Source: Clostridia bacterium (GTDB lineage Bacteria > Bacillota > Clostridia > Oscillospirales > Acutalibacteraceae). Taken from it: a DNA stretch of 64,000 nt. Below are positions 1-64,000 of the stretch, one piece after another. The position numbers were made by a program, and so were the translations under genes. A model generated the notes under the pieces. The model saw nothing but the letters and a program-made list of their open reading frames with translations, did not search any database and had not been told where the DNA came from. How positions within the stretch are numbered: the stretch's first letter is position 1; the number at the start of each line of letters is the position of its first letter. The stretch is taken from NCBI GenBank assembly GCA_017543285.1, contig JAFYGK010000012.1, positions 1 to 64,000 on the forward strand. Direction: 5' to 3'.

Positions 1-325
1 CCGGAAAATCGTCAGATTTTTTGGGAAGAGGAGCAGCGGCAAAATGAATGAGCCTTTGCGCCGTGCGCGAAAGCGAACGATATGGAGCTTGCTGTGACGA
101 AGCGCAGCGGTCGAAATTTTTAGCACCGACAGGTGCGTTAATAAAATTTCGGGCATTTTTTGCGAGCGCGTCCTGCGGACGATGAAGCGAGAAAAAAACG
201 GCGCAGCGGTCGACGATTGGCAAGGCCCGGTTATACCGCTGAGAGACAAGAGCAATGCCGCAGTTTGCGGTGAGAGCGGACAACAACCATAATAAATAAG
301 CGCAAACGCGCAAGGAGGTAAAACC

Positions 326-781
326 ATGCTGAGCACAGGAACAAAAGCCCCCGATTTTACATTGCCAGACCAGAACGGCAAAGAACATTCTCTTTCCGAC
401 TATCGCGGACAAAAGGTGATTTTGTATTTTTACCCCAAGGACAATACAGCCGGCTGCACAAAGCAGGCCCTCGCCTTCGGAGAACTTTATCCCCGGTTCC
501 GCGAAAAAGGCGCCGTTGTTCTGGGCGTAAGCAAGGATCCGGTCGCTTCACACAAGCGGTTTGAGGAAAAATACGACCTGCCCTTTACACTTCTTTCCGA
601 CGTTGAAAAGACGGTCATTATGGCCTACGACGTGTGGAAGGAAAAAAAGAACTACGGCAAGGTATCAATGGGCGTTGTGCGCACCACCTACCTGATAGAC
701 GAGGACGGAATGATAATAAAGGCGTTCGACAAGGTCAGGGCGGCGGACAATCCGGCGCAGATGCTGGGAGAACTGGGATGA
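326..781 (+). CDS. bcp: Thioredoxin-dependent peroxiredoxin, Bcp type
   Basis: 151 aa ORF with the peroxiredoxin CxxxxC/T motif region (KDNTAGCTKQA) and full-length Bcp-like architecture; RBS aaggagg 7 nt upstream of the ATG. Confidence 0.88.
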   Translation: MLSTGTKAPDFTLPDQNGKEHSLSDYRGQKVILYFYPKDNTAGCTKQALAFGELYPRFREKGAVVLGVSKDPVASHKRFEEKYDLPFTLLSDVEKTVIMAYDVWKEKKNYGKVSMGVVRTTYLIDEDGMIIKAFDKVRAADNPAQMLGELG

Positions 782-826
782 TTATTTTCGGGCATCTCAT
801 AACCGTAAGAAAAAGGCGGTGAATTT

Positions 827-2080
827 TTGAAAAAAACAAGATTATTATCGTTGCTGCTGGTTATTGCGCTTTGCTTTGGCGGGTGCTCATCGGCAGTCAG
901 GGACAACCGGTCGGGATCGGCCGGGCATTCGTCTGAGGCCGTTTCATACGCTCCTGCCGCTGACACTCAGCAAAACTCATTGCCCGAGCCGCCGAGCCAG
1001 CCGCAGCTGTCGCCCGAGGAACAGGAAAAACAAAGAATCGATAAAGCGGTCAGAGAGCTTATGTCTTCAATGACGCTTAGGGAAAAGGTCTGTCAGATGT
1101 TTATAGTTGAGCCGGAGCAGCTTGCAGATTCCGGACTCGTGACCGAGGCAGGAGAAAAAATGAAAGAGGCGCTGAGAGAAAATCCGGTAGGCGGAGTGAT
1201 ACTGTTCGCCTCGAACATCAAAAACCCGGAGCAGGTCACAAAGCTGGCGGAGGATCTCCAAGCCTTCTCAAAAACAAAACTGTTCATATCGACCGACGAG
1301 GAAGGCGGAATCGTCGCGCGGGTGGGAAACAACCGCAAAATGGGCACGACAAAGTTTAAGCCCATGGGTAAAACCAAAAGCGCGGACGAGGCCTACAACG
1401 TAGGCTTTACCATAGGCAGCGAGCTTTCGGAGTTCGGCTTCAATCTGGATTTCGCGCCTGTTGCCGACGTAAACTCCAACCCCAAAAACCCCGTAATCGG
1501 CACAAGAGCGTTCAGCCGGGACGCCGAAACCGCCGCTGAATATGTCGCCGCATGCGTAAACGGCTTTTGCGACAGCGGAATGCTATGTACACTGAAGCAT
1601 TTTCCCGGCCACGGCGACACATCAACCGACAGCCATTACGGCGCGGCGAAGACCAAAAAAACCCTCGAGCAGTTAGAGCAGTGCGAGCTATTGCCGTTTG
1701 AAGCGGGAATAGAGGCAGGCGCGGATTTTGTCATGGCGGGGCATATCACGGCCCCGGAGCTGACCGATGAAAAGGTACCCGCGACCCTTTCGCACGATAT
1801 AATAACAGGCATACTGCGCGATAAGATGGGCTTTGACGGTATAGTAATTACCGATTCCATGCAGATGCAGGCCATAACCGATTATTTTTCACCAGGCGAA
1901 GCAGCGGAAGCCGCCGTCAATGCCGGAGCGGATATAATCCTCATGCCGGAGGATCTTGACAAGGCGGTCAACGGTCTGGTTGAAGCGGTGGAAAAGGGCG
2001 ACATCGACGAACAGCGCATAAATGAAAGCGTCGGAAGGATCCTGCGGGTCAAGCTGAAGCAGGGGATCATAGAGCCGTAA
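827..2080 (+). CDS. Glycoside hydrolase family 3 beta-N-acetylhexosaminidase (NagZ-like), lipoprotein with S/P-rich linker
   Basis: Lipobox signal peptide (LLSLLLVIALCFGGCSS), a low-complexity S/P/Q linker, then a GH3 catalytic domain including the KHFPGHGDTSTDSH motif. TTG start with RBS aaggcgg upstream. Confidence 0.8.
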   Translation: MKKTRLLSLLLVIALCFGGCSSAVRDNRSGSAGHSSEAVSYAPAADTQQNSLPEPPSQPQLSPEEQEKQRIDKAVRELMSSMTLREKVCQMFIVEPEQLADSGLVTEAGEKMKEALRENPVGGVILFASNIKNPEQVTKLAEDLQAFSKTKLFISTDEEGGIVARVGNNRKMGTTKFKPMGKTKSADEAYNVGFTIGSELSEFGFNLDFAPVADVNSNPKNPVIGTRAFSRDAETAAEYVAACVNGFCDSGMLCTLKHFPGHGDTSTDSHYGAAKTKKTLEQLEQCELLPFEAGIEAGADFVMAGHITAPELTDEKVPATLSHDIITGILRDKMGFDGIVITDSMQMQAITDYFSPGEAAEAAVNAGADIILMPEDLDKAVNGLVEAVEKGDIDEQRINESVGRILRVKLKQGIIEP

Positions 2081-2092
2081 GAAGGGAGCAGC

Positions 2093-2374
2093 ATGAAATA
2101 TACCTTTGACGCCGTCATACAAAAGGCGCCCGATCAGGACGCGGCATATGTGGTTTTTCCGCACGATATACGCCGCGAATTCGGCAGAGGCAGAATCAAG
2201 GTGCGCGCCGCCTTTGACGGCGAGCCATATTCCGGCAGCATAGTCAACATGGGACTTAAAAACGACGACGGCTCGATCTGCTATATTATCGGCGTGCGCC
2301 GGGACATCCGAAAGAAAATCGCAAAGCAGCCGGGCGACACGGTGCATGTGACAGTAGAAACCGCCGACGCTTAG
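2093..2374 (+). CDS. DUF1905 domain protein
   Basis: 93 aa ORF with the DUF1905-like pattern (VVFPHDIRREFG...GRIKVRAAFDGEPYSGSIV...GDTVHVTVE). Confidence 0.55.
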   Translation: MKYTFDAVIQKAPDQDAAYVVFPHDIRREFGRGRIKVRAAFDGEPYSGSIVNMGLKNDDGSICYIIGVRRDIRKKIAKQPGDTVHVTVETADA

Positions 2375-2442
2375 CGGAGACAATCGCAAGACGCGCGGGA
2401 ATTGCCGCGCGCTTCATATTTCACGCATGAAAGGAGCCTCAT

Positions 2443-2760
2443 ATGCCCTCGACAAAAGCATATCTCGAATATGTCCTCGATCAGCTGTCCGGTTCGGACG
2501 GTGTGACATACAGACCTATGATGGGCGAATACATCATCTATTACCGCGGCAAGGTGATCGGCGGCGTTTATGACGACCGTTTTCTTGTAAAGCCGACAAA
2601 ATCCGCGGAGGAAATGATGCCGTCGGCTCATTATGAATTGCCATACGACGGTGCAAAGCCGATGCTGCTCGTTGAAGAGGTGGACGACAGACAGCTTCTA
2701 AAAGAGCTTATCGAAAAAGTATATGACGGGCTGCCCGAGCCGAGAAAGAAAAAGAAATAA
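2443..2760 (+). CDS. TfoX N-terminal domain family protein
   Basis: 105 aa. Resembles the TfoX/Sxy N-domain (AYLEYVLDQL...GEYIIYYRGKVIGGVYDDRFLVKPT). Confidence 0.55.
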   Translation: MPSTKAYLEYVLDQLSGSDGVTYRPMMGEYIIYYRGKVIGGVYDDRFLVKPTKSAEEMMPSAHYELPYDGAKPMLLVEEVDDRQLLKELIEKVYDGLPEPRKKKK

Positions 2761-2801
2761 CGATAAATGATTAATAAATACTGAATATCAATAAATAATA
2801 G

Positions 2802-2830
2802 TTGACAAACAGCAGATAGGGGTTTATAAT
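2802..2830 (+). promoter_or_regulatory. Sigma-A type promoter (TTGACA-N17-TATAAT) for the lipoprotein gene
   Basis: Perfect TTGACA at 2802-2807, a 17 nt spacer, and TATAAT at 2825-2830. Confidence 0.55.
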
Positions 2831-2901
2831 AATCACAACAGTAAAGGGCTTTGCACCTTCTATTGCGGTATATCTCATGTAATATTCAAGGAGAGATGAA
2901 A

Positions 2902-3348
2902 ATGAAAAAGCTCATATCCGTTCTGCTGCCGGTTTTTTTGATTATGTGCCTTATATCAGGCTGCGGCTATAATTACCGCGAGAGCTTCAAGCGCTTTGAC
3001 GTTGCGGTGACCCTTGATACGCCCGATGACATCTACGCCGTGACCTGCGATTATTCCCTTGACGGCAAATCGTTGGGCTTACAGGGCGCGTCAAATGCCG
3101 ACGAAACGAAGATTACCGACGGGGTTTATTTCGAATTTGACGAAAAAAATTTTGAAGATAACCCAGAGCTTGGCGAGCTTTCGCTGTCATTCGGCCTGTA
3201 CGACCGCCTGCGCCAGAGTCTGGACGAGGAGGAGCGCGTAATACCGGTCGACGGAGAAATAAAGATCGAAGCGCAGTACGGCAGGGAATATCGCGTCACG
3301 ATAAGCGGCGACAAGCAAAGCGGCTTTCGGGCGGTTCTCGCCGGATAG
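2902..3348 (+). CDS. Hypothetical lipoprotein
   Basis: Start chosen at the ATG 7 nt downstream of RBS aaggagag. Signal peptide with lipobox (LIMCLISGCGY). No recognisable domain. Confidence 0.5.
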   Translation: MKKLISVLLPVFLIMCLISGCGYNYRESFKRFDVAVTLDTPDDIYAVTCDYSLDGKSLGLQGASNADETKITDGVYFEFDEKNFEDNPELGELSLSFGLYDRLRQSLDEEERVIPVDGEIKIEAQYGREYRVTISGDKQSGFRAVLAG

Positions 3349-3727
3349 CGGCCCGAAAATCCCGGTCACCGTTTAAGGATTCTTTGCGCAAACGATCCTT
3401 GAGCGCGCTTTTCACCCGGCGGGATCTTTCCCGGAGCCGTCACATCGGGGCTTGCCGTATTTGTCTGCAGTGGTATCACGGCGGCACACAGCGCTGAAAA
3501 ACCCTTCATGTCTGCCGCGACGCTTATTCATATCAGCGCGCCGCACCACGACTATATCTCATCCGCTTTATATACGGCCGGCCTGAACCCTCATTGAAGC
3601 CGGCGCCTGTCTTCGCCGCGATCTTTCCGGGGATATTTCATCGTCCGGATATGTGTATATCCCGCATCAGACCGGGCGTAAAGAAGCTCAACGGCAAAAT
3701 GCAGGCGAGCTGACTCAAAAAGGTATT

Positions 3728-3764
3728 ATCCCCGCGCTACGCAAAACCGGCGCGGGGATTTTTG
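3728..3764 (+). terminator. Rho-independent terminator-like hairpin (atccccgcgc...gcgcggggat + TTTT)
   Basis: A 10 bp GC-rich stem followed by a T-run. It has no upstream ORF on the + strand and lies in a 560 bp ORF-free region. Confidence 0.4.
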
Positions 3765-3808
3765 CCGATATACCGGCTGATCAAGCGGAAGAATAAAGGC
3801 GCCTATCA

Positions 3809-3839
3809 AAAAAACAGCAGACGAAAGTCTGCTGTTTTT
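3809..3839. terminator. Bidirectional Rho-independent terminator (A-run / stem gtctgctgtt / T-run)
   Basis: aaaaacagcagac-gaaa-gtctgctgttttt. It sits immediately downstream of the minus-strand PASTA gene stop at 3909. Confidence 0.55.
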
Positions 3840-3908
3840 AAATACAAGCATAAACCGCTCAGGCGGTTTTAATATGTGCATGCCGCAAAAGGAGCTTTCC
3901 CCGGCCTT

Positions 3909-5693
3909 CTATTCTTCGGCAGTCGGGCTTGTTTCCGGCGGAGTTTCAGAGGAAGGTTCGGGCTGCTGCGATGACGGAGGCTGCTGCGACGATGACGACG
4001 GCTGCTGAGAGGAGGAAACCGGCTTTTCATATGTGCTGACTGTCAGCGTAACATGTGTGCCGTATTCATATTCTCTGCCAGCGGTCAGATCCGAACCAAT
4101 GACCTCGCCGTAATTGCCCTGCGCGGCGTCTTCCTCGATAACAACGACAAAGCCGAGCTGCGACAGGGTCGCTGCCGCCTGATAGGCCTTTTTGCCGACC
4201 ACCTTGGGCATCTCTCTCATCCTGGGTCCGAGCGAGACCTTGATATGCACCGTTTCGCCCTCCTCGATGAGAGTGCCCGGCGAGGGAGTCGTCTCAACGA
4301 CCCTGCCCTCGTCAAAGGTATCGCTGAAAACATATCCGTCAAATACAAACCGCATGTATGCCCATTGCATATTGTCGGTCAGGTCGCTGTAATTGACGCC
4401 CATAATATCATACGGAACGGCAAAATTGAATTCGGGGGCGCTTTCGGATGAGGACTCCGGCTCGCTTGACAATTCCGACGACATTTCAATGGAGACCGGC
4501 TCGACCGACGACGGATTTTCTCTTGAGCGCCCGCCGAGGACGACTGCAAGCACAGCTATTGCGATGAGCAGCAGCAGACCGAGAACCCCGCAGGCTATAT
4601 ACAGACCGATATTGCTTTTTCTTCCGACCGGCGATTCATCGTAGTAGTCCTGTTCCTCCTCGACCATTCTTCTGCGCGCCGATTCTCTGTCCAATTGGGC
4701 CTGTTCCTTTTCATATTCCTTGACGACGCCGTTCACCGCCGTAGAGGAAGTAAGCTCCTGCTTGAACACATCCACCGAGTTTGTTCTCATTTCGGGGTGT
4801 ACCTTTAAAGCTTTGTTGAGCGCCGAGAGAACGTTCGGAGGAAGCTGGGAGCTGACCTCAAGCGGGAAATTTAAGGTCTCGTTGTTCATGCGCTGCAAAA
4901 CGTCCGGCAGGACGGTTCCCGTCAGCGCGGTATATATAGTCGAAGCAAGGCCGTATACGTCGGTATGATGTCCGAGCCTTCCGTCCGAGCGGTATTGTTC
5001 AAGCGCGGAATAACCGTCGAATATCTGCGGATTGAGGTATGTTCCCGAGCTGTTGGCGGCCTCAATGGAAAAGTTGGTCAGGCGGAGCTTGCCAGAAGCG
5101 TCGAGTATGAGATTGTCGGGATTTACCGCATAGTGGTTTATCCCGGCGGCGTGAAGCGCGGCGAGTCCGTTGATCACCGGTACGAACAGAGTGCGCACCT
5201 GCTTCCATTCGAGCGGTCTGGAATGGCGCTCGAGAGCCTCGGAGAGGGTGCAGCCGTCGACAAGCTCGCCGACACAGTAGACGGTGCCGTTTGTCTCAAA
5301 TATATCGTAAATGGGAACAAGCATGGGAATATCGCGCAGCTTTGCGAGCATTCTTGCCATGCCGATAAAATCCTTGTAGTATTCGTAAAAGGCTGTTTCG
5401 CATCCGTTGATTATTCTCAGGCTGTTGTCGCCGGTATTTCTTGCGGAAATATTTACGGGGAAAAACTCTCTGATCTGCACGGGAGCGTTCATCTTGTTGT
5501 CCCAGCCGGAATAAGAGGCGCCGTCGCCGTTCGCGAGCAGCAGGCAGCCGACGGTATATCTTTCCTGGATACCGGTGCCTACAGGCAAAAAAGGCTCGGG
5601 ATTCTGCTGCGGGGTATATCCGCAGTGGGGGCACTGGGAAAAGCCTTCGTCAGGCTTCATGCATCTCGCGCATAAATTGTTAGGTATAGACAT
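3909..5693 (-). CDS. Ser/Thr kinase-like pseudokinase with N-terminal zinc ribbon, one TM helix and two extracellular PASTA domains
   Basis: N-terminal CxxC...CxxC. The kinase fold is recognisable but the catalytic residues are replaced (VAIK becomes VQIR, HRDLKPxN becomes HYAVNPDN, DFG becomes NFS). A TM helix (LYIACGVLGLLLLIAIAVLAVVL) follows, then two PASTA-like repeats and a Q/P/S-rich tail. Confidence 0.65.
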   Translation of the reverse strand: MSIPNNLCARCMKPDEGFSQCPHCGYTPQQNPEPFLPVGTGIQERYTVGCLLLANGDGASYSGWDNKMNAPVQIREFFPVNISARNTGDNSLRIINGCETAFYEYYKDFIGMARMLAKLRDIPMLVPIYDIFETNGTVYCVGELVDGCTLSEALERHSRPLEWKQVRTLFVPVINGLAALHAAGINHYAVNPDNLILDASGKLRLTNFSIEAANSSGTYLNPQIFDGYSALEQYRSDGRLGHHTDVYGLASTIYTALTGTVLPDVLQRMNNETLNFPLEVSSQLPPNVLSALNKALKVHPEMRTNSVDVFKQELTSSTAVNGVVKEYEKEQAQLDRESARRRMVEEEQDYYDESPVGRKSNIGLYIACGVLGLLLLIAIAVLAVVLGGRSRENPSSVEPVSIEMSSELSSEPESSSESAPEFNFAVPYDIMGVNYSDLTDNMQWAYMRFVFDGYVFSDTFDEGRVVETTPSPGTLIEEGETVHIKVSLGPRMREMPKVVGKKAYQAAATLSQLGFVVVIEEDAAQGNYGEVIGSDLTAGREYEYGTHVTLTVSTYEKPVSSSQQPSSSSQQPPSSQQPEPSSETPPETSPTAEE

Positions 5694-5964
5694 TTATATC
5701 TGCCTCCGTTTAGCTTTCGGATCGGATTTATACTTATCTGCCGCAGAGAAAAAAGCGGGCGGCAAATCTGCATTTTTACATAAATACCCACGATATAATA
5801 ATCCTTTATATATTTTAACAGACTTTCAGTCAAAAAGCAATACATATTTACCGACGGGTAAATCAATGCGGTATACGTCCGATTGACAACCGGCATTTTG
5901 CGTGATAAAATCAAATCGGGTCGTTTTTCGACCCGGACATTTTTACCGAAAGGAAGCTCGCCGC

Positions 5965-6609
5965 GTGAAAAAACTGCTTTGTGTTCTGCTTGCCGCCGCC
6001 GTTGCGCTGTCGCTTCTTTGCTGCGGCAGATACGATAATTCATCCGACCAGAATATTTATGTGCCCGACCAGGGAACTTCAAACGAATTAAAGCTCATCG
6101 AGGATTCATCCGCGCCCGACCGGTCGGAAAAACCGTCCTCCCCGAGCGGCAGGGCGGAAAAAGGCAGCAGCCAAAGCCCGCAGAAAAGTGAAGGCGGCAG
6201 CCCGGATTCCGAACCGCAGAGCAGCAATGCCTCGTCCGAACCGCAGGGCGGCAGGAAGACGCTCGATAAAAACGGAACATATACAAGCCGCGACGATGTA
6301 GCGCTGTATATCCGCCTTTACAACACTCTTCCCGAAAACTTTATCACCAAAAGGGAGGCCGAAGCGCTCGGCTGGACCGGCGGCAGTCTCGAGCCTTATG
6401 CCCCGGGAAAATGTATAGGAGGCGGACGCTTCGGCAACTATGAGGGAGCGCTGCCCGATAAAAAAGGGCGCAAATACTGGGAGTGCGACATTGACACGCT
6501 GGGCAGGAAAAGCCGCGGAGCAAAGCGCATAGTTTATTCCAATGACGGGCTTATCTATTATACCGGAGACCATTACAAAACCTTTACGCTGCTGTACGGG
6601 GAGGAATAG
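5965..6609 (+). CDS. Secreted barnase-family guanyl-specific ribonuclease, lipoprotein with S/P-rich linker
   Basis: The C-terminal ~110 aa align with barnase (LPENFITKREAEALGW; APGKCIGGGRFGNYEGALP; RIVYSNDGLIYYTGDHYKTF). The catalytic Glu, Arg and His are conserved. GTG start 8 nt after RBS aaaggaag, followed by a lipobox (ALSLLCCG). Confidence 0.75.
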   Translation: MKKLLCVLLAAAVALSLLCCGRYDNSSDQNIYVPDQGTSNELKLIEDSSAPDRSEKPSSPSGRAEKGSSQSPQKSEGGSPDSEPQSSNASSEPQGGRKTLDKNGTYTSRDDVALYIRLYNTLPENFITKREAEALGWTGGSLEPYAPGKCIGGGRFGNYEGALPDKKGRKYWECDIDTLGRKSRGAKRIVYSNDGLIYYTGDHYKTFTLLYGEE

Positions 6610-6612
6610 AAA

Positions 6613-6891
6613 ATGAAAAAGGTTGTGCTCGACGGAGCCGTTCTGACAAATATGGAGGATGTTCATGAGTTTCTCGCACGCGAATTGTTTTTTCCCGAGT
6701 GGTACGGCAAAAATCTCGACGCCCTTCATGACTGCCTGACCGACATACATGAGGACGTCAGGATTGTTTTCATAAAGAAAAAGCAAATGAAGCAGAGGCT
6801 GGGCGGATATTATCCCAGGCTGGTCAGGGTTTTCAGGGACAGCAGCGAGGAAAACCCGCATATAAAATTCAGCCGCAGAAACGAAATGTGA
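6613..6891 (+). CDS. Barstar-family ribonuclease inhibitor
   Basis: 92 aa ORF 3 nt downstream of the RNase gene. It matches barstar over the binding helix (FPEWYGKNLDALHDCLTD), including the equivalents of Asp35 and Asp39. Confidence 0.8.
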   Translation: MKKVVLDGAVLTNMEDVHEFLARELFFPEWYGKNLDALHDCLTDIHEDVRIVFIKKKQMKQRLGGYYPRLVRVFRDSSEENPHIKFSRRNEM

Positions 6892-7505
6892 GAAGCGCCA
6901 TGGATACAGAAGTAAAAAGCAGCGAAAAAAAGCCGCTTAAAATTGCGGCTGTCGTTATAATGCTTGCCCTTGCCCTTGCCCTCGCGCTTTTTATCAGCAC
7001 GCCCGAGATGAGGCTCAAGCTCTACCGCGGGACGAGGATAACCGGCGTATCGGATATAAGGATAAACGGAGTGAAGTATTCTCCGGTTGAAAAGTATTCG
7101 GCTTTCGGCAACGGGCAGACCGAGGAAGAGAAACAGCCGCTCGTCCTAAAAAAGAACGTGTTCAGGCTGGAAGGCGGCAGACAGGGCGAATATGCCATTG
7201 AGTATTTCTTTGACAATGCGGAGATAGCCCGGCTGACGGGCGACGACAGCTTTAATGATTTTCCGCAGTATACTCCGGTGCGGTTTGTTTATTACAGCGA
7301 CAACTGGTGGAATGTCGTCAAGCTGTCTCTGGACGCCGATCTGAACGGCGAAGACGGAAACTGGTGGATCACGCTGAAAGCCAAATGCCGGAGCCAGGAG
7401 AGCGACGGAGCCAGGAGCTTTTCAAAGCAGGCAAACTATATTTCCGCGGCGGAAAACGGCGAGGGGATAACCCTTTTGTGCGGCGGGCAGCAAACGGAAC
7501 AATAA
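6888..7505 (+). CDS. Hypothetical membrane-anchored protein, translationally coupled to barstar
   Basis: The start overlaps the barstar stop. There is an N-terminal TM helix (IAAVVIMLALALALALFI). No known domain. An alternative start is the ATG at 6900. Confidence 0.45.
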   Translation: MRSAMDTEVKSSEKKPLKIAAVVIMLALALALALFISTPEMRLKLYRGTRITGVSDIRINGVKYSPVEKYSAFGNGQTEEEKQPLVLKKNVFRLEGGRQGEYAIEYFFDNAEIARLTGDDSFNDFPQYTPVRFVYYSDNWWNVVKLSLDADLNGEDGNWWITLKAKCRSQESDGARSFSKQANYISAAENGEGITLLCGGQQTEQ

Positions 7506-7540
7506 CCGATTTATCCAAGCAAAGGCAAAAAACCATACAA

Positions 7541-7574
7541 AAAGGCGACTGAAGCATTTTCAGCCGCCTTTAAA
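7541..7574 (+). terminator. Rho-independent terminator after the barnase-barstar operon
   Basis: A ggcgactgaa/ttcagccgcc stem with one mismatch, followed by TTTAAATT. Confidence 0.4.
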
Positions 7575-7742
7575 TTATATTGCAGGACTTCCTGCGCAAA
7601 ACCGCTGTCAGAGAAGCCGACCGGAGGAATAATAATCCTGCTGCTGCAATTCGAAGCCCGTGAGCTTTATAGGGCTTTCGATCCTCTTTGCGTTTTCGGC
7701 CGGGCGTTCCCGTTTGCAGGGGTTTTGAACGCCGGCATGGTT

Positions 7743-8261
7743 TTATGCCCAGGGATCGAGTTCTGCGGGCAGGCGAATATCGGGCAGCAGGAAGTTTTCC
7801 CACAAGAACCATTGGTTTCCCTTTCGGCGCAGCTTGACCTGGCGCTCGGTATCGGCTCCCGACGAGCGGATATACAGTGTCGCATAGCCCTCGTTCTGAT
7901 AGGAGTAGGGATTGTCGAATACCGTCACGGTATAAGGCAGCGAAGGCTCATAATTATTCTGCGGACCGGTTCCGGCGAAATAGGAGCGGGCCACATACAT
8001 TTTTCCTCTCAGCCTGTCCCTGATGAACTGCTGCTCAAACGGGGACAACGGCTGCGGACCCTTGAGGAAGTTGAGCATATTGAATGTTTCCTGCGGATCG
8101 TTTTCGTAATTGCAAAGCACCGCGACGGTCAGAGCCGCCGTCATAAAGGGGGTTGAAAGCGAGGCCTCGGGTACGGATCTCAGCTCGTCAACGGTTTTGG
8201 GCAGTGAGGAAAAAGAAAAAGTATATGTGTTTGGCATTTTTTCTCCTTTGCAGGCAGACAT
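7743..8261 (-). CDS. Hypothetical cytoplasmic protein, last gene of the zinc-ribbon operon
   Basis: 172 aa ORF whose start overlaps the stop of the upstream gene by 1 nt. No recognisable domain. Confidence 0.4.
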   Translation of the reverse strand: MSACKGEKMPNTYTFSFSSLPKTVDELRSVPEASLSTPFMTAALTVAVLCNYENDPQETFNMLNFLKGPQPLSPFEQQFIRDRLRGKMYVARSYFAGTGPQNNYEPSLPYTVTVFDNPYSYQNEGYATLYIRSSGADTERQVKLRRKGNQWFLWENFLLPDIRLPAELDPWA

Positions 8262-8827
8262 TACCGTCCGGGGCCGTTTGGTCTCGGCGGCTGCATGTTT
8301 TGGGGAAGCATCATCCTGTCGACGCTTTTGTTCATGAATGCGTCTGCCTTTTCAATAAGGTTCAGACTTCCGTGTACGGAATATTTTTCCGCGGTGGTCT
8401 GCGCGTGTACGGTTTTCATTTTGGACGACATGACCGACGTCGCAATCAGAGCGACAAGAAGCCCTATGCCGAGAGAAATCACGATGGCGAGAGCAAAATT
8501 GAAGGGGCGTTTTTCCGTTTTTGCATTCAGATCGTAAATCTGACCGTAATCAAAGATTTCGGCATTGATGTCGTCGGTTTCGCCGGCATCGTTTTCGTCA
8601 AAATAAAGCTCATAAATCTGGTTGTAGTCATATCCGTCCGCGTTGTAGTCCTCGCCGATGATCTGATCAAGCTGATCTTCGCTTATCGAGCCGTCCTCTC
8701 CGATTTGGGAGAGCATTTCCATAAGCTGCTCATAGCTGATCTCTTTGTTTCCCTCCTGAGCCGACACGGCAAAAGCGAGCGACAGGCACAGGCAGAGCGC
8801 CAGAAGGACGCAAATCAGTTTTTTCAT
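8261..8827 (-). CDS. Secreted acidic (D/E/Y-rich) protein with C-terminal TM anchor
   Basis: Signal peptide (LLALCLCLSLAFAVSA), an acidic low-complexity ectodomain, a TM helix (FALAIVISLGIGLLVALIA), and a short cytoplasmic tail. Confidence 0.45.
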   Translation of the reverse strand: MKKLICVLLALCLCLSLAFAVSAQEGNKEISYEQLMEMLSQIGEDGSISEDQLDQIIGEDYNADGYDYNQIYELYFDENDAGETDDINAEIFDYGQIYDLNAKTEKRPFNFALAIVISLGIGLLVALIATSVMSSKMKTVHAQTTAEKYSVHGSLNLIEKADAFMNKSVDRMMLPQNMQPPRPNGPGR

Positions 8828-8842
8828 ATTGCCCGCACCTCC

Positions 8843-9922
8843 TTAAAGCAGCCAGAACAGATAGGACAGAGCAAAAACGGCAGCGCCGACGATTGAGGCT
8901 AGACCGAGGAACCATTTCCAGTAGGCTCCCTTGTCGGTCGGCAGATCGCCTACGAATTTTCCTGTCTGGCCGTTCATGGCGAAGGTATATTTCTGTCCGT
9001 TCCATGTTGTGTTCAGCAGCCACACCGGATAGAGGGCATAGCTTGCTCTGGCGTTGTTTAGAGAGATCATGCTCTGCTGTGGCATAACGGCGTTATAGCC
9101 CTGCACAGTCTGGGCAAAGACCTGCTCGGTGGTGCGCTTTATTCTTTCATTGGCGCGCTCGATGCTTTGTTCGGCCGTCACGTCATATTTGTCGGCGAGA
9201 TAGCCTGCCAGATATGCCGTTTGAAAATCGACCGCCTCACTGAAATTATACGGCTCGAGCGATTCCATAAGGGTATCGTCCATTTTTGAAGAGCCGTCCA
9301 CCGGCACGCGCTCAAATCCGAGGGTTCCCCCTCTGATTATATCGTAGAAGTTTGTTTCGGTATAGCTGAATTTACCGTCTGTCCATGTGCGGATCTTAGT
9401 TCCTTTGTAGAACATTCGGGCGTTGGCCTCGGCGGTAAACAGCCAGAACGGGACATATATGCCCTTTATTTCGTCGATGTGGTTTTGATCCCTGAATATT
9501 TTGGGCAGAAGACGTTTGCCTTGCATGTGCTGCATGAGGCCCTTTTTTGCGGCTTCCTTGTCCAGCTTGAAGGGGATTATATAATCGGGCTTCAGCGTGC
9601 CGGAAAACTGCCCCATCATAACGATTGGATTGCCGCAGTAAGGGCATGACGTTGCCGCGAGGCTCTGGTCGCCTATTATTTCGCCGCCGCACGATTTGCA
9701 GACATAGACCCTCATGCCCTCGGTTTCACCCTCCTGCCATTCGGCGCCGGAGGTGTCCCACTGCATATTGTCGCCCTGGGGGGCATCGAGAGCCTCGTCG
9801 AGCTTTTCCAGCTCGCTCATTTCATACTGCGACTCGCAGAAGGGGCATTTCATCTTCTGCAGCCCGCTGTCGAATTCCAGAGCGCCGCCGCAGCTCGGGC
9901 ATTTGTATTCCTGCAATGCCAT
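8843..9922 (-). CDS. Double zinc-ribbon protein with C-terminal TM helix
   Basis: Two CPxCG...CPxC(E/G) ribbon pairs near the N-terminus, a ~200 aa unknown domain, and a C-terminal TM helix (WFLGLASIVGAAVFALSYLFWLL). Confidence 0.6.
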   Translation of the reverse strand: MALQEYKCPSCGGALEFDSGLQKMKCPFCESQYEMSELEKLDEALDAPQGDNMQWDTSGAEWQEGETEGMRVYVCKSCGGEIIGDQSLAATSCPYCGNPIVMMGQFSGTLKPDYIIPFKLDKEAAKKGLMQHMQGKRLLPKIFRDQNHIDEIKGIYVPFWLFTAEANARMFYKGTKIRTWTDGKFSYTETNFYDIIRGGTLGFERVPVDGSSKMDDTLMESLEPYNFSEAVDFQTAYLAGYLADKYDVTAEQSIERANERIKRTTEQVFAQTVQGYNAVMPQQSMISLNNARASYALYPVWLLNTTWNGQKYTFAMNGQTGKFVGDLPTDKGAYWKWFLGLASIVGAAVFALSYLFWLL

Positions 9923-10013
9923 TGTTTTTTATCAGCTCCTTTTCTTGGAGGGGATGGTGGGCTTAAGGAAAAAGGTCGGGCTTGAAGCCGTCGAGCCGCC
10001 GAAGGCGGCTTTT

Positions 10014-11150
10014 TCAGCTTCTCGGTGTTCCGCAGCTCTGGCAGAACTTTGTGTTGTTCACGGCGCCGCAGCTCGGACAGGTCCACGGACCGTCCTGCTG
10101 GACGGGAGAGGTAAACTGCTGCTGACCGGGAGTCTGCTGATACTGCTGCTGAAACCCCTGAGGCTGATTGAATCCGCCGCCCTGATTGAAGCCCTGTTGG
10201 GGATAGCCCTGGTTAAAGCCCTGCTGCTGACCGGGGGCTTGCTGATACTGCTGCTGAAACCCCTGAGGCTGATTGAATCCGCCGCCCTGATTGAAGCCCT
10301 GTTGGGGATAGCCCTGGTTAAAGCCCTGCTGCTGACCGGGGGCTTGCTGATACTGCTGCTGGAAGCCCTGCTGAGGGTAGCCCTGATTCATGTTCACAGG
10401 CTGGCCGTAATTTTGCTGGAAGCCCTGTTGGGGATAGCCCTGATTCATGTTTACAGGCTGAGAGAAGCCCATTGCGCCCTGCTGAAAGCCGGGCTGATTA
10501 AAACCGGGCTGCTGAAAGCCGGGCTGATAGCCGAAGCTCTGTTGTACGCCGCAGGCGCCGGGCATAAGAGCGGCCCTGATGGTCTCGCCCTGTCTTTGCA
10601 GTTCTGAATAGAGAAAGTCGTACTGGCTCTTCGGACGGTTGGAAAAGCTGCTCAGCTCAAACTTTATTTCATTGAACCACGGCGAATTTACATAGATCAC
10701 CGTTTCAAACTCGTAGCTGTATTCATAACGTCTGGGATTGAAGCTGGTATTTTTGCCGTCGGGAGATTTGTAGAATATCTCGGTTTTATGTTCCTCTATC
10801 CTGGTCTCGCATCCTGTGACCTGAGAAATATCAATGATATCGGGGTTCTTTTTGCGCCAGTCGGATGAGGAAGACACGATGAATTTCCCCTGCTGCTGGT
10901 CGATATAAACCTTCGTAGAATTGCCGAGGGTCATGGTCGGATGAAAAGAATTAAGGTTTTGCTCGTTTTGTTCTCTGTAGGCCAGCTGCTGTTTAATCTC
11001 CTCAAGCGTAGACCTTTTTCTGTCGCTGAAAAAAGGCGACAGCTTGCCTGCACAGTTTTTGCAGATATTGCCGTCCTCCAGCTTGCGGTTGCCGAGAAGT
11101 CCGATTTTTTCTCCGCATATATCGCAGAATTTTTTCTCAAATAAAGCCAT
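10014..11150 (-). CDS. DUF4428-like zinc-ribbon protein with Q/G/F/N-rich prion-like repeat domain and C-terminal zinc ribbon
   Basis: N-terminal CDICGEK...CKNC, a ~150 aa Q/N/G/F/Y low-complexity region made of tandem repeats, and a C-terminal WTCPSCGAVNNTKFCQSCG. Confidence 0.6.
   Translation of the reverse strand: MALFEKKFCDICGEKIGLLGNRKLEDGNICKNCAGKLSPFFSDRKRSTLEEIKQQLAYREQNEQNLNSFHPTMTLGNSTKVYIDQQQGKFIVSSSSDWRKKNPDIIDISQVTGCETRIEEHKTEIFYKSPDGKNTSFNPRRYEYSYEFETVIYVNSPWFNEIKFELSSFSNRPKSQYDFLYSELQRQGETIRAALMPGACGVQQSFGYQPGFQQPGFNQPGFQQGAMGFSQPVNMNQGYPQQGFQQNYGQPVNMNQGYPQQGFQQQYQQAPGQQQGFNQGYPQQGFNQGGGFNQPQGFQQQYQQAPGQQQGFNQGYPQQGFNQGGGFNQPQGFQQQYQQTPGQQQFTSPVQQDGPWTCPSCGAVNNTKFCQSCGTPRS
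10145..10470. repeat. In-frame tandem repeats (102 nt x2 plus partial, and a further ~42 nt x2) encoding the Q/G/F/N-rich domain
   Basis: The 34 aa unit QQYQQAPGQQQGFNQGYPQQGFNQGGGFNQPQGF occurs twice exactly at the nucleotide level. QPVNMNQGYPQQGFQQ also occurs twice. Confidence 0.6.
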
Positions 11151-11241
11151 GGTTTTTCTCCTTTGATCGGGGTCTGCATTTTAAAAAGCCTTATGCCGCA
11201 ATCGGCCGGCATTAAAATGCCGGCCGAAAGCTGATTGCCTG

Positions 11242-12591
11242 TTATTTCCGAATATCGTTGTCGTCGAATATATCGCCGCACTCGGGGCAGAATTTGGGAG
11301 GATTCTTGGGGTCTGCGGGCTCCCATCCGCATTTGTCGCACTTATAGAGAGGCGCTCCTGCGGGTTTCGGAGATCCGCACTCGGGGCAGAATTTGCCCTT
11401 GTTGACGGCGCCGCACTTTGTGCATGTCCAGCCTGCCGGGTCTGCCGGCTTGGGCGATCCGCAGTCGGGGCAGAATTTGCCTGTTGCCGTCGCGCCGCAC
11501 TTTGCGCATGTCCAGCCGTTTGCTGCCGGAGCCGCCGGAGCCGCCGGAGCCGTCTGCTGCTGCGCCGCCTGCTGAGCCTGCTGCTGCTGACCGATCGCGA
11601 ACAGATTCTGAGTGTTCATTCCGCCTGCGTTCATAGCCATACCCATACCCATGAAGCCGGCCATCGCGCCGCCTGTGTTGGAAGCCGCGGCGCCCATTGC
11701 GTCGGCCTGAGCTCCGGCGATTGTTGCAGCCGCCATTGTCGGATCTTTGAGCATTGCCGCGCGCTGTGCCTTCTTGATAAGCTCGGCGTCCTCCTCGGGC
11801 AGCGTGACCGAGCCGAGAGCGACCGATACGACCTTCAGGCCTCTTGTCTCTCCCCATTTCTGGGAAAGAGCTTCATTCATGGCGTTTTCAAGGTCGGTAT
11901 TGTGGGAAACTATCTGATTGGGACGCAGCTCAAGATCGGACAGCTTGCCGAATGCCGGCTGCAGAGCGCTGATAAATTCCGTCTTGAGCTGGCCGTCGAG
12001 GGTTTCTCTGCGGTATTCCTCGGTGACGTTGCCGCATACGTTTGTGTAGAAAAGAAGCGGATCGGCTATCCTGTAGGAATAGACGCCGGAGCAGCGAATG
12101 GATACGTCTATGTCAAGACCTATCTTGGAGTCGACGACTCTGAAGGGAACGGGATTTGCCGTGCCGAATTTGTTGTCAAGCAGCTCCTTGGTGTTGAAAT
12201 AGTAAACGCGCTGGTCCTTTCCGGTGTCGCCGCCGTATGTAAAGCGCTTGCCGATGAGCTTGAAGGTCTCCTTGATGCTTTGACCGAGATTGCCTGTGAA
12301 GATACTGGGCTCGGTCGAGCTGTTCCAGGTAAACTGTCCGGGCTCGGCACAGACCTCGACGATCTTGCCCTGCTCGACGATGATCATGCACTGACCGTCG
12401 GCAACGGCGATGCCGGAACCGTTGGAGATGATGTTGTCGTTGCCCTTTGTGTTGGAGGAACGACCGGTGATCTGCTTTTTGCCCCTGACCATCATTACGT
12501 CGTTGGGGATTGCTTCGCAATAGAAAAATTCCTTCCACTGGTCGGCGAGAACACCGCCGACGGCGCCTAAGCCGGCTTTAATAAGTCCCAT
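11242..12591 (-). CDS. SPFH/band-7 domain protein with three C-terminal zinc ribbons (COG4260-like)
   Basis: SPFH-like N-terminal domain, an A/Q/M-rich linker, then WTCAKCG...CPDCG, WTCTKCG...CPECG and CDKCG...CPECG. Start at the ATG 8 nt downstream of RBS aaaggag. Confidence 0.65.
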   Translation of the reverse strand: MGLIKAGLGAVGGVLADQWKEFFYCEAIPNDVMMVRGKKQITGRSSNTKGNDNIISNGSGIAVADGQCMIIVEQGKIVEVCAEPGQFTWNSSTEPSIFTGNLGQSIKETFKLIGKRFTYGGDTGKDQRVYYFNTKELLDNKFGTANPVPFRVVDSKIGLDIDVSIRCSGVYSYRIADPLLFYTNVCGNVTEEYRRETLDGQLKTEFISALQPAFGKLSDLELRPNQIVSHNTDLENAMNEALSQKWGETRGLKVVSVALGSVTLPEEDAELIKKAQRAAMLKDPTMAAATIAGAQADAMGAAASNTGGAMAGFMGMGMAMNAGGMNTQNLFAIGQQQQAQQAAQQQTAPAAPAAPAANGWTCAKCGATATGKFCPDCGSPKPADPAGWTCTKCGAVNKGKFCPECGSPKPAGAPLYKCDKCGWEPADPKNPPKFCPECGDIFDDNDIRK

Positions 12592-12659
12592 AAAATTTTC
12601 TCCTTTCAAGGGAATGATTTTGTTTTGGAAATATATTTTACAGAGCTGTTCCTCTGTTT

Positions 12660-12941
12660 TTAACTGTCTTTATCATCCTTCGGAGCCTTGTAGGAATAAG
12701 GGTTTTTGTTTGGCCTTTCCGGATCGACGGAGTAATAGCTCATGCCGTAATTCAGGATAAGAGTCACGATTATTATCATTACCGCCCAAAGCGAGATCGC
12801 CCCGACAAACCACCATATGCTGATTTTGAGCCAGAAATGCAGAATCAGCAAAAGAGCGGGAACCGTAAGCCACTGCCAGTTGATGAACATATTGAGCAGC
12901 ACTCCGGTTAAAAAGCCGACGGTTCTTTTTGGGGTTTTCAT
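12660..12941 (-). CDS. Small hypothetical membrane protein (2 TM)
   Basis: 93 aa with two hydrophobic helices. It lies 50 nt upstream of the SPFH gene on the same strand. Confidence 0.4.
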   Translation of the reverse strand: MKTPKRTVGFLTGVLLNMFINWQWLTVPALLLILHFWLKISIWWFVGAISLWAVMIIIVTLILNYGMSYYSVDPERPNKNPYSYKAPKDDKDS

Positions 12942-13157
12942 ATCAGTCTCCGGTTAGATTTTATCTATTTATCATTATATATTAATTAAATAAAAAAATC
13001 ACTACCCCTGAATAAAAATTTTACAATTTTTTCGGATTTTTTCAATTATTATCTCAAAAAAACAGGAGCAATCTGCAATCGCGTCAAAACACATCGCATA
13101 TCTTTCACCGTGATCGGAACAATCTCCCTCTCCGGGCAAATAAACCCGGCCGAAATA

Positions 13158-13186
13158 TTGTTTTGCCATCCGATAAATGGTATAAT
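13158..13186 (+). promoter_or_regulatory. Sigma-A promoter (TTGTTT-N17-TGnTATAAT) for the flavodiiron gene
   Basis: An extended -10 (tggTATAAT) at 13178-13186 and a -35 TTGTTT at 13158-13163. A strong RBS aagaggagg sits before the ATG at 13221. Confidence 0.5.
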
Positions 13187-13220
13187 AATCCTATACTTCA
13201 CGAAAAAGAGGAGGAAGCAT

Positions 13221-15011
13221 ATGTTTATATCCAACGACGTCAAATACATCGGCGTGAACGATCACGACATAGACCTTTTTGAGGGGCAGTATGTCGTTGA
13301 AAACGGAATGGCCTATAATTCCTACGCCGTTATTGATGAAAAGACCGCCGTAATGGATACGGTGGACGCACGCTTTACCCACGAATGGCTGGATAACATC
13401 TCCGATGCTCTCGGGGGCAGAAAGCCCGACTATCTTGTGGTTCAGCACATGGAGCCGGATCATTCGGCAAACATCGCCAACTTTATGCAGACCTATCCCG
13501 AGGCAAGGATAGTCTCCAGCGCAAAAGCGTTTGCCATGATGAAGCAGTTTTTCGGCACCGATTTTGCCGACCGTCAGATAGTCGTCGGAGAGGGCGACAC
13601 GCTGAATCTGGGAAAACACACGCTGACCTTTGTCACCGCCCCCATGGTGCACTGGCCGGAGGTCATCGTAACATATGACGACGTCGACGGGATCCTGTTC
13701 TCGGCAGACGGCTTCGGCAAGTTCGGCGCGCTGGATGTTGAGGAGGACTGGGCATGCGAAGCCAGACGCTATTACATAGGCATTGTCGGCAAATACGGCG
13801 CTCAGGTGCAGGCGCTTTTGAAAAAAGCGGCGAACCTTGATATCCGGATCATCTGCCCGCTTCACGGTCCCGTTCTCTCGGAGGATCTCGGCTACTATCT
13901 CGGCCTTTACAATACATGGTCGAGCTATTCGGTAGAGACCGAGGGCATCGTCATCTGCTACACCTCGGTTTACGGCAACACAAAGAAGGCCGTCGAGCTG
14001 CTGGCGCAAAAACTGCGCGACAAGGGCTGCCCCAAGGTCGCCGTCAATGATCTGGCGCGCGAGGATATGGCTGAGTGTGTCGAGGACGCCTTCCGTTACG
14101 GCAAAATCGTGCTGGCGACCACAACGTACAACGCCGAAATATTCCCCTTCATGCGCGAATTCATAAATCATCTTGTTGAACGCGGCTACAAAAACCGCAC
14201 TGTCGGCCTGATAGAAAACGGCTCGTGGGCTCCGCTGGCTGCAAAGACCATGAAGAAGCTGCTGGAGCCCTGCAAAAACATCACCTACACCGACACGACC
14301 GTCAGGATAATGTCCGCCATGAACGACGACAACAAGGCGCAGATCGAAGCTCTCGCCGATGAGCTTTGCAGGGATTACATCGCCCAGAGCAGCGACAAGG
14401 CCGACAAGCACGATCTGACGGCTTTGTTCAACATCGGATACGGCCTTTATGTCGTCACCTCCAACGACGGCAAAAAGGACAACGGACTGATCGTGAATAC
14501 GGTAACGCAGGTAACTAATACTCCGAACAGGGTTGCCGTCACGATAAACAAGCAGAACTATTCTCATCACATCATCAGGCAGACCGGAATAATGAACGTA
14601 AACTGCCTGTCCACCGACGCGCCGTTTTCCGTATTTGAGAATTTCGGCTTCCAGAGCGGCAGAGTTGCCGATAAATTTGTCGGAATCGAAAAGCTGCGCT
14701 CGGACAACGGACTTGTATTTTTGCCCAGATACATCAATTCCTTCATGTCGCTCAAGGTGGAGCAGTATATCGACCTGGATACCCACGGCATGTTCATCTG
14801 TGAAATAACCGAAGCGCGGGTCATTTCCGACAGGGAGACAATGACCTACACATACTATCAGAACAATGTCAAGCCCAAGCCGCAGACCGAGGGCAAAAAG
14901 GGTTGGGTCTGCAAGGTTTGCGGATATGTCTATGAGGGCGACGAGCTGCCCGAGGACTTCATCTGCCCGCTGTGCAAGCATGGCGTCGCGGATTTTGAAC
15001 CGATAGAATAA
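13221..15011 (+). CDS. Multidomain flavodiiron protein (FprA-like): metallo-beta-lactamase/flavodoxin core + flavin reductase domain + C-terminal rubredoxin
   Basis: Diiron-site motifs (HMEPDHS), a flavodoxin-like segment, a flavin-reductase-like domain, and a C-terminal rubredoxin (CKVCGYVYEG...CPLCKHG). Start set by the promoter and RBS rather than the longer ORF. Confidence 0.85.
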   Translation: MFISNDVKYIGVNDHDIDLFEGQYVVENGMAYNSYAVIDEKTAVMDTVDARFTHEWLDNISDALGGRKPDYLVVQHMEPDHSANIANFMQTYPEARIVSSAKAFAMMKQFFGTDFADRQIVVGEGDTLNLGKHTLTFVTAPMVHWPEVIVTYDDVDGILFSADGFGKFGALDVEEDWACEARRYYIGIVGKYGAQVQALLKKAANLDIRIICPLHGPVLSEDLGYYLGLYNTWSSYSVETEGIVICYTSVYGNTKKAVELLAQKLRDKGCPKVAVNDLAREDMAECVEDAFRYGKIVLATTTYNAEIFPFMREFINHLVERGYKNRTVGLIENGSWAPLAAKTMKKLLEPCKNITYTDTTVRIMSAMNDDNKAQIEALADELCRDYIAQSSDKADKHDLTALFNIGYGLYVVTSNDGKKDNGLIVNTVTQVTNTPNRVAVTINKQNYSHHIIRQTGIMNVNCLSTDAPFSVFENFGFQSGRVADKFVGIEKLRSDNGLVFLPRYINSFMSLKVEQYIDLDTHGMFICEITEARVISDRETMTYTYYQNNVKPKPQTEGKKGWVCKVCGYVYEGDELPEDFICPLCKHGVADFEPIE

Positions 15012-15084
15012 AAAGCATGGAAACCCGCGCTGAGAGCGCGAAAAGAATCTGCCTGCGGCAGCTGGTTTCGGAATATTGAGATAT

Positions 15085-15114
15085 TAAAACGCCCGGTCTG
15101 TGACCGGGCGTTTT
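15085..15114. terminator. Bidirectional Rho-independent terminator between the FDP gene and nrdR
   Basis: aaaacgcccggtc-tgtg-accgggcgtttt. Confidence 0.65.
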
Positions 15115-15129
15115 AATGAATCGGGAGAT

Positions 15130-15585
15130 TTATTTTTCCTGAAGGAGCTTATTAAGCTCGTCCATGAAGGTATTTATATCTTTAAACTGTCTGTAGACCG
15201 AAGCAAAGCGCACATACGCCACCTCGTCAAGCGTGCGAAGCTGTTCCATAACAAGCTCGCCTATCTGCATGGAGGTTATCTCGCCTTCAAGAGAATTCTG
15301 AAGCTGGGCCTCTATGGCGTCGACCGCAGATTCTAATTTTTCCAGCGGGACCGGACGTTTTTCGCAGGCTCTCAGCATTCCGTTGAGCAGTTTCTGCCTG
15401 TCAAAAAGCTCTCTGGACTTGTCTTTCTTGACGATGATGATGGGTACGCTTTCCACCATTTCATATGTGGTGAAGCGCTTCTGGCAGTTGAGACACTCGC
15501 GTCTGCGTCTGATCTTGGTATCCTCATCGGTCGGTCTGGAATCTATTACCTTGCTCTCCCTGAAGGAGCAAAAGGGACATTTCAT
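15130..15585 (-). CDS. nrdR: Transcriptional repressor NrdR
   Basis: MKCPFCS zinc ribbon plus an ATP-cone. Full-length match to the NrdR family. Confidence 0.9.
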
Positions 15586-15758
15586 CGGCGTACTCCTTTT
15601 TCTGCCGCAAAAGCAGAAGCACAAGAAAATAAATACATTCGGGTTACAGACAATATAATATCACAAGCCGTTGGGTTATGCAAGCGATTATCATAAAAAA
15701 ATCTCAATTTTACGCAATATATAGTAATTGCAGAGCTTTGCGCCACATGACGTTGTGT

Positions 15759-16532
15759 TTAACCGATAAACTGCTCCAGGTAGTCGGCGCTCTGCCTGAG
15801 CTGACGCTCTTCGGTGAAGTTTTTGCTGTAGACCTCAAGGATCCAGCTTCCGGCAAAGCCGAAGGCGTCCAGCCTTTTCCTTATTTCGGAGTAATCGGTC
15901 CTGCCGAGCCCGGGGAGCAGGCAGGAATTACGCCCGTCGTTGTCGTTTACGTGAAAATGCACTATGTTTTCACCCATCGCGTCCAGCATATCAAACGGAT
16001 CGACTCCCGCTCTTACGCACTGCTTTATATCGAGGGTGAATTTTACGTCGCCGAGATATTCCCGCATCCTTCCGATAAATCCCGGATCATGCGAGCGGAA
16101 CGCGTTGACATTCTCCTGCGTGAGTATCGCGCCGTTTTCGCGGCAGAGCAGATCAAGCTCGTGAAATCGTTCATAGTATGCTTCATCGGGAAGAACGCAG
16201 CTTTTGTCGCCGTGCATGACGATATATTTCGCTCCCAAAAAGGCGGCGGCGTGCGAATAGCGCCTGTAAAGCTCCCTGCCCTCGTCCAGCCTTCGCGGGT
16301 AATCGGTAAAAACGATCATGCTTTCAAACGCGGCGGTGTAGGGATGCACCGACACGACCTTTGCGCCGTATTCGTCGAGCATGGCTTTTATCCCGCGCAG
16401 AAAGGGCGGCTGCATTTCGTAGCTGCAGTTGAAAAAGATTTCAAATTTACGAAAGCCGAGCCCGAGCAGGGTCCTGAGGGAGTTTTCTGTTATTGCGGGG
16501 TAGAGGCAGGCGGTTGATATGCCGATGTTCAT
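15759..16532 (-). CDS. Sugar phosphate isomerase/epimerase (xylose isomerase-like TIM barrel)
   Basis: 257 aa with AP-endonuclease-2/xylose-isomerase-like TIM-barrel signatures (VVSVHPY, MHGD, HFHVNDNDG). Confidence 0.7.
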   Translation of the reverse strand: MNIGISTACLYPAITENSLRTLLGLGFRKFEIFFNCSYEMQPPFLRGIKAMLDEYGAKVVSVHPYTAAFESMIVFTDYPRRLDEGRELYRRYSHAAAFLGAKYIVMHGDKSCVLPDEAYYERFHELDLLCRENGAILTQENVNAFRSHDPGFIGRMREYLGDVKFTLDIKQCVRAGVDPFDMLDAMGENIVHFHVNDNDGRNSCLLPGLGRTDYSEIRKRLDAFGFAGSWILEVYSKNFTEERQLRQSADYLEQFIG

Positions 16533-16660
16533 GATTTTTTCCTTTCGTAGCCGCCGCGGGAATTTACGGCAAAAGAGGAAAACATTTGCCGTTGATATGC
16601 ATTGGCGTCGCGTGTTAAGATAATGACGGATGTATCAGTATTGACAGGGGGTGAATCCGT

Positions 16661-16925
16661 TATGAAAAAGAGGATAAGAGCGGTTTGGACGGGAATGTCC
16701 GGGATATCCGATATATCGCTGCGTATTCTGGCGATTTCGGCTGCGTTCATTTCAGCTTTAATCGCGATGTCGTACATATTCAGACTGTATTATTCTGTCC
16801 ACGGAGGGCTTGCCGAACGTATGACCGATATTGCGGGACTGCTTGATATTACCCCTGCGCTTGCGTTTGTGGCGGTGCTTTCGGCCGCGGTGTTCGATCT
16901 GGCGGAAAGGAAAGCGGGAGGATGA
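16661..16925 (+). CDS. Small hypothetical membrane protein
   Basis: Short ORF with two hydrophobic segments. Weak coding evidence. Confidence 0.25.
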
Positions 16926-17153
16926 AGAATCCGAGCCGCTGGGTTATCTCTTGCGGAGCGTTGTCGGCTCCTCCGGATATAATGCCGGTTTCGACGCCTT
17001 CCTCAGACAGGGAGGCGTTTTTGCGCGAGATCACGGCTTCCCGCCAAGAGGAATCTGCCGGAGCGCCAGACCGAAGGCAATAACGGCTGAGACAGAGCCG
17101 GTAAGTTTTTTCCGCAATATCCGGACCATGCTCGGGCGGCTCTTCGGTACGCA

Positions 17154-19097
17154 CTATTCTGATAATTCCTTCTCATTCTGTTCGGCCTTTTCCAGCTCGC
17201 CGGAGATGCTTTCCCATTCCTCATACATTCCGTTCAACCGTGCCGTCTCATTTTCAAGCTGCCCGGTAGATTCCATGATGAGCTGATAGTCGGCGGCGTT
17301 TTCAGGGTCGGACAGCTTGTTCTGCAGTTCACCGATGAGCCGTTCGCTGTCGGATATACGGCTTTCCAGCCGCTTGAGCGCGCCGGACAGACGTACCGTC
17401 TCGCTGTGGGCCTCGCGGCGCAAAAGATAAAGATTTTGTTTCTGCGCCTTTCCGGCAGGTTTTTTCTCCTGCTTTTCTTCGGGCGCAATGCGTTCAAAAT
17501 GCTCGTTGAAATAATCATAATCGCCGTCGAAGTCAAGAAGCGCATGCGGCGTCATATAAAGAATCCTGTCGGCCAGTTTATTTATAAAATAGCGGTCGTG
17601 CGACACTATAAGCAGCGTGCCGGTGTAGTCCAGCAGCGCCTGCTCCAGCGCCTCGCGCGAGCGCAGATCGAGATGGTTGGTCGGCTCGTCGAGCATAAGG
17701 AAGTTGCAGCCGGACAGCATCAATTTTAAGAGCGCGACGCGCGCCTTTTCCCCGCCGCTTAAATCGCCGACGCGCTTGAAAACGTCGTCGCCTTTAAAAA
17801 GAAAAACGGCTAAAGCGCTGCGCACCTCGGTCTGGGTCATTTTGGGATAGCTGTCCCAGATCTCGCTTATAACGTCCTTGTTCTGATCAAGTCCGCTCAG
17901 ATCCTGATCGTAGTAGCCGATCGTCAGATTGGCTCCGCGCCCGATGTATCCCGAATCGGGGACGTAATCGCCCTTTATCAGCTTCATGAAGGTGGTCTTG
18001 CCGCAGCCGTTTTCACCCAGCAGAAAGACACGTTCGTTTTTCTGTATGACAGCCTCGGCGTTGTCGAAGATCATTTTGCCGCCGAAGCTCTTGGAAAGCT
18101 CGCGCACGGTAATCACATCAAAGCCGCTTTCGATTTTGACGGGGAAGGAAAACGAGATGCCGTCGGTAGGTCTGTCAGGCCTTACAAGGGTCTTTTTCAG
18201 GCGGTCTATCATCTTCTGCTTGCTTTCCGCCGTGCGTATGTTCCGCTCGCGGTTCCAGCGTTTTTGCTGTTCTATTATACCCTCGATGCGCTTTATTTCA
18301 CGCATGGTGTTTTCATAATGACGCGCCTGAATCTCTCTGTCCTTATCGCGGTTTTTGACATAGCCCGAATAGCTCTGATCGAACATGCGCAGGCGGCAGC
18401 CGTCCAGCTCGAAGGTACGGTTTGTGACGCGGTCCAGAAAATAGCGGTCATGCGAGATTACGATAAACGCGCCCTGATAATTTATCAGGTATTCCTCCAG
18501 CCAGCTGAGAGCCTTGATATCGAGATGGTTGGTCGGCTCGTCCAGGAGAAGCAGCGACGGTCTGCCCAGCAGCATTTTAAGCAGTGCGACCCTTGAGCGC
18601 TGTCCGCCCGAAAATGTGGAAAGCGGACGCTGCATGTCCTCCTCGGAAAAGCCCAGGCCCAAAATAGCGGCTTTTGTGCGGCTTCTGTATGTGAGACCGT
18701 CGTTTGAGGTGAATTTCTCCATCAGCGCATGCTGACGGGCTATCAGCTCATCGCGCCCGGAATAGCTGCCGGACAGTCTTTTGTTTATCTCTTCCAATTC
18801 CTTTTCGGTTTCAATAAGATCGCTGAACTGACCCAACGCTTCGTCGAGCAGGGTCTTTTTTTCGTCTAAGCTGATGTGCTGCTCTACATAGCTGTAGCTT
18901 ATGTTTTTGGAAAAATGCGCGCTGCCGTTGTCGGCCTGCAAAAGACCTGTGAGGATTTTGAAAAGGGTGGTCTTGCCGCTTCCGTTGACGCCGATCAGCC
19001 CTATTTTGTCGCGCTCTTCGACATGAAAGCTGACGTCGGTGAGGACCGGCTTTTCGTCGAAGCTCTTGCAGATTTGTGAGCAGCTTAAAATGACCAT
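17154..19097 (-). CDS. ABC-F family ATPase (tandem ABC domains, C-terminal coiled coil; Uup/EttA-like)
   Basis: Two Walker A/B plus LSGGE signatures, no TM domain, and an acidic coiled-coil tail. Confidence 0.85.
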   Translation of the reverse strand: MVILSCSQICKSFDEKPVLTDVSFHVEERDKIGLIGVNGSGKTTLFKILTGLLQADNGSAHFSKNISYSYVEQHISLDEKKTLLDEALGQFSDLIETEKELEEINKRLSGSYSGRDELIARQHALMEKFTSNDGLTYRSRTKAAILGLGFSEEDMQRPLSTFSGGQRSRVALLKMLLGRPSLLLLDEPTNHLDIKALSWLEEYLINYQGAFIVISHDRYFLDRVTNRTFELDGCRLRMFDQSYSGYVKNRDKDREIQARHYENTMREIKRIEGIIEQQKRWNRERNIRTAESKQKMIDRLKKTLVRPDRPTDGISFSFPVKIESGFDVITVRELSKSFGGKMIFDNAEAVIQKNERVFLLGENGCGKTTFMKLIKGDYVPDSGYIGRGANLTIGYYDQDLSGLDQNKDVISEIWDSYPKMTQTEVRSALAVFLFKGDDVFKRVGDLSGGEKARVALLKLMLSGCNFLMLDEPTNHLDLRSREALEQALLDYTGTLLIVSHDRYFINKLADRILYMTPHALLDFDGDYDYFNEHFERIAPEEKQEKKPAGKAQKQNLYLLRREAHSETVRLSGALKRLESRISDSERLIGELQNKLSDPENAADYQLIMESTGQLENETARLNGMYEEWESISGELEKAEQNEKELSE

Positions 19098-19154
19098 GGC
19101 GGAGTTGATTCCTTTCGGAGGTTTGGTAAGAGAATAATACTATCGCAAAAATAT

Positions 19155-19183
19155 ATTATACCTGTTATTTCGGGATATGTCAA
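19155..19183 (-). promoter_or_regulatory. Consensus sigma-A promoter (TTGACA-N17-TATAAT) for the ABC-F gene
   Basis: The minus strand reads TTGACAtatcccgaaataacaggTATAAT. The TSS is about 50 nt upstream of the start codon. Confidence 0.5.
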
Positions 19184-19216
19184 AAAAGCAGAACGGACAT
19201 TTAATCCGTTCTGCTG
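19184..19216 (-). terminator. Rho-independent terminator downstream of the XRE gene
   Basis: Minus-strand hairpin gcagaacgga/tccgttctgc followed by TTTTTT. Confidence 0.45.
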
Positions 19217-19226
19217 AAGATGTTTT

Positions 19227-19514
19227 TCATTCGCTTATCTTAACGCACAGGTCGATAATCTGCTCGATGCTCTGCAATTTATCAGGCGCGGCCGATCTGA
19301 GCTTTTCTGCGATAGCCGAAATGTCGCGGTCGCTGCGCTCGCCCGTGAGGATATAGTCGCTGCTGACATTCAGGCAGCGGCACAGGCTTAAAAGATTTTC
19401 GGGACGGATAGCGTTTTTGCCTGTTCCGATCATAGTTGCTGAATAATTCACCCCGGCATATTCCCATAATCCTCCGGCAATAATAACCATATCCATCTTT
19501 CGGAGGTGCCGCAT
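19227..19514 (-). CDS. XRE-family HTH transcriptional regulator
   Basis: HTH_XRE-like segment (YSATMIGTGKNAIRPENLLSLCRCLNVSSDYIL). The true start is probably internal. Confidence 0.55.
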   Translation of the reverse strand: MRHLRKMDMVIIAGGLWEYAGVNYSATMIGTGKNAIRPENLLSLCRCLNVSSDYILTGERSDRDISAIAEKLRSAAPDKLQSIEQIIDLCVKISE

Positions 19515-20593
19515 TGCGCAGGGATAAAATATCTTCGTTCTCGCTGCTTGCTCTGCTGTTTATCAGCAGGCTCATGTCCCGGCTGATTTATATCCCGCCG
19601 CGCGCAGGACCCGGAGGCGGTTGGGATGAAATATTGCTGACGATCGTTTCCTTTGCCGCTAACGCTCTTTTGTTTTTGCCTGCTCTTTTTCTTGAAAAAT
19701 CGGGCGGCGGAGTGATACGCAGCGCGAAAAGCCCTGCCGCCAGGCGGCTTTCCGCCTCGTTTTACGCGGTCTTATTTGTTTTTGCCGCCGTGCAGACGAT
19801 CGCGCGTTTCGACTTTTTCGCCACGCTGAGCATGTCTTCGCGGCCGCTGGCCATACCCTTTTCCCTGCTGCTCAGCGCCGCGGCCTGCTATGCCGCCCTG
19901 CTGGGGCTGACAGCGCTTTCGCGGGCAGGCTGCGTCATCGGCTTTCTCATGGCGTTATCATTGACTGCTCTGTCGGCTGCTCTGTGGCAGAAATACGATG
20001 TGCTTTCCATGGAGCCGCCTTTTTCTTATTCTGCCGGAGAAATGTCGGACAATCTGATCCATTCATCGTTTTTAATGCCGGAAACGGCGGTTGCCGCCGT
20101 GCTTTCCGACAGCACGAGGGGCGGTGTCGGCAAAAAATACTTTGCATTTCTGGCGTTTTCCGCAGCCGCAGTATGTGCGGTCGCCTTCATCCCCGCGGCG
20201 GTTTTCGGGCAGGCGGCGGATACCCGCCTTTTTGCCCTTTTCCAGTGCGCCACGGTTGCCGATTTCGGCTCGCTCGGACGGCTGGATCCGATCATTGTCA
20301 GCCTGTGGATAGGCGGCGCCTTCGTAAAAGCGTCGCTCTTTCTTGCGTCGGCGGTCATAAGCGTACGGCAGGCGAACGGCAATGTGAAAAAAAGGCCGGC
20401 AGCAGTTTTTTTCGCCGCGGTCACGGCGTTTGCCGCGTGGCGTCTTTCGCGGGACATCGGACTTGTATCCTCGCCTGCGCTAAACGTAATCGAGCAGGTA
20501 TTGACCGGCATATGCGCGGCAGCTGTACCGCTTGCGGCGCTGATTCGTGTACAAAAAAGGAAAAAACAGAGGGAGGCCGGACCGGAGACATGA
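19514..20593 (+). CDS. Spore germination protein, GerAB-like integral membrane subunit (tentative)
   Basis: Polytopic, Ala/Leu-rich membrane protein. Its stop overlaps the start of a Ger(x)C gene (ATGA). Start uncertain. Confidence 0.45.
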   Translation: MRRDKISSFSLLALLFISRLMSRLIYIPPRAGPGGGWDEILLTIVSFAANALLFLPALFLEKSGGGVIRSAKSPAARRLSASFYAVLFVFAAVQTIARFDFFATLSMSSRPLAIPFSLLLSAAACYAALLGLTALSRAGCVIGFLMALSLTALSAALWQKYDVLSMEPPFSYSAGEMSDNLIHSSFLMPETAVAAVLSDSTRGGVGKKYFAFLAFSAAAVCAVAFIPAAVFGQAADTRLFALFQCATVADFGSLGRLDPIIVSLWIGGAFVKASLFLASAVISVRQANGNVKKRPAAVFFAAVTAFAAWRLSRDIGLVSSPALNVIEQVLTGICAAAVPLAALIRVQKRKKQREAGPET

Positions 20594-21720
20594 AAGATAA
20601 AAAAACCGTGAAGGGATTTTTCATTGCGCTTCTCTGCTGCCTTTTTTTCGCCGGCTGCTCCGGCTCCGGCAAAATTACCGGCAGCGAGCTTTACGCCGAG
20701 AGCGTCGGCATAGATTATGAGGACGGCGGTTTTGTCTGCACCGTTCAGGTTTTTGATCCGGATACCGGCGCCGTTACCTATCAGGAACAGCAGGAGTCAA
20801 TGACAACTGTCATAGGAGCCGCGGGCGATTCTGTCGCCGGCGCGCTCTCTCAAATACCGCAGAAGCTGAGCCGGCGCGTTTTCTATTCGCAGAACAAGGT
20901 CATCGTTTTGGGACAGAGCGCGCTGAGTGTGCCGGAGCAGTCGCTTGACTTCTTTTTGCGGGACTGGGAAAGCGGTCTCAACACAAGGCTGATGATTGCC
21001 GACGGCGACGCCGCGACCATAATAAACGCGGACTTCGGCGGCGTCGTCAACCCCTCCGAGCGGCTGCGTCTTGCGGCGGAGGGCGAACGGACAGGCGGCT
21101 CAAGCGGCATATGCACGCTGCTGGATATTGTCAAGGCGTCGGCTGACGATACGCTGGGACTGGCGATACCGGTAATGAGACTGCAAAACAGGGGCGAGGA
21201 CAACGAGCATCTCGAGTGCGTGTCGTCGCTGCTGTTCGCCGGCTTAAGGCCGGTCGGGGAGCTTACGGCCGAGCAGTCCCAGACCCTTCTCATGCTTAGG
21301 AACAGGGCGAGCTCGGTTGAGATTTCGCTTGGCGGCACAGAACAGACCGCTGTCGAGCTGACAAAAATAAAGACCGTCACAGATGTGTCGGTCGAATACG
21401 CAGACGAAGGCCCGGCCGTGATCTGCCGGCTTGACATATCGGCAAAAGGCGCGGTTACCCAATCGGCCTCTCACGCCGAAATCGACAGGATCGGGAGTCT
21501 GATCACGGCTCAGCTTGAAAAAAGGGCGAGACAAACGGCTGAAAGCGCGGCGAAATACGGATGCGACCTTTTCAAAATAGCACAGAGACTTCGATACGCC
21601 GATAAGAATTATTACCGCGCCGTCAGAAAAAACTGGAAAGGCGAACTGAGCAGGGTACGGTTTGTCATCAGAGCGGATTGCGTAATAACAAAAACAGGGG
21701 ACAAGACGCTGCGCATGTAA
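20590..21720 (+). CDS. Spore germination lipoprotein, Ger(x)C family
   Basis: Lipobox (LLCCLFFAGCSG), with N- and C-terminal regions typical of GerAC-like proteins. Start taken at the ATG overlapping the upstream stop. Confidence 0.65.
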   Translation: MKDKKTVKGFFIALLCCLFFAGCSGSGKITGSELYAESVGIDYEDGGFVCTVQVFDPDTGAVTYQEQQESMTTVIGAAGDSVAGALSQIPQKLSRRVFYSQNKVIVLGQSALSVPEQSLDFFLRDWESGLNTRLMIADGDAATIINADFGGVVNPSERLRLAAEGERTGGSSGICTLLDIVKASADDTLGLAIPVMRLQNRGEDNEHLECVSSLLFAGLRPVGELTAEQSQTLLMLRNRASSVEISLGGTEQTAVELTKIKTVTDVSVEYADEGPAVICRLDISAKGAVTQSASHAEIDRIGSLITAQLEKRARQTAESAAKYGCDLFKIAQRLRYADKNYYRAVRKNWKGELSRVRFVIRADCVITKTGDKTLRM

Positions 21721-21744
21721 ACGCGGCGTCCTGTCCTTTTCAGG

Positions 21745-22494
21745 CTATTGTGCTTCGCTGCCGCTGCGATCTTCATCGGCATCGGCGCATATCTCCACGC
21801 AGAAGCCTCTGTGTCCGCATTTTGTGCAGGTCAGTTTTCTTGTTTTCGGCGTATGCGGCGCGAAAAACATCTGCCTGAAGGTCGGCCTGAATACCTCATG
21901 GCACTGCGGGCATATATAGGATACCTTTTTATAGTAATAAACCGATAGCCATACGCAGCAGGGGATCGCTATCGCCGCCCAGACGATGAGCGGCCACCAT
22001 ATGCCCTTGACGATGAGCAGGATTATCGCCGTCCACTGGATAAGGCCCACAGGAATACCGATGAGCAGCATTGCGGCGTGCAGCCTTTTGAGACCGTTTT
22101 TGTTTTTCATGACCAACGCTATGTCGCCTATGGATTCAACGGAAAAATCGCCGACAGCCTTCAGCTCCCGTCTGAGCCGCTCCAGAGAGTCCAGCTTTTT
22201 CCGACGGTCGTCCATTTCGCTTCTGAGAGTCTGAACCTGCTGATCGAGCAAAAGGGATATGACTCTTTCGGGGCTTTCCTCATTCAAAAGCTGACCGATG
22301 CTCTTTATTGGCAGGCCCAGATCGCGGAGAAAACAGATTATCTTCATCCGGCTCAGATCGTCCTCGGAATAAAGCCGTCTGCCTCCTTCGCTCAGTCCGC
22401 TCGGGACCAATATGCCTCTCGAATCGTAATACTGCACCGTCCTGACCGATACTCCGCACAGCTTTGCGATCTCTCCAGTTGTATATTTCGGCAT
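21745..22494 (-). CDS. MerR-family transcriptional regulator fused to a 2-TM membrane domain and C-terminal zinc ribbon
   Basis: N-terminal MerR HTH (YTTGEIAKLCGVSVRTVQYYDSRGIL), a coiled coil, two TM helices, then CPQC...CTKCG. Confidence 0.7.
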   Translation of the reverse strand: MPKYTTGEIAKLCGVSVRTVQYYDSRGILVPSGLSEGGRRLYSEDDLSRMKIICFLRDLGLPIKSIGQLLNEESPERVISLLLDQQVQTLRSEMDDRRKKLDSLERLRRELKAVGDFSVESIGDIALVMKNKNGLKRLHAAMLLIGIPVGLIQWTAIILLIVKGIWWPLIVWAAIAIPCCVWLSVYYYKKVSYICPQCHEVFRPTFRQMFFAPHTPKTRKLTCTKCGHRGFCVEICADADEDRSGSEAQ

Positions 22495-22780
22495 AGCCTT
22501 CGCCTCCTTTGGCCGCAGTATACATCATAACGCAGCGTAATGAGCAATACCCTGCGCGGTAGAATACTACTATTATACATGAAAACGCCGCGTTATTTCA
22601 ACGCGGCGTCCTGCGGTCGTCGACCTTCATACCAAAGGAGAGAATTGATAAAGAAAAAAGTGATATGCAAATAATTCGGATGTCAGGTAAAAGGTGAACG
22701 TGTCGGGGAGAAAAGATCTCAGACCGCCTTGCTTAATTGAGCTGCTTTATTCTTTCGGGAAAATCGTTGTGTGCTGATAA

Positions 22781-24787
22781 TCAGACGCTTTTGAGGTTGC
22801 CGCCGTCGGTGCTGTCGGCGGCGCTTTCTTCGGAGGGCGCTTCATTCGGCTTTTGCGGACGCTGACCGCCCTTGCCTCCTTTAAAGGGTCTCTGCATGCC
22901 TCCCATGTCGGGAGTCTGGCCGTCCGGAGGAGTCTGGCCGTCCGGAGGAGTCTGGCCGTCCGGAGGAGTCTGGCCGTCCGGAGGAGTCTGGCCGATCATA
23001 CGGGGGTCTCCCTGCTGGCCTCCCATGCCGGAACCCCCGCGCATGCCGCCCATTCCCATGCCGCCGCCGTTTCCGTAGATAAGGCTGTCCATGGTGATGT
23101 CCGCGCTGTAGCTGCCCGCAGTCAGCTTATAGGTTTCGCCCTGCTTTATTTCGGGGCTGCTGATGACGACCGAGTCAAAGTTCTTTGCGGATGTGACCGA
23201 GATTATCTCGCTGCCGTTCGAATCGGTGAGCGTGATCCTGCTTCCTGCCTGCTGAGAGCCTGTCGATACAAGCATGGAGCCCTGCGTGGAGGATGAGCCG
23301 AAATTCTGCGCCATGCCGGAGGGGCCTATGGCTATAACTGTACCGCCTGTTACGGTCGCCTCGCCGTTGTAATCGAGAGCGCCGTTGCCGTTGTTGGTCG
23401 GACCGTTGACTACGGTGACGCCGCCCGATATCTTCAGGCTGCCGTTGGAATCCAGACCGTCGCCGTTTGCGTCTATATAGATTTCGCCGCCTGAAATGCT
23501 GACGTAAGCGTTGCTGTCGTTTGCGAACATATCGCCGCCGAAGCCGCCGCCGAAGCCGCTCTGGTCTTTGCCTCCTGCCGCGTTAAATCCGTCGTCTGAG
23601 GCCTTCAGACTGATGCTGCCGCCGGAAACATCTATGGTCTGACCCTCCATGCCTTCATAGCTGGTGGAAATGTTTATGCTTCCGGAGGAAACGGACAGAT
23701 TGGAATTGGCGTGTATGCCGTCGTCTCCGCTGGCTATTTCAAGGGCTGCGCCGCTTACTGTTATATTGGAATCGGAGTGAATCGCGTCGTCGGAGGAATT
23801 AATATTGAAGCTGCCGCTCACAAGAGTTATGTCGCCGTCCGCCTTGACGCCCTTTGCGCTTTCGTCGGAGCCTGTTCCGGCGCTGCTGCCGTTACCGGAC
23901 AGGATGCTGAACTGACCGCCTTCGGTCAGGACATATCCGCTCGCGGACATTCCGTCGCCGGCGCTGGTTATATCAAAGCTGCCGCCCGAGGTAAAAATGA
24001 AGCCGAGAGAGGAATCGTCGGCGTTTTCGGCGTGTACGCCGTCCTTGCCGGCGCTGAGGTTAAAGCTTCCGCCTGCAACCCTTATGCTGTCGTTTGCCGA
24101 TAACGCGTGATTTGCCGCGGTTATATCATAGGTTCCGCCGGTTACCGTCAGGTCGTCCTTGCAGACAATACCGTGTCCTCCCGGGGAATTGATCGAAAGG
24201 CTGCCGCTTCCGTTGATGGTGAGATCGTCCTTGGAGAAGATGACCGAATCTATGTTGTTTTCGTCTATTGCCGTATAGGAGCCGGAATTTGTCAGGGTGT
24301 TTGTTGTTCCCTCGGCAAGAGTGATGAATACCTTGTCGGCCTGCTTTACATATATCGCCGCTGAGCTGCCCGAGTTGATAGTGACTCCGTTGAGCACGAT
24401 CTGCGGTTTTTCCGCCTTGTCGACGTCAACTATTATCATGCCGTCATCCAGCGTGCCGGAGATGATGTACACGCCGGTCTGAGTTATCGTTACCGTGCCT
24501 CCGGATACCACGACAGTTTCGTCATCGCATTGCGCCGTTGAGCCGGCAAGGGTTATCGCGGTGGCCGACGACGCGTCATATCCTATTTCAAAATCCCTGT
24601 CGGTGAACATATCCTTTGCGCTGGAAGCGACGTTTATGTCTGACGTCTGCGCGGTTGAGCCGGATACGGCAGCCGGGTCGCCTGCAGAGTTTACGGTGCC
24701 GCCGCCTTTTGCCGCCGCGCAGGATGAAAAGAGCATGGCTGATATTACTATCAGGATTACGGATATTGTCAGAATGGATTTTTTCAT
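22781..24787 (-). CDS. Secreted beta-helix protein, Cthe_2159-like carbohydrate-binding family (tentative), with G/M-rich and (DGQTPP)n C-terminal tail
   Basis: Signal peptide/lipobox (LFSSCAAA), then ~550 aa of repetitive GS/GG/T-rich beta-helix-like repeats, then a low-complexity tail. Confidence 0.5.
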   Translation of the reverse strand: MKKSILTISVILIVISAMLFSSCAAAKGGGTVNSAGDPAAVSGSTAQTSDINVASSAKDMFTDRDFEIGYDASSATAITLAGSTAQCDDETVVVSGGTVTITQTGVYIISGTLDDGMIIVDVDKAEKPQIVLNGVTINSGSSAAIYVKQADKVFITLAEGTTNTLTNSGSYTAIDENNIDSVIFSKDDLTINGSGSLSINSPGGHGIVCKDDLTVTGGTYDITAANHALSANDSIRVAGGSFNLSAGKDGVHAENADDSSLGFIFTSGGSFDITSAGDGMSASGYVLTEGGQFSILSGNGSSAGTGSDESAKGVKADGDITLVSGSFNINSSDDAIHSDSNITVSGAALEIASGDDGIHANSNLSVSSGSINISTSYEGMEGQTIDVSGGSISLKASDDGFNAAGGKDQSGFGGGFGGDMFANDSNAYVSISGGEIYIDANGDGLDSNGSLKISGGVTVVNGPTNNGNGALDYNGEATVTGGTVIAIGPSGMAQNFGSSSTQGSMLVSTGSQQAGSRITLTDSNGSEIISVTSAKNFDSVVISSPEIKQGETYKLTAGSYSADITMDSLIYGNGGGMGMGGMRGGSGMGGQQGDPRMIGQTPPDGQTPPDGQTPPDGQTPPDGQTPDMGGMQRPFKGGKGGQRPQKPNEAPSEESAADSTDGGNLKSV
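22911..23000. repeat. Tandem 18 nt repeat (ggagtctggccgtccgga x4 exact + 1 degenerate) encoding (DGQTPP)n
   Basis: Exact head-to-tail copies seen directly in the sequence. Confidence 0.8.
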
Positions 24788-24988
24788 TTGTATTTGCCTC
24801 CTTTTACGGCATTATCTATGTTAATAATTGATTGGTTATGTTGTGAGAAGGGAGAAGAGAGAAGAGATTGCTTTGGCGTTGTGAGAAAGGGGAATGTGAG
24901 AAAGGGGGATAAAAAGAGAATCAGGGGGGATGAGAAAAGGGAAAAAGAGAATATATGAATTTTTTCTTTTGCTGTCGGGAGGCGGATT

Positions 24989-25684
24989 TTACAGCTCGGC
25001 GACTGCCGTCTGCTGGTTGGATATGCTTATCTCAAGATTGCCGTTGCGGCATCTGAGCTGGTCGATGAACTGTTTTTCCTTTGCGGCTTCGCGCAGGGTT
25101 ATATCATATGTCAGTCTGAAAAGACTTCCCATGTTGGTTGTTCTTACCTGCGTCAGTTCATATGAGGACGTGTAATCGCCCAGCAGATCGTCAAACACTT
25201 CGGTGTAGTCAAGGTCTTCGGGTATTGTAATGTGCAGCGTTTTGTAAATGCCCCTGTTTCTTCGCGCGCCCAGATCGAGCCTGCTGCATATCATGATTAT
25301 CGCACAGAGTATCAGGGTGAAGAGCAAAGCGTATGCAAGATATCCCATGCCGGCGATAAGGCCGGCTCCCATCGCGAGGAACAGCACGCTTATTTCCTTC
25401 GCCGTTCCCGCTGCCGAACGGAACCGGACGAGGCTGAATGCTCCCGCGACCGCGACGCCCGCGCCGATGTTTCCGTTGACCATCATTATCACTACGCACA
25501 CGACCGCCGGAAGCAGCACAAGGGTTGCGACAAAGCTTTTCGTGTAACGGTTGCGGTACATATAGGCCAGTGCGATTATCAGTCCTATTGCCAGCGCCGA
25601 GCCGACGCATATGAGAAAGTTTGTGACCGGGATCACGGACGTCGTCGAAGTGTCGAACAATCCTTTAAATATATTTTCAAGCAT
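24989..25684 (-). CDS. DUF4956 domain membrane protein
   Basis: An N-terminal multi-TM region and a C-terminal soluble domain typical of DUF4956. It overlaps the upstream VTC gene by 8 nt. Confidence 0.65.
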   Translation of the reverse strand: MLENIFKGLFDTSTTSVIPVTNFLICVGSALAIGLIIALAYMYRNRYTKSFVATLVLLPAVVCVVIMMVNGNIGAGVAVAGAFSLVRFRSAAGTAKEISVLFLAMGAGLIAGMGYLAYALLFTLILCAIIMICSRLDLGARRNRGIYKTLHITIPEDLDYTEVFDDLLGDYTSSYELTQVRTTNMGSLFRLTYDITLREAAKEKQFIDQLRCRNGNLEISISNQQTAVAEL

Positions 25685-26417
25685 AGAGCAGTACCTCCTC
25701 GTTATTATTCAGCATCATGTCCTGATATGCGGCTCCGTATTTGGAGAACGATGTTTTGTAAAGATTGTTTTGTGTGAGGAACCTTGTCAGCCACAGGGGC
25801 ATCGAACCGGATGATTTTATTTCAAGCAACGAGAAGCCGGGCTTCAGGATCCGATTTCCCCAGGGCTCCTTTGCCAGCGACATCTCCGCGCTGCGGTGGA
25901 GAATGTTTTCGTCGAAGGTCAGCCTCAGATCGCTCCGGTCGTCCGCGAAGAAGGCCTCCCGCTCATAAGTGATGAAGGCGGTCGGACGCAGAGTCTGATA
26001 AAAGCTCATAAAATAATTTATTTCGTTTGCAATCTGTCTGTCTTCGTAGCCGCCGAGCGTTTGAGTGTCTACCTGCCCCGCTCTGCACAGGCTGTACATT
26101 GCCTGCGAATGGGGCAGTGCCAGACGGCGTTTGTAGACCACCGACTGGTACTTTTTCTTCAGCTCGACAAAAACGGTGTCGTCGTCCGATGAGGTTTTGT
26201 AGCTGCGTACCCTCAGCTTTTCCTTATAGGCGGGTCTTTCAAGCGAATTACGGATCAACCGGTAATTTTCCGTATCGAAGTAGATATTCCTTACCGTTGA
26301 GCGTCCGAACTCATCGGGCCTGACATATTGTCCGGAGAGCTTTATAAGCTGCTCCTTCTGTTTTAACGTGAGAATATATTTCAATTCATATCTTTTGAAT
26401 ATCGTTGTGAAGATCAT
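25677..26417 (-). CDS. VTC domain (polyphosphate polymerase-like) protein
   Basis: 246 aa with VTC-family conserved blocks (RYELKYIL..., RNIYFDT, LRVRSY, FVELKKK). Confidence 0.65.
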   Translation of the reverse strand: MIFTTIFKRYELKYILTLKQKEQLIKLSGQYVRPDEFGRSTVRNIYFDTENYRLIRNSLERPAYKEKLRVRSYKTSSDDDTVFVELKKKYQSVVYKRRLALPHSQAMYSLCRAGQVDTQTLGGYEDRQIANEINYFMSFYQTLRPTAFITYEREAFFADDRSDLRLTFDENILHRSAEMSLAKEPWGNRILKPGFSLLEIKSSGSMPLWLTRFLTQNNLYKTSFSKYGAAYQDMMLNNNEEVLLYA

Positions 26418-26646
26418 GTATTATCGCCTCCTGTGACTACAATGATAAACGGTCAAACATAAATGAACCTTAAAGGAACCGAAGTTTTTTGAAAAATATT
26501 TGCGGACGTTTTTCGTGCCGCGCCTGGTTTTATGATATAATTAAGGTATGATATTGATTATTTAAGCTCCAGTTAAAGTATAAGCGTTAATATTGATATA
26601 AACAAATACGACGCGCCGTTATCAGCGCGGAAAAGGAGGGGCCGCA

Positions 26647-27318
26647 ATGCGCCTGCTGCTTGCCGAGGACGAAAAGTCCCTGTCCAGAGCGGTTATTACC
26701 ATACTGGAAAAGAACAACTATTCCGCCGACGCCGTTTATGACGGAGAGGAGGCTCTCGAATACCTCGAATCGGGAAATTACGACGGGGTCATACTGGATA
26801 TAATGATGCCCAAGCTGGACGGCATCTCGGTACTGAAAAGGCTTCGCGCCAAGGGCGATACGGTTCCGGTGCTGCTGCTGACGGCAAAATCCGAGATAGA
26901 CGACAAGGTGCTGGGGCTGGACAGCGGAGCCAACGACTATCTGACAAAGCCATTTTCCACAAAGGAGCTTTTGGCGAGGATAAGGGCGATGACCCGGAGC
27001 CGCACGGTTCAGACCGACTCGGTCATGCGTATGGGCAATATTTCGCTGGACCGCGCCACCTTTGAGCTGTCCTCTCCCTCGGGAAGCTACAAGCTGGCGA
27101 ACAAGGAGTATCAGCTCATGGAAATGCTGATGAGCAACCCGAAAAACCTTATCTCTACCGAGCGGCTCATGGAGCGCATATGGGGTTACGACAGCGAAGC
27201 GGAGATAAATGTCGTGTGGGTATATATCTCATATCTGCGAAAGAAGCTGACCGCTCTTGACGCGGACATAAAAATAAAGGCGACGAGAAACGCGGGCTAT
27301 TCACTTGAGGAAGCGTAG
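26647..27318 (+). CDS. OmpR-family response regulator
   Basis: Receiver domain (DVILDIMMP...D) plus a winged-helix Trans_reg_C domain. Confidence 0.9.
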   Translation: MRLLLAEDEKSLSRAVITILEKNNYSADAVYDGEEALEYLESGNYDGVILDIMMPKLDGISVLKRLRAKGDTVPVLLLTAKSEIDDKVLGLDSGANDYLTKPFSTKELLARIRAMTRSRTVQTDSVMRMGNISLDRATFELSSPSGSYKLANKEYQLMEMLMSNPKNLISTERLMERIWGYDSEAEINVVWVYISYLRKKLTALDADIKIKATRNAGYSLEEA

Positions 27319-27333
27319 CGGCGCTTCAGCCGA

Positions 27334-28665
27334 TTGGGGTTGGGACAAATGATTAAAAAACTTCGGATAAAATTCATTGCGCTGGCGGCTGTCACGCTGC
27401 TGCTGGTGCTGATCATAATAATCGGCGGAATAAATATAATAAACTACAGAAATATTGTCAGCGACGCCGACAGGACCCTTTCCATCCTGCAGGAAAACGG
27501 CGGACGTTTTCCCATGGATCAGCACCGTCAGAAGCCGGAAGATATGCAAGGCGATTTCAATGATATGGACGCCGGCATAATGATGAAAGACAGACGATTT
27601 GACCGGCAGTTTTCGCCGGAGCTTCCGTTTGAATCGCGTTATTTTACCGTTTCGCTAAATTCAGACGGCAGCGTCGGTTCGGTGGATACCGGCAAAATTG
27701 CAGCCGTCGGATCGTCTGAAGCCATAGACTACGCTCAGCAGGTGTGGAAAAGCGGCGAAATGTCCGGATTCGTCGGCGATTACCGCTATATCCGCATGAA
27801 CGGCGACAGCGAAAGCGAACAAAAGGTAATCTTTCTCGACTGCGGCAGAAGTCTCAGCACGTTCAGGATGTTCCTTCTTGCAAGCTGCGCCATTTCTCTT
27901 GCCGGATGGGTTGCCGTCGTGCTGATAATCGTGCTGCTGTCGGGCAGGATAGTAAAACCTGTCGCTGAAAGCTACGAAAAGCAGAAGCAGTTCATTACAG
28001 ACGCCGGACACGAGCTCAAAACTCCGCTGACCATAATAAACGCGGACGCGGAGATTCTGGAAATGGATCTGGGCGATAACGAATGGCTCAAGGATATCCA
28101 GAAGCAGGCCAGGCGGCTTTCCGAGCTGACGGGAGACCTTGTCTTTCTGTCAAAGATGGACGAAGAACGCATAACCATCCGGTCGATAGAGTTTCCGCTG
28201 TCCGACGTTGTTCAGGAAACGGCGCAGCCGTTTTTGTCGGTCGCCAGGACAAAGGGAAGGGAGCTTGAAACGGTCATAGAGCCCATGCTTTCCATGGAAG
28301 GCGACGAAAAGGCGATACGTCAGCTTGTTTCCATACTGATGGACAACGCCATGAAGTATTCGCGCGGCGGCGAGCCGGTAAGACTGTCGCTCAGAAGACA
28401 GGGCAGGACGGCGAATCTTACCGTGTCCAACGCGGCCGATTCCGTTACGCGGGAGGACACCGCGCGGCTTTTCGACAGATTCTACCGTACCGACAGATCG
28501 AGAAACTCAGAAACGGGCGGACACGGTATCGGGCTGTCGCTGGCCAAGGCGATCGTGACCGCGCACAAAGGAAAAATCGGAGCCGCGCTGTCCGAAGACG
28601 GAATACTGTCGATAACGGCAGTCCTGCCGGTAAGCCAGACCCCGCAGGCTCATACAAAGCAATAA
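27334..28665 (+). CDS. Sensor histidine kinase (2 TM, HisKA + HATPase_c)
   Basis: H-box ITDAGHELKTPLT, with N, G1 and G2 boxes. A periplasmic loop lies between the two TM helices. Confidence 0.85.
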   Translation: MGLGQMIKKLRIKFIALAAVTLLLVLIIIIGGINIINYRNIVSDADRTLSILQENGGRFPMDQHRQKPEDMQGDFNDMDAGIMMKDRRFDRQFSPELPFESRYFTVSLNSDGSVGSVDTGKIAAVGSSEAIDYAQQVWKSGEMSGFVGDYRYIRMNGDSESEQKVIFLDCGRSLSTFRMFLLASCAISLAGWVAVVLIIVLLSGRIVKPVAESYEKQKQFITDAGHELKTPLTIINADAEILEMDLGDNEWLKDIQKQARRLSELTGDLVFLSKMDEERITIRSIEFPLSDVVQETAQPFLSVARTKGRELETVIEPMLSMEGDEKAIRQLVSILMDNAMKYSRGGEPVRLSLRRQGRTANLTVSNAADSVTREDTARLFDRFYRTDRSRNSETGGHGIGLSLAKAIVTAHKGKIGAALSEDGILSITAVLPVSQTPQAHTKQ

Positions 28666-28680
28666 CCAAGTTTTATAATA

Positions 28681-28713
28681 AAAAACGGCTGACGGAAAAC
28701 GTCAGCCGTTTTT
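28681..28713. terminator. Bidirectional Rho-independent terminator between the HK gene and the GT2 gene
   Basis: aaaaacggctgacg-gaaaa-cgtcagccgttttt. Confidence 0.65.
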
Positions 28714-28716
28714 ATG

Positions 28717-29664
28717 TCAGCCAAATCTCCGCAGCAGCATATAGGCTGCCGGACTTATGCAGAATATTTTGTATTTTAAGCGTGTCTTTCGGCTGAGAGC
28801 CGATTTATCAGCGCTTCTGTATGCCGAAAGAAAGGTTTTCCTGATCCTTTCGCGGTTCTCTCCGTCGTCAAAGCCGGTATCGCACATCTGCCCCCAAAGC
28901 ACAAGGCAGAAGTTGAGGAACCTTTCGCGCACGACCCCGGCCGTATTCGGCAGCCGGCTTTCGGCAAGCTCAAGCATTTCGCCGTATGCGTCAAGTCCGG
29001 TAAGCTGCCTGGGGTTGAATTGATCGGTGCGGCAGATGCTGTCCCGGGACTGGACATAGTGGTAAAACGGGTTTTTAAGCGAGCAAAAGCTGTCGCAGGA
29101 TAAAACGCACCGCAGCCAGAAGAGGGTGTCCTCCGCGCGGTAATAGCCTTCGTTGAAGCGGATCTTACCGACCGTCTGCCGCGAAACCAGCTTGTTGCCG
29201 AGGAAGGGATTGAGCATAAGCAGCCGGACGGCCTTCTCACGGTCTGTTTCGCCATACCATTCGTCGGGCAGCGAATGAGGTTCCGCGCCCTTTTCGTCGT
29301 CTATGCTGTGCTCAAAAAATATCATTTTGAAGCTGTTTTTACCGATTGTATGAAACAGCTTTTCAAATGTATCGCCTTCTATCCAGTCGTCGCTGTCCAC
29401 GAATATAAGGTATTGGCCCGACGAAAGCTCAATTCCGCGGTTTCGCGCGGCGGACGGTCCGGCGTTTTGCTGCTCACAGTATTTTATCCTTTTGTCCCTT
29501 TGGGCGTATTGCCTGCAAATATCGCCGCTGTTGTCGGTAGAGCCGTCGTTTATGAGGATTATTTCAAAATCGCCGAAGGACTGGCCGGACAGGCTGTCCA
29601 GACATTTTTTCAAATGCTCTGATGAGTTATATACTGGGACTATTGCCGAAATGAGCGGCGGCAT
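28717..29664 (-). CDS. Family 2 glycosyltransferase
   Basis: N-terminal GT-A fold (ISAIVPVYNSSEHLKKCLDSL...INDGSTD...DSDD). Start set at the internal ATG just downstream of the GNAT gene. Confidence 0.75.
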   Translation of the reverse strand: MPPLISAIVPVYNSSEHLKKCLDSLSGQSFGDFEIILINDGSTDNSGDICRQYAQRDKRIKYCEQQNAGPSAARNRGIELSSGQYLIFVDSDDWIEGDTFEKLFHTIGKNSFKMIFFEHSIDDEKGAEPHSLPDEWYGETDREKAVRLLMLNPFLGNKLVSRQTVGKIRFNEGYYRAEDTLFWLRCVLSCDSFCSLKNPFYHYVQSRDSICRTDQFNPRQLTGLDAYGEMLELAESRLPNTAGVVRERFLNFCLVLWGQMCDTGFDDGENRERIRKTFLSAYRSADKSALSRKTRLKYKIFCISPAAYMLLRRFG

Positions 29665-29669
29665 TTTGT

Positions 29670-30233
29670 TCACCTCTTTTTCGCCGGCTGCGCGGTTCCG
29701 GCGGTATCCCGAAGATATTTTTCCCGGCTCAGGGAATAATAGCAGACGTCTTCGACCCTGCCTCCGAAATCGGCCTCCTTCATGCTGCACTCAAAGTCGA
29801 AGCCCAGCCGCTCGACGAGCTTTCTGGAGCGCGTGTTATCCTGCATAATACACGCGCGCAGACGGCTCAGGCGCATATCAACAAAGGCCATGCGCAGAAC
29901 GGGCGCTGCGGCCTCGAGCATATAGCCTCTGCCCCAGCATTCGGACAGAAGGATATATCCTATGTTGGCTATCCTGTTCTGAATGATGTTGTATATGTCT
30001 ATTTCCCCGATAACACGGTTCGTCGCCCTTTCGATTATCACGAAGGAGCTTTTGGATTTGTCGCCTGACACCGCGCGGCGGATCTCCGGCATGCTGTCAT
30101 AGGGAAAGCCGCCGAGCCACGGACGAACCTTGGGGTCGGTGTAATAGTTGAGTATTCCGGCGGCGTCCTTGCGGAATTTTCCGCGCAGCAGCAGCCGCTG
30201 CGTTGTGATTTGAGGAGTGTCCTTTGAACTCAT
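29670..30233 (-). CDS. GNAT family N-acetyltransferase (RimJ/RimL-like)
   Basis: Acetyl-CoA binding motif (RGYMLEAAAPVLRMAF). Start at MSSKDTP. Confidence 0.7.
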   Translation of the reverse strand: MSSKDTPQITTQRLLLRGKFRKDAAGILNYYTDPKVRPWLGGFPYDSMPEIRRAVSGDKSKSSFVIIERATNRVIGEIDIYNIIQNRIANIGYILLSECWGRGYMLEAAAPVLRMAFVDMRLSRLRACIMQDNTRSRKLVERLGFDFECSMKEADFGGRVEDVCYYSLSREKYLRDTAGTAQPAKKR

Positions 30234-30504
30234 ACCGGCCAAGCCTCCGATATATACTTTGACAGCATATTTAAAGATATTATATAATAAAGACGGCTTA
30301 TTATCAAGCAAAAACGCGGACCGATGCCAGGCTGACAAAAATATATAAAAAAATACCGCCGGATATAGAAATATGCTTGTTTTTAGTATATAATATAAAA
30401 TAAGCGAAAAAAATGTCTGACCGGCATTTTTCAGTAAGATACATACAGCCGGCCGAATCTGCGGTACGGCAGGACAAATCTGTTAAAAACTGCGGGGTGC
30501 AATT

Positions 30505-31581
30505 ATGAAAAGAAGGATAGGCATATTAACCAGCGGCGGAGACTGCCCGGGACTCAACGCGGCGATACGCGGAGTCGCAAGAGCCTCATATGAGCTTTTT
30601 GACGCTGAGTTTGTCGGAATAGCCGACGGCTACAGAGGACTTATCGAGGGCGACTGGAATGAGTTGAGCTATGATGATTTTTCCGGCATACTGACCCTCG
30701 GCGGAACCATTCTGGGCACATCCCGTCAGCCCTACCGCTATATGAGGGTCATCGGCGAGGATAATGTTGATAAGGTTGCCGCCATGAAGGAAAACTACAA
30801 AAAGATGAAGCTGGACTGCCTCATCACTCTGGGCGGCAACGGTACCCACAAGACGGCAAACCTGCTTTCGCAGGAGGGCCTGAATGTTATCGGTCTGCCC
30901 AAGACCATAGACAACGACATCTGGGATACCGAGGTGACCTTTGGTTTTCACACGGCGATGGATCTGGCGACAGAGGTAATCGACCGCATACACACTACGG
31001 CGAACAGCCACGGCAGAGTAATGGTAATAGAGATAATGGGCAACAAGGCCGGATGGCTCACGCTTTATTCGGGCGTTGCGGGCGGCGCGGACGTTGTTCT
31101 GCTGCCGGAGATCCCCTATGATCTGGACAAGGTCGTTTCGGCGGTCGAAAAGCGTGCCAGAAGGAAAAAGCGTTCATTTTCGATCATAGCCGTCGCTGAG
31201 GGCGCGATGACCAAGGAAGAATCCAAGATGAAGGGCAAGGAGAGGCTTGCCAGACGCCAGGAAGAGGGATATCAGTCCATTTCCTATCGCCTTGCTTCTC
31301 AGATAGAGGAAAAGACCGGCTTTGAGACAAGGGTCGTCGTACCCGGTCATTTCCAGAGAGGCGGCAGCCCGTCGGCTTATGACAGGGTGCTTGCCACACG
31401 CTTCGGAGTTTATGCCGCGCGCCTCATCAAAGAGGGCAAATACGGCGTGACCGTCGCCATGAAGGGCGACAGGGTCGTGCACAATATGCTGATGGACGTC
31501 GCCGGCAAGACAAAATTTGTTCCCAAGGATAATCAGATGGTCAAAAACGCCAAGGATATCGGTATAGCCTTCGGTGACTGA
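30505..31581 (+). CDS. pfkA: 6-phosphofructokinase
   Basis: GILTSGGDCPGLNAAIRGV, with PFK family blocks throughout. The GGDGS motif reads GGNGT, so the phosphoryl donor is unassigned. Confidence 0.8.
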   Translation: MKRRIGILTSGGDCPGLNAAIRGVARASYELFDAEFVGIADGYRGLIEGDWNELSYDDFSGILTLGGTILGTSRQPYRYMRVIGEDNVDKVAAMKENYKKMKLDCLITLGGNGTHKTANLLSQEGLNVIGLPKTIDNDIWDTEVTFGFHTAMDLATEVIDRIHTTANSHGRVMVIEIMGNKAGWLTLYSGVAGGADVVLLPEIPYDLDKVVSAVEKRARRKKRSFSIIAVAEGAMTKEESKMKGKERLARRQEEGYQSISYRLASQIEEKTGFETRVVVPGHFQRGGSPSAYDRVLATRFGVYAARLIKEGKYGVTVAMKGDRVVHNMLMDVAGKTKFVPKDNQMVKNAKDIGIAFGD

Positions 31582-31665
31582 TAATAAAAAACACAGGCAA
31601 TAACCAAGCGTGTTCGTAACCGCCGATAATATCGGCGGTTACGCGATTGATTTAAGGGCAAAGCA

Positions 31666-32118
31666 ATGGAAAGAATCGTTTGCGGCGGCAATGTCCTTGC
31701 GGCGGATCCGGAAAAAACCGCGCGGTATTATAAAAAACAGTCGCCTTGCGGCTGCAGCGGATGCCGCAATTTTTATTTTCAGATAAAAGAAAAATATCCG
31801 CAGCTTGCAGCGCTTTTGGAGCAATTCGGAGCCGACGTCTTAAAACCCGATGAGACTCCGTGGTTTGAAGCCGAAGATCATATAGAATATTTTCCTTATT
31901 ACACTGCAGCGGGAAGGATCGAAACCAAAGGCGGCGAACAGTTTGAGATCGGGGATCTTTGCGTTGACTTTATCAGGCCGGGAGATCCTTCCGGCAATAT
32001 TCCGAACAATCAATCCGGGCCGTATTTTATAATCGGGATCTACGGTATAAAGTTGCCGTGGGCTCCAAACGAATCCTTTCCGGCAAAAGAAGGACCGGTT
32101 CCGACCGAAAAATTATAA
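31666..32118 (+). CDS. Hypothetical Cys-containing protein
   Basis: 150 aa ORF with no recognisable domain. Confidence 0.35.
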   Translation: MERIVCGGNVLAADPEKTARYYKKQSPCGCSGCRNFYFQIKEKYPQLAALLEQFGADVLKPDETPWFEAEDHIEYFPYYTAAGRIETKGGEQFEIGDLCVDFIRPGDPSGNIPNNQSGPYFIIGIYGIKLPWAPNESFPAKEGPVPTEKL

Positions 32119-32221
32119 AGCGATATTAAAACCCCGGCCTGCCGCTGAATAGAAAAAATACTTCCTGTCGCGGCGACTTTTTCACTTTTCACTCTCCAAA
32201 AAAAGGAGCTGATACAGCCAT

Positions 32222-33376
32222 ATGCCATGGTACGATAATTTTAAATTTCTCTGGGACAACGTCCTGCAGATAACGCCGCAGCAGGCGGTAATGTATCTGA
32301 TAGGCGGTCTGCTTATTTTCCTTGCCATCAAAAAGGGGCTGGAGCCCGCGCTTCTTCTGCCGATGGGCTTCGGCGCCATTCTCGTCAATCTGCCCAACAC
32401 AGGCGTTCTCAACTGGGAAATGCCCGGAGTGGGCAACGTAAACGGCATAATCGAATGGCTTTACAAAATAGGCATAGAAGCCAGCGAGGCCATGCCGGTG
32501 CTGCTTTTTGTCGGCATAGGCGCAATGATAGATTTCGGACCGCTGCTGACAAATCCCAAAATGCTGCTATTCGGCGCGGCCGCGCAGTTCGGCATATTCT
32601 TCACGCTGTCGGTTGCGGTGCTCTGCGGCTTCAGCCTTCAGGACGCCGCCTCGATAGGCATAATCGGCGCGGCCGACGGTCCGACCTCGATACTTGTTTC
32701 GCAGGTGCTCAAAAGCCAATACATCGGAGCGATAGCCGTCGCGGCCTATTCATACATGGCGCTGGTGCCGATAATACAGCCCTTTGCGATAAAGCTGGTC
32801 ACAACCAAGGAAGAACGCAAGATCAGAATGCCCTACAACCCCAAAAAGGTTTCCCGCCTCGCGAGGATACTTTTCCCGATAATCGTAACGATAATCGCCG
32901 GACTGATAGCGCCCAGCTCGGTGGCGCTGGTAGGCATGCTGATGTTCGGAAACCTGCTGCGCGAGTGCCTGTGTCTCGATTCACTTGCTCAGACCGCGCA
33001 GACTGCGCTCGCAAACCTTATCACGATTTTCCTTGGCATAACCATATCCTTCTCCATGAAGGCCGAGAACTTCGTCAGATGGGAGACCCTCATGATAATG
33101 GGCCTGGGTCTTGTGGCATTCGTGTTTGACACCATCGGCGGCGTGCTGTTCGCAAAGCTCATAAACCTGTTCTGCAAGAAGGAAAACCGAATCAATCCCA
33201 TGGTCGGCGGCGCGGGAATATCCGCATTTCCCATGTCGGCGCGCGTCGTTCAGAAGCTGGGACTTGAGGCGGACAATCAGAACCATCTGCTCATGCATGC
33301 CATCGGAGCGAACGTGGCCGGACAGATCGGTTCTGTTGTCGCAGGCGGAATCATACTCACCATGATGATGAGATAG
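32222..33376 (+). CDS. oadB: Na+-translocating decarboxylase beta subunit (OadB/GcdB/MmdB family)
   Basis: Full-length match to the polytopic beta-subunit family (FLWDNV...MYLIGGLLIFLAIKKG...). Confidence 0.85.
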   Translation: MPWYDNFKFLWDNVLQITPQQAVMYLIGGLLIFLAIKKGLEPALLLPMGFGAILVNLPNTGVLNWEMPGVGNVNGIIEWLYKIGIEASEAMPVLLFVGIGAMIDFGPLLTNPKMLLFGAAAQFGIFFTLSVAVLCGFSLQDAASIGIIGAADGPTSILVSQVLKSQYIGAIAVAAYSYMALVPIIQPFAIKLVTTKEERKIRMPYNPKKVSRLARILFPIIVTIIAGLIAPSSVALVGMLMFGNLLRECLCLDSLAQTAQTALANLITIFLGITISFSMKAENFVRWETLMIMGLGLVAFVFDTIGGVLFAKLINLFCKKENRINPMVGGAGISAFPMSARVVQKLGLEADNQNHLLMHAIGANVAGQIGSVVAGGIILTMMMR

Positions 33377-33386
33377 GAGGCTGAAC

Positions 33387-33572
33387 ATGCAATTTTTAAT
33401 GACGCTGCTGTCGTCGGTCTTTTCCGACAGCTTTATTGAGTCGCTCAAAATCATGGGTCTCGGCATGCTGGGCATATTTATTGTCATGGGGCTGATATTC
33501 GTCGTCATACTGCTGCTGGGAAAGATACCTGACAAGGGCGAAAAGAAGGACAAGGAAGATAAGAAAGAGTAG
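33387..33572 (+). CDS. Na+-pump decarboxylase gamma-like small subunit (OadG-like)
   Basis: 61 aa with a single TM helix and a K/E/D-rich tail, 10 nt downstream of the beta subunit. Confidence 0.5.
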   Translation: MQFLMTLLSSVFSDSFIESLKIMGLGMLGIFIVMGLIFVVILLLGKIPDKGEKKDKEDKKE

Positions 33573-33599
33573 CATGCAAGCGCGTCCGTCGGACGATAA

Positions 33600-33887
33600 A
33601 GCGGGTATCCGAATGGCGCCGCGGTCATAATAATCAGCACCGCCAGGCGCGTTAAGAGAATTTCGGGCGCCGCAGGGACAAAGAACTGCTCTCGGCTGAA
33701 AAACCTTCCGCGGCGGCTTAGTAATCGGCCTTCCCCTGACAGGAAAACCCGGCAGCCCGGCGCTGCCGGCAGGGCTCTTTCCCGAAGGGAACCGCCAGCG
33801 CTGCCGACTTAGGGAGACGCCTCTCCGTATTATTAAAACCAAACCCACGCTGGGAAACCCCGCGTTGAAAGGAATGTAAAACAATAA
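33600..33887 (+). promoter_or_regulatory. Structured ~290 nt 5' leader of proS (possible T-box-like attenuator; unconfirmed)
   Basis: A GC-rich, ORF-free, hairpin-rich region ahead of an aminoacyl-tRNA synthetase gene. The T-box consensus is not cleanly matched. Confidence 0.2.
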
Positions 33888-35330
33888 ATGGCAAACGACA
33901 AGAAAAAAATGGTTGAGGAAATCACCTCCATGGAGGTCGATTTCGCGAAATGGTACACCGACGTTGTAAAAAAGGCCGAGCTGGTCGATTATTCGGGCGT
34001 GCGCGGCTGCATGATCATGCGCCCTTACGGCTACGCCATCTGGGAGAATATACAGAAGGATCTGGACGCGCGCTTTAAGGCGACCGGCCATGAAAACGTG
34101 GCAATGCCGCTGTTCATCCCCGAAAGCCTGCTGCAAAGAGAAAAGGATCACGTCGAAGGCTTTGCTCCCGAGGTGGCATGGGTAACAATGGGCGGCAGCG
34201 AGGAGCTGACCGAGCGCCTTTGCGTGCGCCCGACCTCCGAGACCCTCTTCTGTGACCACTACAAGAACATAATCCATTCCTACCGCGATCTGCCTAAGCT
34301 CTACAATCAGTGGTGCAGCGTCGTGCGATGGGAAAAAACGACCAGACCGTTTTTGCGCACGATGGAATTCTGGTGGCAGGAAGGACACACCATGCACGAA
34401 ACGGCCGAGGACGCGATAGAGGAGACCGAGCGCATGCTCAACGTCTACGCCGATTTCTGTGAGCAGTCGCTTGCCATTCCGGTTATAAAGGGTCAGAAGA
34501 CCGACAAGGAAAAATTTGCCGGCGCGCAGGCCACATACACGATTGAGGCCCTCATGCACGACGGCAAGGCGCTGCAAAGCGGAACCAGCCACTATTTCGG
34601 CGACGGCTTTGCAAGAGCCTTTGACATAACCTTCACCGACCGTCAGAATAAGCTGCAGTATCCGCACCAGACCTCATGGGGCATGTCCACAAGGATAATC
34701 GGCGCGATAATAATGACCCACGGCGACGACAACGGCCTCGTCCTGCCGCCCGCGATAGCTCCCATCCAGCTCGTCATTCTGCCGATAGCCCAGCACAAGC
34801 CGGGCGTTCTGGAAAAGGCCTCTGAGCTGCGCGACAGGCTGCAAAGCGTTTGCCGCGTCAAGATGGACGACAGCGACAATTCGCCGGGATGGAAATTTGC
34901 CGAGTATGAGATGAAGGGCGTTCCGCTCCGTCTGGAGATAGGCCCGCGCGATATCGAGAACAACCAGTGCGTTCTTGTCCGCCGCGACAACCGTGAAAAG
35001 ACTGTCGTTTCGCTCGACGAGCTTGAGGCAAAGATTCCCGAGCTTCTCAAAGCGGTGCACGACGGAATTTATAATATCGCCCTTGAGCGCCGCAAGCGCA
35101 TGACTCACGTCTGCGACGGTGATTTTGAGGATATGAAGAAGATGGCCGCCGAGAAGCCCGGTTTCATCAAGGCGGCATGGTGCGGCGATCTCGCCTGCGA
35201 GGAAAAGCTCAAGGAGGAGGCTGGCGTAACGTCGCGCTGCATACCGTTTGACGGTGAGAGCGTCAGCGACAGATGCGTCTGTTGCGGCAAAAAGGCAAAG
35301 GCGACTGTCATCTGGGGCAAGGCTTATTAA
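33888..35330 (+). CDS. proS: Proline--tRNA ligase, archaeal/eukaryotic type (class II with C-terminal Zn-binding domain)
   Basis: 480 aa with class II motifs 1-3, the anticodon-binding domain, and C-terminal CxxC...CxxC. Confidence 0.9.
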
Positions 35331-35425
35331 ACCGCGGGAAATCTTTTGCGCTTTTTAATGCCGTATATTACAGACGCGCCCTTTTACAACGGTCACATAT
35401 TACTGCAAATCGCAGCTGTACGGAT

Positions 35426-35461
35426 AAAAAAGCCTGCCGAAGAATTCGGCAGGCTTTTTTT
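35426..35461 (+). terminator. Rho-independent terminator after proS
   Basis: aaaaaagcctgccgaa-gaa-ttcggcaggcttttttt. Confidence 0.65.
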
Positions 35462-35589
35462 CTCAGCGCCGTCCTGAGCGGCGAAGATTTATATTATCGT
35501 CAGATCGCGTGATGCTTTCACAAATGGGCCTTTGAAAAAAAGCCGGCTGCTGCGGCCTCCTGCCTTTGCTTCGGAGCAAAAGCAAGGGC

Positions 35590-36303
35590 TCAATCCGCAT
35601 TGAGACTGCTGAGTATGACCAGCAGTATCCCTTCCCTTACCTCGACGGTTGCTTCGTCGGCGATTATCTCGTTGCTCACTCCGAGCGGGAAAGTGTTGCA
35701 CAGGGTCGCGTCGGTGAGATTATACTTGAGTCCCGAATAACTGACGCCTTTGCACTCATCGGAAAAAGAGAGAACCGAGGCCGCCCAGCTTGTGCGTTTT
35801 TCTATTGTTACCTTGCTGTTTTTGAGCGCGTAGATCTCGTTATGATAGTCGGCGATCAGACATCTTCCTCCGTGCTCTGCGATATATGCCGCGGTTGCGA
35901 CATTGGCGAGCTGGTGGTCTATTCTTCCGCCTGTCGCGCCCAGCAGCAAAATGTCGGTCATGCCCTTCTTGAACGCGAGCTTGACCGCCAGCATTGTGTC
36001 GGTGTCATCCTTTTCTCTCGGAGCGGCATATACCTCGATGCCCTTTGGTATCTGCCCGTAATAGGAATCAAAATCGCCGACCACCAGATCGGGGACTATG
36101 TTCGCCTTCTGTGCGTGACGGTAGCCGGAATCGCAGGCTATTATATAGTCGGTATTCTTTATTTCTCCGACCCAGAATCTCGGAGAGCCGCTTATGATGA
36201 CGCACCTGTTTTTTTCGCTCAGAAATTGATCGTTCAACTTTTCTTTCCTCCATACCGTCAGATTGTACCGGCACATCCGCTTAAAGCAACGATTTGCCGG
36301 CAT
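35590..36303 (-). CDS. Thiamine diphosphokinase
   Basis: TPK catalytic motifs (ACDSG...GDFDS...GATGGRIDH) and a C-terminal thiamine-binding beta-sandwich. The N-terminal start is uncertain. Confidence 0.7.
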   Translation of the reverse strand: MPANRCFKRMCRYNLTVWRKEKLNDQFLSEKNRCVIISGSPRFWVGEIKNTDYIIACDSGYRHAQKANIVPDLVVGDFDSYYGQIPKGIEVYAAPREKDDTDTMLAVKLAFKKGMTDILLLGATGGRIDHQLANVATAAYIAEHGGRCLIADYHNEIYALKNSKVTIEKRTSWAASVLSFSDECKGVSYSGLKYNLTDATLCNTFPLGVSNEIIADEATVEVREGILLVILSSLNAD

Positions 36304-36509
36304 TATTTGATCTGTTATGCAAAAATCCGTTTTGATTGTTTCGGCCCAAAGATTACGACGCCCTCCGGTTTCGCTTTCTGCCTAATATTAAAAACGGCTG
36401 ATTTTCATTATACCATATAATGGCCCGGCCTTCCATACTTTTTGCTGTTTTATTATTTTTGCGCAATGTGATATAATACTATAAAATCTTTAATCCATGG
36501 AGAGATGAA

Positions 36510-36980
36510 ATGACAAAGACAAATGCGATGCGCCTTCTTGACAAGGCAAATATCATATATGAGGCAAAACAGTACGAATTTGACGAAAACGACCTGGACG
36601 GACGGCATGCAGCCGATTTTCTCGGGCTGGATTACATGCAGGTATTCAAGACCCTTGTGACCAGAGGAGCCTCCGGAGCGCTGTATGTTTTCTGCGTTCC
36701 GGTCGGGGGAGAGCTGGATCTAAAAAAGGCGGCGAAGGTCAGTCGGGAAAAGAGCATAGAGATGATTCACGTCAAGGAGCTGCTTTCGCTCACCGGGTAC
36801 ATCAGAGGCGGCTGTTCGCCCATCGGAATGAAGAAAAAATACCCCACCTTTATTGATGAAACGGCCGTCCTCTTTGACATGATAGCCGTGTCCGCGGGCA
36901 TGAGAGGACTTCAGCTCATGCTGTCTCCGGACGATCTGAGGGATTACACGCAGGCCATGTACTGCGACATAACCGCATAA
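36510..36980 (+). CDS. ybaK: Cys-tRNA(Pro)/Cys-tRNA(Cys) deacylase YbaK
   Basis: Full-length YbaK/EbsC match. Confidence 0.85.
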   Translation: MTKTNAMRLLDKANIIYEAKQYEFDENDLDGRHAADFLGLDYMQVFKTLVTRGASGALYVFCVPVGGELDLKKAAKVSREKSIEMIHVKELLSLTGYIRGGCSPIGMKKKYPTFIDETAVLFDMIAVSAGMRGLQLMLSPDDLRDYTQAMYCDITA

Positions 36981-36994
36981 GGATATATAATGAC

Positions 36995-37040
36995 AAACCG
37001 GGTCTGAAACGGATTTTAGTTTCAGACCCGGTTTATTATT
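36995..37040. terminator. Bidirectional Rho-independent terminator between ybaK and leuC
   Basis: aaaccgggtctgaaac-ggatttta-gtttcagacccggttt, flanked by A and T runs. Confidence 0.65.
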
Positions 37041-37061
37041 CGCTGAAGACTGTTTGAGGCG

Positions 37062-38318
37062 TCAGTCTGTTCCTCTGCCGCAATATCCGGTCAGCGCGCA
37101 TTCGGCTGCCGTTGCAGCAGACGCCAGATAGACTTCGCTTCCGACCTCGCCCATTCTTCCGACAAAATTCCTGTTTGTTGTGGATACACAGCGTTCTCCC
37201 TTTGCCAGAACGCCCATGTGTCCGCCGAGACAGGGCCCGCAGGTCGGAGTGGATACGGCGGCTCCCGCGTTTATGAATATATCTATCAGACCCTCATGCA
37301 GCGCGTCGAGGTATATTTTGCGCGTCGCGGGGAATATCAGACAGCGCACCGAATCGGCAATGCGTTTGCCGTTTAAAATTCCGGCGGCGGCTCTCAGATC
37401 GCTGAGGTACCCGTTTGTACATGAGCCGATGACGACCTGATCTATTTTGACCGGAGACATACTGTCAAGCTCGACGGTGTTTTCGGGGAGATGAGGCAGC
37501 GCGACCGTCTGCTTTAATTCTGACAGGTCGATAACGATCTCCTGACAGTAGCGGGCGTCTTCGTCTGCGGCGTATACGACCGGCTTTCTATGCCCGTGCG
37601 ATGAGCAGAATTCCAGAGTTTTTTCATCAACCGGGAAAATGCCGTTTTTTGCTCCCGCCTCTATGGCCATATTGCATATGCAGAAGCGGTCGTCCATAGA
37701 AAGGCTGCCGACACCCTCGCCGCAAAACTCCAGCGACTTATACAGGGCGCCGTCGACGCCGAGCAGGCCGATGAGATGAAGTATTACGTCCTTGCCGCTG
37801 ACGGGCGGCTTGCAGGAGCCCTTCAAAACGACCTTTATCGCATCGGGGACCTTGAACCAGCTTTGACCGGTGACCATTGCGGCGGCGAGATCGGTCGAGC
37901 CTACTCCGGTGGAAAAAGCTCCGAGCGCGCCGTAGGTGCAGGTGTGTGAATCGGCGCCTATGACGAGATCGCCGGCGCAGACAAGTCCCTGCTCGGGCAA
38001 AAGGGCATGCTCTATGCCTGCCCTTCCCACGTCGAAAAAGTTGGTTATTTCGTATTTATTGGCAAAATCGCGTACCCTTCTGCAAAGCTGCGCCGATTTT
38101 ATATCCTTGCAGGGCGCGAAATGATCCAGCACAAGCGCAATTTTATCCCTGTTGAAAACCCGGTCTGCGCCGGTTTTCTCAAACTGCTCGATGGAGACCG
38201 GCGCCGTTATGTCGTTGGCGAGGGTCATATCCAGCTTTGCCATGACGAGCTGTCCGGGCTTCACGAAATCAAGCCCTGCGTGAAAAGCGAGAATCTTTTG
38301 CGACATTGTCATTGACAT
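37062..38318 (-). CDS. leuC: 3-isopropylmalate/(R)-2-methylmalate dehydratase large subunit (aconitase family)
   Basis: 418 aa with the aconitase-family Fe-S cysteines (CTNG...GPCLGGH). Confidence 0.8.
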
Positions 38319-38426
38319 ATCGTTTCACTCCTTATTGCGCTTTCCGTTTGCCGACGGTATGCCGACGCCCGGATCAATTATAAGCTGCTCCTATTTTGCG
38401 CGCCGCGTCTCCGGCGGAATAATTCT

Positions 38427-40001
38427 TCAGCGCCTCTGCTGTTCCTTGATCAGCTTGTATTCCAGAGAATCGACCAGCGCCTTCCAGCTGGCTTCGATAA
38501 CGTCCTGACCGGCTCCGACGGTAGACCAGCTGCGCTTTTCATCGGCGGACGTGATGAGTACCCTGACCCTTGCGGCGGTTGCCGCGCCGGAATCTATGAC
38601 TCGAACCTTATAGTCGACCAGACGCACGCATGACAGCGACGGATAAAAAATTTCAAGGGCTTCGCGCAGAGCAAGGTCAAGCGCGTTTACGGGACCGTCG
38701 CCCTCTGCGGCCGATATCTGGAGCCTTCCCCCAACCTTTATTTTTATGGTGGCCGTTGCGCAGTGCTCGGTTTCGCTCGGCTGCTCGTCAAGTATCTTGT
38801 AGCTGACCAGCTCGAAAAAGGGTGCCGCGATGCCCAGCATGCGCATGACCATAAGCTCAAACGAGGCCTCGGCGCTCTCAAATTTATAGCCTTCCTGCTC
38901 AAGCTGCTTGAGCCGGTCCAGGATGGCGGAAAGCTGAGGAGAATCCTTATCAAGCTCAGGCGAGATCATTCTCAGCTTGTACAGAACGGCGGCCCTGCCG
39001 GTATGCTCGCTGAGCAGTATGCGACGCTCGTTTCCGACCCTTTCCGGGTCGATATGTTCAAACGAAGCGTGACTGCGCAGCACGCCGTGCGCGTGGGTGC
39101 CGGCCTTGTGAGCGAATGCGCTCTTTCCGACGAAGGGCATTTCCGGGCGTAGCCTTATGTTGCATATTTCCGAAAGGGCGTTCGCGGTTTCGGTCAGGTG
39201 CTGCATTTTGTCGTCGGGAATGCATTTGTAACCGAGCTTGAGCTGCAAAACCGGGATAACGGCGCAAAGGGGAGTGTTGCCGCAGCGTTCCCCGATCCCT
39301 AAAAAGGTGCCCTGGACATGGCGCGCCCCGGCCTTAACGGCTGCTACGGTGTTCGCGACCGCCATGCCGCAGTCGTCGTGGCAGTGTATTCCTGTCACGG
39401 CGCTGCCGAAAATATCACATACGGTTTTTGTTGCGTCAAAAATCTCGTCCGGCATGCCGCCCCCGTTTGTATCGCACAGGGTGAGACATTCGCAGCCGGA
39501 ATCGAACGCCGCGCGCAGGGTTTCGAGGGCATATTCAGGATCCTCCCGGTATCCGTCAAAGAAATGCTCCGCGTCGAATATCACCCTCATGCCGTGCTCT
39601 TTAAGACAGGCGACGCTGTCGGAAATCATGCGCAGGTTTTCTTCCCTGGTAGTTTCAAGGATTTCCCTGACGTGAAAGACGGACGACTTGCCGAAGATGA
39701 CGGCGACATGGGCCTTTGAGGAAACGAGAGCCTTCAGCCCCTCATCGTCACAGGCGGCAGTATTTTTGCGGCAGGTTGCGCCGAATACCGCCGAAGCGGA
39801 GTTTTTGAATCCGGACTTTGCTGTTCGCCTGAAGTATTCCTCATTTTTGGGATTAAAGCCGGGACTTCCGTTTTCAATGAAGGCGACGCCGAGATCATCC
39901 AGCCTGCGCGCAATGGATATGCTGTCCTCCACGGAAAGGGAAATGCCCTCACGCTGCGCGCCGTCGCGCAGAGTTGTGTCCAGCACATATATCCTTCTCA
40001 A
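38427..40001 (-). CDS. cimA: (R)-citramalate synthase (CimA-type) / 2-isopropylmalate synthase family
   Basis: The N-terminus (DTTLRDGAQREGISLSVEDSISIARRLDDLGVAFIENGSPGFNPKNEEYF) matches CimA more closely than LeuA. A C-terminal LeuA-dimer regulatory domain is present. Confidence 0.75.
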   Translation of the reverse strand: MRRIYVLDTTLRDGAQREGISLSVEDSISIARRLDDLGVAFIENGSPGFNPKNEEYFRRTAKSGFKNSASAVFGATCRKNTAACDDEGLKALVSSKAHVAVIFGKSSVFHVREILETTREENLRMISDSVACLKEHGMRVIFDAEHFFDGYREDPEYALETLRAAFDSGCECLTLCDTNGGGMPDEIFDATKTVCDIFGSAVTGIHCHDDCGMAVANTVAAVKAGARHVQGTFLGIGERCGNTPLCAVIPVLQLKLGYKCIPDDKMQHLTETANALSEICNIRLRPEMPFVGKSAFAHKAGTHAHGVLRSHASFEHIDPERVGNERRILLSEHTGRAAVLYKLRMISPELDKDSPQLSAILDRLKQLEQEGYKFESAEASFELMVMRMLGIAAPFFELVSYKILDEQPSETEHCATATIKIKVGGRLQISAAEGDGPVNALDLALREALEIFYPSLSCVRLVDYKVRVIDSGAATAARVRVLITSADEKRSWSTVGAGQDVIEASWKALVDSLEYKLIKEQQRR

Positions 40002-40359
40002 GCTATCGCCTCCTTTTGATATTCATAATACATCATTCTAAATATAGTACATTGAAGGCAAAAAGTCAAGATGCCGACCGCCGCGCGCCGGAAAGCGTAT
40101 TATTGCAAAATGGCAGGATCATGCCTTCCGGTACGGCAAACCGTCCGGCATAAATGCAAAGATGACCGTATGAACGCTTTACATCCGGATCGTCAAAGAA
40201 CCGTGTTCTGCCTTATGCCGCAAAGCCGCAGTCTTCCAAAATCTGATTGACAAATCAGCATAATAATTGTATAGTTATCTTAGTATAATAACCCGTATAA
40301 AGCAAAGCTGAGTTCGACAAACGAATTTGCGCTGCAATAAAGAAAGGAAGCTGTTGACC

Positions 40360-42069
40360 ATGACTGACAGAGAATTATATGAAATCTGGTGCAAAAAAGC
40401 CACCGACGATCCCGACCTTGTCGCAGACCTGAAGGAGATCGAAAACAACGATACCGAAATAAAGAACCGGTTTTTTGCCGATATTCAGTTCGGCACCGCC
40501 GGACTTCGCGGAATACTGGGCGCAGGCTCGTATTATATGAACATATACACCGTCCGCTGGGCAACGCAGGGTCTTTCCGAATACCTCAACGAAAATTACG
40601 AAAATCCCGCTGTCGCCATCGGCTACGATTCGCGCCACAAATCCCGTGAGTTTTCCGTCGAGGCGGCAAGAGTCCTGGCGGCGAACGGCATAAAGACCTA
40701 TATCTATCCCGAGCTTGTGCCGACGCCCATGGTTTCCTTCGCGATCAGACATCTCGGCTGCAAAGCCGGCATCATGGTCACTGCTTCGCACAATCCGGCA
40801 AAATACAACGGCTACAAGTGCTACGGCTGGGACGGATGCCAGATGACCAGCGAGGGAGCGGACGCGGTTTACAACAAGATGAAGGGGATCGACTGCTTTG
40901 ACGGCGTCAAGCTGTGCGATTTTGACGAAGCTCTTGTGAGCGGCAGAATAGAGTGGATAAACAACGATGTTTTCGTAAGCTACTATGAGAATGTTATGGC
41001 GCAGGCGATAAACCCCGGCGCAATAGCGGAATCCGATCTTTCCATCATCTACACCCCCCTCAACGGTGCGGGCAACCGTCCTGTCCGCGAGGTGCTGAGG
41101 CTTTGCGGACTCAAAAACATCGCTGTTGTTGCCGAGCAGGAAAAGCCGGACGGCGATTTCCCGACGACCCCGTTCCCCAATCCCGAAAAGCCTCAGTGCT
41201 TTGAGATAGCCAGAGAGATGGCAAAGACAATAAAGCCCGATCTGCTCATGGGCACAGACCCCGACAGCGACAGAATAGGCATCGAGGTCAACCAGAACGG
41301 CGAATTTGTCCACATGACCGGAAACGAGGTCGGCGCGCTGCTGCTCAATTATATCATCAACGCGAGACTTGCCAACGGCACTATGCCCAAGGATCCTGTA
41401 GCCGTCAAGACCATTGTCACCACCAACATAGCCGACGCCATCTGCAAAAAGTACGGCGTTCAGCTGCGTCAGGTGCTGACCGGCTTCAAATATATAGGCG
41501 AGCAGATCCTGCATCTTGAGCAGCAGGGTCAGACCGAGAGATACCTCTTAGGTTTTGAGGAGAGCTACGGCTATCTGGCAGGCAGCTATGTGCGAGACAA
41601 GGATGCAGTTGTCGCCGCAATGCTAATTTCCGAAATGGCAGGCTACTACAAGATAAAGGGTAGGACTCTTGTTGACGTCATGAACGAGCTTTATAACGAG
41701 TTCGGCTACTACTACAATGCCGTAACCGAAATAGTCAAAGAGGGCGCGGACGGCATGGCGCAGCTGGCCGGAATCATGGCTTCGCTGAGAGATAACGCCC
41801 CAAGCGAGATAGCCGGTTACAAGGTACTGTCGGTTTCCGATTACAAGCTCAGTGAAAAGACCGATGTCGCGACGGGCGAAAAGACGGTCATAGATCTGCC
41901 TAAGTCGGACGTTCTGGCATACGACCTTGAAGGCGGAAACCAGGTTATAGCGAGACCGTCCGGCACGGAACCCAAGCTCAAGGCCTACTACACCTCCAAG
42001 GGTACCGACCGCGAAAACGCCGTAGACATCCAGAAGTCTCTGGCGGAGGATTTTTCAAAGCTGCTGTAA
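40360..42069 (+). CDS. Phospho-sugar mutase (phosphoglucomutase/phosphomannomutase family)
   Basis: Active-site TASHNPAKYNGYK plus sugar-binding blocks. Start at the ATG 8 nt after RBS aaaggaag. Confidence 0.85.
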   Translation: MTDRELYEIWCKKATDDPDLVADLKEIENNDTEIKNRFFADIQFGTAGLRGILGAGSYYMNIYTVRWATQGLSEYLNENYENPAVAIGYDSRHKSREFSVEAARVLAANGIKTYIYPELVPTPMVSFAIRHLGCKAGIMVTASHNPAKYNGYKCYGWDGCQMTSEGADAVYNKMKGIDCFDGVKLCDFDEALVSGRIEWINNDVFVSYYENVMAQAINPGAIAESDLSIIYTPLNGAGNRPVREVLRLCGLKNIAVVAEQEKPDGDFPTTPFPNPEKPQCFEIAREMAKTIKPDLLMGTDPDSDRIGIEVNQNGEFVHMTGNEVGALLLNYIINARLANGTMPKDPVAVKTIVTTNIADAICKKYGVQLRQVLTGFKYIGEQILHLEQQGQTERYLLGFEESYGYLAGSYVRDKDAVVAAMLISEMAGYYKIKGRTLVDVMNELYNEFGYYYNAVTEIVKEGADGMAQLAGIMASLRDNAPSEIAGYKVLSVSDYKLSEKTDVATGEKTVIDLPKSDVLAYDLEGGNQVIARPSGTEPKLKAYYTSKGTDRENAVDIQKSLAEDFSKLL

Positions 42070-42114
42070 GGACAAAATCTGACCGGGCCCGGTCTCATAT
42101 CAATCAATAATTTT

Positions 42115-42146
42115 AAATAACGCCGGCAGCGCCGGCGTTATTTTAT
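42115..42146 (+). terminator. Rho-independent terminator after the phospho-sugar mutase gene
   Basis: aaataacgccggc-agc-gccggcgttatttt. Confidence 0.6.
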
Positions 42147-42174
42147 TGACAGCGCTGCAAAAAACCATTATAAT
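42146..42174 (+). promoter_or_regulatory. Consensus sigma-A promoter (TTGACA-N17-TATAAT)
   Basis: Perfect hexamers seen directly, ahead of the lipoprotein gene at 42234. Confidence 0.5.
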
Positions 42175-42233
42175 ATTATCCGTATTCTTTAATTACTGGA
42201 AATTACGGTTTATTTATCGCGGAGGTATATAGC

Positions 42234-42791
42234 ATGAAAAGATTTACTGCTTTACTGCTCACTGTTTTAGCTGTTATCGCACTTCTAACCGGCTGTTCTT
42301 CCAAAAGGCCGGCTTTTGTGGGAATGGCACTGTCCGATTACAGTGATAAAAACACGGCCGCAGTATATGACGAGTTCAAAAAGCTGGTTGAAAACGAGGA
42401 CAACGCCAAGGCGCTCAACAGCATAGCGATTTTCCCCAAGTTTAACGACGGCAAGGGCGACAATGCCATCCAGAGCGATCAGCTCGACGTTATTATAGAG
42501 CAAAAGCCCGACGTCCTTTGCATAGATTTTATCGATCCTTCCTCGGCTGAAAAGTATTTGTCCGCAGCGGCCGAAAAGGAGATCCCCGTCATTCTCTTCG
42601 GCAGCGCGCCATCCTCCGATATTGTCAATAAATACGACGGAGTCATCCTCATCGCGAACGATAAGAGCGATTCCGCAAAAATTGCAAAGGCCATTTATGA
42701 TATTTGCGCCAACCTCGGAGATAAAAAAGAAGCCCTCGATTCGACGGGTTACTCCTTCGAGAGCGACGGACATACGCTGAAAATAGCGTAG
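42234..42791 (+). CDS. Hypothetical lipoprotein
   Basis: Lipobox (LLTGCSS). No known domain. Confidence 0.5.
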   Translation: MKRFTALLLTVLAVIALLTGCSSKRPAFVGMALSDYSDKNTAAVYDEFKKLVENEDNAKALNSIAIFPKFNDGKGDNAIQSDQLDVIIEQKPDVLCIDFIDPSSAEKYLSAAAEKEIPVILFGSAPSSDIVNKYDGVILIANDKSDSAKIAKAIYDICANLGDKKEALDSTGYSFESDGHTLKIA

Positions 42792-42891
42792 TTTAAAGTA
42801 CAGTTTTTTAAGGAGCCGCTTGCGCGGCTCCTTTTTTGCGGCCTTTCGGAAGGACGGAAAAAGCGGCTCATTGACATGAGCCGCTTTTGCA

Positions 42892-43752
42892 TTAACTGCC
42901 ATAAAGCGTATTGGATATGAATTGCAGCGTACCGTTGTTGTCGGTGAATTTTACTATGCTTATCGTGTCGTCGCCTTGCTCCACCTTGAGATTCTGCCCG
43001 GGGTATCCGTCGTCGCACTGATAGATAAGGGTTATTACGCCGTCCTCGTCGATGCTGCCCGACAAGACCGAGATTTCTCTCATATTCGTGTCGCCGTGCC
43101 AAATGTAATAGGAATCGAACTCCTTGCAGTAGAACATCTTGTCGACGCCTTTTTTCTTGGTCTTGCTGAGTTTCATGCCGATCTTCTTTTTGAGGAATTT
43201 GTCAATGTCCTTTGCTTTCAGCTTGGTCGTGTGGGTGTATTCAAAATTACCCTCATCAACTCCGTAGACGTCGATCAGTTTCTGACGCTCGCTGTCGCTG
43301 ACGTCGGATTCGATTCCCGCGCCGACATAGAGCACCATATAAAGGTCGATGTCGGTAGGCTTGTTGTAAATGCAGGTCAGGAACGAATTGTTATAATCCT
43401 TGTTGCTCGGACTGAGCATTTCCTCATATTTTGTTACATCCTCCCATGCGAGGGGCCCCGCCTTGTATTTTGGCTTGCTCGAGGATTCCTCCGGCTTGCT
43501 CGAAGGCTCCTCCGACGAAGGCTCCGACGAAGGCTCGGACGAAGGCTCGGACGAAGGTTCGCTCGAAGACGCGGGCGACGGCTCCTCCGACGAAGGCTCG
43601 GAAGAGGGCTCTTCGGACGGCCCTGCTTCGCTGGACGGCTCAGGCCTGCTTCTGAGCAGATCGCTCAGATTGATACGGCAGCCCGAAAGGCTGGCAACGA
43701 CAAGAGCGACGCACAAAAACGCCGCTATTGCGGAAAAAAATCTTTTTTTCAT
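42892..43752 (-). CDS. Hypothetical lipoprotein with (EPSS)n Ser/Glu/Pro-rich linker
   Basis: Start set at MKKRFFSAIAAFLCVALVVASLSGC (lipobox). A ~60 aa EPSSEPSS repeat linker precedes a ~200 aa unknown domain. Confidence 0.5.
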   Translation of the reverse strand: MKKRFFSAIAAFLCVALVVASLSGCRINLSDLLRSRPEPSSEAGPSEEPSSEPSSEEPSPASSSEPSSEPSSEPSSEPSSEEPSSKPEESSSKPKYKAGPLAWEDVTKYEEMLSPSNKDYNNSFLTCIYNKPTDIDLYMVLYVGAGIESDVSDSERQKLIDVYGVDEGNFEYTHTTKLKAKDIDKFLKKKIGMKLSKTKKKGVDKMFYCKEFDSYYIWHGDTNMREISVLSGSIDEDGVITLIYQCDDGYPGQNLKVEQGDDTISIVKFTDNNGTLQFISNTLYGS

Positions 43753-43904
43753 ATCCGGTTTCCCCTTTGCTAAAATCTGACCGTTTTCCGATCCTATTTG
43801 ATTGTAGCATAGTTTACAGTTTTTTTCAAGATAAAACGGTACAAATATAACATATTTACCGCGGATTTTTTGGGGGTGGATTTTTGTTCGGCAACGAGCG
43901 TAGT

Positions 43905-44348
43905 TCAGCAGCATCCGAAGCTGTGCTTCATGTCAAACGACATGGGCTGACGGTCGAGATGCCCGTCAAAATATCTTTCGCCGCTTTTGGAAAAGCCGAG
44001 CCCCTCGTAAAAACCGACGGCGTCAATTTCGGACATTACCGAAATGGACGAAACGCCCATTTTGCGGCATTTGTCTACGGCATAGAGCACCATTGCTCTG
44101 CCGAGTCCTTCGCCGCGTCTGTCTCTTTTGACGCATATCCTGCCTATGACGCTGTCGGCACCCTCGGTGACAATGCGCGCGGCGGCGACCGTTTCGCCCG
44201 ATATAATCATGTAAAGATGTACGGCATTTTCGTCCTTTTGATCAAATTCCAGATCCTCCGGATAGCCCTGCTCATCGCAGAATACTTCCTTTCTCAGCGC
44301 GAAAACCTCCTTTAAGGCCTCGCCCCCGGCTATTTTCATTTCAATCAT
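43905..44348 (-). CDS. GNAT family N-acetyltransferase
   Basis: 147 aa containing the RRGEGLGRAMV acetyl-CoA motif. Confidence 0.75.
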   Translation of the reverse strand: MIEMKIAGGEALKEVFALRKEVFCDEQGYPEDLEFDQKDENAVHLYMIISGETVAAARIVTEGADSVIGRICVKRDRRGEGLGRAMVLYAVDKCRKMGVSSISVMSEIDAVGFYEGLGFSKSGERYFDGHLDRQPMSFDMKHSFGCC

Positions 44349-44418
44349 TATGTCGTTCCTCCGCGTTACTTTTTAAATCCCGGCGCCGTTTTTGCTGCGG
44401 CGCCGGGATATTTCCGGT

Positions 44419-46035
44419 TTATATTTCCTCCATGTTCAGGGCGATGTTGCACGCGTGGTCCGCAACTCTTTCGAGATTGATAAGCAGGTCTACAAAAACC
44501 ACACCCTGCTCGGGAGAGCATTTTCCCTTTGCAAGACGCTCGACGTGATTGTCTCTGAATTCTCTTGTCAGGTCGTCGATGTTCTGCTCGGTGATCCTTA
44601 TTCTGAAATCAAGCTCCTTGTCGAAGGTCTGACTGCGCAGCACGATAAGCGATTCATCAAACAAAAACTCGATCTTTTCCACCAGACGGCTAAGCTCTTC
44701 GTTTGCCGACGGAGAAAATGTCAGGTTGCCGGCCTGCATCTTCTGCATTGCCTCAACCACGTTTTCGGCGTGATCCCCAACGCGCTCGAGGTCGTTGACG
44801 ACGTGCAGATATTTGCTGATCAGCCGTGAGTCCCTTGCCGACAGCTCGCACGCCGACAGCCTTATCATATATTTCGTAAGTTCGTTTTCGATGTAGTCTA
44901 TCGTATTTTCGTTGTTGAGGACCACGTCTATACTGTCTTTGGTGTTTTTCAGCATAACGTCGAAGGCGTCATGAATCGTATTTCTTGCCAGCACGCCCAG
45001 GCGCTCGACCTCTTTTTTGACATAGCCGACGGCGATAGGAGGAGTTCTGAGAAGACGCTCGTCGATATATTTCATCTTCATATCCTCCGACTTCTTGTCT
45101 TCGCCGGGGATTATGAGATAAGTCAGCTTCGCAAGAGGAGTGCCGAGCGGCAGCAGCACAAGGGTCGTGGCGACATTGAAAATGGTATGCGCGTTTGCTA
45201 TCTGGCGCTCGATCGAGCCGCTGAATGAGGCTATCCAGTCGGTATATGGCAGGAACATGACTATCGGGATGAAGATTGCCGTACCGATCAGGTTGAAAAG
45301 CAGATGGACCACAGCCGTTCTTCTCGCCGCCTTCGAAGCGCCGATGGAAGCGACTATGGTTGTAAGACATGTGCCTATATTCATACCCAGAAGGATATAT
45401 ATCGCGTTGTCTAGGGTCGTCAGCGAGCCTGCGCTCGCCAGAGCTATAAGGATACCGGTCACGGCCGCCGAGCTTTGGAGCACGACGGTAAAGACGATAC
45501 CGAAAACGATGCCCAGCAGCGGATTGGAGAAGGACATCAGCAGGTTTTTGAATTCCGGGATATCTCCGAGCGGACTCATGGCGGTGCTCATTGTGGACAG
45601 ACCGACAAAAAGCATACCGAGGCCGGTGATTATCTGGCCCCATTGCTTGATTATGGTCTTCTTGACGAACAGTGTCAGGAATACGCCGATGCCTATGAAA
45701 ATCGGAGCGATGGCGCTCATTTTGAATGTAATGAGCTGACCGGTTATCGTTGTACCGATATTGGCGCCCATAATGATGCCGATGGCCTGTGAAAGGTTTA
45801 TAAGACCGGCGTTGACGAAGCCGACCGTCATAACGCAGGTCGTGGCGGAGGATTGGATGAGCGCCGTAACGACGATACCGGCCAAAGCGGCAAGTACCCT
45901 GTTTTTGGTAAGCACGCCCAGGACCCTTTTCATTTTGGAACCGGCGACAAGTTCAAGACCGTCGCTCAGCAGCTTCATGCCGAACAGGAATAATCCCATT
46001 CCTCCCAAAAGACCGAAAATATTTGTAATATCCAT
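44419..46035 (-). CDS. Na/Pi cotransporter family protein (NptA-like) with C-terminal PhoU-like domain
   Basis: An N-terminal polytopic Na_Pi_cotrans repeat followed by C-terminal PhoU-like helices. Start at MDITNIF. Confidence 0.85.
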   Translation of the reverse strand: MDITNIFGLLGGMGLFLFGMKLLSDGLELVAGSKMKRVLGVLTKNRVLAALAGIVVTALIQSSATTCVMTVGFVNAGLINLSQAIGIIMGANIGTTITGQLITFKMSAIAPIFIGIGVFLTLFVKKTIIKQWGQIITGLGMLFVGLSTMSTAMSPLGDIPEFKNLLMSFSNPLLGIVFGIVFTVVLQSSAAVTGILIALASAGSLTTLDNAIYILLGMNIGTCLTTIVASIGASKAARRTAVVHLLFNLIGTAIFIPIVMFLPYTDWIASFSGSIERQIANAHTIFNVATTLVLLPLGTPLAKLTYLIIPGEDKKSEDMKMKYIDERLLRTPPIAVGYVKKEVERLGVLARNTIHDAFDVMLKNTKDSIDVVLNNENTIDYIENELTKYMIRLSACELSARDSRLISKYLHVVNDLERVGDHAENVVEAMQKMQAGNLTFSPSANEELSRLVEKIEFLFDESLIVLRSQTFDKELDFRIRITEQNIDDLTREFRDNHVERLAKGKCSPEQGVVFVDLLINLERVADHACNIALNMEEI

Positions 46036-46470
46036 GCTCTTTCTCCGTGTTTGCGGTGATTGGCAACCGTCCGGGAAAACCGGCAAACGGTTATCAGCAT
46101 TAAACGCTCTCCGCGGAACATGTCCGCAAAAACTTTCATGCGACGGTACTGCTTTACATACCGACATAATCAAATTAATTCTACACAATATCTGTCAAAA
46201 TTTCAACAGATATCGGTCAAATTAAGGTGAATTTTGCGCACGAAGAGCATAATGCCGTTTCCCGCCGGCAATCGGAAGGCAAAGCGCCTGAGCCGCCGCC
46301 GTTCCTTCAAAAAATCGCAAAAATATTTGCCAAAACTATTTTACAAAACCACTCCCGTATTGTATAATACATTATGTATAGGTATAGCTATATTACATTC
46401 GGATAATAAAACCCGATTGATTCATAATCCGTAAATTTGGCTTTTGCGCCTGAAAAAATGATTCGGAGGG

Positions 46471-47175
46471 ATGAAAATGGCAAGGAAAAACAGAGTAAAG
46501 GTAAATATAGAGGGCGCGGTTTTCTGGGTCGTGACCGAGCTTTCCGAGGCGGAGATAGCTTCGCTGAGCAACGAGGTAAGGGAACATATCGAAAGGATGA
46601 AGCGCCTGACTCCCGGCACAAGCGACTATATGGCGGCGGTCATGACCGCGCTGAGCTACTGCCAGAATATGCGGTATACAATGAAGGATTCCTCCGACGC
46701 GAATGAGCAGATAAGCGTTTATACCGAGCGCATACGTATTGCCAGAGAGGAAGTGGACAAGGCGCGCGCCGAGCTGATTATTTCTCAGGAAAAGCTCAAT
46801 TCCGCCAACCGCAGAAATACCCAGCTTCAGAACGACGTGGATACCGCGCGCAGCGAAGCGGCCCACCTCAGGGATCAGCTCGAGGACGTTACGCTGGAGC
46901 TTGAGATATTCAAAGAAGAACAGATTGAAAAACAGGTCAAAATGATGGGCGCCGCGAGCAGTGAGGTGCAGAATGCCTCAAAGAAAATAGATGAACTGTC
47001 GTCTTTGCTTGTCGCCAAGACCGAGCAGCTTGAATCGGTATCGGCGCAAAACGATCAGGCGCAGACCGAGCTGACCCGCAGCCACGAAACGATTGACGAG
47101 CTGACCCGCAGGGTAGAGGAGCTGCAGACCGAGCTGGATTCGATAAAGAAAAAGAAATATTTGTTTAAGAGATGA
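46471..47175 (+). CDS. zapA: Cell division protein ZapA-like (ZapA domain + long coiled coil)
   Basis: N-terminal ZapA-like domain (VKVNIEGAVFWVVTELSEAE...) followed by ~150 aa of coiled coil. Confidence 0.55.
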   Translation: MKMARKNRVKVNIEGAVFWVVTELSEAEIASLSNEVREHIERMKRLTPGTSDYMAAVMTALSYCQNMRYTMKDSSDANEQISVYTERIRIAREEVDKARAELIISQEKLNSANRRNTQLQNDVDTARSEAAHLRDQLEDVTLELEIFKEEQIEKQVKMMGAASSEVQNASKKIDELSSLLVAKTEQLESVSAQNDQAQTELTRSHETIDELTRRVEELQTELDSIKKKKYLFKR

Positions 47176-47262
47176 CGCCGGCGCATTGGCCGCCTGCGGT
47201 CGGCACCGGTGCATATGACGGTCCCGAACCCCTCACTATGAACTAAAACCGGAGGTTTTTCT

Positions 47263-49317
47263 ATGAGCATGGAAATATTGGCTCCGGCTGGAAGCTTTGA
47301 ACAGCTTCGGGCTGCCGTGTGCTGCGGAGCGGACGCCGTGTATCTGGGCACGGACTGCTTCAATGCCCGGCAGGGGGCGCAGAATTTTACCCTTGAAGAG
47401 CTGAAGGAGGCCGTTGAATACTGTCATCTTCACAAGGTAAAGGTACATCTTGCGCTAAACACGCTGCTGTATGACAGCGAGCTGCCCGAGGCGCTGAAAA
47501 TAGCGGAGTATGCGTGCGCCGTCGGCGTTGACGCGCTGATCGTGCAGGATGTCGGTCTGGCTTCGCTCTTAAGGCAGTGCTGTCCGGATATGCCGCTGCA
47601 CGCCTCGACCCAGCTTTCGGCGCATACCCTCTCGGCGGTGCGTTTTCTTGCCGACGCCGGTTTTTCCAGAGTCATTCTGGCGCGCGAGCTCAGCCGCGCG
47701 GAAATATCCAAGATCGCCGTAAACAGCGATGTGGAACTGGAGATTTTTATTCACGGAGCCTACTGCATGTCGGTTTCCGGTCAGTGCTATATGTCGTCCC
47801 TTTTCGGAGGGCGAAGCGGCAACAGGGGACTGTGCGCCCAGCCGTGCCGTCTGCCGACAAATGCTCCTGACGGCTGCGAGTTTGCGCTCAGCCTCAAGGA
47901 TATGTCTCTCATCGAGCATCTGGGCGAGATATCCTCTCTGGGCATTGCTTCGGTCAAGATCGAAGGCAGACTAAAGCGGCCGGAATATGTGGCGGCCGCC
48001 GTCGCCGCCTGCCGTCAGCGGCTTTACGGGGACTATGACGGCGAAGAAGCTCTGCTGAAGCTCAAAAAGGTGTTTTCGCGCAGCGGTTTTACCGACGGCT
48101 ACTATAAGGGCGAGATATCCCGCGGCATGTTCGGAACCCGCACAAGGGATGACGTTGTAGGCGCGACAGGCGACCTTTTGCGTGAGCTTTCCAGGCTGTA
48201 TGAAAAGGACATGCCCATATACCGGGTGGATTTTGACCTTTCGATAAAAAGAGGACAAAAAGCGGAGCTTCAGGCGCGATGCAAGAAACATTCGGTTTTT
48301 GCTCAGGCCGGCGAGCCGATCGAGGCTGTCAACAAGCCGCTGGATGAAGCCCGGTGCATATCGCAGCTGAAAAAGACCGGAGGCACGGTTTTCTATACGG
48401 GAAAGATCAGCGTTGATATCGACGACGGACTGCTGCTGCCCGTTTCCCAGATCAATTCCATGCGCCGCAGCGCGCTTGAGCAGCTTGAGAAAAAGCTAAG
48501 TTATGCCGGGCCGATTGATTTTGCCGTGCCCGAGCTGAGGGTTCCGGCGCTGAACGAGCCGAAAAGACCGCAGCTGTGGGCCTGCTTCAGCGATGAAAAA
48601 AATATGCCGGACGACCTGTCGGGGCTTGATTTTGTTTTTGTTCCGGTTCAGACCGGACACGCCTCGCTGCTGAAGCTCAGCGACCGCCTTAAAGGAACGG
48701 GCACAAAGCTCGGCGTTGCCATGCCGAGAGGCATTTTCGGCATGGACGAATACTATTCGCGCCTTTTGCGGCGGGTCAGGCAGGCGGAGGTCTTCGACTG
48801 CATGGTCGGAAATGTCGGCGCTATGCAGATATGTCTTGACGAAAAAATGACGGTTCACGGCGGAATAGGCATGAATATAACCAACAATCATGCCTTCGAG
48901 GATTATTCCTACGGGGGACTTTCTTCCGCGCTGCTTTCCTTTGAGCTGACCGCAAAGCGCATGAACATGATAAGCGGGGATATGCCTTCGGGCGCCGTCA
49001 TTTACGGACACCTTCCGCTCATGCTGACCAGAACCTGTCCCGCGTACGGAAAATGCGTCAATTGCGGCGGCGCGGCGCTGACCGACCGCAAGGGCATGAA
49101 AATGCCGGTCATATGCAAAGGAGGCTGCAGTGAGATACTCAATCCCGTTCCTCTTTATATGGGCGACAGAAGAAGCGAACTGCGGCAGGATTATCATTTG
49201 CTCCTTTTTACCGTGGAGGACAAAAACAGAGCAGCGGAAATAATAGAAATGGTATCGCAGGGAAAGCCCTTCGACGCCGATATGACAAGAGGGCTTTACT
49301 ATAAGGGAGCCGAATAG
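47263..49317 (+). CDS. Peptidase U32 family protein (collagenase-like)
   Basis: The N-terminal U32 TIM-barrel region (ELLAPAGSFEQLRAAVCCGADAVYLG) is conserved. 684 aa. Confidence 0.85.
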   Translation: MSMEILAPAGSFEQLRAAVCCGADAVYLGTDCFNARQGAQNFTLEELKEAVEYCHLHKVKVHLALNTLLYDSELPEALKIAEYACAVGVDALIVQDVGLASLLRQCCPDMPLHASTQLSAHTLSAVRFLADAGFSRVILARELSRAEISKIAVNSDVELEIFIHGAYCMSVSGQCYMSSLFGGRSGNRGLCAQPCRLPTNAPDGCEFALSLKDMSLIEHLGEISSLGIASVKIEGRLKRPEYVAAAVAACRQRLYGDYDGEEALLKLKKVFSRSGFTDGYYKGEISRGMFGTRTRDDVVGATGDLLRELSRLYEKDMPIYRVDFDLSIKRGQKAELQARCKKHSVFAQAGEPIEAVNKPLDEARCISQLKKTGGTVFYTGKISVDIDDGLLLPVSQINSMRRSALEQLEKKLSYAGPIDFAVPELRVPALNEPKRPQLWACFSDEKNMPDDLSGLDFVFVPVQTGHASLLKLSDRLKGTGTKLGVAMPRGIFGMDEYYSRLLRRVRQAEVFDCMVGNVGAMQICLDEKMTVHGGIGMNITNNHAFEDYSYGGLSSALLSFELTAKRMNMISGDMPSGAVIYGHLPLMLTRTCPAYGKCVNCGGAALTDRKGMKMPVICKGGCSEILNPVPLYMGDRRSELRQDYHLLLFTVEDKNRAAEIIEMVSQGKPFDADMTRGLYYKGAE

Positions 49318-49409
49318 ACAATAGATCAACGCCGGAGATCATAAGCGGCGAAGGCATTTTTTACCCTGCTGGCAAGCCGACTTTATTCTGAAAAAACGGA
49401 GCGCGGAAA

Positions 49410-49853
49410 ATGCAGAAGCTGAAAATAAAAAAACTCAGGGAGAACGCGATACTTCCGAGAAGAATGTCACACGGAGCGGCCGGATTCGATCTGACCGCCT
49501 GCATTGATTCTCCCGTTGAGATCCTGCCCGGCAGTCTGCACCGCATACCGACCGGCATAGCCATTCAGCTCCCCGGCGAAGATCTCGCTGCTCTTATCTA
49601 CGCAAGAAGCGGGCTGGCCGCAAAGCACGGCATTACTCTTTCCAACTGTGTGGGGGTTGTCGACAGCGATTACAGGGGCGAGATCATAGTCGCGCTGTGC
49701 AACGTATCGGACAGAAGCTATACCGTTCAACCGGGCGAGCGTATAGCGCAAATGGTGATAACTCCGGTGGTCCGCATGGAAACCGAACAGTCCGATGAGC
49801 TCGACGAAACCGAAAGAGGCTCAGGCGGATTCGGCTCGACGGGGAAAAGGTGA
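49410..49853 (+). CDS. dut: dUTP diphosphatase
   Basis: Dut motifs I-V, including RSGLAAKHGI, VDSDYRGE and the C-terminal GGFGSTG. Confidence 0.9.
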   Translation: MQKLKIKKLRENAILPRRMSHGAAGFDLTACIDSPVEILPGSLHRIPTGIAIQLPGEDLAALIYARSGLAAKHGITLSNCVGVVDSDYRGEIIVALCNVSDRSYTVQPGERIAQMVITPVVRMETEQSDELDETERGSGGFGSTGKR

Positions 49854-49857
49854 CGTC

Positions 49858-50466
49858 ATGCCGTACAAATCAGACAAAGGCTTCATTCTCGCTTCAGGCT
49901 CTCCGCGCAGAAGGGTGCTGCTCAAAAGGATAATCGACAATTTTGAAGTGATCCCGGCCGATGTGGACGAGACCATCGAAAACGGCAGCGACCCCATGAA
50001 CGCGGTCATGCAGCTTGCGGCGCGAAAGGGACGCTGCGTTGCGCAGAGCAACAAAGACGACGTTGTTATTGCTGCCGATACGATAGTAGTATGCGACGGC
50101 GTCATATTGGGAAAGCCATCCGACGAGGATGACGCGGCGCGTATGCTCTCCATGCTGTCGGGCAGAGAGCATACAGTCATCACAGGGGTTTACATCGGCT
50201 GCGATTCGGTTGAGCACATATTTGCCCAATGCACGTCCGTTGTTTTCAAGCGCCTTGGCAGATTCAGGATCAAAAGATATATAAAAACCGGCGAACCGAT
50301 GGACAAGGCCGGTTCTTACGGCTATCAGGGCAAAGGAGGAAGACTGGTCAAAACCATTTCCGGCGATGCCGACAATGTGATCGGACTGCCGGTTGCGGGT
50401 CTTGAAAAGAGACTCCTTCAGCTCGGTCTCATTCATTCCGACCGGGACGGCAAGGAGAACAATTAA
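49858..50466 (+). CDS. maf: Maf-like nucleoside triphosphate pyrophosphatase (septum formation protein Maf)
   Basis: ILASGSPRRR...DT...KP...GSY family blocks. The ATG lies 4 nt after the dut stop. Confidence 0.85.
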   Translation: MPYKSDKGFILASGSPRRRVLLKRIIDNFEVIPADVDETIENGSDPMNAVMQLAARKGRCVAQSNKDDVVIAADTIVVCDGVILGKPSDEDDAARMLSMLSGREHTVITGVYIGCDSVEHIFAQCTSVVFKRLGRFRIKRYIKTGEPMDKAGSYGYQGKGGRLVKTISGDADNVIGLPVAGLEKRLLQLGLIHSDRDGKENN

Positions 50467-50571
50467 TCGTTTTTTATAAATAGCACATATATAAAACGAC
50501 AGCAATCCGGTCTTTTGGCTAAAACAACAGTATTTTGAACCTGTTTTTGGAGAGTAAAATTCAAAAAACCT

Positions 50572-50601
50572 TTGACATTGTCAACACACTTGTGGTATTA
50601 T
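50572..50601 (+). promoter_or_regulatory. Sigma-A promoter with extended -10 (TTGACA-N18-TGgTATTAT) for the MinD-like gene
   Basis: Hexamers seen directly. The promoter is about 20 nt upstream of the ATG. Confidence 0.4.
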
Positions 50602-50622
50602 TATTCGTGGGAGTGTAGCATC

Positions 50623-51357
50623 ATGAGCAGAATTATCGTTGTAACCTCCGGAAAGGGCGGAACAGGAAAATCCTCCGTTGCCGCGGCTCTCGGAACGGCT
50701 CTCGCAAAAAGAGGCAAAAAGGTGCTGCTGATCGACTGCGACTGGGGACTGCGCTGCCTTGATCTTATTCTCGGAGTGTCCGGAGAAATGGTGTTCGACC
50801 TGGGCGACATTCTGAACAGCGACTGTGAAATATCCAAAGCTATTTACAGCGTTGACAGCGTGGAGGGCCTTTTTCTGATACCCGCCCCCACATTCACCGA
50901 CGCCGATTCGGCAGGCGACAACCTGAAAAGGCTGTGCCGCGCCCTTTATAACAATTTCGACTATATTTTTATAGATTCGCCGGCAGGTATAGAAAACGGC
51001 TTTCGCGTTGCGGTTTCTCCGGCTCAGCTTGCTCTTGTTGTGGTCACGCCTGACCCGGTCTGCATAAGAGACGCCGAAAGGGTCGGAGAGATGCTGAAGG
51101 AATACGGTGTGCGCGAGCACAGGCTGGTTATCAACAAGCTGAAAAAATCCGTCTTTCGCTTCGACGGTACCGCCGATCTGGATAAGGTAATAGACGGCGT
51201 GTCCATGCAGCTTATCGGGATAATTCCGGAGGACAAAAACGTACAGCATTCCGCGGTTCGGGGAATCCCGCTGCAAAAAGGAAGGGCCTGCGCCGCGATA
51301 AACCGCATTGCCGCCAGGATCGAGGGCGAAGACGTGCTGATACCCAGATCGCTCTGA
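50623..51357 (+). CDS. MinD/ParA-family ATPase (MinD-like, apparently lacking the C-terminal membrane-targeting helix)
   Basis: Deviant Walker A (SGKGGTGKSS) and the MinD-like DCDWGLRCLDL block. It ends about 25 aa earlier than canonical MinD. Confidence 0.7.
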   Translation: MSRIIVVTSGKGGTGKSSVAAALGTALAKRGKKVLLIDCDWGLRCLDLILGVSGEMVFDLGDILNSDCEISKAIYSVDSVEGLFLIPAPTFTDADSAGDNLKRLCRALYNNFDYIFIDSPAGIENGFRVAVSPAQLALVVVTPDPVCIRDAERVGEMLKEYGVREHRLVINKLKKSVFRFDGTADLDKVIDGVSMQLIGIIPEDKNVQHSAVRGIPLQKGRACAAINRIAARIEGEDVLIPRSL

Positions 51358-51471
51358 TCTTTTTCCACAGATTAATACAGATGACATTACCGGTATTTTA
51401 TTGACGGCACTATCATGAGATACCGTATTTATCGCAATACATGATTACTAAAGTCAGGGGGGTATTTGTTA

Positions 51472-51879
51472 ATGAATATTGCTTTAATTGCTCACGACGC
51501 AAAAAAAGAGCTGATGGTACAGTTTTGCATTGCATACTGCGGCATATTGAGCCGTCACAATATTTGTGCAACTGGGACAACCGGCAAAATGGTCGCTGAA
51601 GCTACCGGCCTGAAGATAACGCGTTTTCTCAGCGGAGAACAGGGCGGAGACCAGCAGATCATGGCGAGGATAGGCTATAACGAGATAGATCTTCTCATGT
51701 TCTTCCGCGATCCTCTCAACCCCAAGCCGCACGAGGCCAAGGAGATGGATCTTCTGCGTCTGTGCGATATGCACAACATCCCGGTTGCCACAAACATCGC
51801 AACCGGCGAGGTGCTCATCCACGGTCTTGAGCGCGGAGACCTCGACTGGAGAAATATCGTAAATCCCGGCTCCCTGTAA
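51472..51879 (+). CDS. mgsA: Methylglyoxal synthase
   Basis: [11 protein letters not shown]...ATGTTG...GGDQQ match to the full-length MgsA family. Confidence 0.9.
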
Positions 51880-51941
51880 TGCGATAACGGTCAGCGACTA
51901 CCCTTCGCACTTTTTTACTAACATTACGTGAGGTGCTATTA

Positions 51942-52379
51942 ATGACTGAAGCCAGAACCTACAGCGAAGGCTCAAATGCCGGCGGTGTATTGAAGGAAAG
52001 AAAGCGCTGGGGCCTTTTCGGGCTGCCGTTTACCTTTACGGTATACAGGCTCGACCCAAAAACCCTTGTTATAAAAACCGGTCTTTTTACGACCACCGAG
52101 AACGAGATAAGACTCTACCGAGTTCTGGATGTTTCCATGACCCGTTCGTTTGGCCAGAAAATGTTCGGCATGGGTTCGCTCAAGGTCATATCGTCCGATA
52201 AAACGACGCCCGACCTGACCATAAAAAATATTAAAAACGTCAGACGCTTCAAGGAATACCTTTCCGAGTATGTTGAGCTGGAGCGCAAGCGCAACCGCAT
52301 GCGCGCAAACGAGATTATCGATCATTATCACGACGACAATGAGGACGACGACCTGTTTGACGACGATCGTCTTTACTGA
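51942..52379 (+). CDS. Bacterial PH (bPH_2/YdbS-like) domain protein with acidic tail
   Basis: Two short TM-like segments and a PH-like core (LYRVLDVSMTRSFGQKMFGMGSLKVIS). Start after RBS gaggtg. Confidence 0.55.
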   Translation: MTEARTYSEGSNAGGVLKERKRWGLFGLPFTFTVYRLDPKTLVIKTGLFTTTENEIRLYRVLDVSMTRSFGQKMFGMGSLKVISSDKTTPDLTIKNIKNVRRFKEYLSEYVELERKRNRMRANEIIDHYHDDNEDDDLFDDDRLY

Positions 52380-52390
52380 TAAACCGACGT

Positions 52391-52430
52391 CAGCCTTCCT
52401 GCTTTTTTAAGCGGCAGGAAGGCTTTCTTT
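52391..52430 (+). terminator. Rho-independent terminator
   Basis: cagccttcctgc-ttttttaa-gcaggaaggct followed by TTCTTT. Confidence 0.5.
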
Positions 52431-52463
52431 CAATAAAGCTCCGTATAAAACACCCGAAAGGAG

Positions 52464-53288
52464 GTGAAGAAACCGCGGATTATGATATTTGAAAAATTTT
52501 TCAAAAGAAACGACGTACATAACGAAAACGGCATCGCGCCGTCGTCAAAGCCGAGAGCCGTTGCCTTTGTCGACTTCGAGCATTGGTATATTTCGCTCGA
52601 CAAAATGTATCACGTAAAGCCTAAGATAAGGGAGTGGCGCGACAGTCTTGCGGAAAAATACGACGTTACCGAAATAATGTTTTTCGGTGATTTTTCGAAC
52701 CAGAGCCTCAGAAACGAGATATCGCACATCAGAGAGGTTACAAATTTTATAGTAGATACGCAGAATACTTCTCCGCACCACAAAAAAGATTTTACCGACT
52801 TCATCATGCTTGATCATATTTACCGCAAGGCTATATCGGGCGATAATGTCGACGCTTTCATCATCTTTACCGGCGACGGACATTTCAATTCGGTCGTGCA
52901 GTTCATAGTTGACCGCTGCAATAAGGAAGTCGGCATCTACGCCGTCAAAAACGCGCTGAGCAATCAGCTCAGGACAAGCGCAAGCTGGTATGAGGAACTG
53001 CCGAAAGAGGACTACATGGCTGAGTATTATGAGATGATACTGGACAATCTCAAAAGGATAGAAAATTCTCACCGCCATGCGCGCGCAACCTTCTCTAAAA
53101 CCGTAACAATGGTAGCGCAGAGAAACAATGCCGACGAGGAACTGGTCCGGACGGCACTGGAAAAACTCATACAGAAGGGATATATCCTTCAAAAGCGCGA
53201 GCGTACCAGAAACAACAAGATGATAAATGTCATCCGCACCGACTGGGAAAAACTGGAGAATGACGGAATGTTTCCCGCAAGACACTGA
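52464..53288 (+). CDS. NYN (LabA-like) domain protein
   Basis: NYN/PIN-like acidic residues (AFVDFEHW...FFGDFSN...IIFTGDGHF) plus a C-terminal helical region. The start could be the ATG at 52482. Confidence 0.65.
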   Translation: MKKPRIMIFEKFFKRNDVHNENGIAPSSKPRAVAFVDFEHWYISLDKMYHVKPKIREWRDSLAEKYDVTEIMFFGDFSNQSLRNEISHIREVTNFIVDTQNTSPHHKKDFTDFIMLDHIYRKAISGDNVDAFIIFTGDGHFNSVVQFIVDRCNKEVGIYAVKNALSNQLRTSASWYEELPKEDYMAEYYEMILDNLKRIENSHRHARATFSKTVTMVAQRNNADEELVRTALEKLIQKGYILQKRERTRNNKMINVIRTDWEKLENDGMFPARH

Positions 53289-53314
53289 TCACCGCTGATT
53301 TTTGGAGAACCATC

Positions 53315-54493
53315 ATGAAAACGCTGTTAAAAGTATTGAGCGTATTGCTCGCGGCGGCAGCGGCAGCGCTGTGCGTCACGGCTGCGCTGAAAGCAAACAG
53401 AGCGGAAGAGGTCGCCGTAACGGCCGATTATCTCGCCCAGACCGAATCCGCGCAGACAGCCGCGGCAAGAACCGCCGTTTCGCTGCCGGGAGACGCCGAC
53501 GGCGACGGCAGGGTGACCACCGCCGATTCCCTGACGATCCTAAAGCACTGCGTGGGTATACTCAAGATCGAAAACCCGCTTTATGCCGATGTTGACGGCG
53601 ACGGAATAATTACTACCAACGACGCCCTTGCCGTTCTTAAATTCGCCGCCGGAATCATAAAGGAATTCCCTGCCGTTTCGGATACCGGACAAAAAACCGG
53701 AAACATGCTCAACGGAGGACTTGCCTTTTACTGTTCGGACAGCATCTATTACACCGATCTGGCCGAGGGCATCTACCGGTGCGACGCCGACCTTTCCGGG
53801 CAAACCATGATTTATTCCGGCAAGGCCGACAGTCTCTGCCGCGCCGGCGGATATATTTATTTCATCGACTATCTTGACGGCGCTTCTGTTTGCCGTATAG
53901 ATATGAACGGAAAGGGACACAGAAGGATTGCCGACGGTCCGGCGGCAAACCTTACGGCAGACGGAAAAAGGCTGTATTACGTCAATGTCGGAGACAAAAG
54001 CGCCATCTATTCCTGCGATCTGTCGGGCAATGATTCCGAAAAACTGACAGACGACAGATGCAGTATGCTGAATGTCGCAGACGGCTGTATTTACTATGTA
54101 TCGCACACCGAATCGGACGATTACGGCAGCATAGTGAAACTGGAGACGGAAACCGCAAAGAGGACCGACCTCGGATGCGCCGCCGGATTTATTGACGTTT
54201 ACGACGGAATAATATATTATCTCAATCACGACAACGCCGACAGAGTCTACACAATGACAACCGATGGAAAAGACGTCAAGAGATTCTGCAACTACAAAAC
54301 TCTTCGCCTGAACGTTGCCGAAGGAACCATGTACTTCATCCGCCGCGACGACAATTTCAGCATACACCGCCTCAACACGGACAAAACCGGTCTATCGAGA
54401 GTAAACAGAGCCGTGTCCGATTATCTCTGCGTCGCCGGAGACTACATTTTCTATACCGACGAGGATATGAAGGTTTGTACCGTAAAGCGTTGA
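53315..54493 (+). CDS. Secreted dockerin (type I, two Ca-binding repeats) + DUF5050 beta-propeller protein
   Basis: Signal peptide, then GDADGDGRVTTADSLTILKHCVG and ADVDGDGIITTNDALAVLKFAAG dockerin repeats, then repeated YY/YF-containing blades typical of DUF5050. Confidence 0.7.
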   Translation: MKTLLKVLSVLLAAAAAALCVTAALKANRAEEVAVTADYLAQTESAQTAAARTAVSLPGDADGDGRVTTADSLTILKHCVGILKIENPLYADVDGDGIITTNDALAVLKFAAGIIKEFPAVSDTGQKTGNMLNGGLAFYCSDSIYYTDLAEGIYRCDADLSGQTMIYSGKADSLCRAGGYIYFIDYLDGASVCRIDMNGKGHRRIADGPAANLTADGKRLYYVNVGDKSAIYSCDLSGNDSEKLTDDRCSMLNVADGCIYYVSHTESDDYGSIVKLETETAKRTDLGCAAGFIDVYDGIIYYLNHDNADRVYTMTTDGKDVKRFCNYKTLRLNVAEGTMYFIRRDDNFSIHRLNTDKTGLSRVNRAVSDYLCVAGDYIFYTDEDMKVCTVKR

Positions 54494-54597
54494 CGAAGAG
54501 TCCTGACATTCGCACGGAGTTTATTGAACCCGCGGTTTTTCCCGGCGCGGAAGATTCCGCCAACCCCTGCCAGGCGCCCGGAATGAGCAATTTTTTA

Positions 54598-54626
54598 TTG
54601 ACTTATAGGGCTGAATAAGGTAAAAT
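54598..54626 (+). promoter_or_regulatory. Candidate sigma-A promoter (TTGACT-N17-TAAAAT) in an ORF-free region
   Basis: Hexamers seen directly. A terminator lies about 200 nt downstream. Confidence 0.4.
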
Positions 54627-54801
54627 ATAGGTAAAGATTTATACTGCCTTTCTGCCGGGAAAACGAAGCGTGTTACGATGCTCCGGGTTTGATTTTACGC
54701 GCCGGCATAACCGAAACAGGAACGAGTTGTTCCGGCGGACGCGGCCGGATTTCAGCTTACGCGAACCGACTTTTCATCAAACAGCAATGTTAAATGGTTG
54801 T

Positions 54802-54834
54802 GGCCAACTTGGGTGTAATCAAGTTGGCCTTTTT
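54802..54834 (+). terminator. Rho-independent terminator (ggccaacttg-ggtgtaat-caagttggcc-TTTTT)
   Basis: A perfect 10 bp stem plus a T-run. It has no upstream CDS and sits just before small/membrane ORFs. Confidence 0.55.
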
Positions 54835-54913
54835 GAAAGCGGCATAAAGAATCATGTCTGAAGGAGAGAGATGCTTGAACAGAAGAAGCAAAAACAGGAG
54901 AAGACGTCTGAAA

Positions 54914-55090
54914 ATGACAAAAAAAGCTTTAAAAATGCTGCTCCCGTTTGTTGTCAGCGCGCTCGTGATCGCGATAGCCTCGCTGCTTGTTTTCAATTAC
55001 GCGCTCAGAAAGGCGTCTTATTTTGAGCGGATAAATCCGGCAAACAACCCGAACGCGCCGCTGAGCAGCAGTCTAGCGCGGAATGAATAA
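54914..55090 (+). CDS. Possible small membrane protein (58 aa)
   Basis: One clear TM helix (LLPFVVSALVIAIASLLVF). Weak RBS, and the start is uncertain. Confidence 0.25.
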   Translation: MTKKALKMLLPFVVSALVIAIASLLVFNYALRKASYFERINPANNPNAPLSSSLARNE

Positions 55091-55162
55091 TTGCGGACAA
55101 CCGCCATGGACAATTTCCCGCCGGGCGTCAAATCTCCGTTTTAAAGGAAGGAACATTCACGA

Positions 55163-56134
55163 ATGAAAAGCTCAGGACACAGATCAAGCCGCGCAAAAAG
55201 CAGACAGGGCAGACGGCAGTCTGTGATTGATACAATTGAATCATTGATGAGGCTGTTTTTGTGTCTGATTATAGTGATCTCGGTCATTCTTACATTTTTA
55301 AGCGCAGCCGTATGCTTCAGGCTGCAAAGGAAGGAGGATCTGTCAAGCGCCGTGCTGACCCCGGAATATTACAGCGCGGTTGATTCGCAGGTCAGAAATG
55401 ACGTCGGGCGGCAGTGCGCTGTCCTCGGCGCCGATGAAAAGACCGTTGCCGCTTCCCTTGACAGCGTCAGAATCAAATCAATGGCCGAGCAGCTGGTTGT
55501 CGACGGCGGGCACATGCTGTTTTCGGGAAGCGCCGACGAATTTGCTCTCTATCCGGAAGAAGATTTTAAAGACGCGCTTTCCGTGACGTTCGGAAACGAC
55601 GCAGAAAAGATTTCCCGGTCTGCAAAAGCTCTTGCCGACTGCGTGAACAGATCGGTATATATGACCGACACAGCCGAGCTTAATCAGGAATTATTCAATA
55701 TTTACAGCAGGATCCACCCCTTTATGAACATGTTCGGAAAGTTCGGCGCTTTCGCTTTGGCGACGCTGGCGCTCATGCTTGTCTATTATATCTCTTCCAA
55801 AAGAAGCAGCCTCAGAAAGATATACCGCATGACCGGCTCCGTGTGGATCGGAACATCTTTTGTCTTCATACCGTCGCTTGTGGCTGCGGCGGGAAAGTTT
55901 ACGTCAAGGCTGCCGATCTCCGATACGGGCATCCGGCACATAATCAAAAACATCGCCGACTATATACTTGATTTCATCTTCCCAATCTCCCTCGCCGTAT
56001 GGGCAATCGCAACCGTCGCTCTTATCGTATGCATAGTAAAGCTGGTCAAAAGACCGTATAAGCACCGCCACAGAAGAAATTTTGAAGAATTCAGAACAGA
56101 TGAGGATTTTGAAATGCCCGACGGTGAGCTGTAA
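55163..56134 (+). CDS. Hypothetical membrane protein
   Basis: An N-terminal TM helix, a ~150 aa extracytoplasmic region, and 3-4 C-terminal TM helices. No known domain. Confidence 0.45.
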   Translation: MKSSGHRSSRAKSRQGRRQSVIDTIESLMRLFLCLIIVISVILTFLSAAVCFRLQRKEDLSSAVLTPEYYSAVDSQVRNDVGRQCAVLGADEKTVAASLDSVRIKSMAEQLVVDGGHMLFSGSADEFALYPEEDFKDALSVTFGNDAEKISRSAKALADCVNRSVYMTDTAELNQELFNIYSRIHPFMNMFGKFGAFALATLALMLVYYISSKRSSLRKIYRMTGSVWIGTSFVFIPSLVAAAGKFTSRLPISDTGIRHIIKNIADYILDFIFPISLAVWAIATVALIVCIVKLVKRPYKHRHRRNFEEFRTDEDFEMPDGEL

Positions 56135-56198
56135 GGCTCCGGACAACTGCCGGCAAACGAAGACCATCCGACAAACTGATTAGAAAGAAGAGCATCAA

Positions 56199-58736
56199 AT
56201 GGATTACGAAAACCAAAAAATAATACCGGTCGACATAGAAAAGGAGCTGAAGGACGCGTACCTTGCCTATTCAATGTCGGTAATTGTCGGACGAGCCCTG
56301 CCGGACGTCAGAGACGGACTCAAACCGGTACACAGAAGAATACTGTACACGCTCCATGAAAGCGGACTGACTCCGGACAAGGAAACCCGCAAATGCGCCG
56401 ACATCGTGGGCAAGGTTCTGGGCTCCTATCATCCGCACGGCGACGCCTCGGTCTACGACGCGCTTGTGCGAATGGCTCAGGATTTTTCGCTGCGCTATCC
56501 GCTGGTCGAGGGTCAGGGAAACTTCGGCTCGGTCGACGGACATCCCGCCGCGGCTTACAGATATACAGAGGCCAAAATGAGCCGCATGTCCGTACACATG
56601 CTGTCTGATATCGACAGGGAAACGGTCGATTTCGCCCCTAACTATGACGACCGTCTTCAGGAGCCGACCGTCCTTCCGTCGCGCTTCCCCAATCTTCTTG
56701 TAAACGGCTCGTCGGGCATTGCGGTCGGCATGGCGACAAATGTCCCTCCGCACAATCTCAGAGAGACTGTCGACGCTCTGGTCTGCCTCATCGACAATCC
56801 GGACGCAACCCTTGAGGAGCTGATGGATCACATCAAGGGCCCGGACTTTCCGACAGGCGGGGTCATAATGGGCCGCTCCGGAATAAGAGCGGCATACGGC
56901 ACGGGACGCGGCAGAATTATTCTGCGCGCCAGAGCCGAGATCGTCGAGGAAAAGAATCACTCCAATATAGTCATCACCGAGATTCCCTATCAGGTCAACA
57001 AGACGAATCTCGTCGTGCAGATAGCCAATCTCATTAAGGATAAAAGAGTAGAGGGTCTCAGCTCGGTGGACGACTACTCCGACAGGGAGGGCATACGCAT
57101 AGTCGTCGAGCTCAAGCGCGACGCAAACGCCCAGGTAGCGCTCAACCACCTCTACAAAAACACCCAGATGCAGATAACCTTCGGCGCGATAATGCTCGCT
57201 CTGTCCCACGGCATTCCCAAGGTTATGACCCTGAAGGAAATGCTGGAGGAATACCTTGCCTTCCAGCTTGAGGTAGTTCGCCGCAGGGCTGAGTTTGACC
57301 TGAAAAAGGCAAAGGAGAGAGCCCACATCATCGAAGCCCTCAAGGTAGTCATCGACTACACCGACGAGGTCATCGCGATAATCAGATCGAGCGAAAACGT
57401 CGCCGTCGCAAAAGAAAGGCTGTCCGAACGCTTCGGCTTTGACGATGTTCAGGCTCAGGCGATAGTTTCCATGAGGCTTGGACAGCTGACCTCGCTCGAG
57501 GGAATAAAGATAGAGACCGAATACGATTCGCTTATAGAAAAGATAGAGGATCTCAGCGATTACGTCGTGAACGAAGGACGCCAGCGCAAAACAGTCAAGA
57601 CCGAGGCCAAAGAGATCGCGGACAAATACGGCGACGACAGAAGAACCTCCATCGAAGCCATTTCGGGAGAAATGGATATTGAGGATCTAATAGAGCAGGA
57701 GGACTGCGTTCTGACGCTTACGCGCTTCGGATATATGAAGCGGCTGCCGGTCGATACCTTCCAGAGCCAGCGCAGGGGAGGCAGAGGAGTTTCCGGCATG
57801 ACACGCCGCGACGAGGACGTCGCGGAGGAAATGTTCATGTGCTCCAGCCATGACCACGTCATGTTCTTCAGCAATCTGGGCAAGGTATACAGGATAAAGT
57901 GCTATCAGATCCCCGAGGGCTCGCGCACCTCAAAGGGGCTTAACGCCGCAAATATACTGCCCATTATGCCGGGCGAAAAAATAACCGCCATGATAAAGGT
58001 CCCCGATATAAACGAGGAGGCTTATCTGTGCATGGTGACCAGAAAGGGCTTTATCAAACGGTGCGATCTGTCGCTGTTCAATTCCAACAGGTCGCGCAGC
58101 GGACTTATTGCCCTTGACCTGATGGAGGGCGACGAGCTTGCATGGGTCAAGATGACGTCGGGAGATGAAAATCTTCTTGTCGCGACCAGACGAGGCAAAG
58201 CCATTTGCTTTAATGAAAACGACGTGCGTCCCATGGGCAGAACGGCGAGAGGCGTGCGCGCCATTAAGATGGATGACGGCGACGAGGTCGTCGGCATGGC
58301 GAGAATGGTGGAGGGCGGAACCGTCCTGACGGTCACAGAAACCGGCTTCGGAAGACGCTCCAACCTGTCTGACTACAGAGTACAGACAAGAGGAGGCAAG
58401 GGCCTTCTCAACTACAGAACGTCGGTCTACGGCGACGTTGCGGCAATCCGCGTCGTAGACGACAGCGACGATATAATTATGATATCTTCAAACGGCATAG
58501 TCATAAGGATTCCCGTCAGCGAGATCGCCACGCACATGCGTCCGGCAAAGGGCGTGCGCGTGATGCGCCTCGTGGACGACCCCGACGGCGAGCCGGTCAG
58601 GCTTGTCTCCCTGACCAAGGTGGCTCACGATGAAAACGAAATCGACGAGCACGAGATAGAAGAGGACGAGGACTCCGGCGACGTCGGCGCAGCCGAGACA
58701 GAGGAAGCCGAAGACAACGACGCCGGGGAAGACTGA
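56199..58736 (+). CDS. gyrA: DNA gyrase subunit A
   Basis: Active-site Tyr region (AAYRYTEAK), the GyrA box (QRRGGRG) in the CTD, and an acidic C-terminal tail. 845 aa. Confidence 0.9.
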   Translation: MDYENQKIIPVDIEKELKDAYLAYSMSVIVGRALPDVRDGLKPVHRRILYTLHESGLTPDKETRKCADIVGKVLGSYHPHGDASVYDALVRMAQDFSLRYPLVEGQGNFGSVDGHPAAAYRYTEAKMSRMSVHMLSDIDRETVDFAPNYDDRLQEPTVLPSRFPNLLVNGSSGIAVGMATNVPPHNLRETVDALVCLIDNPDATLEELMDHIKGPDFPTGGVIMGRSGIRAAYGTGRGRIILRARAEIVEEKNHSNIVITEIPYQVNKTNLVVQIANLIKDKRVEGLSSVDDYSDREGIRIVVELKRDANAQVALNHLYKNTQMQITFGAIMLALSHGIPKVMTLKEMLEEYLAFQLEVVRRRAEFDLKKAKERAHIIEALKVVIDYTDEVIAIIRSSENVAVAKERLSERFGFDDVQAQAIVSMRLGQLTSLEGIKIETEYDSLIEKIEDLSDYVVNEGRQRKTVKTEAKEIADKYGDDRRTSIEAISGEMDIEDLIEQEDCVLTLTRFGYMKRLPVDTFQSQRRGGRGVSGMTRRDEDVAEEMFMCSSHDHVMFFSNLGKVYRIKCYQIPEGSRTSKGLNAANILPIMPGEKITAMIKVPDINEEAYLCMVTRKGFIKRCDLSLFNSNRSRSGLIALDLMEGDELAWVKMTSGDENLLVATRRGKAICFNENDVRPMGRTARGVRAIKMDDGDEVVGMARMVEGGTVLTVTETGFGRRSNLSDYRVQTRGGKGLLNYRTSVYGDVAAIRVVDDSDDIIMISSNGIVIRIPVSEIATHMRPAKGVRVMRLVDDPDGEPVRLVSLTKVAHDENEIDEHEIEEDEDSGDVGAAETEEAEDNDAGED

Positions 58737-58762
58737 TCCGGTTACAATGCATCATCAAAAAA

Positions 58763-58790
58763 AGCCCGCTGAAAAATCAGCGGGCTGAAT
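58763..58790 (+). terminator. Rho-independent terminator after gyrA
   Basis: aaaaaagcccgctga-aaaa-tcagcgggct. Confidence 0.55.
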
Positions 58791-58842
58791 TATTTAAGGA
58801 GAGACAAACCATTTCGCCTGTGGTGTCGGGCGACAGGCAAAG

Positions 58843-59286
58843 CTATCTCGACCTTTTGCTTAAATAGTTGCTGGCGTTTGCGCGCAGACGGTCTGCGGTG
58901 GCTATAAATCCCTCTATCTCCTTTTCAGGCACAGATTCGGTTATTATGCTATAGTATTGCCTGACCGTTTCGATGAGAGCGTCTGCGACCTTACGTCCGG
59001 CGTCGGTTATTCTAAGATGAATGCATCTCCTGTCATTCTCGTCGCGCTCACCGACAAGATATTCCCTGGCGATAAGCGAGCCGACAGCCTTGCAGACGAG
59101 CGATTTGGAGATCATGCGGTATTTGACGATGTCGCTTGCGGTGTCAATGCGATTACTGCTGAGGAAGAGCAGAACATCTCTTTCATAGAGGGATATGTCG
59201 TATTCTTTCATCACATCCCGGCTCAATCTGTCAAGAAGCACCGACGAGTGGTAACTCAGCTGTAATATTGAACTGAGAAATGGCAT
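58843..59286 (-). CDS. MarR-family transcriptional regulator
   Basis: A MarR winged helix (LYERDVLLFLSSNRIDTASDIVKYRMISKSLVCKAVGSLIAREYLVGERDENDRRCIHLRITDAG). Confidence 0.8.
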   Translation of the reverse strand: MPFLSSILQLSYHSSVLLDRLSRDVMKEYDISLYERDVLLFLSSNRIDTASDIVKYRMISKSLVCKAVGSLIAREYLVGERDENDRRCIHLRITDAGRKVADALIETVRQYYSIITESVPEKEIEGFIATADRLRANASNYLSKRSR

Positions 59287-59405
59287 TTCAACACTTCCTT
59301 CAAATTTAAATAGTTAATTATTTAAACTATTATATCAAAGCAGTGTCGATGAGTCAAGCTAAATGATGAAAACCAATTCAAAATAATGAAAAATCATACA
59401 TTCTG

Positions 59406-60008
59406 CTATTGTTTGTGTGAAAGCTTTTCATTGAGCGCGGCGATTATTATTCTGGCGGCGGCCTCTATGCCGATTTCACTGTTAAGACACAGATCATAGC
59501 TGTGCGGATCGCCCCAGTCATTGTCCGAATAAAGGCTGTGATAAACATTACGCGCCTTGTCTTTTTTCAAAACCTGAGATTTTATATTGCCGCCGGTAAG
59601 GCCGTAAAGCTCCTTGGCGCGCTTTATCCGGGAAAGAAGAGGAGCATAGATGAACACGCTGAGCAGATTTTCATAATCATGCAGGATATAATCGGCGCAT
59701 CTTCCGACAAAAACGCACGGACCCTTTTCGGCAAGATTGCGGATCGTGCGGGCCTGCGTAAGAAAGACGCTGTCCTGAAGCGGAGCCACAGAGGCCAGAC
59801 TCATACCGAAAAGAAGGCTGCTGCGCGCGTTTGTTTCCGCGTTGTCGATAAACTGCTCGCTCAGTCCGCTTTGCTGTGAAACAAGCTCGGTCACCGTTTT
59901 GTCGTAATATTCTATTCCGAGCTTTTCTGCTACCTCCTTGCCTATCAGCCTGCCTCCGGAAGCATATTCGCGGCTTATTGTGATAACATAATTATTCATG
60001 GAATTCAC
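59406..60008 (-). CDS. Cytidylate kinase-like family protein
   Basis: VITISREYASGGRLIGKEVAEKLGIEYYDK, a CMP-kinase-like P-loop family (PF13189-like). Confidence 0.65.
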   Translation of the reverse strand: MNSMNNYVITISREYASGGRLIGKEVAEKLGIEYYDKTVTELVSQQSGLSEQFIDNAETNARSSLLFGMSLASVAPLQDSVFLTQARTIRNLAEKGPCVFVGRCADYILHDYENLLSVFIYAPLLSRIKRAKELYGLTGGNIKSQVLKKDKARNVYHSLYSDNDWGDPHSYDLCLNSEIGIEAAARIIIAALNEKLSHKQ

Positions 60009-60245
60009 CTTGCCTTTCTGTTTGCTTCAAAAACCGGTTTTTGCATAGCTCCCGTATTCCTATAATTATTATATATTCTTTTATCGAAAAAGTAAATAAT
60101 TATTTCTGAGGCAATGCAGAGTTTTTGGTAATAACACATAACATACAACGGGATTTACTGTAAAAACGGCCCGAATCCGAACAGACCGGGGACAGTATTA
60201 ACGCTTCACGGATAATAGAATCCGCAATGAGGAAAATAATTTTAG

Positions 60246-60274
60246 TTGCCAATCCTCGTCTTTTATGGTATACT
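60246..60274 (+). promoter_or_regulatory. Sigma-A promoter (TTGCCA-N17-TGgTATACT)
   Basis: Hexamers seen directly, about 145 nt upstream of the flippase-like gene. Confidence 0.4.
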
Positions 60275-60417
60275 GTAAAATCATAATGAAAAAGTGTGTG
60301 CTTTTTCCGCATCTGTTCGGAAAAGATTGAAATGCAAACCGCGCCTTATCAATTCTATCAGCAAAAGAGGTATGATTACAGGCTGTTGCGCGGCAGCTAT
60401 GACAGGAGAGAAGCATT

Positions 60418-61533
60418 TTGGCAGGCAAGTTTGAAGAAGAGAGAGTGGAGCTGGGTCTGGAAACCCCGAGACGCTCGAAGAAGTCGAAGAAAAGAAAGCT
60501 GCTCGGTACCCTGCTTTTTGCTGTTGTCAATGTAGGAATAATAGCAGCTACGGCCATCCTTGAGTTTTCCAAGGACGCTTCCAAGGCGGAGCGAATCCCG
60601 TTTCTGGGGTTAAATTTCCGCTTTATCTTCGCAGCAATAGGCTGCCTTGTGGTTATTCTCGGGGCGGAGACCACAAAATATATGCTGATGATGAAAAAGA
60701 CGATCGGGAAGGCCGACCTTAAAACCGCCTTCCAGGTGGTTGTAATCGGAAAGTATTATGACAATATTACCCCGCTCGGTGCAGGCGGACAGCCGTTCCA
60801 GATCTATTATCTCAACAAGCAGGGCCTGCCGAAGGGCGCTTCCGCCTCGATGCCCATAGCGGGATTTATGAGCATGCAGGTTGGCTTTGCGCTGCTCGCG
60901 CTGTTTATTATGATATTCTTCAAGCCTGAGGCCGTTCCCGTGGAAATGCGCATTCTCGCCTATATCGGCGTGGGTTTTTATCTTTTCCTGCCCGCGGCAA
61001 TATTGCTTTTTACCATCGCGCCAAAGACCTCCGGAAGGATCATGTCCTTTTTGATCAGGCTGCTTGGACGCATAAAGATAATAAAGGATCCCGCAAAGAC
61101 CATCGAAAGCACCCTCGATTCCATTGAAGAATACAGAAGCACCATAATTTCCATGTCGTCAAAGCGCGGGCTGCTGATATCGCTGCTGCTTTTATCGCTG
61201 GTATATCAGGTGTCCATGTGTTCGCTGCCCTTTTTTGTACTAAGAGCATTCGGAGGCGCGGCAACATGGATCGAGTCTCTGTCCATCTGTGTCTTCATAT
61301 ACGCGGCCATCACGCTGATCCCGACTCCGGGAAATGCCGGCGCGGCTGAGGGCTCGTTCTACGCGCTCTTTTCCACACTGACCAGCAGCTATCTGTTCTG
61401 GGCAATGCTTGTGTGGAGGTTCTTCTGCTATTATATCTTCCTTATCCTCGGTCTCGGCGTTTTCGCCTTCAACGGAATAAAGGCCAGACGGCACAAGGAA
61501 ATAAACAGCGCCGCTGAAAAACCGGCGTCCTGA
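60418..61533 (+). CDS. Lysylphosphatidylglycerol synthase TM region / flippase-like (UPF0104, YbhN-like) membrane protein
   Basis: 8 predicted TM helices with the UPF0104 conserved blocks (GKYYDNITPLGAGGQPFQIYYL). TTG start 7 nt after RBS aggaga. Confidence 0.7.
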   Translation: MAGKFEEERVELGLETPRRSKKSKKRKLLGTLLFAVVNVGIIAATAILEFSKDASKAERIPFLGLNFRFIFAAIGCLVVILGAETTKYMLMMKKTIGKADLKTAFQVVVIGKYYDNITPLGAGGQPFQIYYLNKQGLPKGASASMPIAGFMSMQVGFALLALFIMIFFKPEAVPVEMRILAYIGVGFYLFLPAAILLFTIAPKTSGRIMSFLIRLLGRIKIIKDPAKTIESTLDSIEEYRSTIISMSSKRGLLISLLLLSLVYQVSMCSLPFFVLRAFGGAATWIESLSICVFIYAAITLIPTPGNAGAAEGSFYALFSTLTSSYLFWAMLVWRFFCYYIFLILGLGVFAFNGIKARRHKEINSAAEKPAS

Positions 61534-61669
61534 TTTCCCCGACAATAAACATTATTCACAGCGCTTTTGATCTCGCACGTCAAAGGCGCTTTTGTTATCC
61601 GCCCTCAGATCATATCCCTGCCGACGCCGGCATATCCTTTATTGAAGCCTGATTCGGGAGGGTGAAAAA

Positions 61670-61963
61670 TTGGAGAGGTGCGAGATACTTGGGCTTTACA
61701 TTGCCGAAAACAACGCAACCGTGAGAAGCTGCGCCAAAAGATACGGAGTGAGCAAATCCACCGTTCACAAGGACGTCACCCGGAGGCTGACAGCGTGCAA
61801 TCCGTCGCTTGCCGCGTGCGTCAAAAGCGTTCTGGAAAAGAACAAAGCCGAGCGTCACATAAGAGGCGGGATGGCAACGAGAGAAAAATACCTTCTTGAC
61901 AGACAGCTGAAAAGTGTGAATAACAATAATAATTGTTGTTCCGGGCAAACCGAAAACAGGTAA
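61670..61963 (+). CDS. spoIIID: Stage III sporulation transcriptional regulator SpoIIID
   Basis: Matches the SpoIIID HTH (RYGVSKSTVHKDVTRRL) and the C-terminal basic helix (IRGGMATREKYL). Confidence 0.85.
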   Translation: MERCEILGLYIAENNATVRSCAKRYGVSKSTVHKDVTRRLTACNPSLAACVKSVLEKNKAERHIRGGMATREKYLLDRQLKSVNNNNNCCSGQTENR

Positions 61964-62213
61964 AACGGACGATGACAAACCGATCATCTCGCCTTGGCAA
62001 GTTTAACGGAGAACGATCCGGACGCAAAAACAGATGCGTTAAATCCGCGGGAAAACATGCCTCATAGTATGATAAGATTTTTTTCGCGCCTTCTGACAGG
62101 CCGGCATACAAACCGTGCGCCATCGCGGGCTTTATGGAGGCGTTACGCTCCTCCCGCACGGGATCATCAAAAAAGGAAATAATAACCGTGCAAAGCAATA
62201 TTGTTTTACGGCA

Positions 62214-62244
62214 GCGGACCCGGAGAAATCAGGGTCCGCTTTTT
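62214..62244 (+). terminator. Rho-independent terminator ~250 nt downstream of spoIIID
   Basis: gcggaccc-ggagaaatca-gggtccgc-TTTTT. Confidence 0.5.
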
Positions 62245-62462
62245 AATACGGCAAAACACCCTGAAGCCTCAGGCTGCTTTTTCGCGCCTGAGTCAAAGGG
62301 CGTGCAAAGAACGCAGGAATCCGGCGTGAAATATTTCCGACTTCCGGAAAAACAAAACCGCACTTGTTTTTTTATCAAAGTATGTTATAATATTATATTA
62401 AACACTCAGATATTATTTAACGGCTGCGAGAACGCAGCGATCATGATGCAAGGAGGATTAAT

Positions 62463-63965
62463 ATGGCTTATTACTACAAGGAACCCTCGCATACCTTCAG
62501 CGAGTATCTGCTCATTCCGGGTTATTCCGACGCCCGATGCATGCCTGCCAACGTCACGCTGAAAACTCCGCTGACGAAGTATAAAAGGGGCGAGGAACCG
62601 GAAATCACCATGAATATACCGCTGGTTTCGGCTATAATGCAGTCGGTCTCCAATGATACCATGGCGATTGCTCTTGCCAAGGAAGGCGGCGTTTCCTTTA
62701 TATACGGCTCGCAGCCCATTGAGGATCAGGCGAAAATGATAAAGCGCGTCAAGGAGTATAAAGCCGGATTTGTTACCTCCGATTCAAATATCAGGCCTGA
62801 CCAGACCCTTGCCGACGTACTCGCGCTCAAGGAGGAATACGGACATTCCACCATAGCTGTCACCGAAGACGGAACGGCAAACGGCAGGCTGCTCGGCATT
62901 GTCACCGGCAGGGATTACCGCATAAGCCGTATGTCGCTGAGCGAAAAGGTCTCCGGATTCATGACCCCGTTTGACAAGCTGATAACTGCCATTGAGGGCA
63001 CGTCGCTAAGAGAGGCAAACAATATTATATGGGATCACAAGCTCAATTCGCTTCCCATTATAGATAAAAATCAGCACCTTGTCGCCTTTGTTTTCCGTAA
63101 GGACTATGAGCAGCACAAGGAAAACCCGCTCGAGCTGCTTGACAGCCACAAGAGATTTGTTGTCGGCGCAGGTATCAACACGAGAGATTACGAGCTGAGA
63201 GTTCCTGCTCTTGTCGAAGCGGGAGCCGACGTTCTCTGCATAGATTCCAGTGAAGGCTTTACCGAATGGCAAAGCCGCACGATCAAGTTCATCCGCGCCA
63301 AATACGGCGATTCGGTAAAGGTGGGCGCGGGCAACGTCGTCGACAGAGACGGCTTCCGGTTCCTCGCCGACGCGGGGGCGGATTTCGTAAAGGTCGGTAT
63401 CGGCGGCGGATCCATCTGCATAACCCGCGAAACAAAGGGCATCGGACGCGGCCAGGCAACGGCCGTTATCGAGGTTGCCAAAGCGCGCGACGAGTATTTC
63501 GATGAAACCGGCGTTTATGTACCCATCTGCTCCGACGGCGGCATCGTTCACGATTATCACCTTACGCTTGCGCTGGCAATGGGCTGCGATTTCTGCATGC
63601 TCGGCCGCTATTTCGCGCGCTTCGACGAAAGTCCGACCAACAAGATAATGGTCAACGGCAACTACATGAAGGAATACTGGGGCGAGGGCAGCGCGAGAGC
63701 GAGAAACTGGCAGCGTTACGACATGGGAGGCGCGGAAAAGCTCTCCTTCGTGGAAGGCGTTGACTGTTATGTTCCCTACGCCGGCTCGCTGCACGACAAT
63801 CTTGCAACCACATTGAGCAAGATAAAATCCACCATGTGCAACTGCGGCGCGCTCAGCATTAACGAGCTTCAGGAAAAGGCCAAGCTGACGCTGGTCAGCA
63901 GCGTTTCCATCATTGAGGGCGGCGCGCATGACGTCGTCGTAAAGGACACCGTGAATCATCAGTAG
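62463..63965 (+). CDS. guaB: IMP dehydrogenase family protein (TIM barrel with CBS pair)
   Basis: 500 aa with an inserted CBS pair and the catalytic Cys loop [15 protein letters not shown] aaggagg 7 nt upstream. Confidence 0.75.
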
Positions 63966-63973
63966 GCAAACAT

Positions 63974-64000
63974 AAGCCACCGCTTCGGCGGTGGCTTTTT
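63974..64000 (+). terminator. Rho-independent terminator after guaB
   Basis: aagccaccgc-ttcg-gcggtggctt-TTT at the window end. Confidence 0.7.

What the first reader, a model, noticed from the sequence alone, without database searches (positions are those of the whole stretch)
3909..5693. PASTA-domain receptor pseudokinase with an N-terminal zinc ribbon
The protein has the full Hanks-kinase fold (Gly-loop region, APE-like segment, aF/aG helices) but lacks all three catalytic signatures: VAIK Lys becomes Arg, HRD becomes HYA, and DFG becomes NFS. It keeps one TM helix and two extracellular PASTA repeats, and gains an N-terminal CxxC...CxxC ribbon. PASTA kinases such as PrkC/StkP sense muropeptides to control germination and division. 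A catalytically dead paralogue with a zinc ribbon would be a scaffold or decoy receptor, which is rarely described in bacteria.
Basis: partly seen in the sequence, partly recalled or inferred. Interest (0 to 1): 0.6.

Follow-up and report, generated by a model that had tools for sequence, protein, structure and literature searches.

The report
Dead-kinase PASTA membrane receptor family
This gene encodes a membrane receptor whose outside part looks like a cell-wall sensor and whose inside part is a protein kinase that has lost all its catalytic residues; it belongs to a large, conserved and so far undescribed family in gut Oscillospirales bacteria.

Summary
Window 3909-5693 (-) is a real 594-aa gene: C4 zinc ribbon, complete Hanks-kinase fold, one TM helix, two PASTA units, Ser/Pro/Gln tail. 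The beta3 Lys is Arg75, HRD is HYA, DFG is NFS; the alphaC Glu (Met112) and the Gly-loop glycines at positions 53 and 55 are also gone. No compensating Lys/Asp exists.

The interpretation needs three corrections. (1) The zinc ribbon is ancestral, not gained: active relatives with intact K/HRD/DFG carry it too. (2) It is not a decayed PrkC/PknB copy. Its kinase domain belongs to a PpkA-like 'IKEY' lineage; a canonical PASTA kinase sits in a different operon (PP2C-kinase-rsgA). (3) It is not a one-off. 106 divergent relatives (530-760 aa) form one exclusive clade; among 104 of them scored for motifs, 103 lack the HRD Asp and 86 lack all three residues. Fold-stabilising residues are invariant and new constraints appeared (Trp163, Arg167, Arg75).

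Best reading: a non-catalytic transmembrane scaffold or allosteric partner linking a peptidoglycan-related cue to cytoplasmic protein binding. The function is inferred, not shown. The 2025 bacterial kinase atlas and pseudokinase review describe no such family. In one large subclade, but not in this window, the gene follows dnaD/dnaI-like replication genes.

The parts
3909..5693 (-). Whole gene, 594 codons plus stop (3909-3911)
   Evidence: The identical protein is found on 6 metagenome contigs.
5703..5707 (-). Shine-Dalgarno GGAGG, 9 nt upstream of the ATG
5622..5672 (-). C4 zinc ribbon, C8-x2-C11-x9-C21-x2-C24 (cytoplasmic N-terminus)
   Evidence: CCCC in 94 of 104 family members and the last CxxC in 104 of 104. 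pLDDT 94-97 for res 11-40. Metal binding is inferred from the motif, not shown.
4746..5576 (-). Pseudokinase domain (res 40-316), complete Hanks fold
5511..5537 (-). Degenerate Gly-rich loop LANGDGASY (active sisters: GxGGFGxTY)
   Evidence: G53, G55 and F57 are 100% conserved in active sisters and lost in the clade.
5469..5471 (-). Arg75 in place of the beta3 (VAIK) Lys
   Evidence: Arg in 87% of the clade, Lys in 100% of active sisters.
5358..5360 (-). Met112 in place of the alphaC Glu
   Evidence: Glu in 100% of active sisters; Leu/His/Tyr/Met in the clade.
5193..5207 (-). Trp163...Arg167, clade-specific conserved patch at the start of helix E
   Evidence: Trp 92% against 0%, Arg 80% against 3% in active sisters. 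Helix 163-182 in the model.
5127..5135 (-). HYA in place of HRD (catalytic Asp lost)
   Evidence: Asp is lost in 103 of 104 members.
5067..5075 (-). NFS in place of DFG (metal-binding Asp lost)
   Evidence: Asp is lost in 90 of 104 members.
4650..4742 (-). Charged juxtamembrane helix (res 318-348)
   Evidence: helix 318-348; pLDDT 72-92
4527..4610 (-). Single transmembrane helix (res 362-389)
   Evidence: Helix 362-387. It is the only hydrophobic segment, with a Kyte-Doolittle maximum of 3.13.
4233..4433 (-). PASTA-like unit 1 (res 421-487), presumed extracellular
   Evidence: Pfam PASTA matches two stretches. Model pLDDT above 90. Aligns to S. aureus Stk1 PASTA 3py9, res 455-541.
4032..4220 (-). 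PASTA unit 2 (res 492-554)
   Evidence: Best Pfam stretch 494-554 covers the whole profile, 2-64 of 64.
3912..4031 (-). Disordered Ser/Pro/Gln-rich C-terminal tail (res 555-594)
   Evidence: pLDDT below 50; sequence.

Best explanation
The gene encodes a non-catalytic, single-pass membrane receptor. Two extracellular PASTA units are presumed to bind a peptidoglycan-derived ligand or nascent cell wall. They are joined through one TM helix and a charged juxtamembrane helix to a cytoplasmic zinc-ribbon plus pseudokinase module. That module can neither bind ATP in the canonical way nor transfer phosphate. It most likely acts as a scaffold or allosteric partner: it localises to sites of wall synthesis through PASTA, and it recruits or modulates cytoplasmic proteins through the preserved kinase fold and a newly conserved surface (Trp163, Arg167, Arg214, Arg75). 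A likely partner is an active Hanks kinase, its phosphatase or its substrates. Shown: the architecture, loss of all catalytic and ATP-binding determinants, retention of fold-stabilising residues, a single ancient origin, and long-term conservation. Inferred: the ligand, the partners and the direction of signalling.
For: Catalytic losses in register. Family-wide, among 104 members of 500-760 aa: beta3 Lys is Arg in 90; HRD Asp is Gly/Ala/Ser in 103; DFG Asp is lost in 90; 86 lack all three. APE Glu, alphaF Asp and subdomain-XI Arg are kept in 104 of 104. The Gly loop (G53, G55, F57), Ala73, alphaC Glu112 and the position aligned to Met142 are invariant in 66 active sisters and relaxed here. No new conserved Lys or Asp appears. 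Confident kinase fold. The 106 short dead members form one exclusive clade (precision and recall 1.0; 27 of 30 bootstraps). Early-branching members still keep the Lys, which suggests stepwise decay under continued selection. All 150 listed best hits among 50%-identity representatives score below E=1e-159, and 77 of them are pseudokinases of 500-760 aa, so this is not a decaying pseudogene. New clade-specific constraints imply a new function. No PP2C phosphatase lies next to any of the 40 loci, whereas a canonical PASTA kinase sits beside PP2C and RsgA. The nearest degenerate lineage (P0066) lies inside an array of FHA and PP2C genes with three other kinase genes, a setting where a dead kinase works with live ones. 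Precedent: C. difficile CD2148, a septal TM kinase lacking the catalytic Asp and Asn, modulates PrkC-dependent phosphorylation of CwlA (PMC9674922).
Against: There is no experimental or expression evidence. No partner was identified. The window's copy has no informative neighbours: barnase/barstar lie upstream on the opposite strand and a lipoprotein-like gene lies downstream. The position equivalent to PknB Leu33 (the back-to-back dimer contact) is Leu in 88% of active sisters but only 24% of the clade. This argues against simple PknB-style N-lobe pairing. The conserved Arg75 could mean that some anionic ligand is still bound, as proposed for the DYD and DLHK pseudokinases (PMC12599244). Coexistence with a canonical PASTA kinase in the same genome was not tested.
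Confidence: 0.6

Rival explanations
1. Ligand-binding switch. The pseudokinase pocket, remodelled around Arg75 and the other clade-specific arginines, still binds a nucleotide or another anionic small molecule. It uses that binding as a conformational switch without catalysis.
For: Arg replaces Lys in 87% of members rather than drifting randomly. Arg167, Arg214 and Arg204 are also clade-specific. The 2025 review models ATP in Lys-to-Arg DYD pseudokinases and describes Arg-lined pockets in DLHK (PMC12599244).
Against: The Gly-loop glycines, Ala73, the alphaC Glu, the DFG Asp and (in half the clade) the catalytic-loop Asn are all lost. The query itself has Asn at 214, not Arg. The pocket geometry was not examined.
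Confidence: 0.15
2. Extracellular decoy or structural wall protein. The functional part is the PASTA pair and the tail, which competes for or organises peptidoglycan ligands. The cytoplasmic domain is only a stable anchor.
For: PASTA unit 2 matches the full Pfam profile. Several PASTA residues are invariant across the clade alignment A1 (S487, G489, L510). Many non-kinase multi-PASTA proteins exist in the same taxa (21 of the top 150 hits).
Against: The cytoplasmic domain is at least as conserved as the PASTA part. Of 21 invariant columns in A1, 18 are cytoplasmic. It has also gained new constraints. A mere anchor would not keep the ribbon in 104 of 104 members.
Confidence: 0.1
3. Atypical but active enzyme. 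Catalysis would use non-canonical residues, as in WNK or CASK kinases, or a different chemistry on the kinase fold, as in SidJ or SelO.
For: Precedents exist for misannotated pseudokinases (PMC12599244). In the query, the HRD His187 and the catalytic-loop Asn194 are kept.
Against: No compensating conserved Lys, Asp or Glu appears in the clade. Asn194 is Thr in 52% of members. The Gly loop and alphaC Glu are lost. No PP2C partner is present.
Confidence: 0.07
4. Component of an anti-phage or toxin-linked system, such as a PD-T4-6-like or MADS kinase, or a partner of the adjacent barnase/barstar pair.
For: PADLOC PD-T4-6 and mad6 models hit at 50-92 bits. NCBIfam MADS6 scores 85.7 bits. Barnase and barstar lie directly upstream on the opposite strand.
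Against: The scores are generic kinase similarity, far below the NCBIfam cutoff of 460; one PD-T4-6 model even aligns to the PASTA region. The neighbours have no PADLOC hits. Barnase/barstar is absent from the other 39 family loci. The family is single-copy, widely conserved in Oscillospirales, and often follows dnaD/dnaI-like housekeeping genes.
Confidence: 0.03

Closest known systems
Zn-ribbon 'IKEY' Hanks kinases of Clostridia (active sisters; kinase domain nearest to PpkA, PDB 5hnv/5x1r)
   Same: Same N-terminal CxxC...CPxCG ribbon, same I-[KR]-E-[YF]-x-P beta3 motif, same ...EQY end of the activation segment, a TM helix, and often PASTA repeats. PpkA is the best sequence and structure match.
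   Different: The sisters keep Lys, HRD, DFG, the Gly loop and the alphaC Glu. They are longer (800-1700 aa, many PASTA or other repeats) and often occur in tandem arrays. This protein lost all of these, has only two PASTA units and stands alone.
Canonical PASTA kinases PknB / PrkC / StkP / Stk1 (NCBIfam NF033483; 'KAPD' family of the bSTK atlas)
   Same: Overall plan: cytoplasmic Hanks domain, one TM helix, extracellular PASTA repeats.
   Different: A different kinase lineage (146 bits against a cutoff of 450; 25-28% identity). No zinc ribbon. Catalytically active. Encoded in the PP2C-kinase-rsgA operon.
C. difficile CD2148 (PMC9674922)
   Same: A membrane-anchored Hanks-fold protein in a Clostridia-class bacterium that lacks the catalytic Asp and Asn and does not autophosphorylate. 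It modulates PrkC-dependent phosphorylation. This is the best functional analogy.
   Different: CD2148 has no PASTA domains. No sequence relationship beyond the kinase fold was tested here.
M. tuberculosis MviN/MurJ pseudokinase (ActPs3) and EssB/YukC
   Same: Membrane-linked bacterial pseudokinases with all three motifs degraded that act as scaffolds (PMC12599244).
   Different: Different lineages, phyla and partners. They are fused to a flippase or belong to the T7SSb secretion system. They have no PASTA domain and no zinc ribbon.
DYD pseudokinases (bSTK atlas; PMC12599244)
   Same: Membrane-associated, found in Firmicutes and Actinobacteria. The beta3 Lys is Arg and the alphaC Glu is absent.
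   Different: DYD proteins keep HRD and have a D-Y-D motif in place of DFG. Here HRD Asp is lost in 103 of 104 members and the DFG site is G/N-F-S/C/A.

Membership tests
Hanks-type (eukaryote-like) protein kinase fold | Bilobal kinase fold with the structural anchors: HRD His, APE Glu, alphaF Asp, subdomain-XI Arg | tested here: met
Active Hanks kinase | beta3 Lys, alphaC Glu, HRD Asp, catalytic-loop Asn, DFG Asp, Gly-rich loop | tested here: not met
   Arg75, Met112, Ala189, Asn207 and the loop LANGDGASY. Only Asn194 is kept in the query.
Pseudokinase (conserved, not a pseudogene) | Catalytic residues lost, while the fold and an intact ORF are conserved across divergent species | tested here: met
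   106 members form one clade; 103 of 104 scored members lack the HRD Asp. Full-length ORFs occur in 40 distinct genome loci.
Stk1/PknB-family PASTA kinase (NF033483) | Score above the curated equivalog cutoff | tested here: not met
   146.1 bits against a cutoff of 450.
Stk1/PknB-family PASTA kinase (NF033483) | Operon with a PP2C phosphatase and rsgA | tested here: not met
   Absent in the window and in 40 family loci. Present for the canonical P0063.
PASTA domain (PF03793) | Profile match above the gathering score; small alpha/beta unit | tested here: met
   66.8 bits against a cutoff of 23.2, two stretches. Two confident units in the model.
PASTA domain (PF03793) | Binds muropeptide, lipid II or beta-lactam | not testable with these tools
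   Needs binding assays.
C4 zinc ribbon | Two CxxC knuckles about 9-15 residues apart on a beta-hairpin pair; binds Zn | tested here: inconclusive
   The motif C8xxC11-x9-C21xxC24 is conserved and the region has pLDDT 94-97. No Pfam ribbon model reached E<=1. The only profile hint is a weak TFS_arch match, E=0.16. Metal binding is untested.
DYD pseudokinases | HRD retained; a DYD motif replaces DFG | tested here: not met
   HYA and NFS in the query. H-x-G/A and G-F-S/C in the clade.
GLW, ActPs1-3, CP1 and DLHK pseudokinases | Family motifs and taxa as described: GLW for HRD; Actinobacteria-specific; COG3899 fusion; proteobacterial | tested here: not met
   Motifs, taxa and architectures do not fit. 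The comparison used published descriptions only; their profiles were not available.
PD-T4-6 / MADS6 defence kinases | Specific model score and defence-gene context | tested here: not met
   85.7 bits against a cutoff of 460. Generic PADLOC hits, and no defence neighbours.

The most novel reading that the evidence does not exclude
The family is a previously unrecognised class of non-catalytic PASTA receptors. It couples cell-wall status to chromosome-replication start, or to the wider cell cycle. In a large subclade the gene lies immediately downstream of, and probably co-transcribed with, the DnaD-domain and DnaC/DnaI-like helicase-loader genes. In that reading the pseudokinase/zinc-ribbon module would tether or gate the loader at the membrane instead of phosphorylating anything.
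Probability: 0.1. Interest if true: 0.8.

Novelty: new variant of a known kind. Interest (0 to 1): 0.62.

Why it matters
PASTA kinases are the main way Gram-positive bacteria report cell-wall status to the cytoplasm, and they affect division, germination and beta-lactam tolerance. A conserved receptor with the same sensor but a dead kinase shows that this signal can also pass without phosphorylation. That is known for plant and animal receptor pseudokinases but is barely documented in bacteria. The family is widespread in Oscillospirales, which are abundant gut anaerobes. It is named only 'PASTA domain-containing protein' in public sources and is absent from the 2025 atlas and review of bacterial pseudokinases. 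The analysis supplies defined targets for experiments: Arg75, Trp163, Arg167 and the C4 ribbon. It also provides a natural series from active to half-dead to dead kinases for studying how pseudokinases arise.

Tried and rejected
2. Ribbon as a gain: rejected.
3. Recent pseudogene: rejected on family size and conservation.
4. A conserved operon that would give the function: not found for the window's lineage. Neighbours vary. Only the dnaD/dnaI linkage recurs (16 of 40 loci), plus a small abhydrolase-Mur ligase-Ddl group (4 of 40).
5. A second kinase, PP2C or PASTA gene in the 64-kb window: none.
6. Defence-system reading: only generic hits.
7. Rfam and tRNA scans of the window: nothing found.
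8. Genome scan with the 31-sequence alignment failed because no stretch was conserved enough; it was repeated with 9 sequences.
10. The 2019 'pseudokinases across the tree of life' paper is not held, so it was not checked for PASTA-linked pseudokinases.
11. The first NJ tree used some invalid saturated distances. It was repeated with a cap and gave the same result.
12. Model coordinates are not exposed to scripts, so pocket and interface geometry could not be analysed.

Full report
**1. The observation**

Window 3909-5693 on the minus strand is an ATG-initiated ORF of 594 codons. A GGAGG Shine-Dalgarno lies 9 nt upstream. The identical protein is encoded on six independent metagenome contigs.

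Pfam finds a protein kinase domain (PF00069, E=9e-18, residues 114-312) and PASTA (PF03793, E=1.6e-18, two stretches). The best solved relative is the PpkA kinase domain (5hnv, E=3e-20, residues 52-312). Its HMMER alignment puts:
- VQI-R75-EFFP on IAIKEYMP;
- N-H187-Y-A189-VNPDN on LHRDISLDN;
- T-N207-F-S209 on LDFG.

So Lys to Arg, HRD to HYA and DFG to NFS are all real and in register. Coordinates were re-translated to confirm this.

**2.

I compared 106 clade members with 66 active zinc-ribbon sisters, column by column.
- Residues invariant or nearly so in the active set but relaxed in the clade: Gly-loop G53, G55 and F57; Ala73; Lys75; the alphaC Glu112 (Met in the query); the position aligned to Met142; Arg188; Asp189; Asn194; Asp207; Gly209; and activation-segment Lys225 and Pro230.
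- No new conserved Lys, Asp or Glu appears.
- The fold anchors are kept in 104 of 104 members: HRD His, APE Glu, alphaF Asp and subdomain-XI Arg.

**3. It is a family, not an accident**

A word-indexed search found about 30 full-length relatives at 28-54% identity. Sources name them only 'PASTA domain-containing protein'. An exhaustive profile search of 1.84 billion representatives returned 150 best hits, all below E=1e-159.

Motif scoring of 104 members of 500-760 aa gave:

| Position | Result in 104 members |
|---|---|
| Zinc ribbon | CCCC in 94; last CxxC in 104 |
| beta3 Lys | Arg in 90, Lys in 6 |
| HRD Asp | Gly 84, Ala 16, Ser 3, Asp 1 |
| DFG Asp | lost in 90 |
| All three catalytic residues | lost in 86 |

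In contrast, 51 longer relatives (over 760 aa, multi-PASTA) with the same ribbon keep Lys (47), HRD Asp (50) and DFG Asp (48).

A neighbour-joining tree of kinase-domain columns (195 sequences, canonical PASTA kinases as outgroup) recovers the 106 short dead proteins as one exclusive clade. Precision and recall are both 1.0, and 27 of 30 bootstraps agree within two tips. Early-branching members (P0029, P0030, P0037) still have the Lys but already lack the HRD Asp. The sister lineage (P0057, P0066) is half-degenerate (IQEY, HGR, DFG kept). This pattern indicates one ancient inactivation followed by stepwise loss.

New constraints are fixed in the clade: Arg75 87%, Trp163 92% (0% in sisters), Arg167 80%, Arg214 82%, Ala230 91%, Pro285 96%, and a one-residue insertion at 158.

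Organism names place the family in Oscillospirales: Oscillospiraceae, Ruminococcaceae, Acutalibacteraceae, Pygmaiobacter and the cultured Clostridium methylpentosum DSM 5476.

**4. Corrections to the interpretation**

- The zinc ribbon is ancestral to a radiating family of active 'IKEY' kinases. These carry varied C-terminal sensors (PASTA, LRR, solute-binding, RCC1, MORN) and often lie in tandem arrays.
- The protein is not a decayed PrkC. It scores 146 bits against a cutoff of 450 for the Stk1/PknB equivalog.
- A canonical PASTA kinase from the same hit list sits in the classical priA-def-fmt-rsmB-rlmN-PP2C-kinase-rsgA operon.

**5. Context**

In the window the gene stands alone. A lipoprotein-like ORF lies downstream. 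A barnase/barstar pair lies upstream on the opposite strand. No other kinase or PASTA ORF exists in the 64 kb.

Across 40 family loci no PP2C is adjacent. In 16 loci the gene immediately upstream on the same strand is a DnaC/DnaI-like ATPase (NCBIfam PRK06835, 269.6 bits against a cutoff of 215). In 12 loci a DnaD-domain protein precedes that. Gaps are as short as 17-56 bp. These linked members are 37-91% identical to each other (median 46%), so the linkage is old but confined to one large subclade that excludes the window's lineage. Four loci have abhydrolase, Mur ligase and Ddl downstream. The half-degenerate sister P0066 lies within an array of FHA and PP2C genes and three other kinase genes, two of them with PASTA.

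**6. Mechanism**

Shown:
- a PASTA ectodomain, one TM helix, and a cytoplasmic ribbon plus kinase fold;
- all catalytic and canonical ATP-binding determinants are lost;
- the protein is under long-term constraint, with a new conserved surface.

Inferred: it acts as a non-catalytic receptor or scaffold that links a peptidoglycan-related cue to cytoplasmic partners. An active Hanks kinase module is the most likely partner. The closest precedent is C. difficile CD2148, which lacks the catalytic Asp and Asn, does not autophosphorylate, and modulates PrkC-dependent CwlA phosphorylation (PMC9674922).

One caution applies. The residue equivalent to PknB Leu33, assigned by ungapped register D30/D65 to K40/K75 (PknB numbering and the role of Leu33 are from my own knowledge and the L33D/E entries listed), is Leu in 88% of active sisters but 24% of the clade. 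PknB-style back-to-back pairing is therefore not obviously retained.

Rivals are a nucleotide or anion-binding switch built around the conserved arginines, an extracellular decoy, an atypical enzyme, and a defence component. The last is poorly supported.

**7. Novelty**

The 2025 atlas of about 300,000 bacterial Ser/Thr kinases and the accompanying review define seven pseudokinase families: ActPs1, ActPs2, ActPs3, GLW, CP1, DYD and DLHK. They tie PASTA only to the canonical KAPD family, and neither mentions a zinc ribbon. DYD shares the Lys-to-Arg change and the missing alphaC Glu, but it keeps HRD and has DYD in place of DFG, so this family does not fit it.

Full-text searches for PASTA with pseudokinase returned nothing describing such a protein. 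The 2019 survey of pseudokinases could not be read.

I rate this a new variant of a known kind: bacterial membrane pseudokinases are known and PASTA receptors are known, but their conserved combination is, as far as I could check, undescribed. Function remains inferred.

Noticed in passing
L006, L012, L018-L020, L022-L024, L027, L029, L031, L032, L035, L038, L039, L044, L056 (genes at -1 and -2 relative to the pseudokinase): In 16 of 40 family loci the pseudokinase gene directly follows a DnaC/DnaI-like AAA+ loader gene (NCBIfam PRK06835) on the same strand. In 12 loci a DnaD-domain gene lies one position further upstream. Gaps are as short as 17-56 bp. The window's own copy lacks this context.
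   Followed up: partly
window 5902-6609 (+) and 6613-6891 (+): A barnase-type secreted ribonuclease (PF00545, with an N-terminal signal/low-complexity region) is followed 4 nt later by its barstar inhibitor. The pair lies upstream of the pseudokinase gene on the opposite strand and is absent from the other 39 family loci.
   Followed up: partly
window 7743-12609 (-): A same-strand run of five genes rich in zinc ribbons: an SPFH/Band_7_1 protein with a C-terminal double zinc ribbon (11242-12609); a DUF4428 protein with a long Gln/Gly/Phe-rich repeat region and a C-terminal ribbon (10014-11150); a multi-zinc-ribbon membrane protein (8843-9922); a 188-aa membrane protein (8261-8827); and DUF6935 (7743-8261). 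A Band_7_1 gene also lies upstream of the pseudokinase in L011, so there may be loose synteny.
   Followed up: partly
L058, L061, L062, L065-L067, L070, L071, L077, L078, L081, L089-L091: The active zinc-ribbon 'IKEY' kinases of Ruminococcus, Oscillospiraceae and Lachnospiraceae occur in tandem arrays of 2-4 paralogues with different C-terminal sensor domains. Some arrays include short degenerate copies, for example L065 6964-7971 and L090 4239-5231.
   Followed up: no
L097 (contig DXYM01000008.1, GCA_019415835.1), 1-14818: The half-degenerate sister pseudokinase P0066 (IQEY, HGR, DFG kept; PASTA) lies inside an array: FHA, VWA-FHA, FHA, PP2C, kinase, P0066, kinase-PASTA, FHA, kinase-PASTA. 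This is a possible natural example of a dead kinase working with live paralogues.
   Followed up: no
one search hits P0074-P0079, P0082, P0083, P0088 and others (1,100-3,300 aa): Very large proteins made of 15-31 PASTA-like repeats with no kinase domain top the profile search. These giant multi-PASTA surface proteins were not examined.
   Followed up: no
window 3349-3908: A 560-bp stretch between the convergent lipoprotein-like gene (2851-3348, +) and the end of the pseudokinase gene has no ORF of 80 aa or more. Over 3300-3908 there is also no consensus terminator on either strand, and the window has no Rfam match.
   Followed up: partly

What the first reader, a model, noticed from the sequence alone, without database searches (positions are those of the whole stretch)
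5965..7505. Lipoprotein-anchored barnase homologue with its barstar immunity gene and a third, coupled membrane protein
The ORF at 5965-6609 ends in a domain that aligns nearly residue for residue with barnase, and the catalytic Glu, Arg and His are intact. It is preceded by a lipobox and a ~100 aa S/P-rich tether, so the active RNase would be displayed on the cell surface. Three nucleotides downstream is a barstar homologue with the Asp35/Asp39 binding-helix residues conserved. A third ORF overlaps the barstar stop and encodes an N-terminally anchored membrane protein of unknown function. That makes a three-gene toxin-immunity-accessory module, and a tethered extracellular RNase is not the canonical free barnase.
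Basis: partly seen in the sequence, partly recalled or inferred. Interest (0 to 1): 0.6.

Follow-up and report, generated by a model that had tools for sequence, protein, structure and literature searches.

The report
Ordinary membrane-tethered barnase–barstar gene pair
This is a real secreted RNase (barnase) gene with its inhibitor (barstar) gene, of a membrane-tethered type found in very many gut Clostridia, and the third gene is a co-transcribed neighbour that is not linked to such pairs anywhere else, so the finding is ordinary.

Summary
ORF 5965-6609 ends in a barnase domain (Pfam PF00545, E 1e-20; PDB barnase, E 1e-26; 55% identity), and Lys27, Glu73, Arg83, Arg87 and His102 are all kept. 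ORF 6613-6891 is a barstar (PF01337, E 4e-20) with Asp35 and Asp39 kept. A third ORF follows (6900-7505, or 6888 if the GTG start is used). One promoter-like site and one terminator-like hairpin bracket all three genes.

- The layout [quoted passage not shown] is not unusual. At least 8000 homologues exist. Of the 120 best, 104 have an A, G or S before the Cys at about position 20. Of 80 species-level genome loci, 64 have barstar immediately downstream.
- This copy's own lipobox is atypical (L-L-C-C, with Cys at -1), so lipidation is inferred from its relatives and is not shown.
- The third gene belongs to a small uncharacterised family of membrane-anchored beta-sandwich proteins. It is absent from all 80 related barnase loci. 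The eight other family members I looked up have no barnase or barstar nearby. There is no conserved three-gene module.

The most likely function is a surface-retained RNase that scavenges extracellular RNA, with cytoplasmic barstar as self-protection. It is a new member of a known kind and of low interest.

The parts
5883..5911 (+). Sigma-70-type promoter-like site: TTGACA, 17 nt, TAAAAT, with TG before the -10 hexamer
   Evidence: 11 of 12 consensus positions. It lies in the divergent intergenic region between the kinase gene (- strand, starts 5693) and ORF1. This is a consensus match only.
5916..5936 (+). G+C-rich hairpin (8 pairs) at about the predicted 5' end of the transcript, followed by a T-rich run
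   Evidence: One search lists it as terminator-like on both strands. Its role (5' stabiliser or attenuator) was not tested.
5965..6024 (+). Export signal of ORF1 (residues 1-20: VKKLLCVLLAAAVALSLLCC). Cys20 aligns with the lipobox Cys of homologues, but position -1 is Cys.
   Evidence: C20 is conserved in at least 90% of alignment A1; residue at -1 in homologues: A 60, G 36, S 8; the single Cys is this protein. RBS AAGGAAG at 5950-5956.
6025..6273 (+). Low-complexity Ser/Pro/Gly/acidic linker (residues 21-103)
   Evidence: 19 Ser, 8 Pro and 8 Gly of 80 residues counted (21-100). Homologues have a linker of similar length and unrelated sequence.
6274..6609 (+). Barnase-type RNase domain (residues 104-214) and stop codon
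   Evidence: PF00545 E 9.6e-21, barnase PDB E about 1e-26, 55% identity. K129, E173, R184, R188 and H203 are conserved.
6613..6891 (+). Barstar homologue, 92 aa, with no signal peptide. GGAGG at 6600-6604.
   Evidence: PF01337 E 4.4e-20, PDB barstar E 2.2e-12. Asp35 and Asp39 are kept, Trp38 is His and Tyr29 is Trp.
6900..7505 (+). ORF3, 201 aa (205 aa if GTG 6888 is the start). It has an N-terminal transmembrane helix (residues 11-32) and a beta-sandwich ectodomain, and belongs to a small uncharacterised family.
7541..7571 (+). Terminator-like hairpin after ORF3, followed by UUUAAAUUAUAUU
   Evidence: MFE -24.4 kcal/mol for 7500-7600, z -3.6, and no shuffle folds as well. It was not picked up by the stricter T-run rule.

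Best explanation
A two-gene barnase-barstar cassette of the type common in gut and rumen Clostridia, with an unrelated membrane-protein gene sharing its transcript.

Proposed mechanism
- ORF1 is exported unfolded through Sec.
- By analogy with its relatives, it is lipid-modified at Cys20 and held at the outer face of the membrane.
- The roughly 83-residue disordered linker lets the RNase domain reach through the cell wall.
- There it cleaves extracellular RNA, most plausibly to scavenge nucleotides and phosphate.
- Barstar stays in the cytoplasm and neutralises any barnase that folds before export.
- ORF3 is a separate membrane-anchored beta-sandwich protein. It happens to sit downstream in this species and has no conserved functional tie to the pair.

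Shown: the homology, the conserved catalytic and binding residues, the gene order, the commonness of the architecture, and the lack of conserved linkage of ORF3.
Inferred: export, lipidation, surface retention, the scavenging role and co-transcription.
For: - Family matches and residues.
- Commonness: at least 8000 homologues. Among the 120 best, 104 have A, G or S before a Cys at about position 20, followed by a variable linker and a conserved domain ending in LLYGEE.
- Among 80 species-level genome loci, 64 have barstar directly downstream and at least 56 have a canonical lipobox.
- ORF3 independence: 0 of 80 loci carry an ORF3-family gene. None of 8 other family members has barnase or barstar nearby. 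Downstream neighbours fall into no recurrent family.
- Operon boundaries.
- GC and GC3 of the three genes match their neighbours, so there is no sign of recent acquisition.
- Bacillus barnase-type RNases are secreted and barstar is intracellular; binase and balifase are induced by phosphate starvation (PMC5021464).
- Simple barnase-barstar pairs are described as widely distributed (PMC3482391).
Against: - This copy's lipobox has Cys at -1. That is unique among the 107 homologues scored, so signal peptidase II processing is uncertain. The protein could instead be cut by signal peptidase I and released, or stay anchored by an uncleaved signal.
- No experiment or expression data support the scavenging role.
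- ORF3 starts 8 nt after, or overlapping, the barstar stop with no terminator between them. It would sit on the same face of the membrane as the RNase, so a species-specific functional link cannot be excluded.
Confidence: 0.72

Rival explanations
1. It is an interbacterial toxin-immunity pair. The surface-displayed barnase kills neighbouring cells and barstar protects kin.
For: The toxin-then-immunity gene order is that of polymorphic toxin systems. Barnase domains with barstar immunity do occur in such systems (PMC3482391).
Against: There is no trafficking, repeat or translocation domain, only a signal peptide and a low-complexity linker. An RNase tethered to the producer has no evident route into a target cytoplasm. 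No alternative toxin or immunity cassettes lie nearby. The domain is highly conserved rather than polymorphic.
Confidence: 0.1
2. It is a true three-gene module. ORF3 is an accessory factor for the tethered RNase in this lineage, for example holding, positioning or regulating it at the membrane surface, or capturing RNA.
For: ORF3 is tightly packed against barstar with no terminator between them. It is predicted to face the same side of the membrane as the RNase. The three-gene arrangement is the same on all six metagenome contigs fetched for this species; the barstar and ORF3 DNA is identical on all six, and the whole operon on the three contigs that contain it exactly.
Confidence: 0.08
3. 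The RNase is freely secreted in this species. The degenerate lipobox (Cys at -1) is not recognised, so the protein is released like Bacillus barnase and the linker acts as a propeptide.
For: The -1 Cys is unique among the homologues scored. Bacillus barnase has a signal peptide plus a propeptide (PMC5021464).
Against: The Cys aligns exactly with the lipobox Cys that is conserved in at least 90% of relatives. Cys is a small residue, and I recall, without testing it here, that small residues other than A, G and S are occasionally tolerated at -1. No evident A-x-A signal peptidase I site follows the hydrophobic region.
Confidence: 0.15

Closest known systems
Barnase and barstar of Bacillus amyloliquefaciens (PDB 1a2p, 1brs, 1a19)
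   Same: The RNase domain is 55% identical, with the catalytic Glu and His and the Lys and Arg residues conserved. The inhibitor is homologous, with the Asp35/Asp39 helix. The enzyme is exported and the inhibitor is cytoplasmic.
   Different: Here the export signal is of the lipoprotein kind at family level, and it is followed by an ~83-residue low-complexity linker instead of a short propeptide. Barnase Arg59 is Tyr (the motif FGNYEG is invariant in alignment A1). A Cys pair (C150, C174) replaces barnase Ser50 and Ala74.
Balifase-YrdF operon of Bacillus licheniformis
   Same: The RNase gene and its barstar-type inhibitor gene lie in one operon (PMC5021464).
   Different: Balifase is a freely secreted enzyme with a signal peptide and a propeptide. 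That paper calls the operon arrangement unique among the bacilli it compared, whereas it is the rule (64 of 80 loci) in the clostridial clade.
Tox-Barnase and Imm-Barstar modules of polymorphic toxin systems (Zhang et al. 2012, PMC3482391)
   Same: The same toxin and immunity domains in the same gene order.
   Different: No N-terminal trafficking or repeat domains and no cassette arrays. It corresponds to the 'simple barnase-barstar gene pairs' that the paper sets apart from full polymorphic toxins.
Transthyretin-like / prealbumin-like beta-sandwich domains (for ORF3)

Membership tests
Barnase-type microbial RNase (Pfam PF00545, N1/T1 superfamily) | Significant profile match above the curated cut-off | tested here: met
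   74.6 bits against a cut-off of 24, E 9.6e-21. PDB barnase E about 1e-26.
Barnase-type microbial RNase (Pfam PF00545, N1/T1 superfamily) | Catalytic Glu73 and His102 plus Lys27, Arg83 and Arg87 | tested here: met
   mapping: K129, E173, R184, R188, H203. All are invariant in alignment A1.
Barnase-type microbial RNase (Pfam PF00545, N1/T1 superfamily) | Guanyl-preferring endoribonuclease activity | not testable with these tools
   Needs an enzyme assay.
Barstar (Pfam PF01337) | Significant profile match above the curated cut-off | tested here: met
   71.9 bits against a cut-off of 23.4. PDB barstar E 2.2e-12.
Barstar (Pfam PF01337) | Asp35 and Asp39 on the barnase-binding helix | tested here: met
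   alignment: NLDALHDCLT against NLDALWDCLT.
Barstar (Pfam PF01337) | Binds and inhibits the cognate RNase | not testable with these tools
   No complex prediction tool is available. Adjacency to the RNase gene is met.
Bacterial lipoprotein (signal peptidase II substrate) | Positively charged n-region and hydrophobic h-region | tested here: met
   VKK, then LLCVLLAAAVALSLL.
Bacterial lipoprotein (signal peptidase II substrate) | Canonical lipobox [LVI][ASTVI][GAS]C | tested here: not met
   The sequence is L-L-C-C, and the alternative S-L-L-C has Leu at -1. Relatives have A (60), G (36) or S (8) at -1. Cys20 aligns with their lipobox Cys. Lipidation of this copy is therefore inferred, not established.
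Polymorphic toxin system | N-terminal trafficking or repeat domains, and variable C-terminal toxin cassettes with matching immunity genes | tested here: not met
   The only domains are the signal, the linker and barnase. No extra cassettes lie in the flanks.
Proposed three-gene barnase-barstar-ORF3 module | Co-occurrence of ORF3 homologues with barnase-barstar pairs in other genomes | tested here: not met
   0 of 80 barnase loci have an ORF3-family gene. None of 8 ORF3-family members has barnase or barstar nearby.

The most novel reading that the evidence does not exclude
In this rumen Clostridia species, ORF3 (a membrane-anchored beta-sandwich protein of an uncharacterised family) has been recruited as a partner of the surface-tethered RNase. 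It might dock the enzyme or present RNA to it. That would make a lineage-specific three-component surface RNA-degrading unit.
Probability: 0.07. Interest if true: 0.4.

Novelty: new member of a known kind. Interest (0 to 1): 0.14.

Why it matters
It matters little for this locus. It is one more copy of a very widespread barnase-barstar cassette.

The one modestly useful point is at family level. In the sample examined, most barnase homologues of gut and rumen Clostridia carry a lipoprotein-type signal and a long disordered spacer, rather than being freely secreted like the textbook Bacillus enzyme. In five full-text searches of the held library I found no paper describing this. If these enzymes are truly surface-retained, they would be an abundant, unstudied route of extracellular RNA turnover in gut communities.

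The public NCBI call for this gene (170 aa, P0004) starts after the signal peptide, so that annotation hides the export signal.

Tried and rejected
- The word-indexed homologue search with ORF3 returned only itself, which suggested an orphan gene. The exhaustive phmmer search showed a small real family, so the orphan reading was rejected.
- The profile search with the ORF3 alignment added few members.
- Pfam, NCBIfam, PADLOC and PHROGs gave nothing for ORF3. The weak TgpA_N hit (E 0.18) only covers the transmembrane helix.
- The Foldseek search against afdb50 could not be run because the library was unavailable.
- I looked for any recurrent third gene, homologous or not, downstream of barstar in 64 loci. 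I found only pairs shared by closely related genomes.
- I looked for compositional signs of horizontal transfer and found none.
- Literature searches for lipoprotein-type barnases found no specific description.
- A defence-system role was considered and dropped. PADLOC gave no meaningful hit.

Full report
**What is in the sequence**

Three same-strand ORFs occupy 5965-7505.

ORF1 starts at GTG 5965, preceded by AAGGAAG at 5950-5956, and ends at stop 6607-6609 (214 aa).
- Residues 119-209 match Pfam Ribonuclease PF00545 at 74.6 bits against a cut-off of 24, E 9.6e-21.
- The protein matches dozens of PDB barnase and binase chains at E 3e-27 to 1e-23.
- Over the printed alignment it is 55% identical to barnase (55 of 100 positions) with two small indels.
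- Barnase Lys27, Glu73, Arg83, Arg87, His102 and Tyr103 map to K129, E173, R184, R188, H203 and Y204. Barnase Arg59 is Tyr.

ORF2 runs 6613-6891 (92 aa) and begins three nucleotides after the ORF1 stop. GGAGG at 6600-6604 lies inside the end of ORF1.
- It matches Pfam Barstar PF01337 at 71.9 bits, E 4.4e-20, and PDB barstar at E 2e-12.
- Asp35 and Asp39 are conserved. Trp38 is His and Tyr29 is Trp.
- It has no signal peptide.

ORF3 can start at GTG 6888, which overlaps the barstar ATG-TGA, or at ATG 6900, which is 8 nt after the stop. Public gene calls use ATG 6900, giving 201 aa (P0001).

Its own refutation criteria (no HMM hit, or substituted catalytic residues) are not met.

**Transcription unit**

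- A strong sigma-70-like site (TTGACA, 17 nt, TAAAAT, with an upstream TG; 11 of 12 positions) lies at 5883-5911, in the divergent intergenic region.
- A stable hairpin at 7541-7571, followed by a U-rich stretch, lies after ORF3. For 7500-7600 the MFE is -24.4 kcal/mol with z -3.6.
- No terminator-like site on the + strand separates the three genes.
- Co-transcription is therefore likely but inferred.
- GC and GC3 of the three genes (GC3 0.61-0.64) match the neighbouring genes.

**The export signal**

The N-terminus is VKKLLCVLLAAAVALSLLCCGRYD.
- In an alignment with 33 homologues, Cys20 falls in a column that is Cys in at least 90% of sequences. That column is the lipobox Cys of the relatives (LAAC, LTAC, IVGC, LSGC and similar).
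- In this protein the -1 residue is Cys, not Ala, Gly or Ser.
- Among the 107 of the 120 best hits in which a Cys follows an uncharged hydrophobic run, the -1 residue is A (60), G (36), S (8), and C, P and L once each. The single Cys is this protein.
- The canonical lipobox test is therefore not met for this copy. Lipidation is an inference from homology.
- Residues 21-103 form a linker rich in Ser, Pro, Gly and acidic residues. Of residues 21-100, 74% are S/P/G/E/D/Q/K.
- Homologues have linkers of similar length but unrelated sequence.

**How common the architecture is**

- The homologue search hit its ceiling of 8000 scored proteins, all with E below 1e-3.
- Most of the best hits are about 195-240 aa and share the same layout: MKK-type signal, lipobox, variable linker, and a conserved RNase domain ending in LLYGEE.
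- A scan of species-representative genomes returned at least 581 confirmed loci. The best 80 were kept. They come from Oscillospiraceae, Lachnospiraceae, Ruminococcus, Butyrivibrio, Christensenellaceae and others, including cultured isolates.
- In those 80 loci, 64 have a barstar ORF directly downstream. At least two of the remaining 16 are cut off at the contig end.
- At least 56 show a canonical lipobox by a simple pattern.
- The 'tethered barnase plus barstar' pair is thus the standard form in gut and rumen Clostridia, not an exception.
- Zhang et al. [quoted passage not shown]
- My literature searches found no paper that describes the lipoprotein-type form.

**The third gene**

- ORF3 has no match in Pfam, NCBIfam, PADLOC or PHROGs.
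- The word-indexed search found only itself.
- The exhaustive search found 31 cluster representatives. One is a fragment of ORF3 itself; the best other has E 3e-25 and 40% identity. Most are 178-197 aa with the same layout.
- The alignment shows conserved motifs R-L-Y-x-G-D-R-I-T-G, F-S-I-K-G-G-x-Y-G-x-Y and N-x-N-W-W-x-I-T.
- AlphaFold2 on that alignment gives a confident model (mean pLDDT 92.1, pTM 0.83), with a transmembrane helix at residues 11-32 and a beta-sandwich ectodomain.
- ORF3 is therefore a real gene for a membrane-anchored, transthyretin-like beta-sandwich protein of unknown function.

**Is it part of a module?**

I tested linkage in both directions.
- An HMM of the ORF3 family finds no member within 5 kb of barnase in any of the 80 loci from other species. 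It finds only the six contigs of this same species.
- Eight other family members (P0123, P0124, P0125, P0126, P0147, P0149, P0156 and their contigs) lie next to unrelated genes. These include a P-type ATPase and a histidine kinase, a pseudouridine synthase and Tex, riboflavin genes, and CtsR-McsB-ClpC.
- Barnase and barstar HMMs find nothing on any of those contigs.
- The genes following barstar in the 64 loci fall into no recurrent family.
- The three-gene module is therefore not conserved. ORF3 is best read as a neighbour that shares the transcript in this species.

**Mechanism**

The RNase precursor would be exported by Sec. By analogy with its relatives it would be acylated at Cys20 and cleaved by signal peptidase II. 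The disordered linker would space the folded RNase domain away from the membrane and through the wall. Barstar in the cytoplasm would neutralise any enzyme that folds before export, which is the established role of barstar in Bacillus.

The likely benefit is degradation of extracellular RNA close to the cell for nucleotide and phosphate uptake. Binase and balifase in Bacillus are induced by phosphate starvation (PMC5021464).

All steps after homology are inferred. An antagonistic (toxin) role is less likely, because there is no delivery domain and the domain is conserved rather than polymorphic.

**Source**

The same DNA is found on six fetched contigs from ruminant gastrointestinal metagenomes. 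NCBI names the ORF3 product a hypothetical protein (IKS19_01385) of a 'Clostridia bacterium' MAG.

**Verdict**

This is a new member of a known, very common kind, and interest is low.

Noticed in passing
window 5965-6090; protein P0004: The NCBI record calls this RNase as a 170-aa protein starting at 'MEDSSAPD'. That start is inside the linker and omits the signal peptide. ENA and Logan gene calls give the 214-aa form from GTG 5965, which aligns with the MKK-type N-termini of homologues.
   Followed up: partly
window 5916-5936: A G+C-rich 8-bp hairpin followed by a T-run sits immediately after the -10 box, at about the predicted transcript 5' end of the barnase operon. It is terminator-like on both strands, yet no gene ends there. 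It could be a 5' stabilising stem-loop or an attenuator.
   Followed up: no
window 6412-6414 and 6484-6486 (Cys150, Cys174 of ORF1): The clostridial clade has two conserved cysteines (GKCIGG and ECDID; C174 is invariant in alignment A1) where barnase has Ser50 and Ala74. This may be a disulfide across two neighbouring strands. Barnase Arg59 is also an invariant Tyr (FGNYEG) in this clade.
   Followed up: no
proteins P0005, P0018, P0022, P0063: Some homologues of about 256-310 aa carry two barnase domains in tandem behind one signal peptide.
   Followed up: no
L026:5349-6482, L044:5517-6437, L066:5388-6446, L076:5477-6610: In four species the barstar reading frame continues without a stop into a second domain. 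The second domain differs each time: DUF169, DUF1349, a SAM methyltransferase, or a DegT-type aminotransferase fragment. These are either barstar fusion proteins or assembly or frame artefacts.
   Followed up: partly
window 10014-11150 (- strand): A 378-aa protein with an N-terminal zinc-ribbon-like region (DUF4428), a long Gln/Gly/Phe/Asn-rich tandem-repeat region (GFNQGYPQQGFNQGGGFNQPQGFQQQYQQ...) and a C-terminal Cys-rich motif.
   Followed up: no
window 3909-5693 (- strand): A Ser/Thr protein kinase with a PASTA domain and a Ser/Pro/Gln-rich C-terminal tail is transcribed divergently from the barnase operon.
   Followed up: no
L089:2647-6201 and L091:1897-5412: In two other species the ORF3-family gene sits between a pseudouridine synthase gene (S4 plus PseudoU_synth_2) and a Tex-like gene. 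This is the only context seen more than once for this family.
   Followed up: no

Follow-up and report, generated by a model that had tools for sequence, protein, structure and literature searches.

Organization of the six-gene unit

The window analyzed here, a stretch of 64,000 nucleotides (64 kb) of DNA from a Clostridia bacterium, contains six ORFs that lie head-to-tail on the minus strand. All six were present in the ORF list of the window at the positions given in a first-pass annotation. These genes, named g1 to g6, and the other features of the locus are the following.

13018 to 13045, minus strand: sigma-70-like promoter candidate, TTGAAA-16-TAAAAT (consensus scan)
12660 to 12941, minus strand: g1, small hydrophobic membrane protein of 93 aa with two predicted TM helices
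11242 to 12591, minus strand: g2, soluble SPFH protein of the YdjI type, 449 aa
11202 to 11227, minus strand: GC-rich hairpin (11 bp) in the spacer between g2 and g3, lacking a U-tract beside it
10014 to 11150, minus strand: g3, DUF4428/PH-like accessory protein of 378 aa
10116 to 10370, minus strand: tandem repeat within g3, 105 bp (35 aa), 2.4 copies, 96% matches (TRF)
8843 to 9922, minus strand: g4, YdjG homologue, 359 aa
8261 to 8827, minus strand: g5, putative YdjH-type membrane anchor lacking the TPM core, 188 aa
7743 to 8237, minus strand: g6, cytoplasmic DUF6935 protein of 164 aa with an NTF2-like fold
about 7536 to 7571, minus strand: intrinsic terminator after g6, 13-bp stem followed by a U-tract (RNA fold)

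The promoter candidate, a consensus match alone (10/12), sits upstream of g1 in an AT-rich intergenic region that separates the unit from its divergent neighbor (13110, plus strand). On the other side, the terminator 3' of g6 is common to the unit and its convergent downstream neighbor (6888 to 7505, plus strand); its hairpin has a folding energy of -29.7 kcal/mol (z = -5.45), and none of 200 shuffled sequences folded as well. We infer that g1 to g6 are transcribed as a single unit. GC-rich hairpins are present in both 91-nt spacers, and the unit could be split by them into sub-transcripts. The spacer between g2 and g3 folds with -29.5 kcal/mol (z = -2.81) and has a terminator-like scan match nearby, and its hairpin is possibly an attenuator or an mRNA-stabilizing element. 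The operon is flanked by housekeeping genes encoding NrdR, a flavodiiron protein and a PASTA kinase.

Two gene starts had to be corrected in view of the ribosome binding site context and of how the genes are called on contigs almost identical to this one. The start of g2 is the ATG at 12591, not the TTG at 12609, and the gap between g1 and g2 is therefore 68 nt rather than 50 nt. Similarly, g6 starts at the ATG at 8237 (AAAGGAGAAAAA-ATG) and has 164 aa instead of 172; thus, it does not overlap g5 by 1 nt, as had been proposed, but is separated from it by 23 nt.

The core genes g2, g4 and g5

The domain descriptions given previously were borne out by profile searches, which returned Band_7_1 plus DZR, DUF4428, zinc ribbons and DUF6935. 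The statement that nearly all of the proteins carry zinc ribbons was too strong, as only three of the six (g2, g3 and g4) do so. In a hydrophobicity scan, no hydrophobic segment was detected in g2, g3 or g6.

The g2 protein consists of a Band_7_1 domain (Pfam, 2.6e-18), an A/Q/G/M-rich linker (residues about 283-357) and three C-terminal zinc ribbons, two of type ZnR-A and one of type ZnR-B, with six CxxC motifs in total; the ribbon is tandemly duplicated as an 84-bp unit (11358-11517). It is collinear with Bacillus YdjI (Band_7_1, low-complexity linker, zinc ribbon; E 4e-11), at an identity of only about 21%, and is 79% identical to the product of the Band_7_1 gene adjoining ydjG at another Clostridial locus (L001). 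The relationship of g4 to Bacillus-type YdjG is closer, the two being 34% identical along their whole length (E 3e-76). It has two N-terminal zinc ribbons that are recognized by Pfam and contain four CxxC motifs, a central domain that is conserved, and a TM anchor at the C-terminus (337-359). The family to which it belongs comprises more than 8000 clusters and is found in the genomes of about 600 or more species.

The g5 protein, a singleton at the 50% cluster level, is composed of a signal peptide, an ectodomain of ~80 aa rich in D/E/Y/I, a TM helix and a conserved cytoplasmic tail, with hydrophobic segments at 1-26 and 107-137. It has no match to the Pfam TPM family, and no significant match to Bacillus YdjH was obtained by direct BLAST. 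It does match the TM-plus-tail half of the TPM proteins encoded next to YdjG at loci L001 and L004 (E 2e-18 and 8e-19, respectively), covering positions 2-30 and 116-241 of the 264 in the family profile, and the L001 protein in turn matches Bacillus YdjH (E 2e-18). The assignment of g5 to the YdjH family is thus transitive, via these TPM neighbors, and g5 is best described as a probable family member. Within the family a reductive series is apparent, from proteins of about 260 aa with a TPM domain, through the 188 aa of g5, to a form of 68 aa that has just the TM helix and tail, which indicates that the TM helix and the tail, in which a motif was found, constitute the conserved core. TPM-less versions are rare: one further clear case was found (L077), with up to three candidates among other sources.

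The accessory genes g1, g3 and g6

The g1 protein, whose hydrophobic segments lie within residues 24-72, has no family match in Pfam, NCBIfam or PHROG. The g3 protein starts with a DUF4428 ribbon (1-55; Pfam, 5.8e-18), followed by a helix, a predicted PH-like beta-sandwich (about 70-195) and a low-complexity region rich in Q/G/F/P/N (about 199-352), and it ends in a single ZnR-A ribbon. Its CxxC pairs are arranged 2+2, and the C-terminal DZR match is below the Pfam cutoff (3.1e-4; 21.3 versus 27.3 bits). The Q/G/F/N tandem repeat reported before is genuine and lies in the low-complexity region. Its copy number varies by strain: contigs L007 and L009 agree with the window, while L006 is one unit short (343 aa versus 378 aa), a loss that may be due to assembly collapse. 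The g6 protein is a clear member of DUF6935 (Pfam, 2.2e-55).

Conservation in Clostridia and comparison with the B. subtilis operon

The neighborhood was surveyed in a sample of 80 Clostridial species loci. The YdjH gene is located immediately 3' of the YdjG gene in 79 of them, and 53 of the 58 loci with enough flanking sequence have a Band_7_1 gene upstream on the same strand, directly adjacent in 41, so that the order Band_7_1, YdjG, YdjH is nearly invariant; a search begun from g3 homologues recovers the same cluster. Because the arrangement recurs across species, it is far beyond chance. Thus, the six genes are a real, conserved and functionally linked operon, and the homologues are not scattered and unlinked in related genomes, in agreement with the proposal that the locus is a membrane-associated module of a stress or envelope type and not a set of unrelated hypothetical genes.

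The accessory genes are less constant. At a minority of the loci, the Band_7_1 and YdjG genes have one or two DUF4428 genes between them; any DUF4428 gene is present at about 11/80 loci and one of the g3 type at about 6/80. Homologues of g1 are found directly upstream of the Band_7_1 gene in 6/80. A g6-type gene is a recurrent accessory, mostly right behind the YdjH gene, and DUF6935 genes co-occur with DUF4428 genes (9/2/7/62, Fisher p = 2e-6, not corrected for phylogeny). As DUF6935 is also found away from the module, its link with it is facultative. The trio commonly seen in Clostridia, Band_7_1 - YdjG-like - TPM_phosphatase (e.g. L001, L004, L013-L092), has the same families in the same order as the window, with 60-79% identity for g2 and g4. 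In this trio the TPM domain is mostly intact (about 260 aa) and no gene separates the Band_7_1 and YdjG genes, whereas the window has a rarer, extended form with DUF4428, DUF6935 and g1, combined with the rare TPM-less YdjH. The two forms share the lack of pspA: neither the 64-kb window nor the sequence within 10 kb of any of the 80 Clostridial loci yielded a PspA homologue.

The locus had been regarded as a candidate undescribed system, none of whose components has an assigned function. This does not hold for g2, g4 and g5, which are homologous to YdjI, YdjG and YdjH of B. subtilis. Experiments have shown that these three proteins bring PspA to the membrane (Scholz et al. 2021, PMC8581546), where they anchor it under envelope stress; YdjI and PspA form foci there only if YdjG and YdjH are present, and YdjH has YdjI, PspA and YdjG as partners (PMC8581546). 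Their domain architectures have been covered in a comparative genomics study of the PSP system (Ravi et al. 2024, PMC11237479), and the operon pspA-ydjG-ydjH-ydjI, which sigma-W regulates, belongs to the phage-shock (Psp) network for envelope stress (PMC8581546, PMC11237479, PMC9239133). Locus L012, which served as our reference, is a true operon of pspA-ydjGHI: the termini of its proteins agree with published primers, and Pfam recognizes PspA_IM30, Zn_Ribbon_TF, TPM and Band_7_1 in it. The window resembles it in having co-directional, tightly spaced genes for a soluble Band_7_1 protein with a low-complexity linker and C-terminal ribbon (g2 and YdjI), a two-ribbon protein whose central domain is followed by a C-terminal TM helix (g4 and YdjG), and a single-pass anchor with the conserved TM helix and cytoplasmic tail of the YdjH family (g5). 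It differs in several respects: pspA is absent, the genes follow the order I-G-H and not (pspA)-G-H-I, the SPFH protein has three ribbons instead of one double ribbon, the TPM core of YdjH is replaced by a short acidic segment, g1 (first), g3 (between I and G) and g6 (last) are added, and the promoter is sigma-70-like, not sigma-W-like, in appearance.

Discussion

The locus is probably a pspA-less Clostridial variant of the YdjI-YdjG-YdjH membrane-stress module of Firmicutes. This view is based on homology, synteny, the domain architecture and predicted folds of the proteins, and the lack of a pspA gene in the vicinity; from homology with B. subtilis, we infer that the proteins interact with one another and act under membrane stress.

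Could g3 have replaced PspA? A membrane remodeling process independent of PspA would have g3 as its membrane-binding effector, recruited through a shared ribbon and concentrated by its Q/G-rich disordered region. Several features fit this scenario: pspA was not found in or near any Clostridial locus surveyed, in some of the species g3-type genes occupy precisely the space that separates the SPFH gene from the YdjG gene, the fold predicted for g3 is PH-like, g2 and g3 alike carry long low-complexity tethers, and g2 and the g3 family have a C-terminal ribbon module in common (47% identical, E 2e-18). However, the rarity of DUF4428 and g3-type genes among the 80 loci implies that g3 is not the general effector of the pspA-less trio. 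Moreover, of the two ribbons that make up the shared module, just one is left in the g3 of the window, lipid binding by its PH-like domain would have to be assumed, and PspA is perhaps simply encoded elsewhere in the genome. We therefore consider this scenario unlikely. The shared module does give partial substance to the earlier idea that the ribbons mediate recruitment to a common partner; the suggestion that they bind nucleic acid is unsupported. Although the g4 ribbons have weak matches to TFIIB, RNA polymerase subunit P and RNA-binding ribbon families, these all fall short of the curated cutoffs and are due to the generic CxxC...CxxC shape. The ribbon type of YdjG "is known to bind DNA" according to Popp et al. 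2022 (PMC9239133), but the B. subtilis counterparts work as membrane anchors and adaptors (PMC8581546), HTH and sigma or anti-sigma domains are absent, and the ribbons of g2 and g3 cap disordered tethers, as is typical of protein-docking modules. That the module links a membrane signal to transcription or translation is consequently the least probable of the explanations considered. Hardly more probable is a quality control function. SPFH proteins in general scaffold proteases and channels, and an SPFH cage could regulate such a client, as in HflK/C-FtsH or stomatin-NfeD. The weak FtsH_ext-like match of g5 that points in this direction (E 4.6e-4) is under the Pfam cutoff and covers its signal peptide and acidic region, and protease, NfeD and channel genes are absent from the operon and its conserved neighborhood. 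Like flotillins FloA/FloT, HflK/C and stomatin, g2 has an SPFH/Band-7 domain and would work beside the membrane; unlike them, it has no TM helix or hairpin, no flotillin domain and no NfeD or protease partner, belongs to Band_7_1 (PF13421) as YdjI does, and would rely on separate membrane anchors, as YdjI was shown to.

A role in anti-phage defense or abortive infection, in which the SPFH scaffold and the ribbon and PH-like adaptors would sense membrane damage by phage or injected nucleic acid, is also improbable, though there are observations that invite it. Phage SPP1 induces pspA-ydjGHI in B. subtilis, a CBASS cyclase has PspA as a conjugation target (PMC11153139), one related cluster (L098) adjoins a CBASS operon, and the N-terminus of g3 matches the phage family phrog_888 (5e-13). 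In addition, some TM-less homologues of the membrane nuclease SNIPE have N-terminal DUF4428 or PH-like modules in place of the TM anchor (bioRxiv 10.1101/2025.11.03.685801), which suggests a membrane- or partner-targeting role for such modules; g3 differs from these homologues in that it lacks a nuclease domain, combines both modules in one protein, has a disordered repeat and a ribbon at the C-terminus as well, and sits in a ydj-type operon. On the other hand, none of the six proteins matched a PADLOC model below E 0.001, nuclease, protease, NTPase and toxin domains are all absent from them, the flanking genes are housekeeping genes, and the CBASS adjacency was seen only once. The defense option raised previously thus lacks direct support, and the conserved trio, with its fixed order and 60-79% identity across some 600 or more species, is unlike patchy defense islands with a fast turnover.

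Under the preferred interpretation as a pspA-less YdjI-YdjG-YdjH module, the absence of a local PspA means that the one output established by experiment for the module in B. subtilis is missing here. The module would be an SPFH scaffold beneath the membrane that is held by two single-pass membrane anchors. Tail-anchored g4, with its cytoplasmic ribbons and central domain, and g5, with its TM helix and tail, would build a platform at the membrane, to which soluble g2 would be recruited to oligomerize into membrane-proximal assemblies, and these may stabilize or repair stressed membrane, either alone or via a PspA encoded elsewhere. Since the ribbon module at the C-terminus of the SPFH protein also occurs in the g3 family, we propose that g3 may be a second client or adaptor docked at the same platform, and g6 and g1 may be optional accessory subunits. 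The operon is a form of the module of gut Clostridia, in which the core has already been studied and the three little-known accessory genes are the new part.

Organization and boundaries of the operon

The six co-directional genes on the minus strand (window 7743-12941) encode, in order of transcription, a small membrane protein (g1), a YdjI-type SPFH protein (g2), a DUF4428/PH-like protein (g3), a YdjG homologue (g4), a YdjH-type anchor (g5) and a DUF6935 protein (g6). Two start codons were corrected from ribosome-binding-site context and from the genes called in near-identical metagenome contigs: g2 starts at ATG 12591 (449 aa) and g6 at ATG 8237 (164 aa). With these starts, g1 and g2 are separated by 68 nt and g5 and g6 by 23 nt, instead of the 50-nt gap and the 1-nt overlap given by the first-pass annotation, whose other gaps (91, 91 and 15 nt) are correct. 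Its domain descriptions of g2 to g6 also hold in Pfam, tandem-repeat and hydrophobicity analyses; the zinc ribbons that it assigned to nearly all of the proteins are indeed present, but in only three of the six.

Features of the operon and its flanks (window coordinates)
13110 onward, plus strand: flavodiiron protein gene, upstream neighbour, divergent from the operon
Upstream of g1, minus strand: sigma-70-like promoter candidate TTGAAA-16-TAAAAT, a consensus match only
10116-10370, minus strand: tandem repeat of 105 bp (35 aa) in g3, whose copy number varies between near-identical strains
3' of g6, minus strand: hairpin plus U-tract terminator (-29.7 kcal/mol, z = -5.45)
6888-7505, plus strand: downstream neighbour gene, convergent with the operon

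Thus, the operon is bounded on both sides by a promoter-like site, a terminator and opposed neighbours, which makes it plausible that g1 to g6 form a single transcript. Both 91-nt spacers contain GC-rich hairpins without a U-tract. The possibility that their equal length is the scar of a duplicated insertion of g3 was rejected: the alignment of the two spacers was unconvincing and their hairpins are different, and the equal length is therefore taken as a coincidence.

Two other loci lie close to the operon. At 2 kb distance (3909-5693, minus strand) a gene encodes a 594-aa Ser/Thr kinase, which we term envelope-sensing, with a transmembrane (TM) segment, C-terminal PASTA and an N-terminal CxxC...CxxC zinc ribbon (MSIPNNLCARCMKPDEGFSQCPHCGY); Pkinase and PASTA are annotated on an identical kinase gene in comparison contig L008. 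Between this kinase gene and the operon (5902-6891, plus strand), a secreted barnase-type ribonuclease (PF00545) and its barstar inhibitor (PF01337) are encoded in immediate succession.

The core of the operon corresponds to YdjI, YdjG and YdjH

A Band_7_1 protein adjoining a double-ribbon, TM-anchored protein resembles the pspA-ydjGHI operon of Bacillus subtilis, and the two were therefore compared directly. In B. subtilis, the soluble SPFH protein YdjI and PspA form membrane foci only when YdjG and YdjH are present, and YdjG, YdjI and PspA are all interaction partners of YdjH (PMC8581546); the domain architectures of YdjI, YdjG and YdjH have been described by Ravi et al. (PMC11237479). As reference we used L012, a metagenome contig found with the published ydjG primer (PMC8581546) degenerated at wobble positions. 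It encodes PspA, YdjG, YdjH and YdjI with termini that agree with the published primers, and its Pfam content consists of PspA_IM30, Zn_Ribbon_TF, TPM, and Band_7_1 plus a Zn ribbon.

The g4 protein shares 34% identity with YdjG of L012 over its whole length (residues 6-359, E 3e-76), and it has two N-terminal zinc ribbons (four CxxC motifs) and a C-terminal TM helix (337-359). The two best database matches to g4, P0001 (531 aa, 1e-246) and P0002 (485 aa, 1e-216), exceed the usual length of 359-361 aa, which could reflect wrongly called starts or fusion to the gene upstream. The g2 protein (Band_7_1 at 2.6e-18 plus DZR, with three ribbons) is collinear with YdjI of L012 (Band_7_1 at 8.3e-43 plus a Zn ribbon) through the SPFH domain, a low-complexity linker and the C-terminal ribbon (E 4e-11, about 21% identity). 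A hydrophobicity check of the whole g2 protein gave no hydrophobic segment. No solved structures of g2 relatives were found, and a YdjG profile gave generic ribbon matches only.

The assignment of g5 is less direct. Its architecture comprises a signal peptide, an acidic D/E/Y/I-rich ectodomain and a TM helix; direct BLAST against Bacillus YdjH gave no significant match, and therefore the assignment was made through Clostridial homologues and a family profile. The TPM proteins encoded after YdjG homologues in other Clostridia match YdjH over the full length (E 2e-18), and g5 matches these proteins (E about 1e-18) in the juxtamembrane, TM and cytoplasmic-tail half, as well as in the signal peptide and the end of the ectodomain. 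Of the 264 positions of the family profile, 2-30 and 116-241 are represented in g5; what g5 lacks is the TPM core of about 85 residues (profile about 31-115), in whose place there is a short D/E/Y/I-rich segment. Consistently, a Pfam search of g5 gave no TPM match, whereas proteins of the YdjH type are characterised by an extracytoplasmic TPM domain. An even shorter form is found on contig L096, where the 68-aa gene in the YdjH position encodes the TM helix and tail alone (E 1e-10). Together, these forms make up a reductive series whose conserved core is the TM helix plus the tail motif M-K-x-K-L-K-S-V-R-x-Q-x-x-A-x-x-Y...S-R-D-x-F-L-Y. In g5, the cytoplasmic tail comprises residues about 135-180. 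When clustered at 50%, g5 is a singleton, and its relatives match through the tail only; lengths of 245-290 aa predominate among them, with about one fifth of the top 150 below 200 aa.

Thus, the module is not a new kind of system, and the suggestion that it was undescribed is not tenable: its core is the YdjI/G/H module known from B. subtilis (PMC8581546, PMC11237479).

Conservation of the trio and absence of pspA

At 90% identity, the YdjG family splits into more than 8000 clusters, none of which is named, and at least 597 species-level genomes, all from Clostridia-type gut or rumen lineages, match YdjG. Carriers of the module include Eubacterium plexicaudatum ASF492, Faecalibacterium tardum CLA-AA-H175 and Sedimentibacter hydroxybenzoicus DSM 7310. 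Among the best 80 loci, YdjH directly follows YdjG in 79. Of the 58 loci whose flank was long enough, 53 have a same-strand Band_7_1 gene upstream of YdjG, and in 41 this gene directly adjoins YdjG. The order g2-(g3)-g4-g5 of the window, which is co-directional, agrees with this arrangement. Far from being scattered, the homologues are linked, and the earlier proposal of a membrane-associated module, as opposed to a set of unrelated hypotheticals, is supported by this synteny.

The B. subtilis Psp operon carries pspA (PF04012), whereas the operon studied here does not. Neither tblastn with Bacillus PspA nor an iterated HMM derived from it detected a PspA homologue, whether in the window (64 kb) or up to 10 kb away in the 80 Clostridial loci; the same searches recovered both Bacillus control loci, and a concealed pspA nearby was rejected. 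The locus is a pspA-less, TPM-less and accessory-rich Clostridial form of the YdjI/G/H module. The main text of neither PSP phylogenomics paper deals with pspA-free ydjGHI contexts or with Clostridia.

A different arrangement is present on L096 (6674-8495) and L097 (4173-5994), where a YdjG-like gene (361 aa), the 68-aa YdjH remnant and a DUF6935 gene lack an upstream Band_7_1 gene. An SPFH protein may thus be dispensable for a unit made of YdjG, the YdjH tail and DUF6935.

Accessory genes

When Band_7_1 and YdjG are not adjacent, the interruption consists of one or two DUF4428 genes (11 of the 80 loci), and about six of these 11 loci have a g3-type middle domain. DUF6935 is present in 16 of the 80 loci, mostly immediately after YdjH, and homologues of g1 lie upstream of the SPFH gene in six. 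DUF4428 and DUF6935 co-occur (both, either one and neither: 9/2/7/62; Fisher p = 2e-6, without correction for phylogeny). A search begun from g3 homologues returned the same extended cluster on two further contigs.

Gene order of the extended cluster
L098: Band_7_1 - DUF4428 - ... - YdjG-like - DUF6935
L099: Band_7_1 - DUF4428 - 133 aa - TM2 - 233 aa - 168 aa - YdjG - TPM - DUF6935

Up to four extra small genes (133 aa, TM2-domain 215 aa, 233 aa and 168 aa), none of which occurs in the window, separate DUF4428 from YdjG on L099 (8954-11362) and L019 (5272-8649); the 133-aa family follows DUF4428 in about seven loci. On L098 (1668-5854), a CBASS operon (SMODS/DncV-like cyclase, E2-CBASS and S_4TM effector) is located directly upstream of the Band_7_1-DUF4428 cluster, as is a divergent HisKA_7TM-GerE regulator. 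Homologues of this regulator lie near about five clusters only (L004, L027, L034, L074 and L098) and are absent from the window, and it was rejected as a constant partner.

The search begun from DUF6935 found it linked to YdjG on L096 and L097, and alone on other contigs. The stand-alone genes (L093 8001-8495, L094 8001-8489 and L095 5321-5809), on contigs labelled Bacteroidales and Treponema, encode proteins 63-64% identical to g6 and have no ydj-type neighbours; they could be due to horizontal transfer, mis-binning or an independent role of the family. Based on these mixed contexts, the tie of DUF6935 to the module is facultative. The g6 protein matches DUF6935 (PF22043) with 187.4 bits (cutoff 27) over profile positions 2-158 of 158, and its predicted fold is NTF2-like; we found no literature on DUF6935. 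The central domain of YdjG also has NTF2-like character (PMC11237479). That g6 is a detached form of this domain was rejected, as profile similarity was absent (hhalign probability 0.3%).

In g3, residues 9-54 correspond to DUF4428 (PF14471; 64.9 bits, cutoff 27.8), followed by a middle domain predicted to be PH-like. Residues 1-122 (window 10785-11150), which span DUF4428 and the start of the PH-like domain, match phrog_888, a phage protein family of unknown function (E 5e-13); relatives of this N-terminal module are thus carried by phages. The low-complexity region of g3 (36% Q, 19% G) has two exact 35-aa repeats, and this region drives the total length of the family (201-347 aa). On sister contig L006 (8878-9909), g3 is one repeat unit short, with 343 aa compared with 378 aa in the window and on sister contigs L007 and L009; an assembly collapse is possible. 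Gene callers placed spurious opposite-strand ORFs of 67 and 216 aa over the repeat on L007 (8779-9966) and L009 (1780-2430), respectively. Since the DNA of these contigs matches the window at 100% and 99.8% identity, a disruption of g3 in the sister strains was rejected and the missing calls are an annotation artefact, which makes the Q/G-rich repeat an annotation trap for the whole g3 family.

Many C-termini of the g3 family share with g2 a module of two ribbons (47% identical, E 2e-18), ZnR-A (W-x-C-x-x-C-G-x-x-N-x-G-K-F-C-x-x-C-G) and ZnR-B (C-D-K-C-G-W...P-K-F-C-P-x-C-G-D), of which g3 of the window has ZnR-A only. As two soluble proteins of the cluster end, after a disordered tether, in this homologous module, we read it as a putative common docking tag. 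In g2, both ZnR-A ribbons were produced by an 84-bp tandem duplication (11358-11517; 1.9 copies, 85% matches). The g2 orthologue on L001 has lost the first cysteine pair in both ZnR-A copies (CA-CG and CS-CG), and the number of functional ribbons thus differs between species.

Possible roles of the module

The best supported model, and in our judgement a fairly probable one, is that the operon encodes a YdjI/G/H-type platform for protection against envelope stress. From the homology, architecture, synteny and predicted folds of the operon proteins, we infer that g4 and g5 would form a membrane platform to which the soluble SPFH protein g2, and also g3, would be recruited, and that the resulting sub-membrane assemblies of platform and clients would protect the envelope. 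The proteins g6 and g1 would be optional subunits, and any PspA would come in trans. The module of B. subtilis is associated with envelope-stress induction (sigma-W or alkali), and the sole consensus match upstream of g1 was sigma-70-like.

Several alternatives appear weaker. The first-pass annotation had considered a defence module, and some observations point that way: SPP1 induction and CBASS-PspA conjugation are known from Bacilli (PMC11153139), DUF4428 and PH domains occur in SNIPE homologues (bioRxiv 10.1101/2025.11.03.685801), one cluster (L098) adjoins a CBASS operon, and g3 matches a phage family. However, PADLOC-DB 2.0 gave no match below E 0.001, the best being PDC-S64 (E 0.0039) in the ribbon region of g4, and PHROGs returned only the family of unknown function for the g3 N-terminus. 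Moreover, the operon proteins contain no effector domain, the flanking genes are housekeeping genes and the module is conserved like core genes; a defence role was therefore set aside as unlikely. Binding of nucleic acid by the ribbons is likewise a weaker explanation, its basis being sub-threshold generic ribbon matches.

The SPFH domain of g2 could also suggest quality control of the HflKC/NfeD type, but neither the operon nor the conserved neighbourhoods contain a protease or an NfeD family member. In addition, SPFH proteins of the flotillin, HflK-C and stomatin-NfeD types are inserted in the membrane by a TM helix or hairpin, whereas g2 has no such anchor. Finally, g3 might replace PspA as effector; against this, most pspA-less loci lack g3.

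The platform model can be extended to a modular scheme for gut and rumen Clostridia in which PspA is dispensed with. SPFH and DUF4428/PH-like clients would bear the same C-terminal double-ribbon tag on a Q/N/G-rich disordered tether, through which they would attach to the YdjG/YdjH anchors. Membrane binding or sensing, the job of PspA in Bacilli, would fall to the PH-like protein and possibly to the NTF2-like DUF6935, and variation in tether repeat number might tune assembly. We consider this scheme unlikely. Two candidate docking elements emerge from the analysis: the ribbon module that the g3 family shares with g2, and the cytoplasmic tail conserved in YdjH.

To our knowledge, all work on the YdjI/G/H module so far has been done in B. 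subtilis, where it was considered solely as an anchor of PspA. In gut and rumen Clostridia the trio is widespread and highly conserved (at least 597 species and more than 8000 protein clusters), with pspA never within 10 kb, which means either that PspA acts in trans or that the SPFH platform has a role independent of PspA. First structural and contextual handles are now available for two uncharacterised families that are tied to the platform, DUF4428 (joined to a PH-like domain) and DUF6935 (NTF2-like fold). The practical gain lies mainly in the annotation of thousands of "hypothetical" microbiome genes, together with a testable model.
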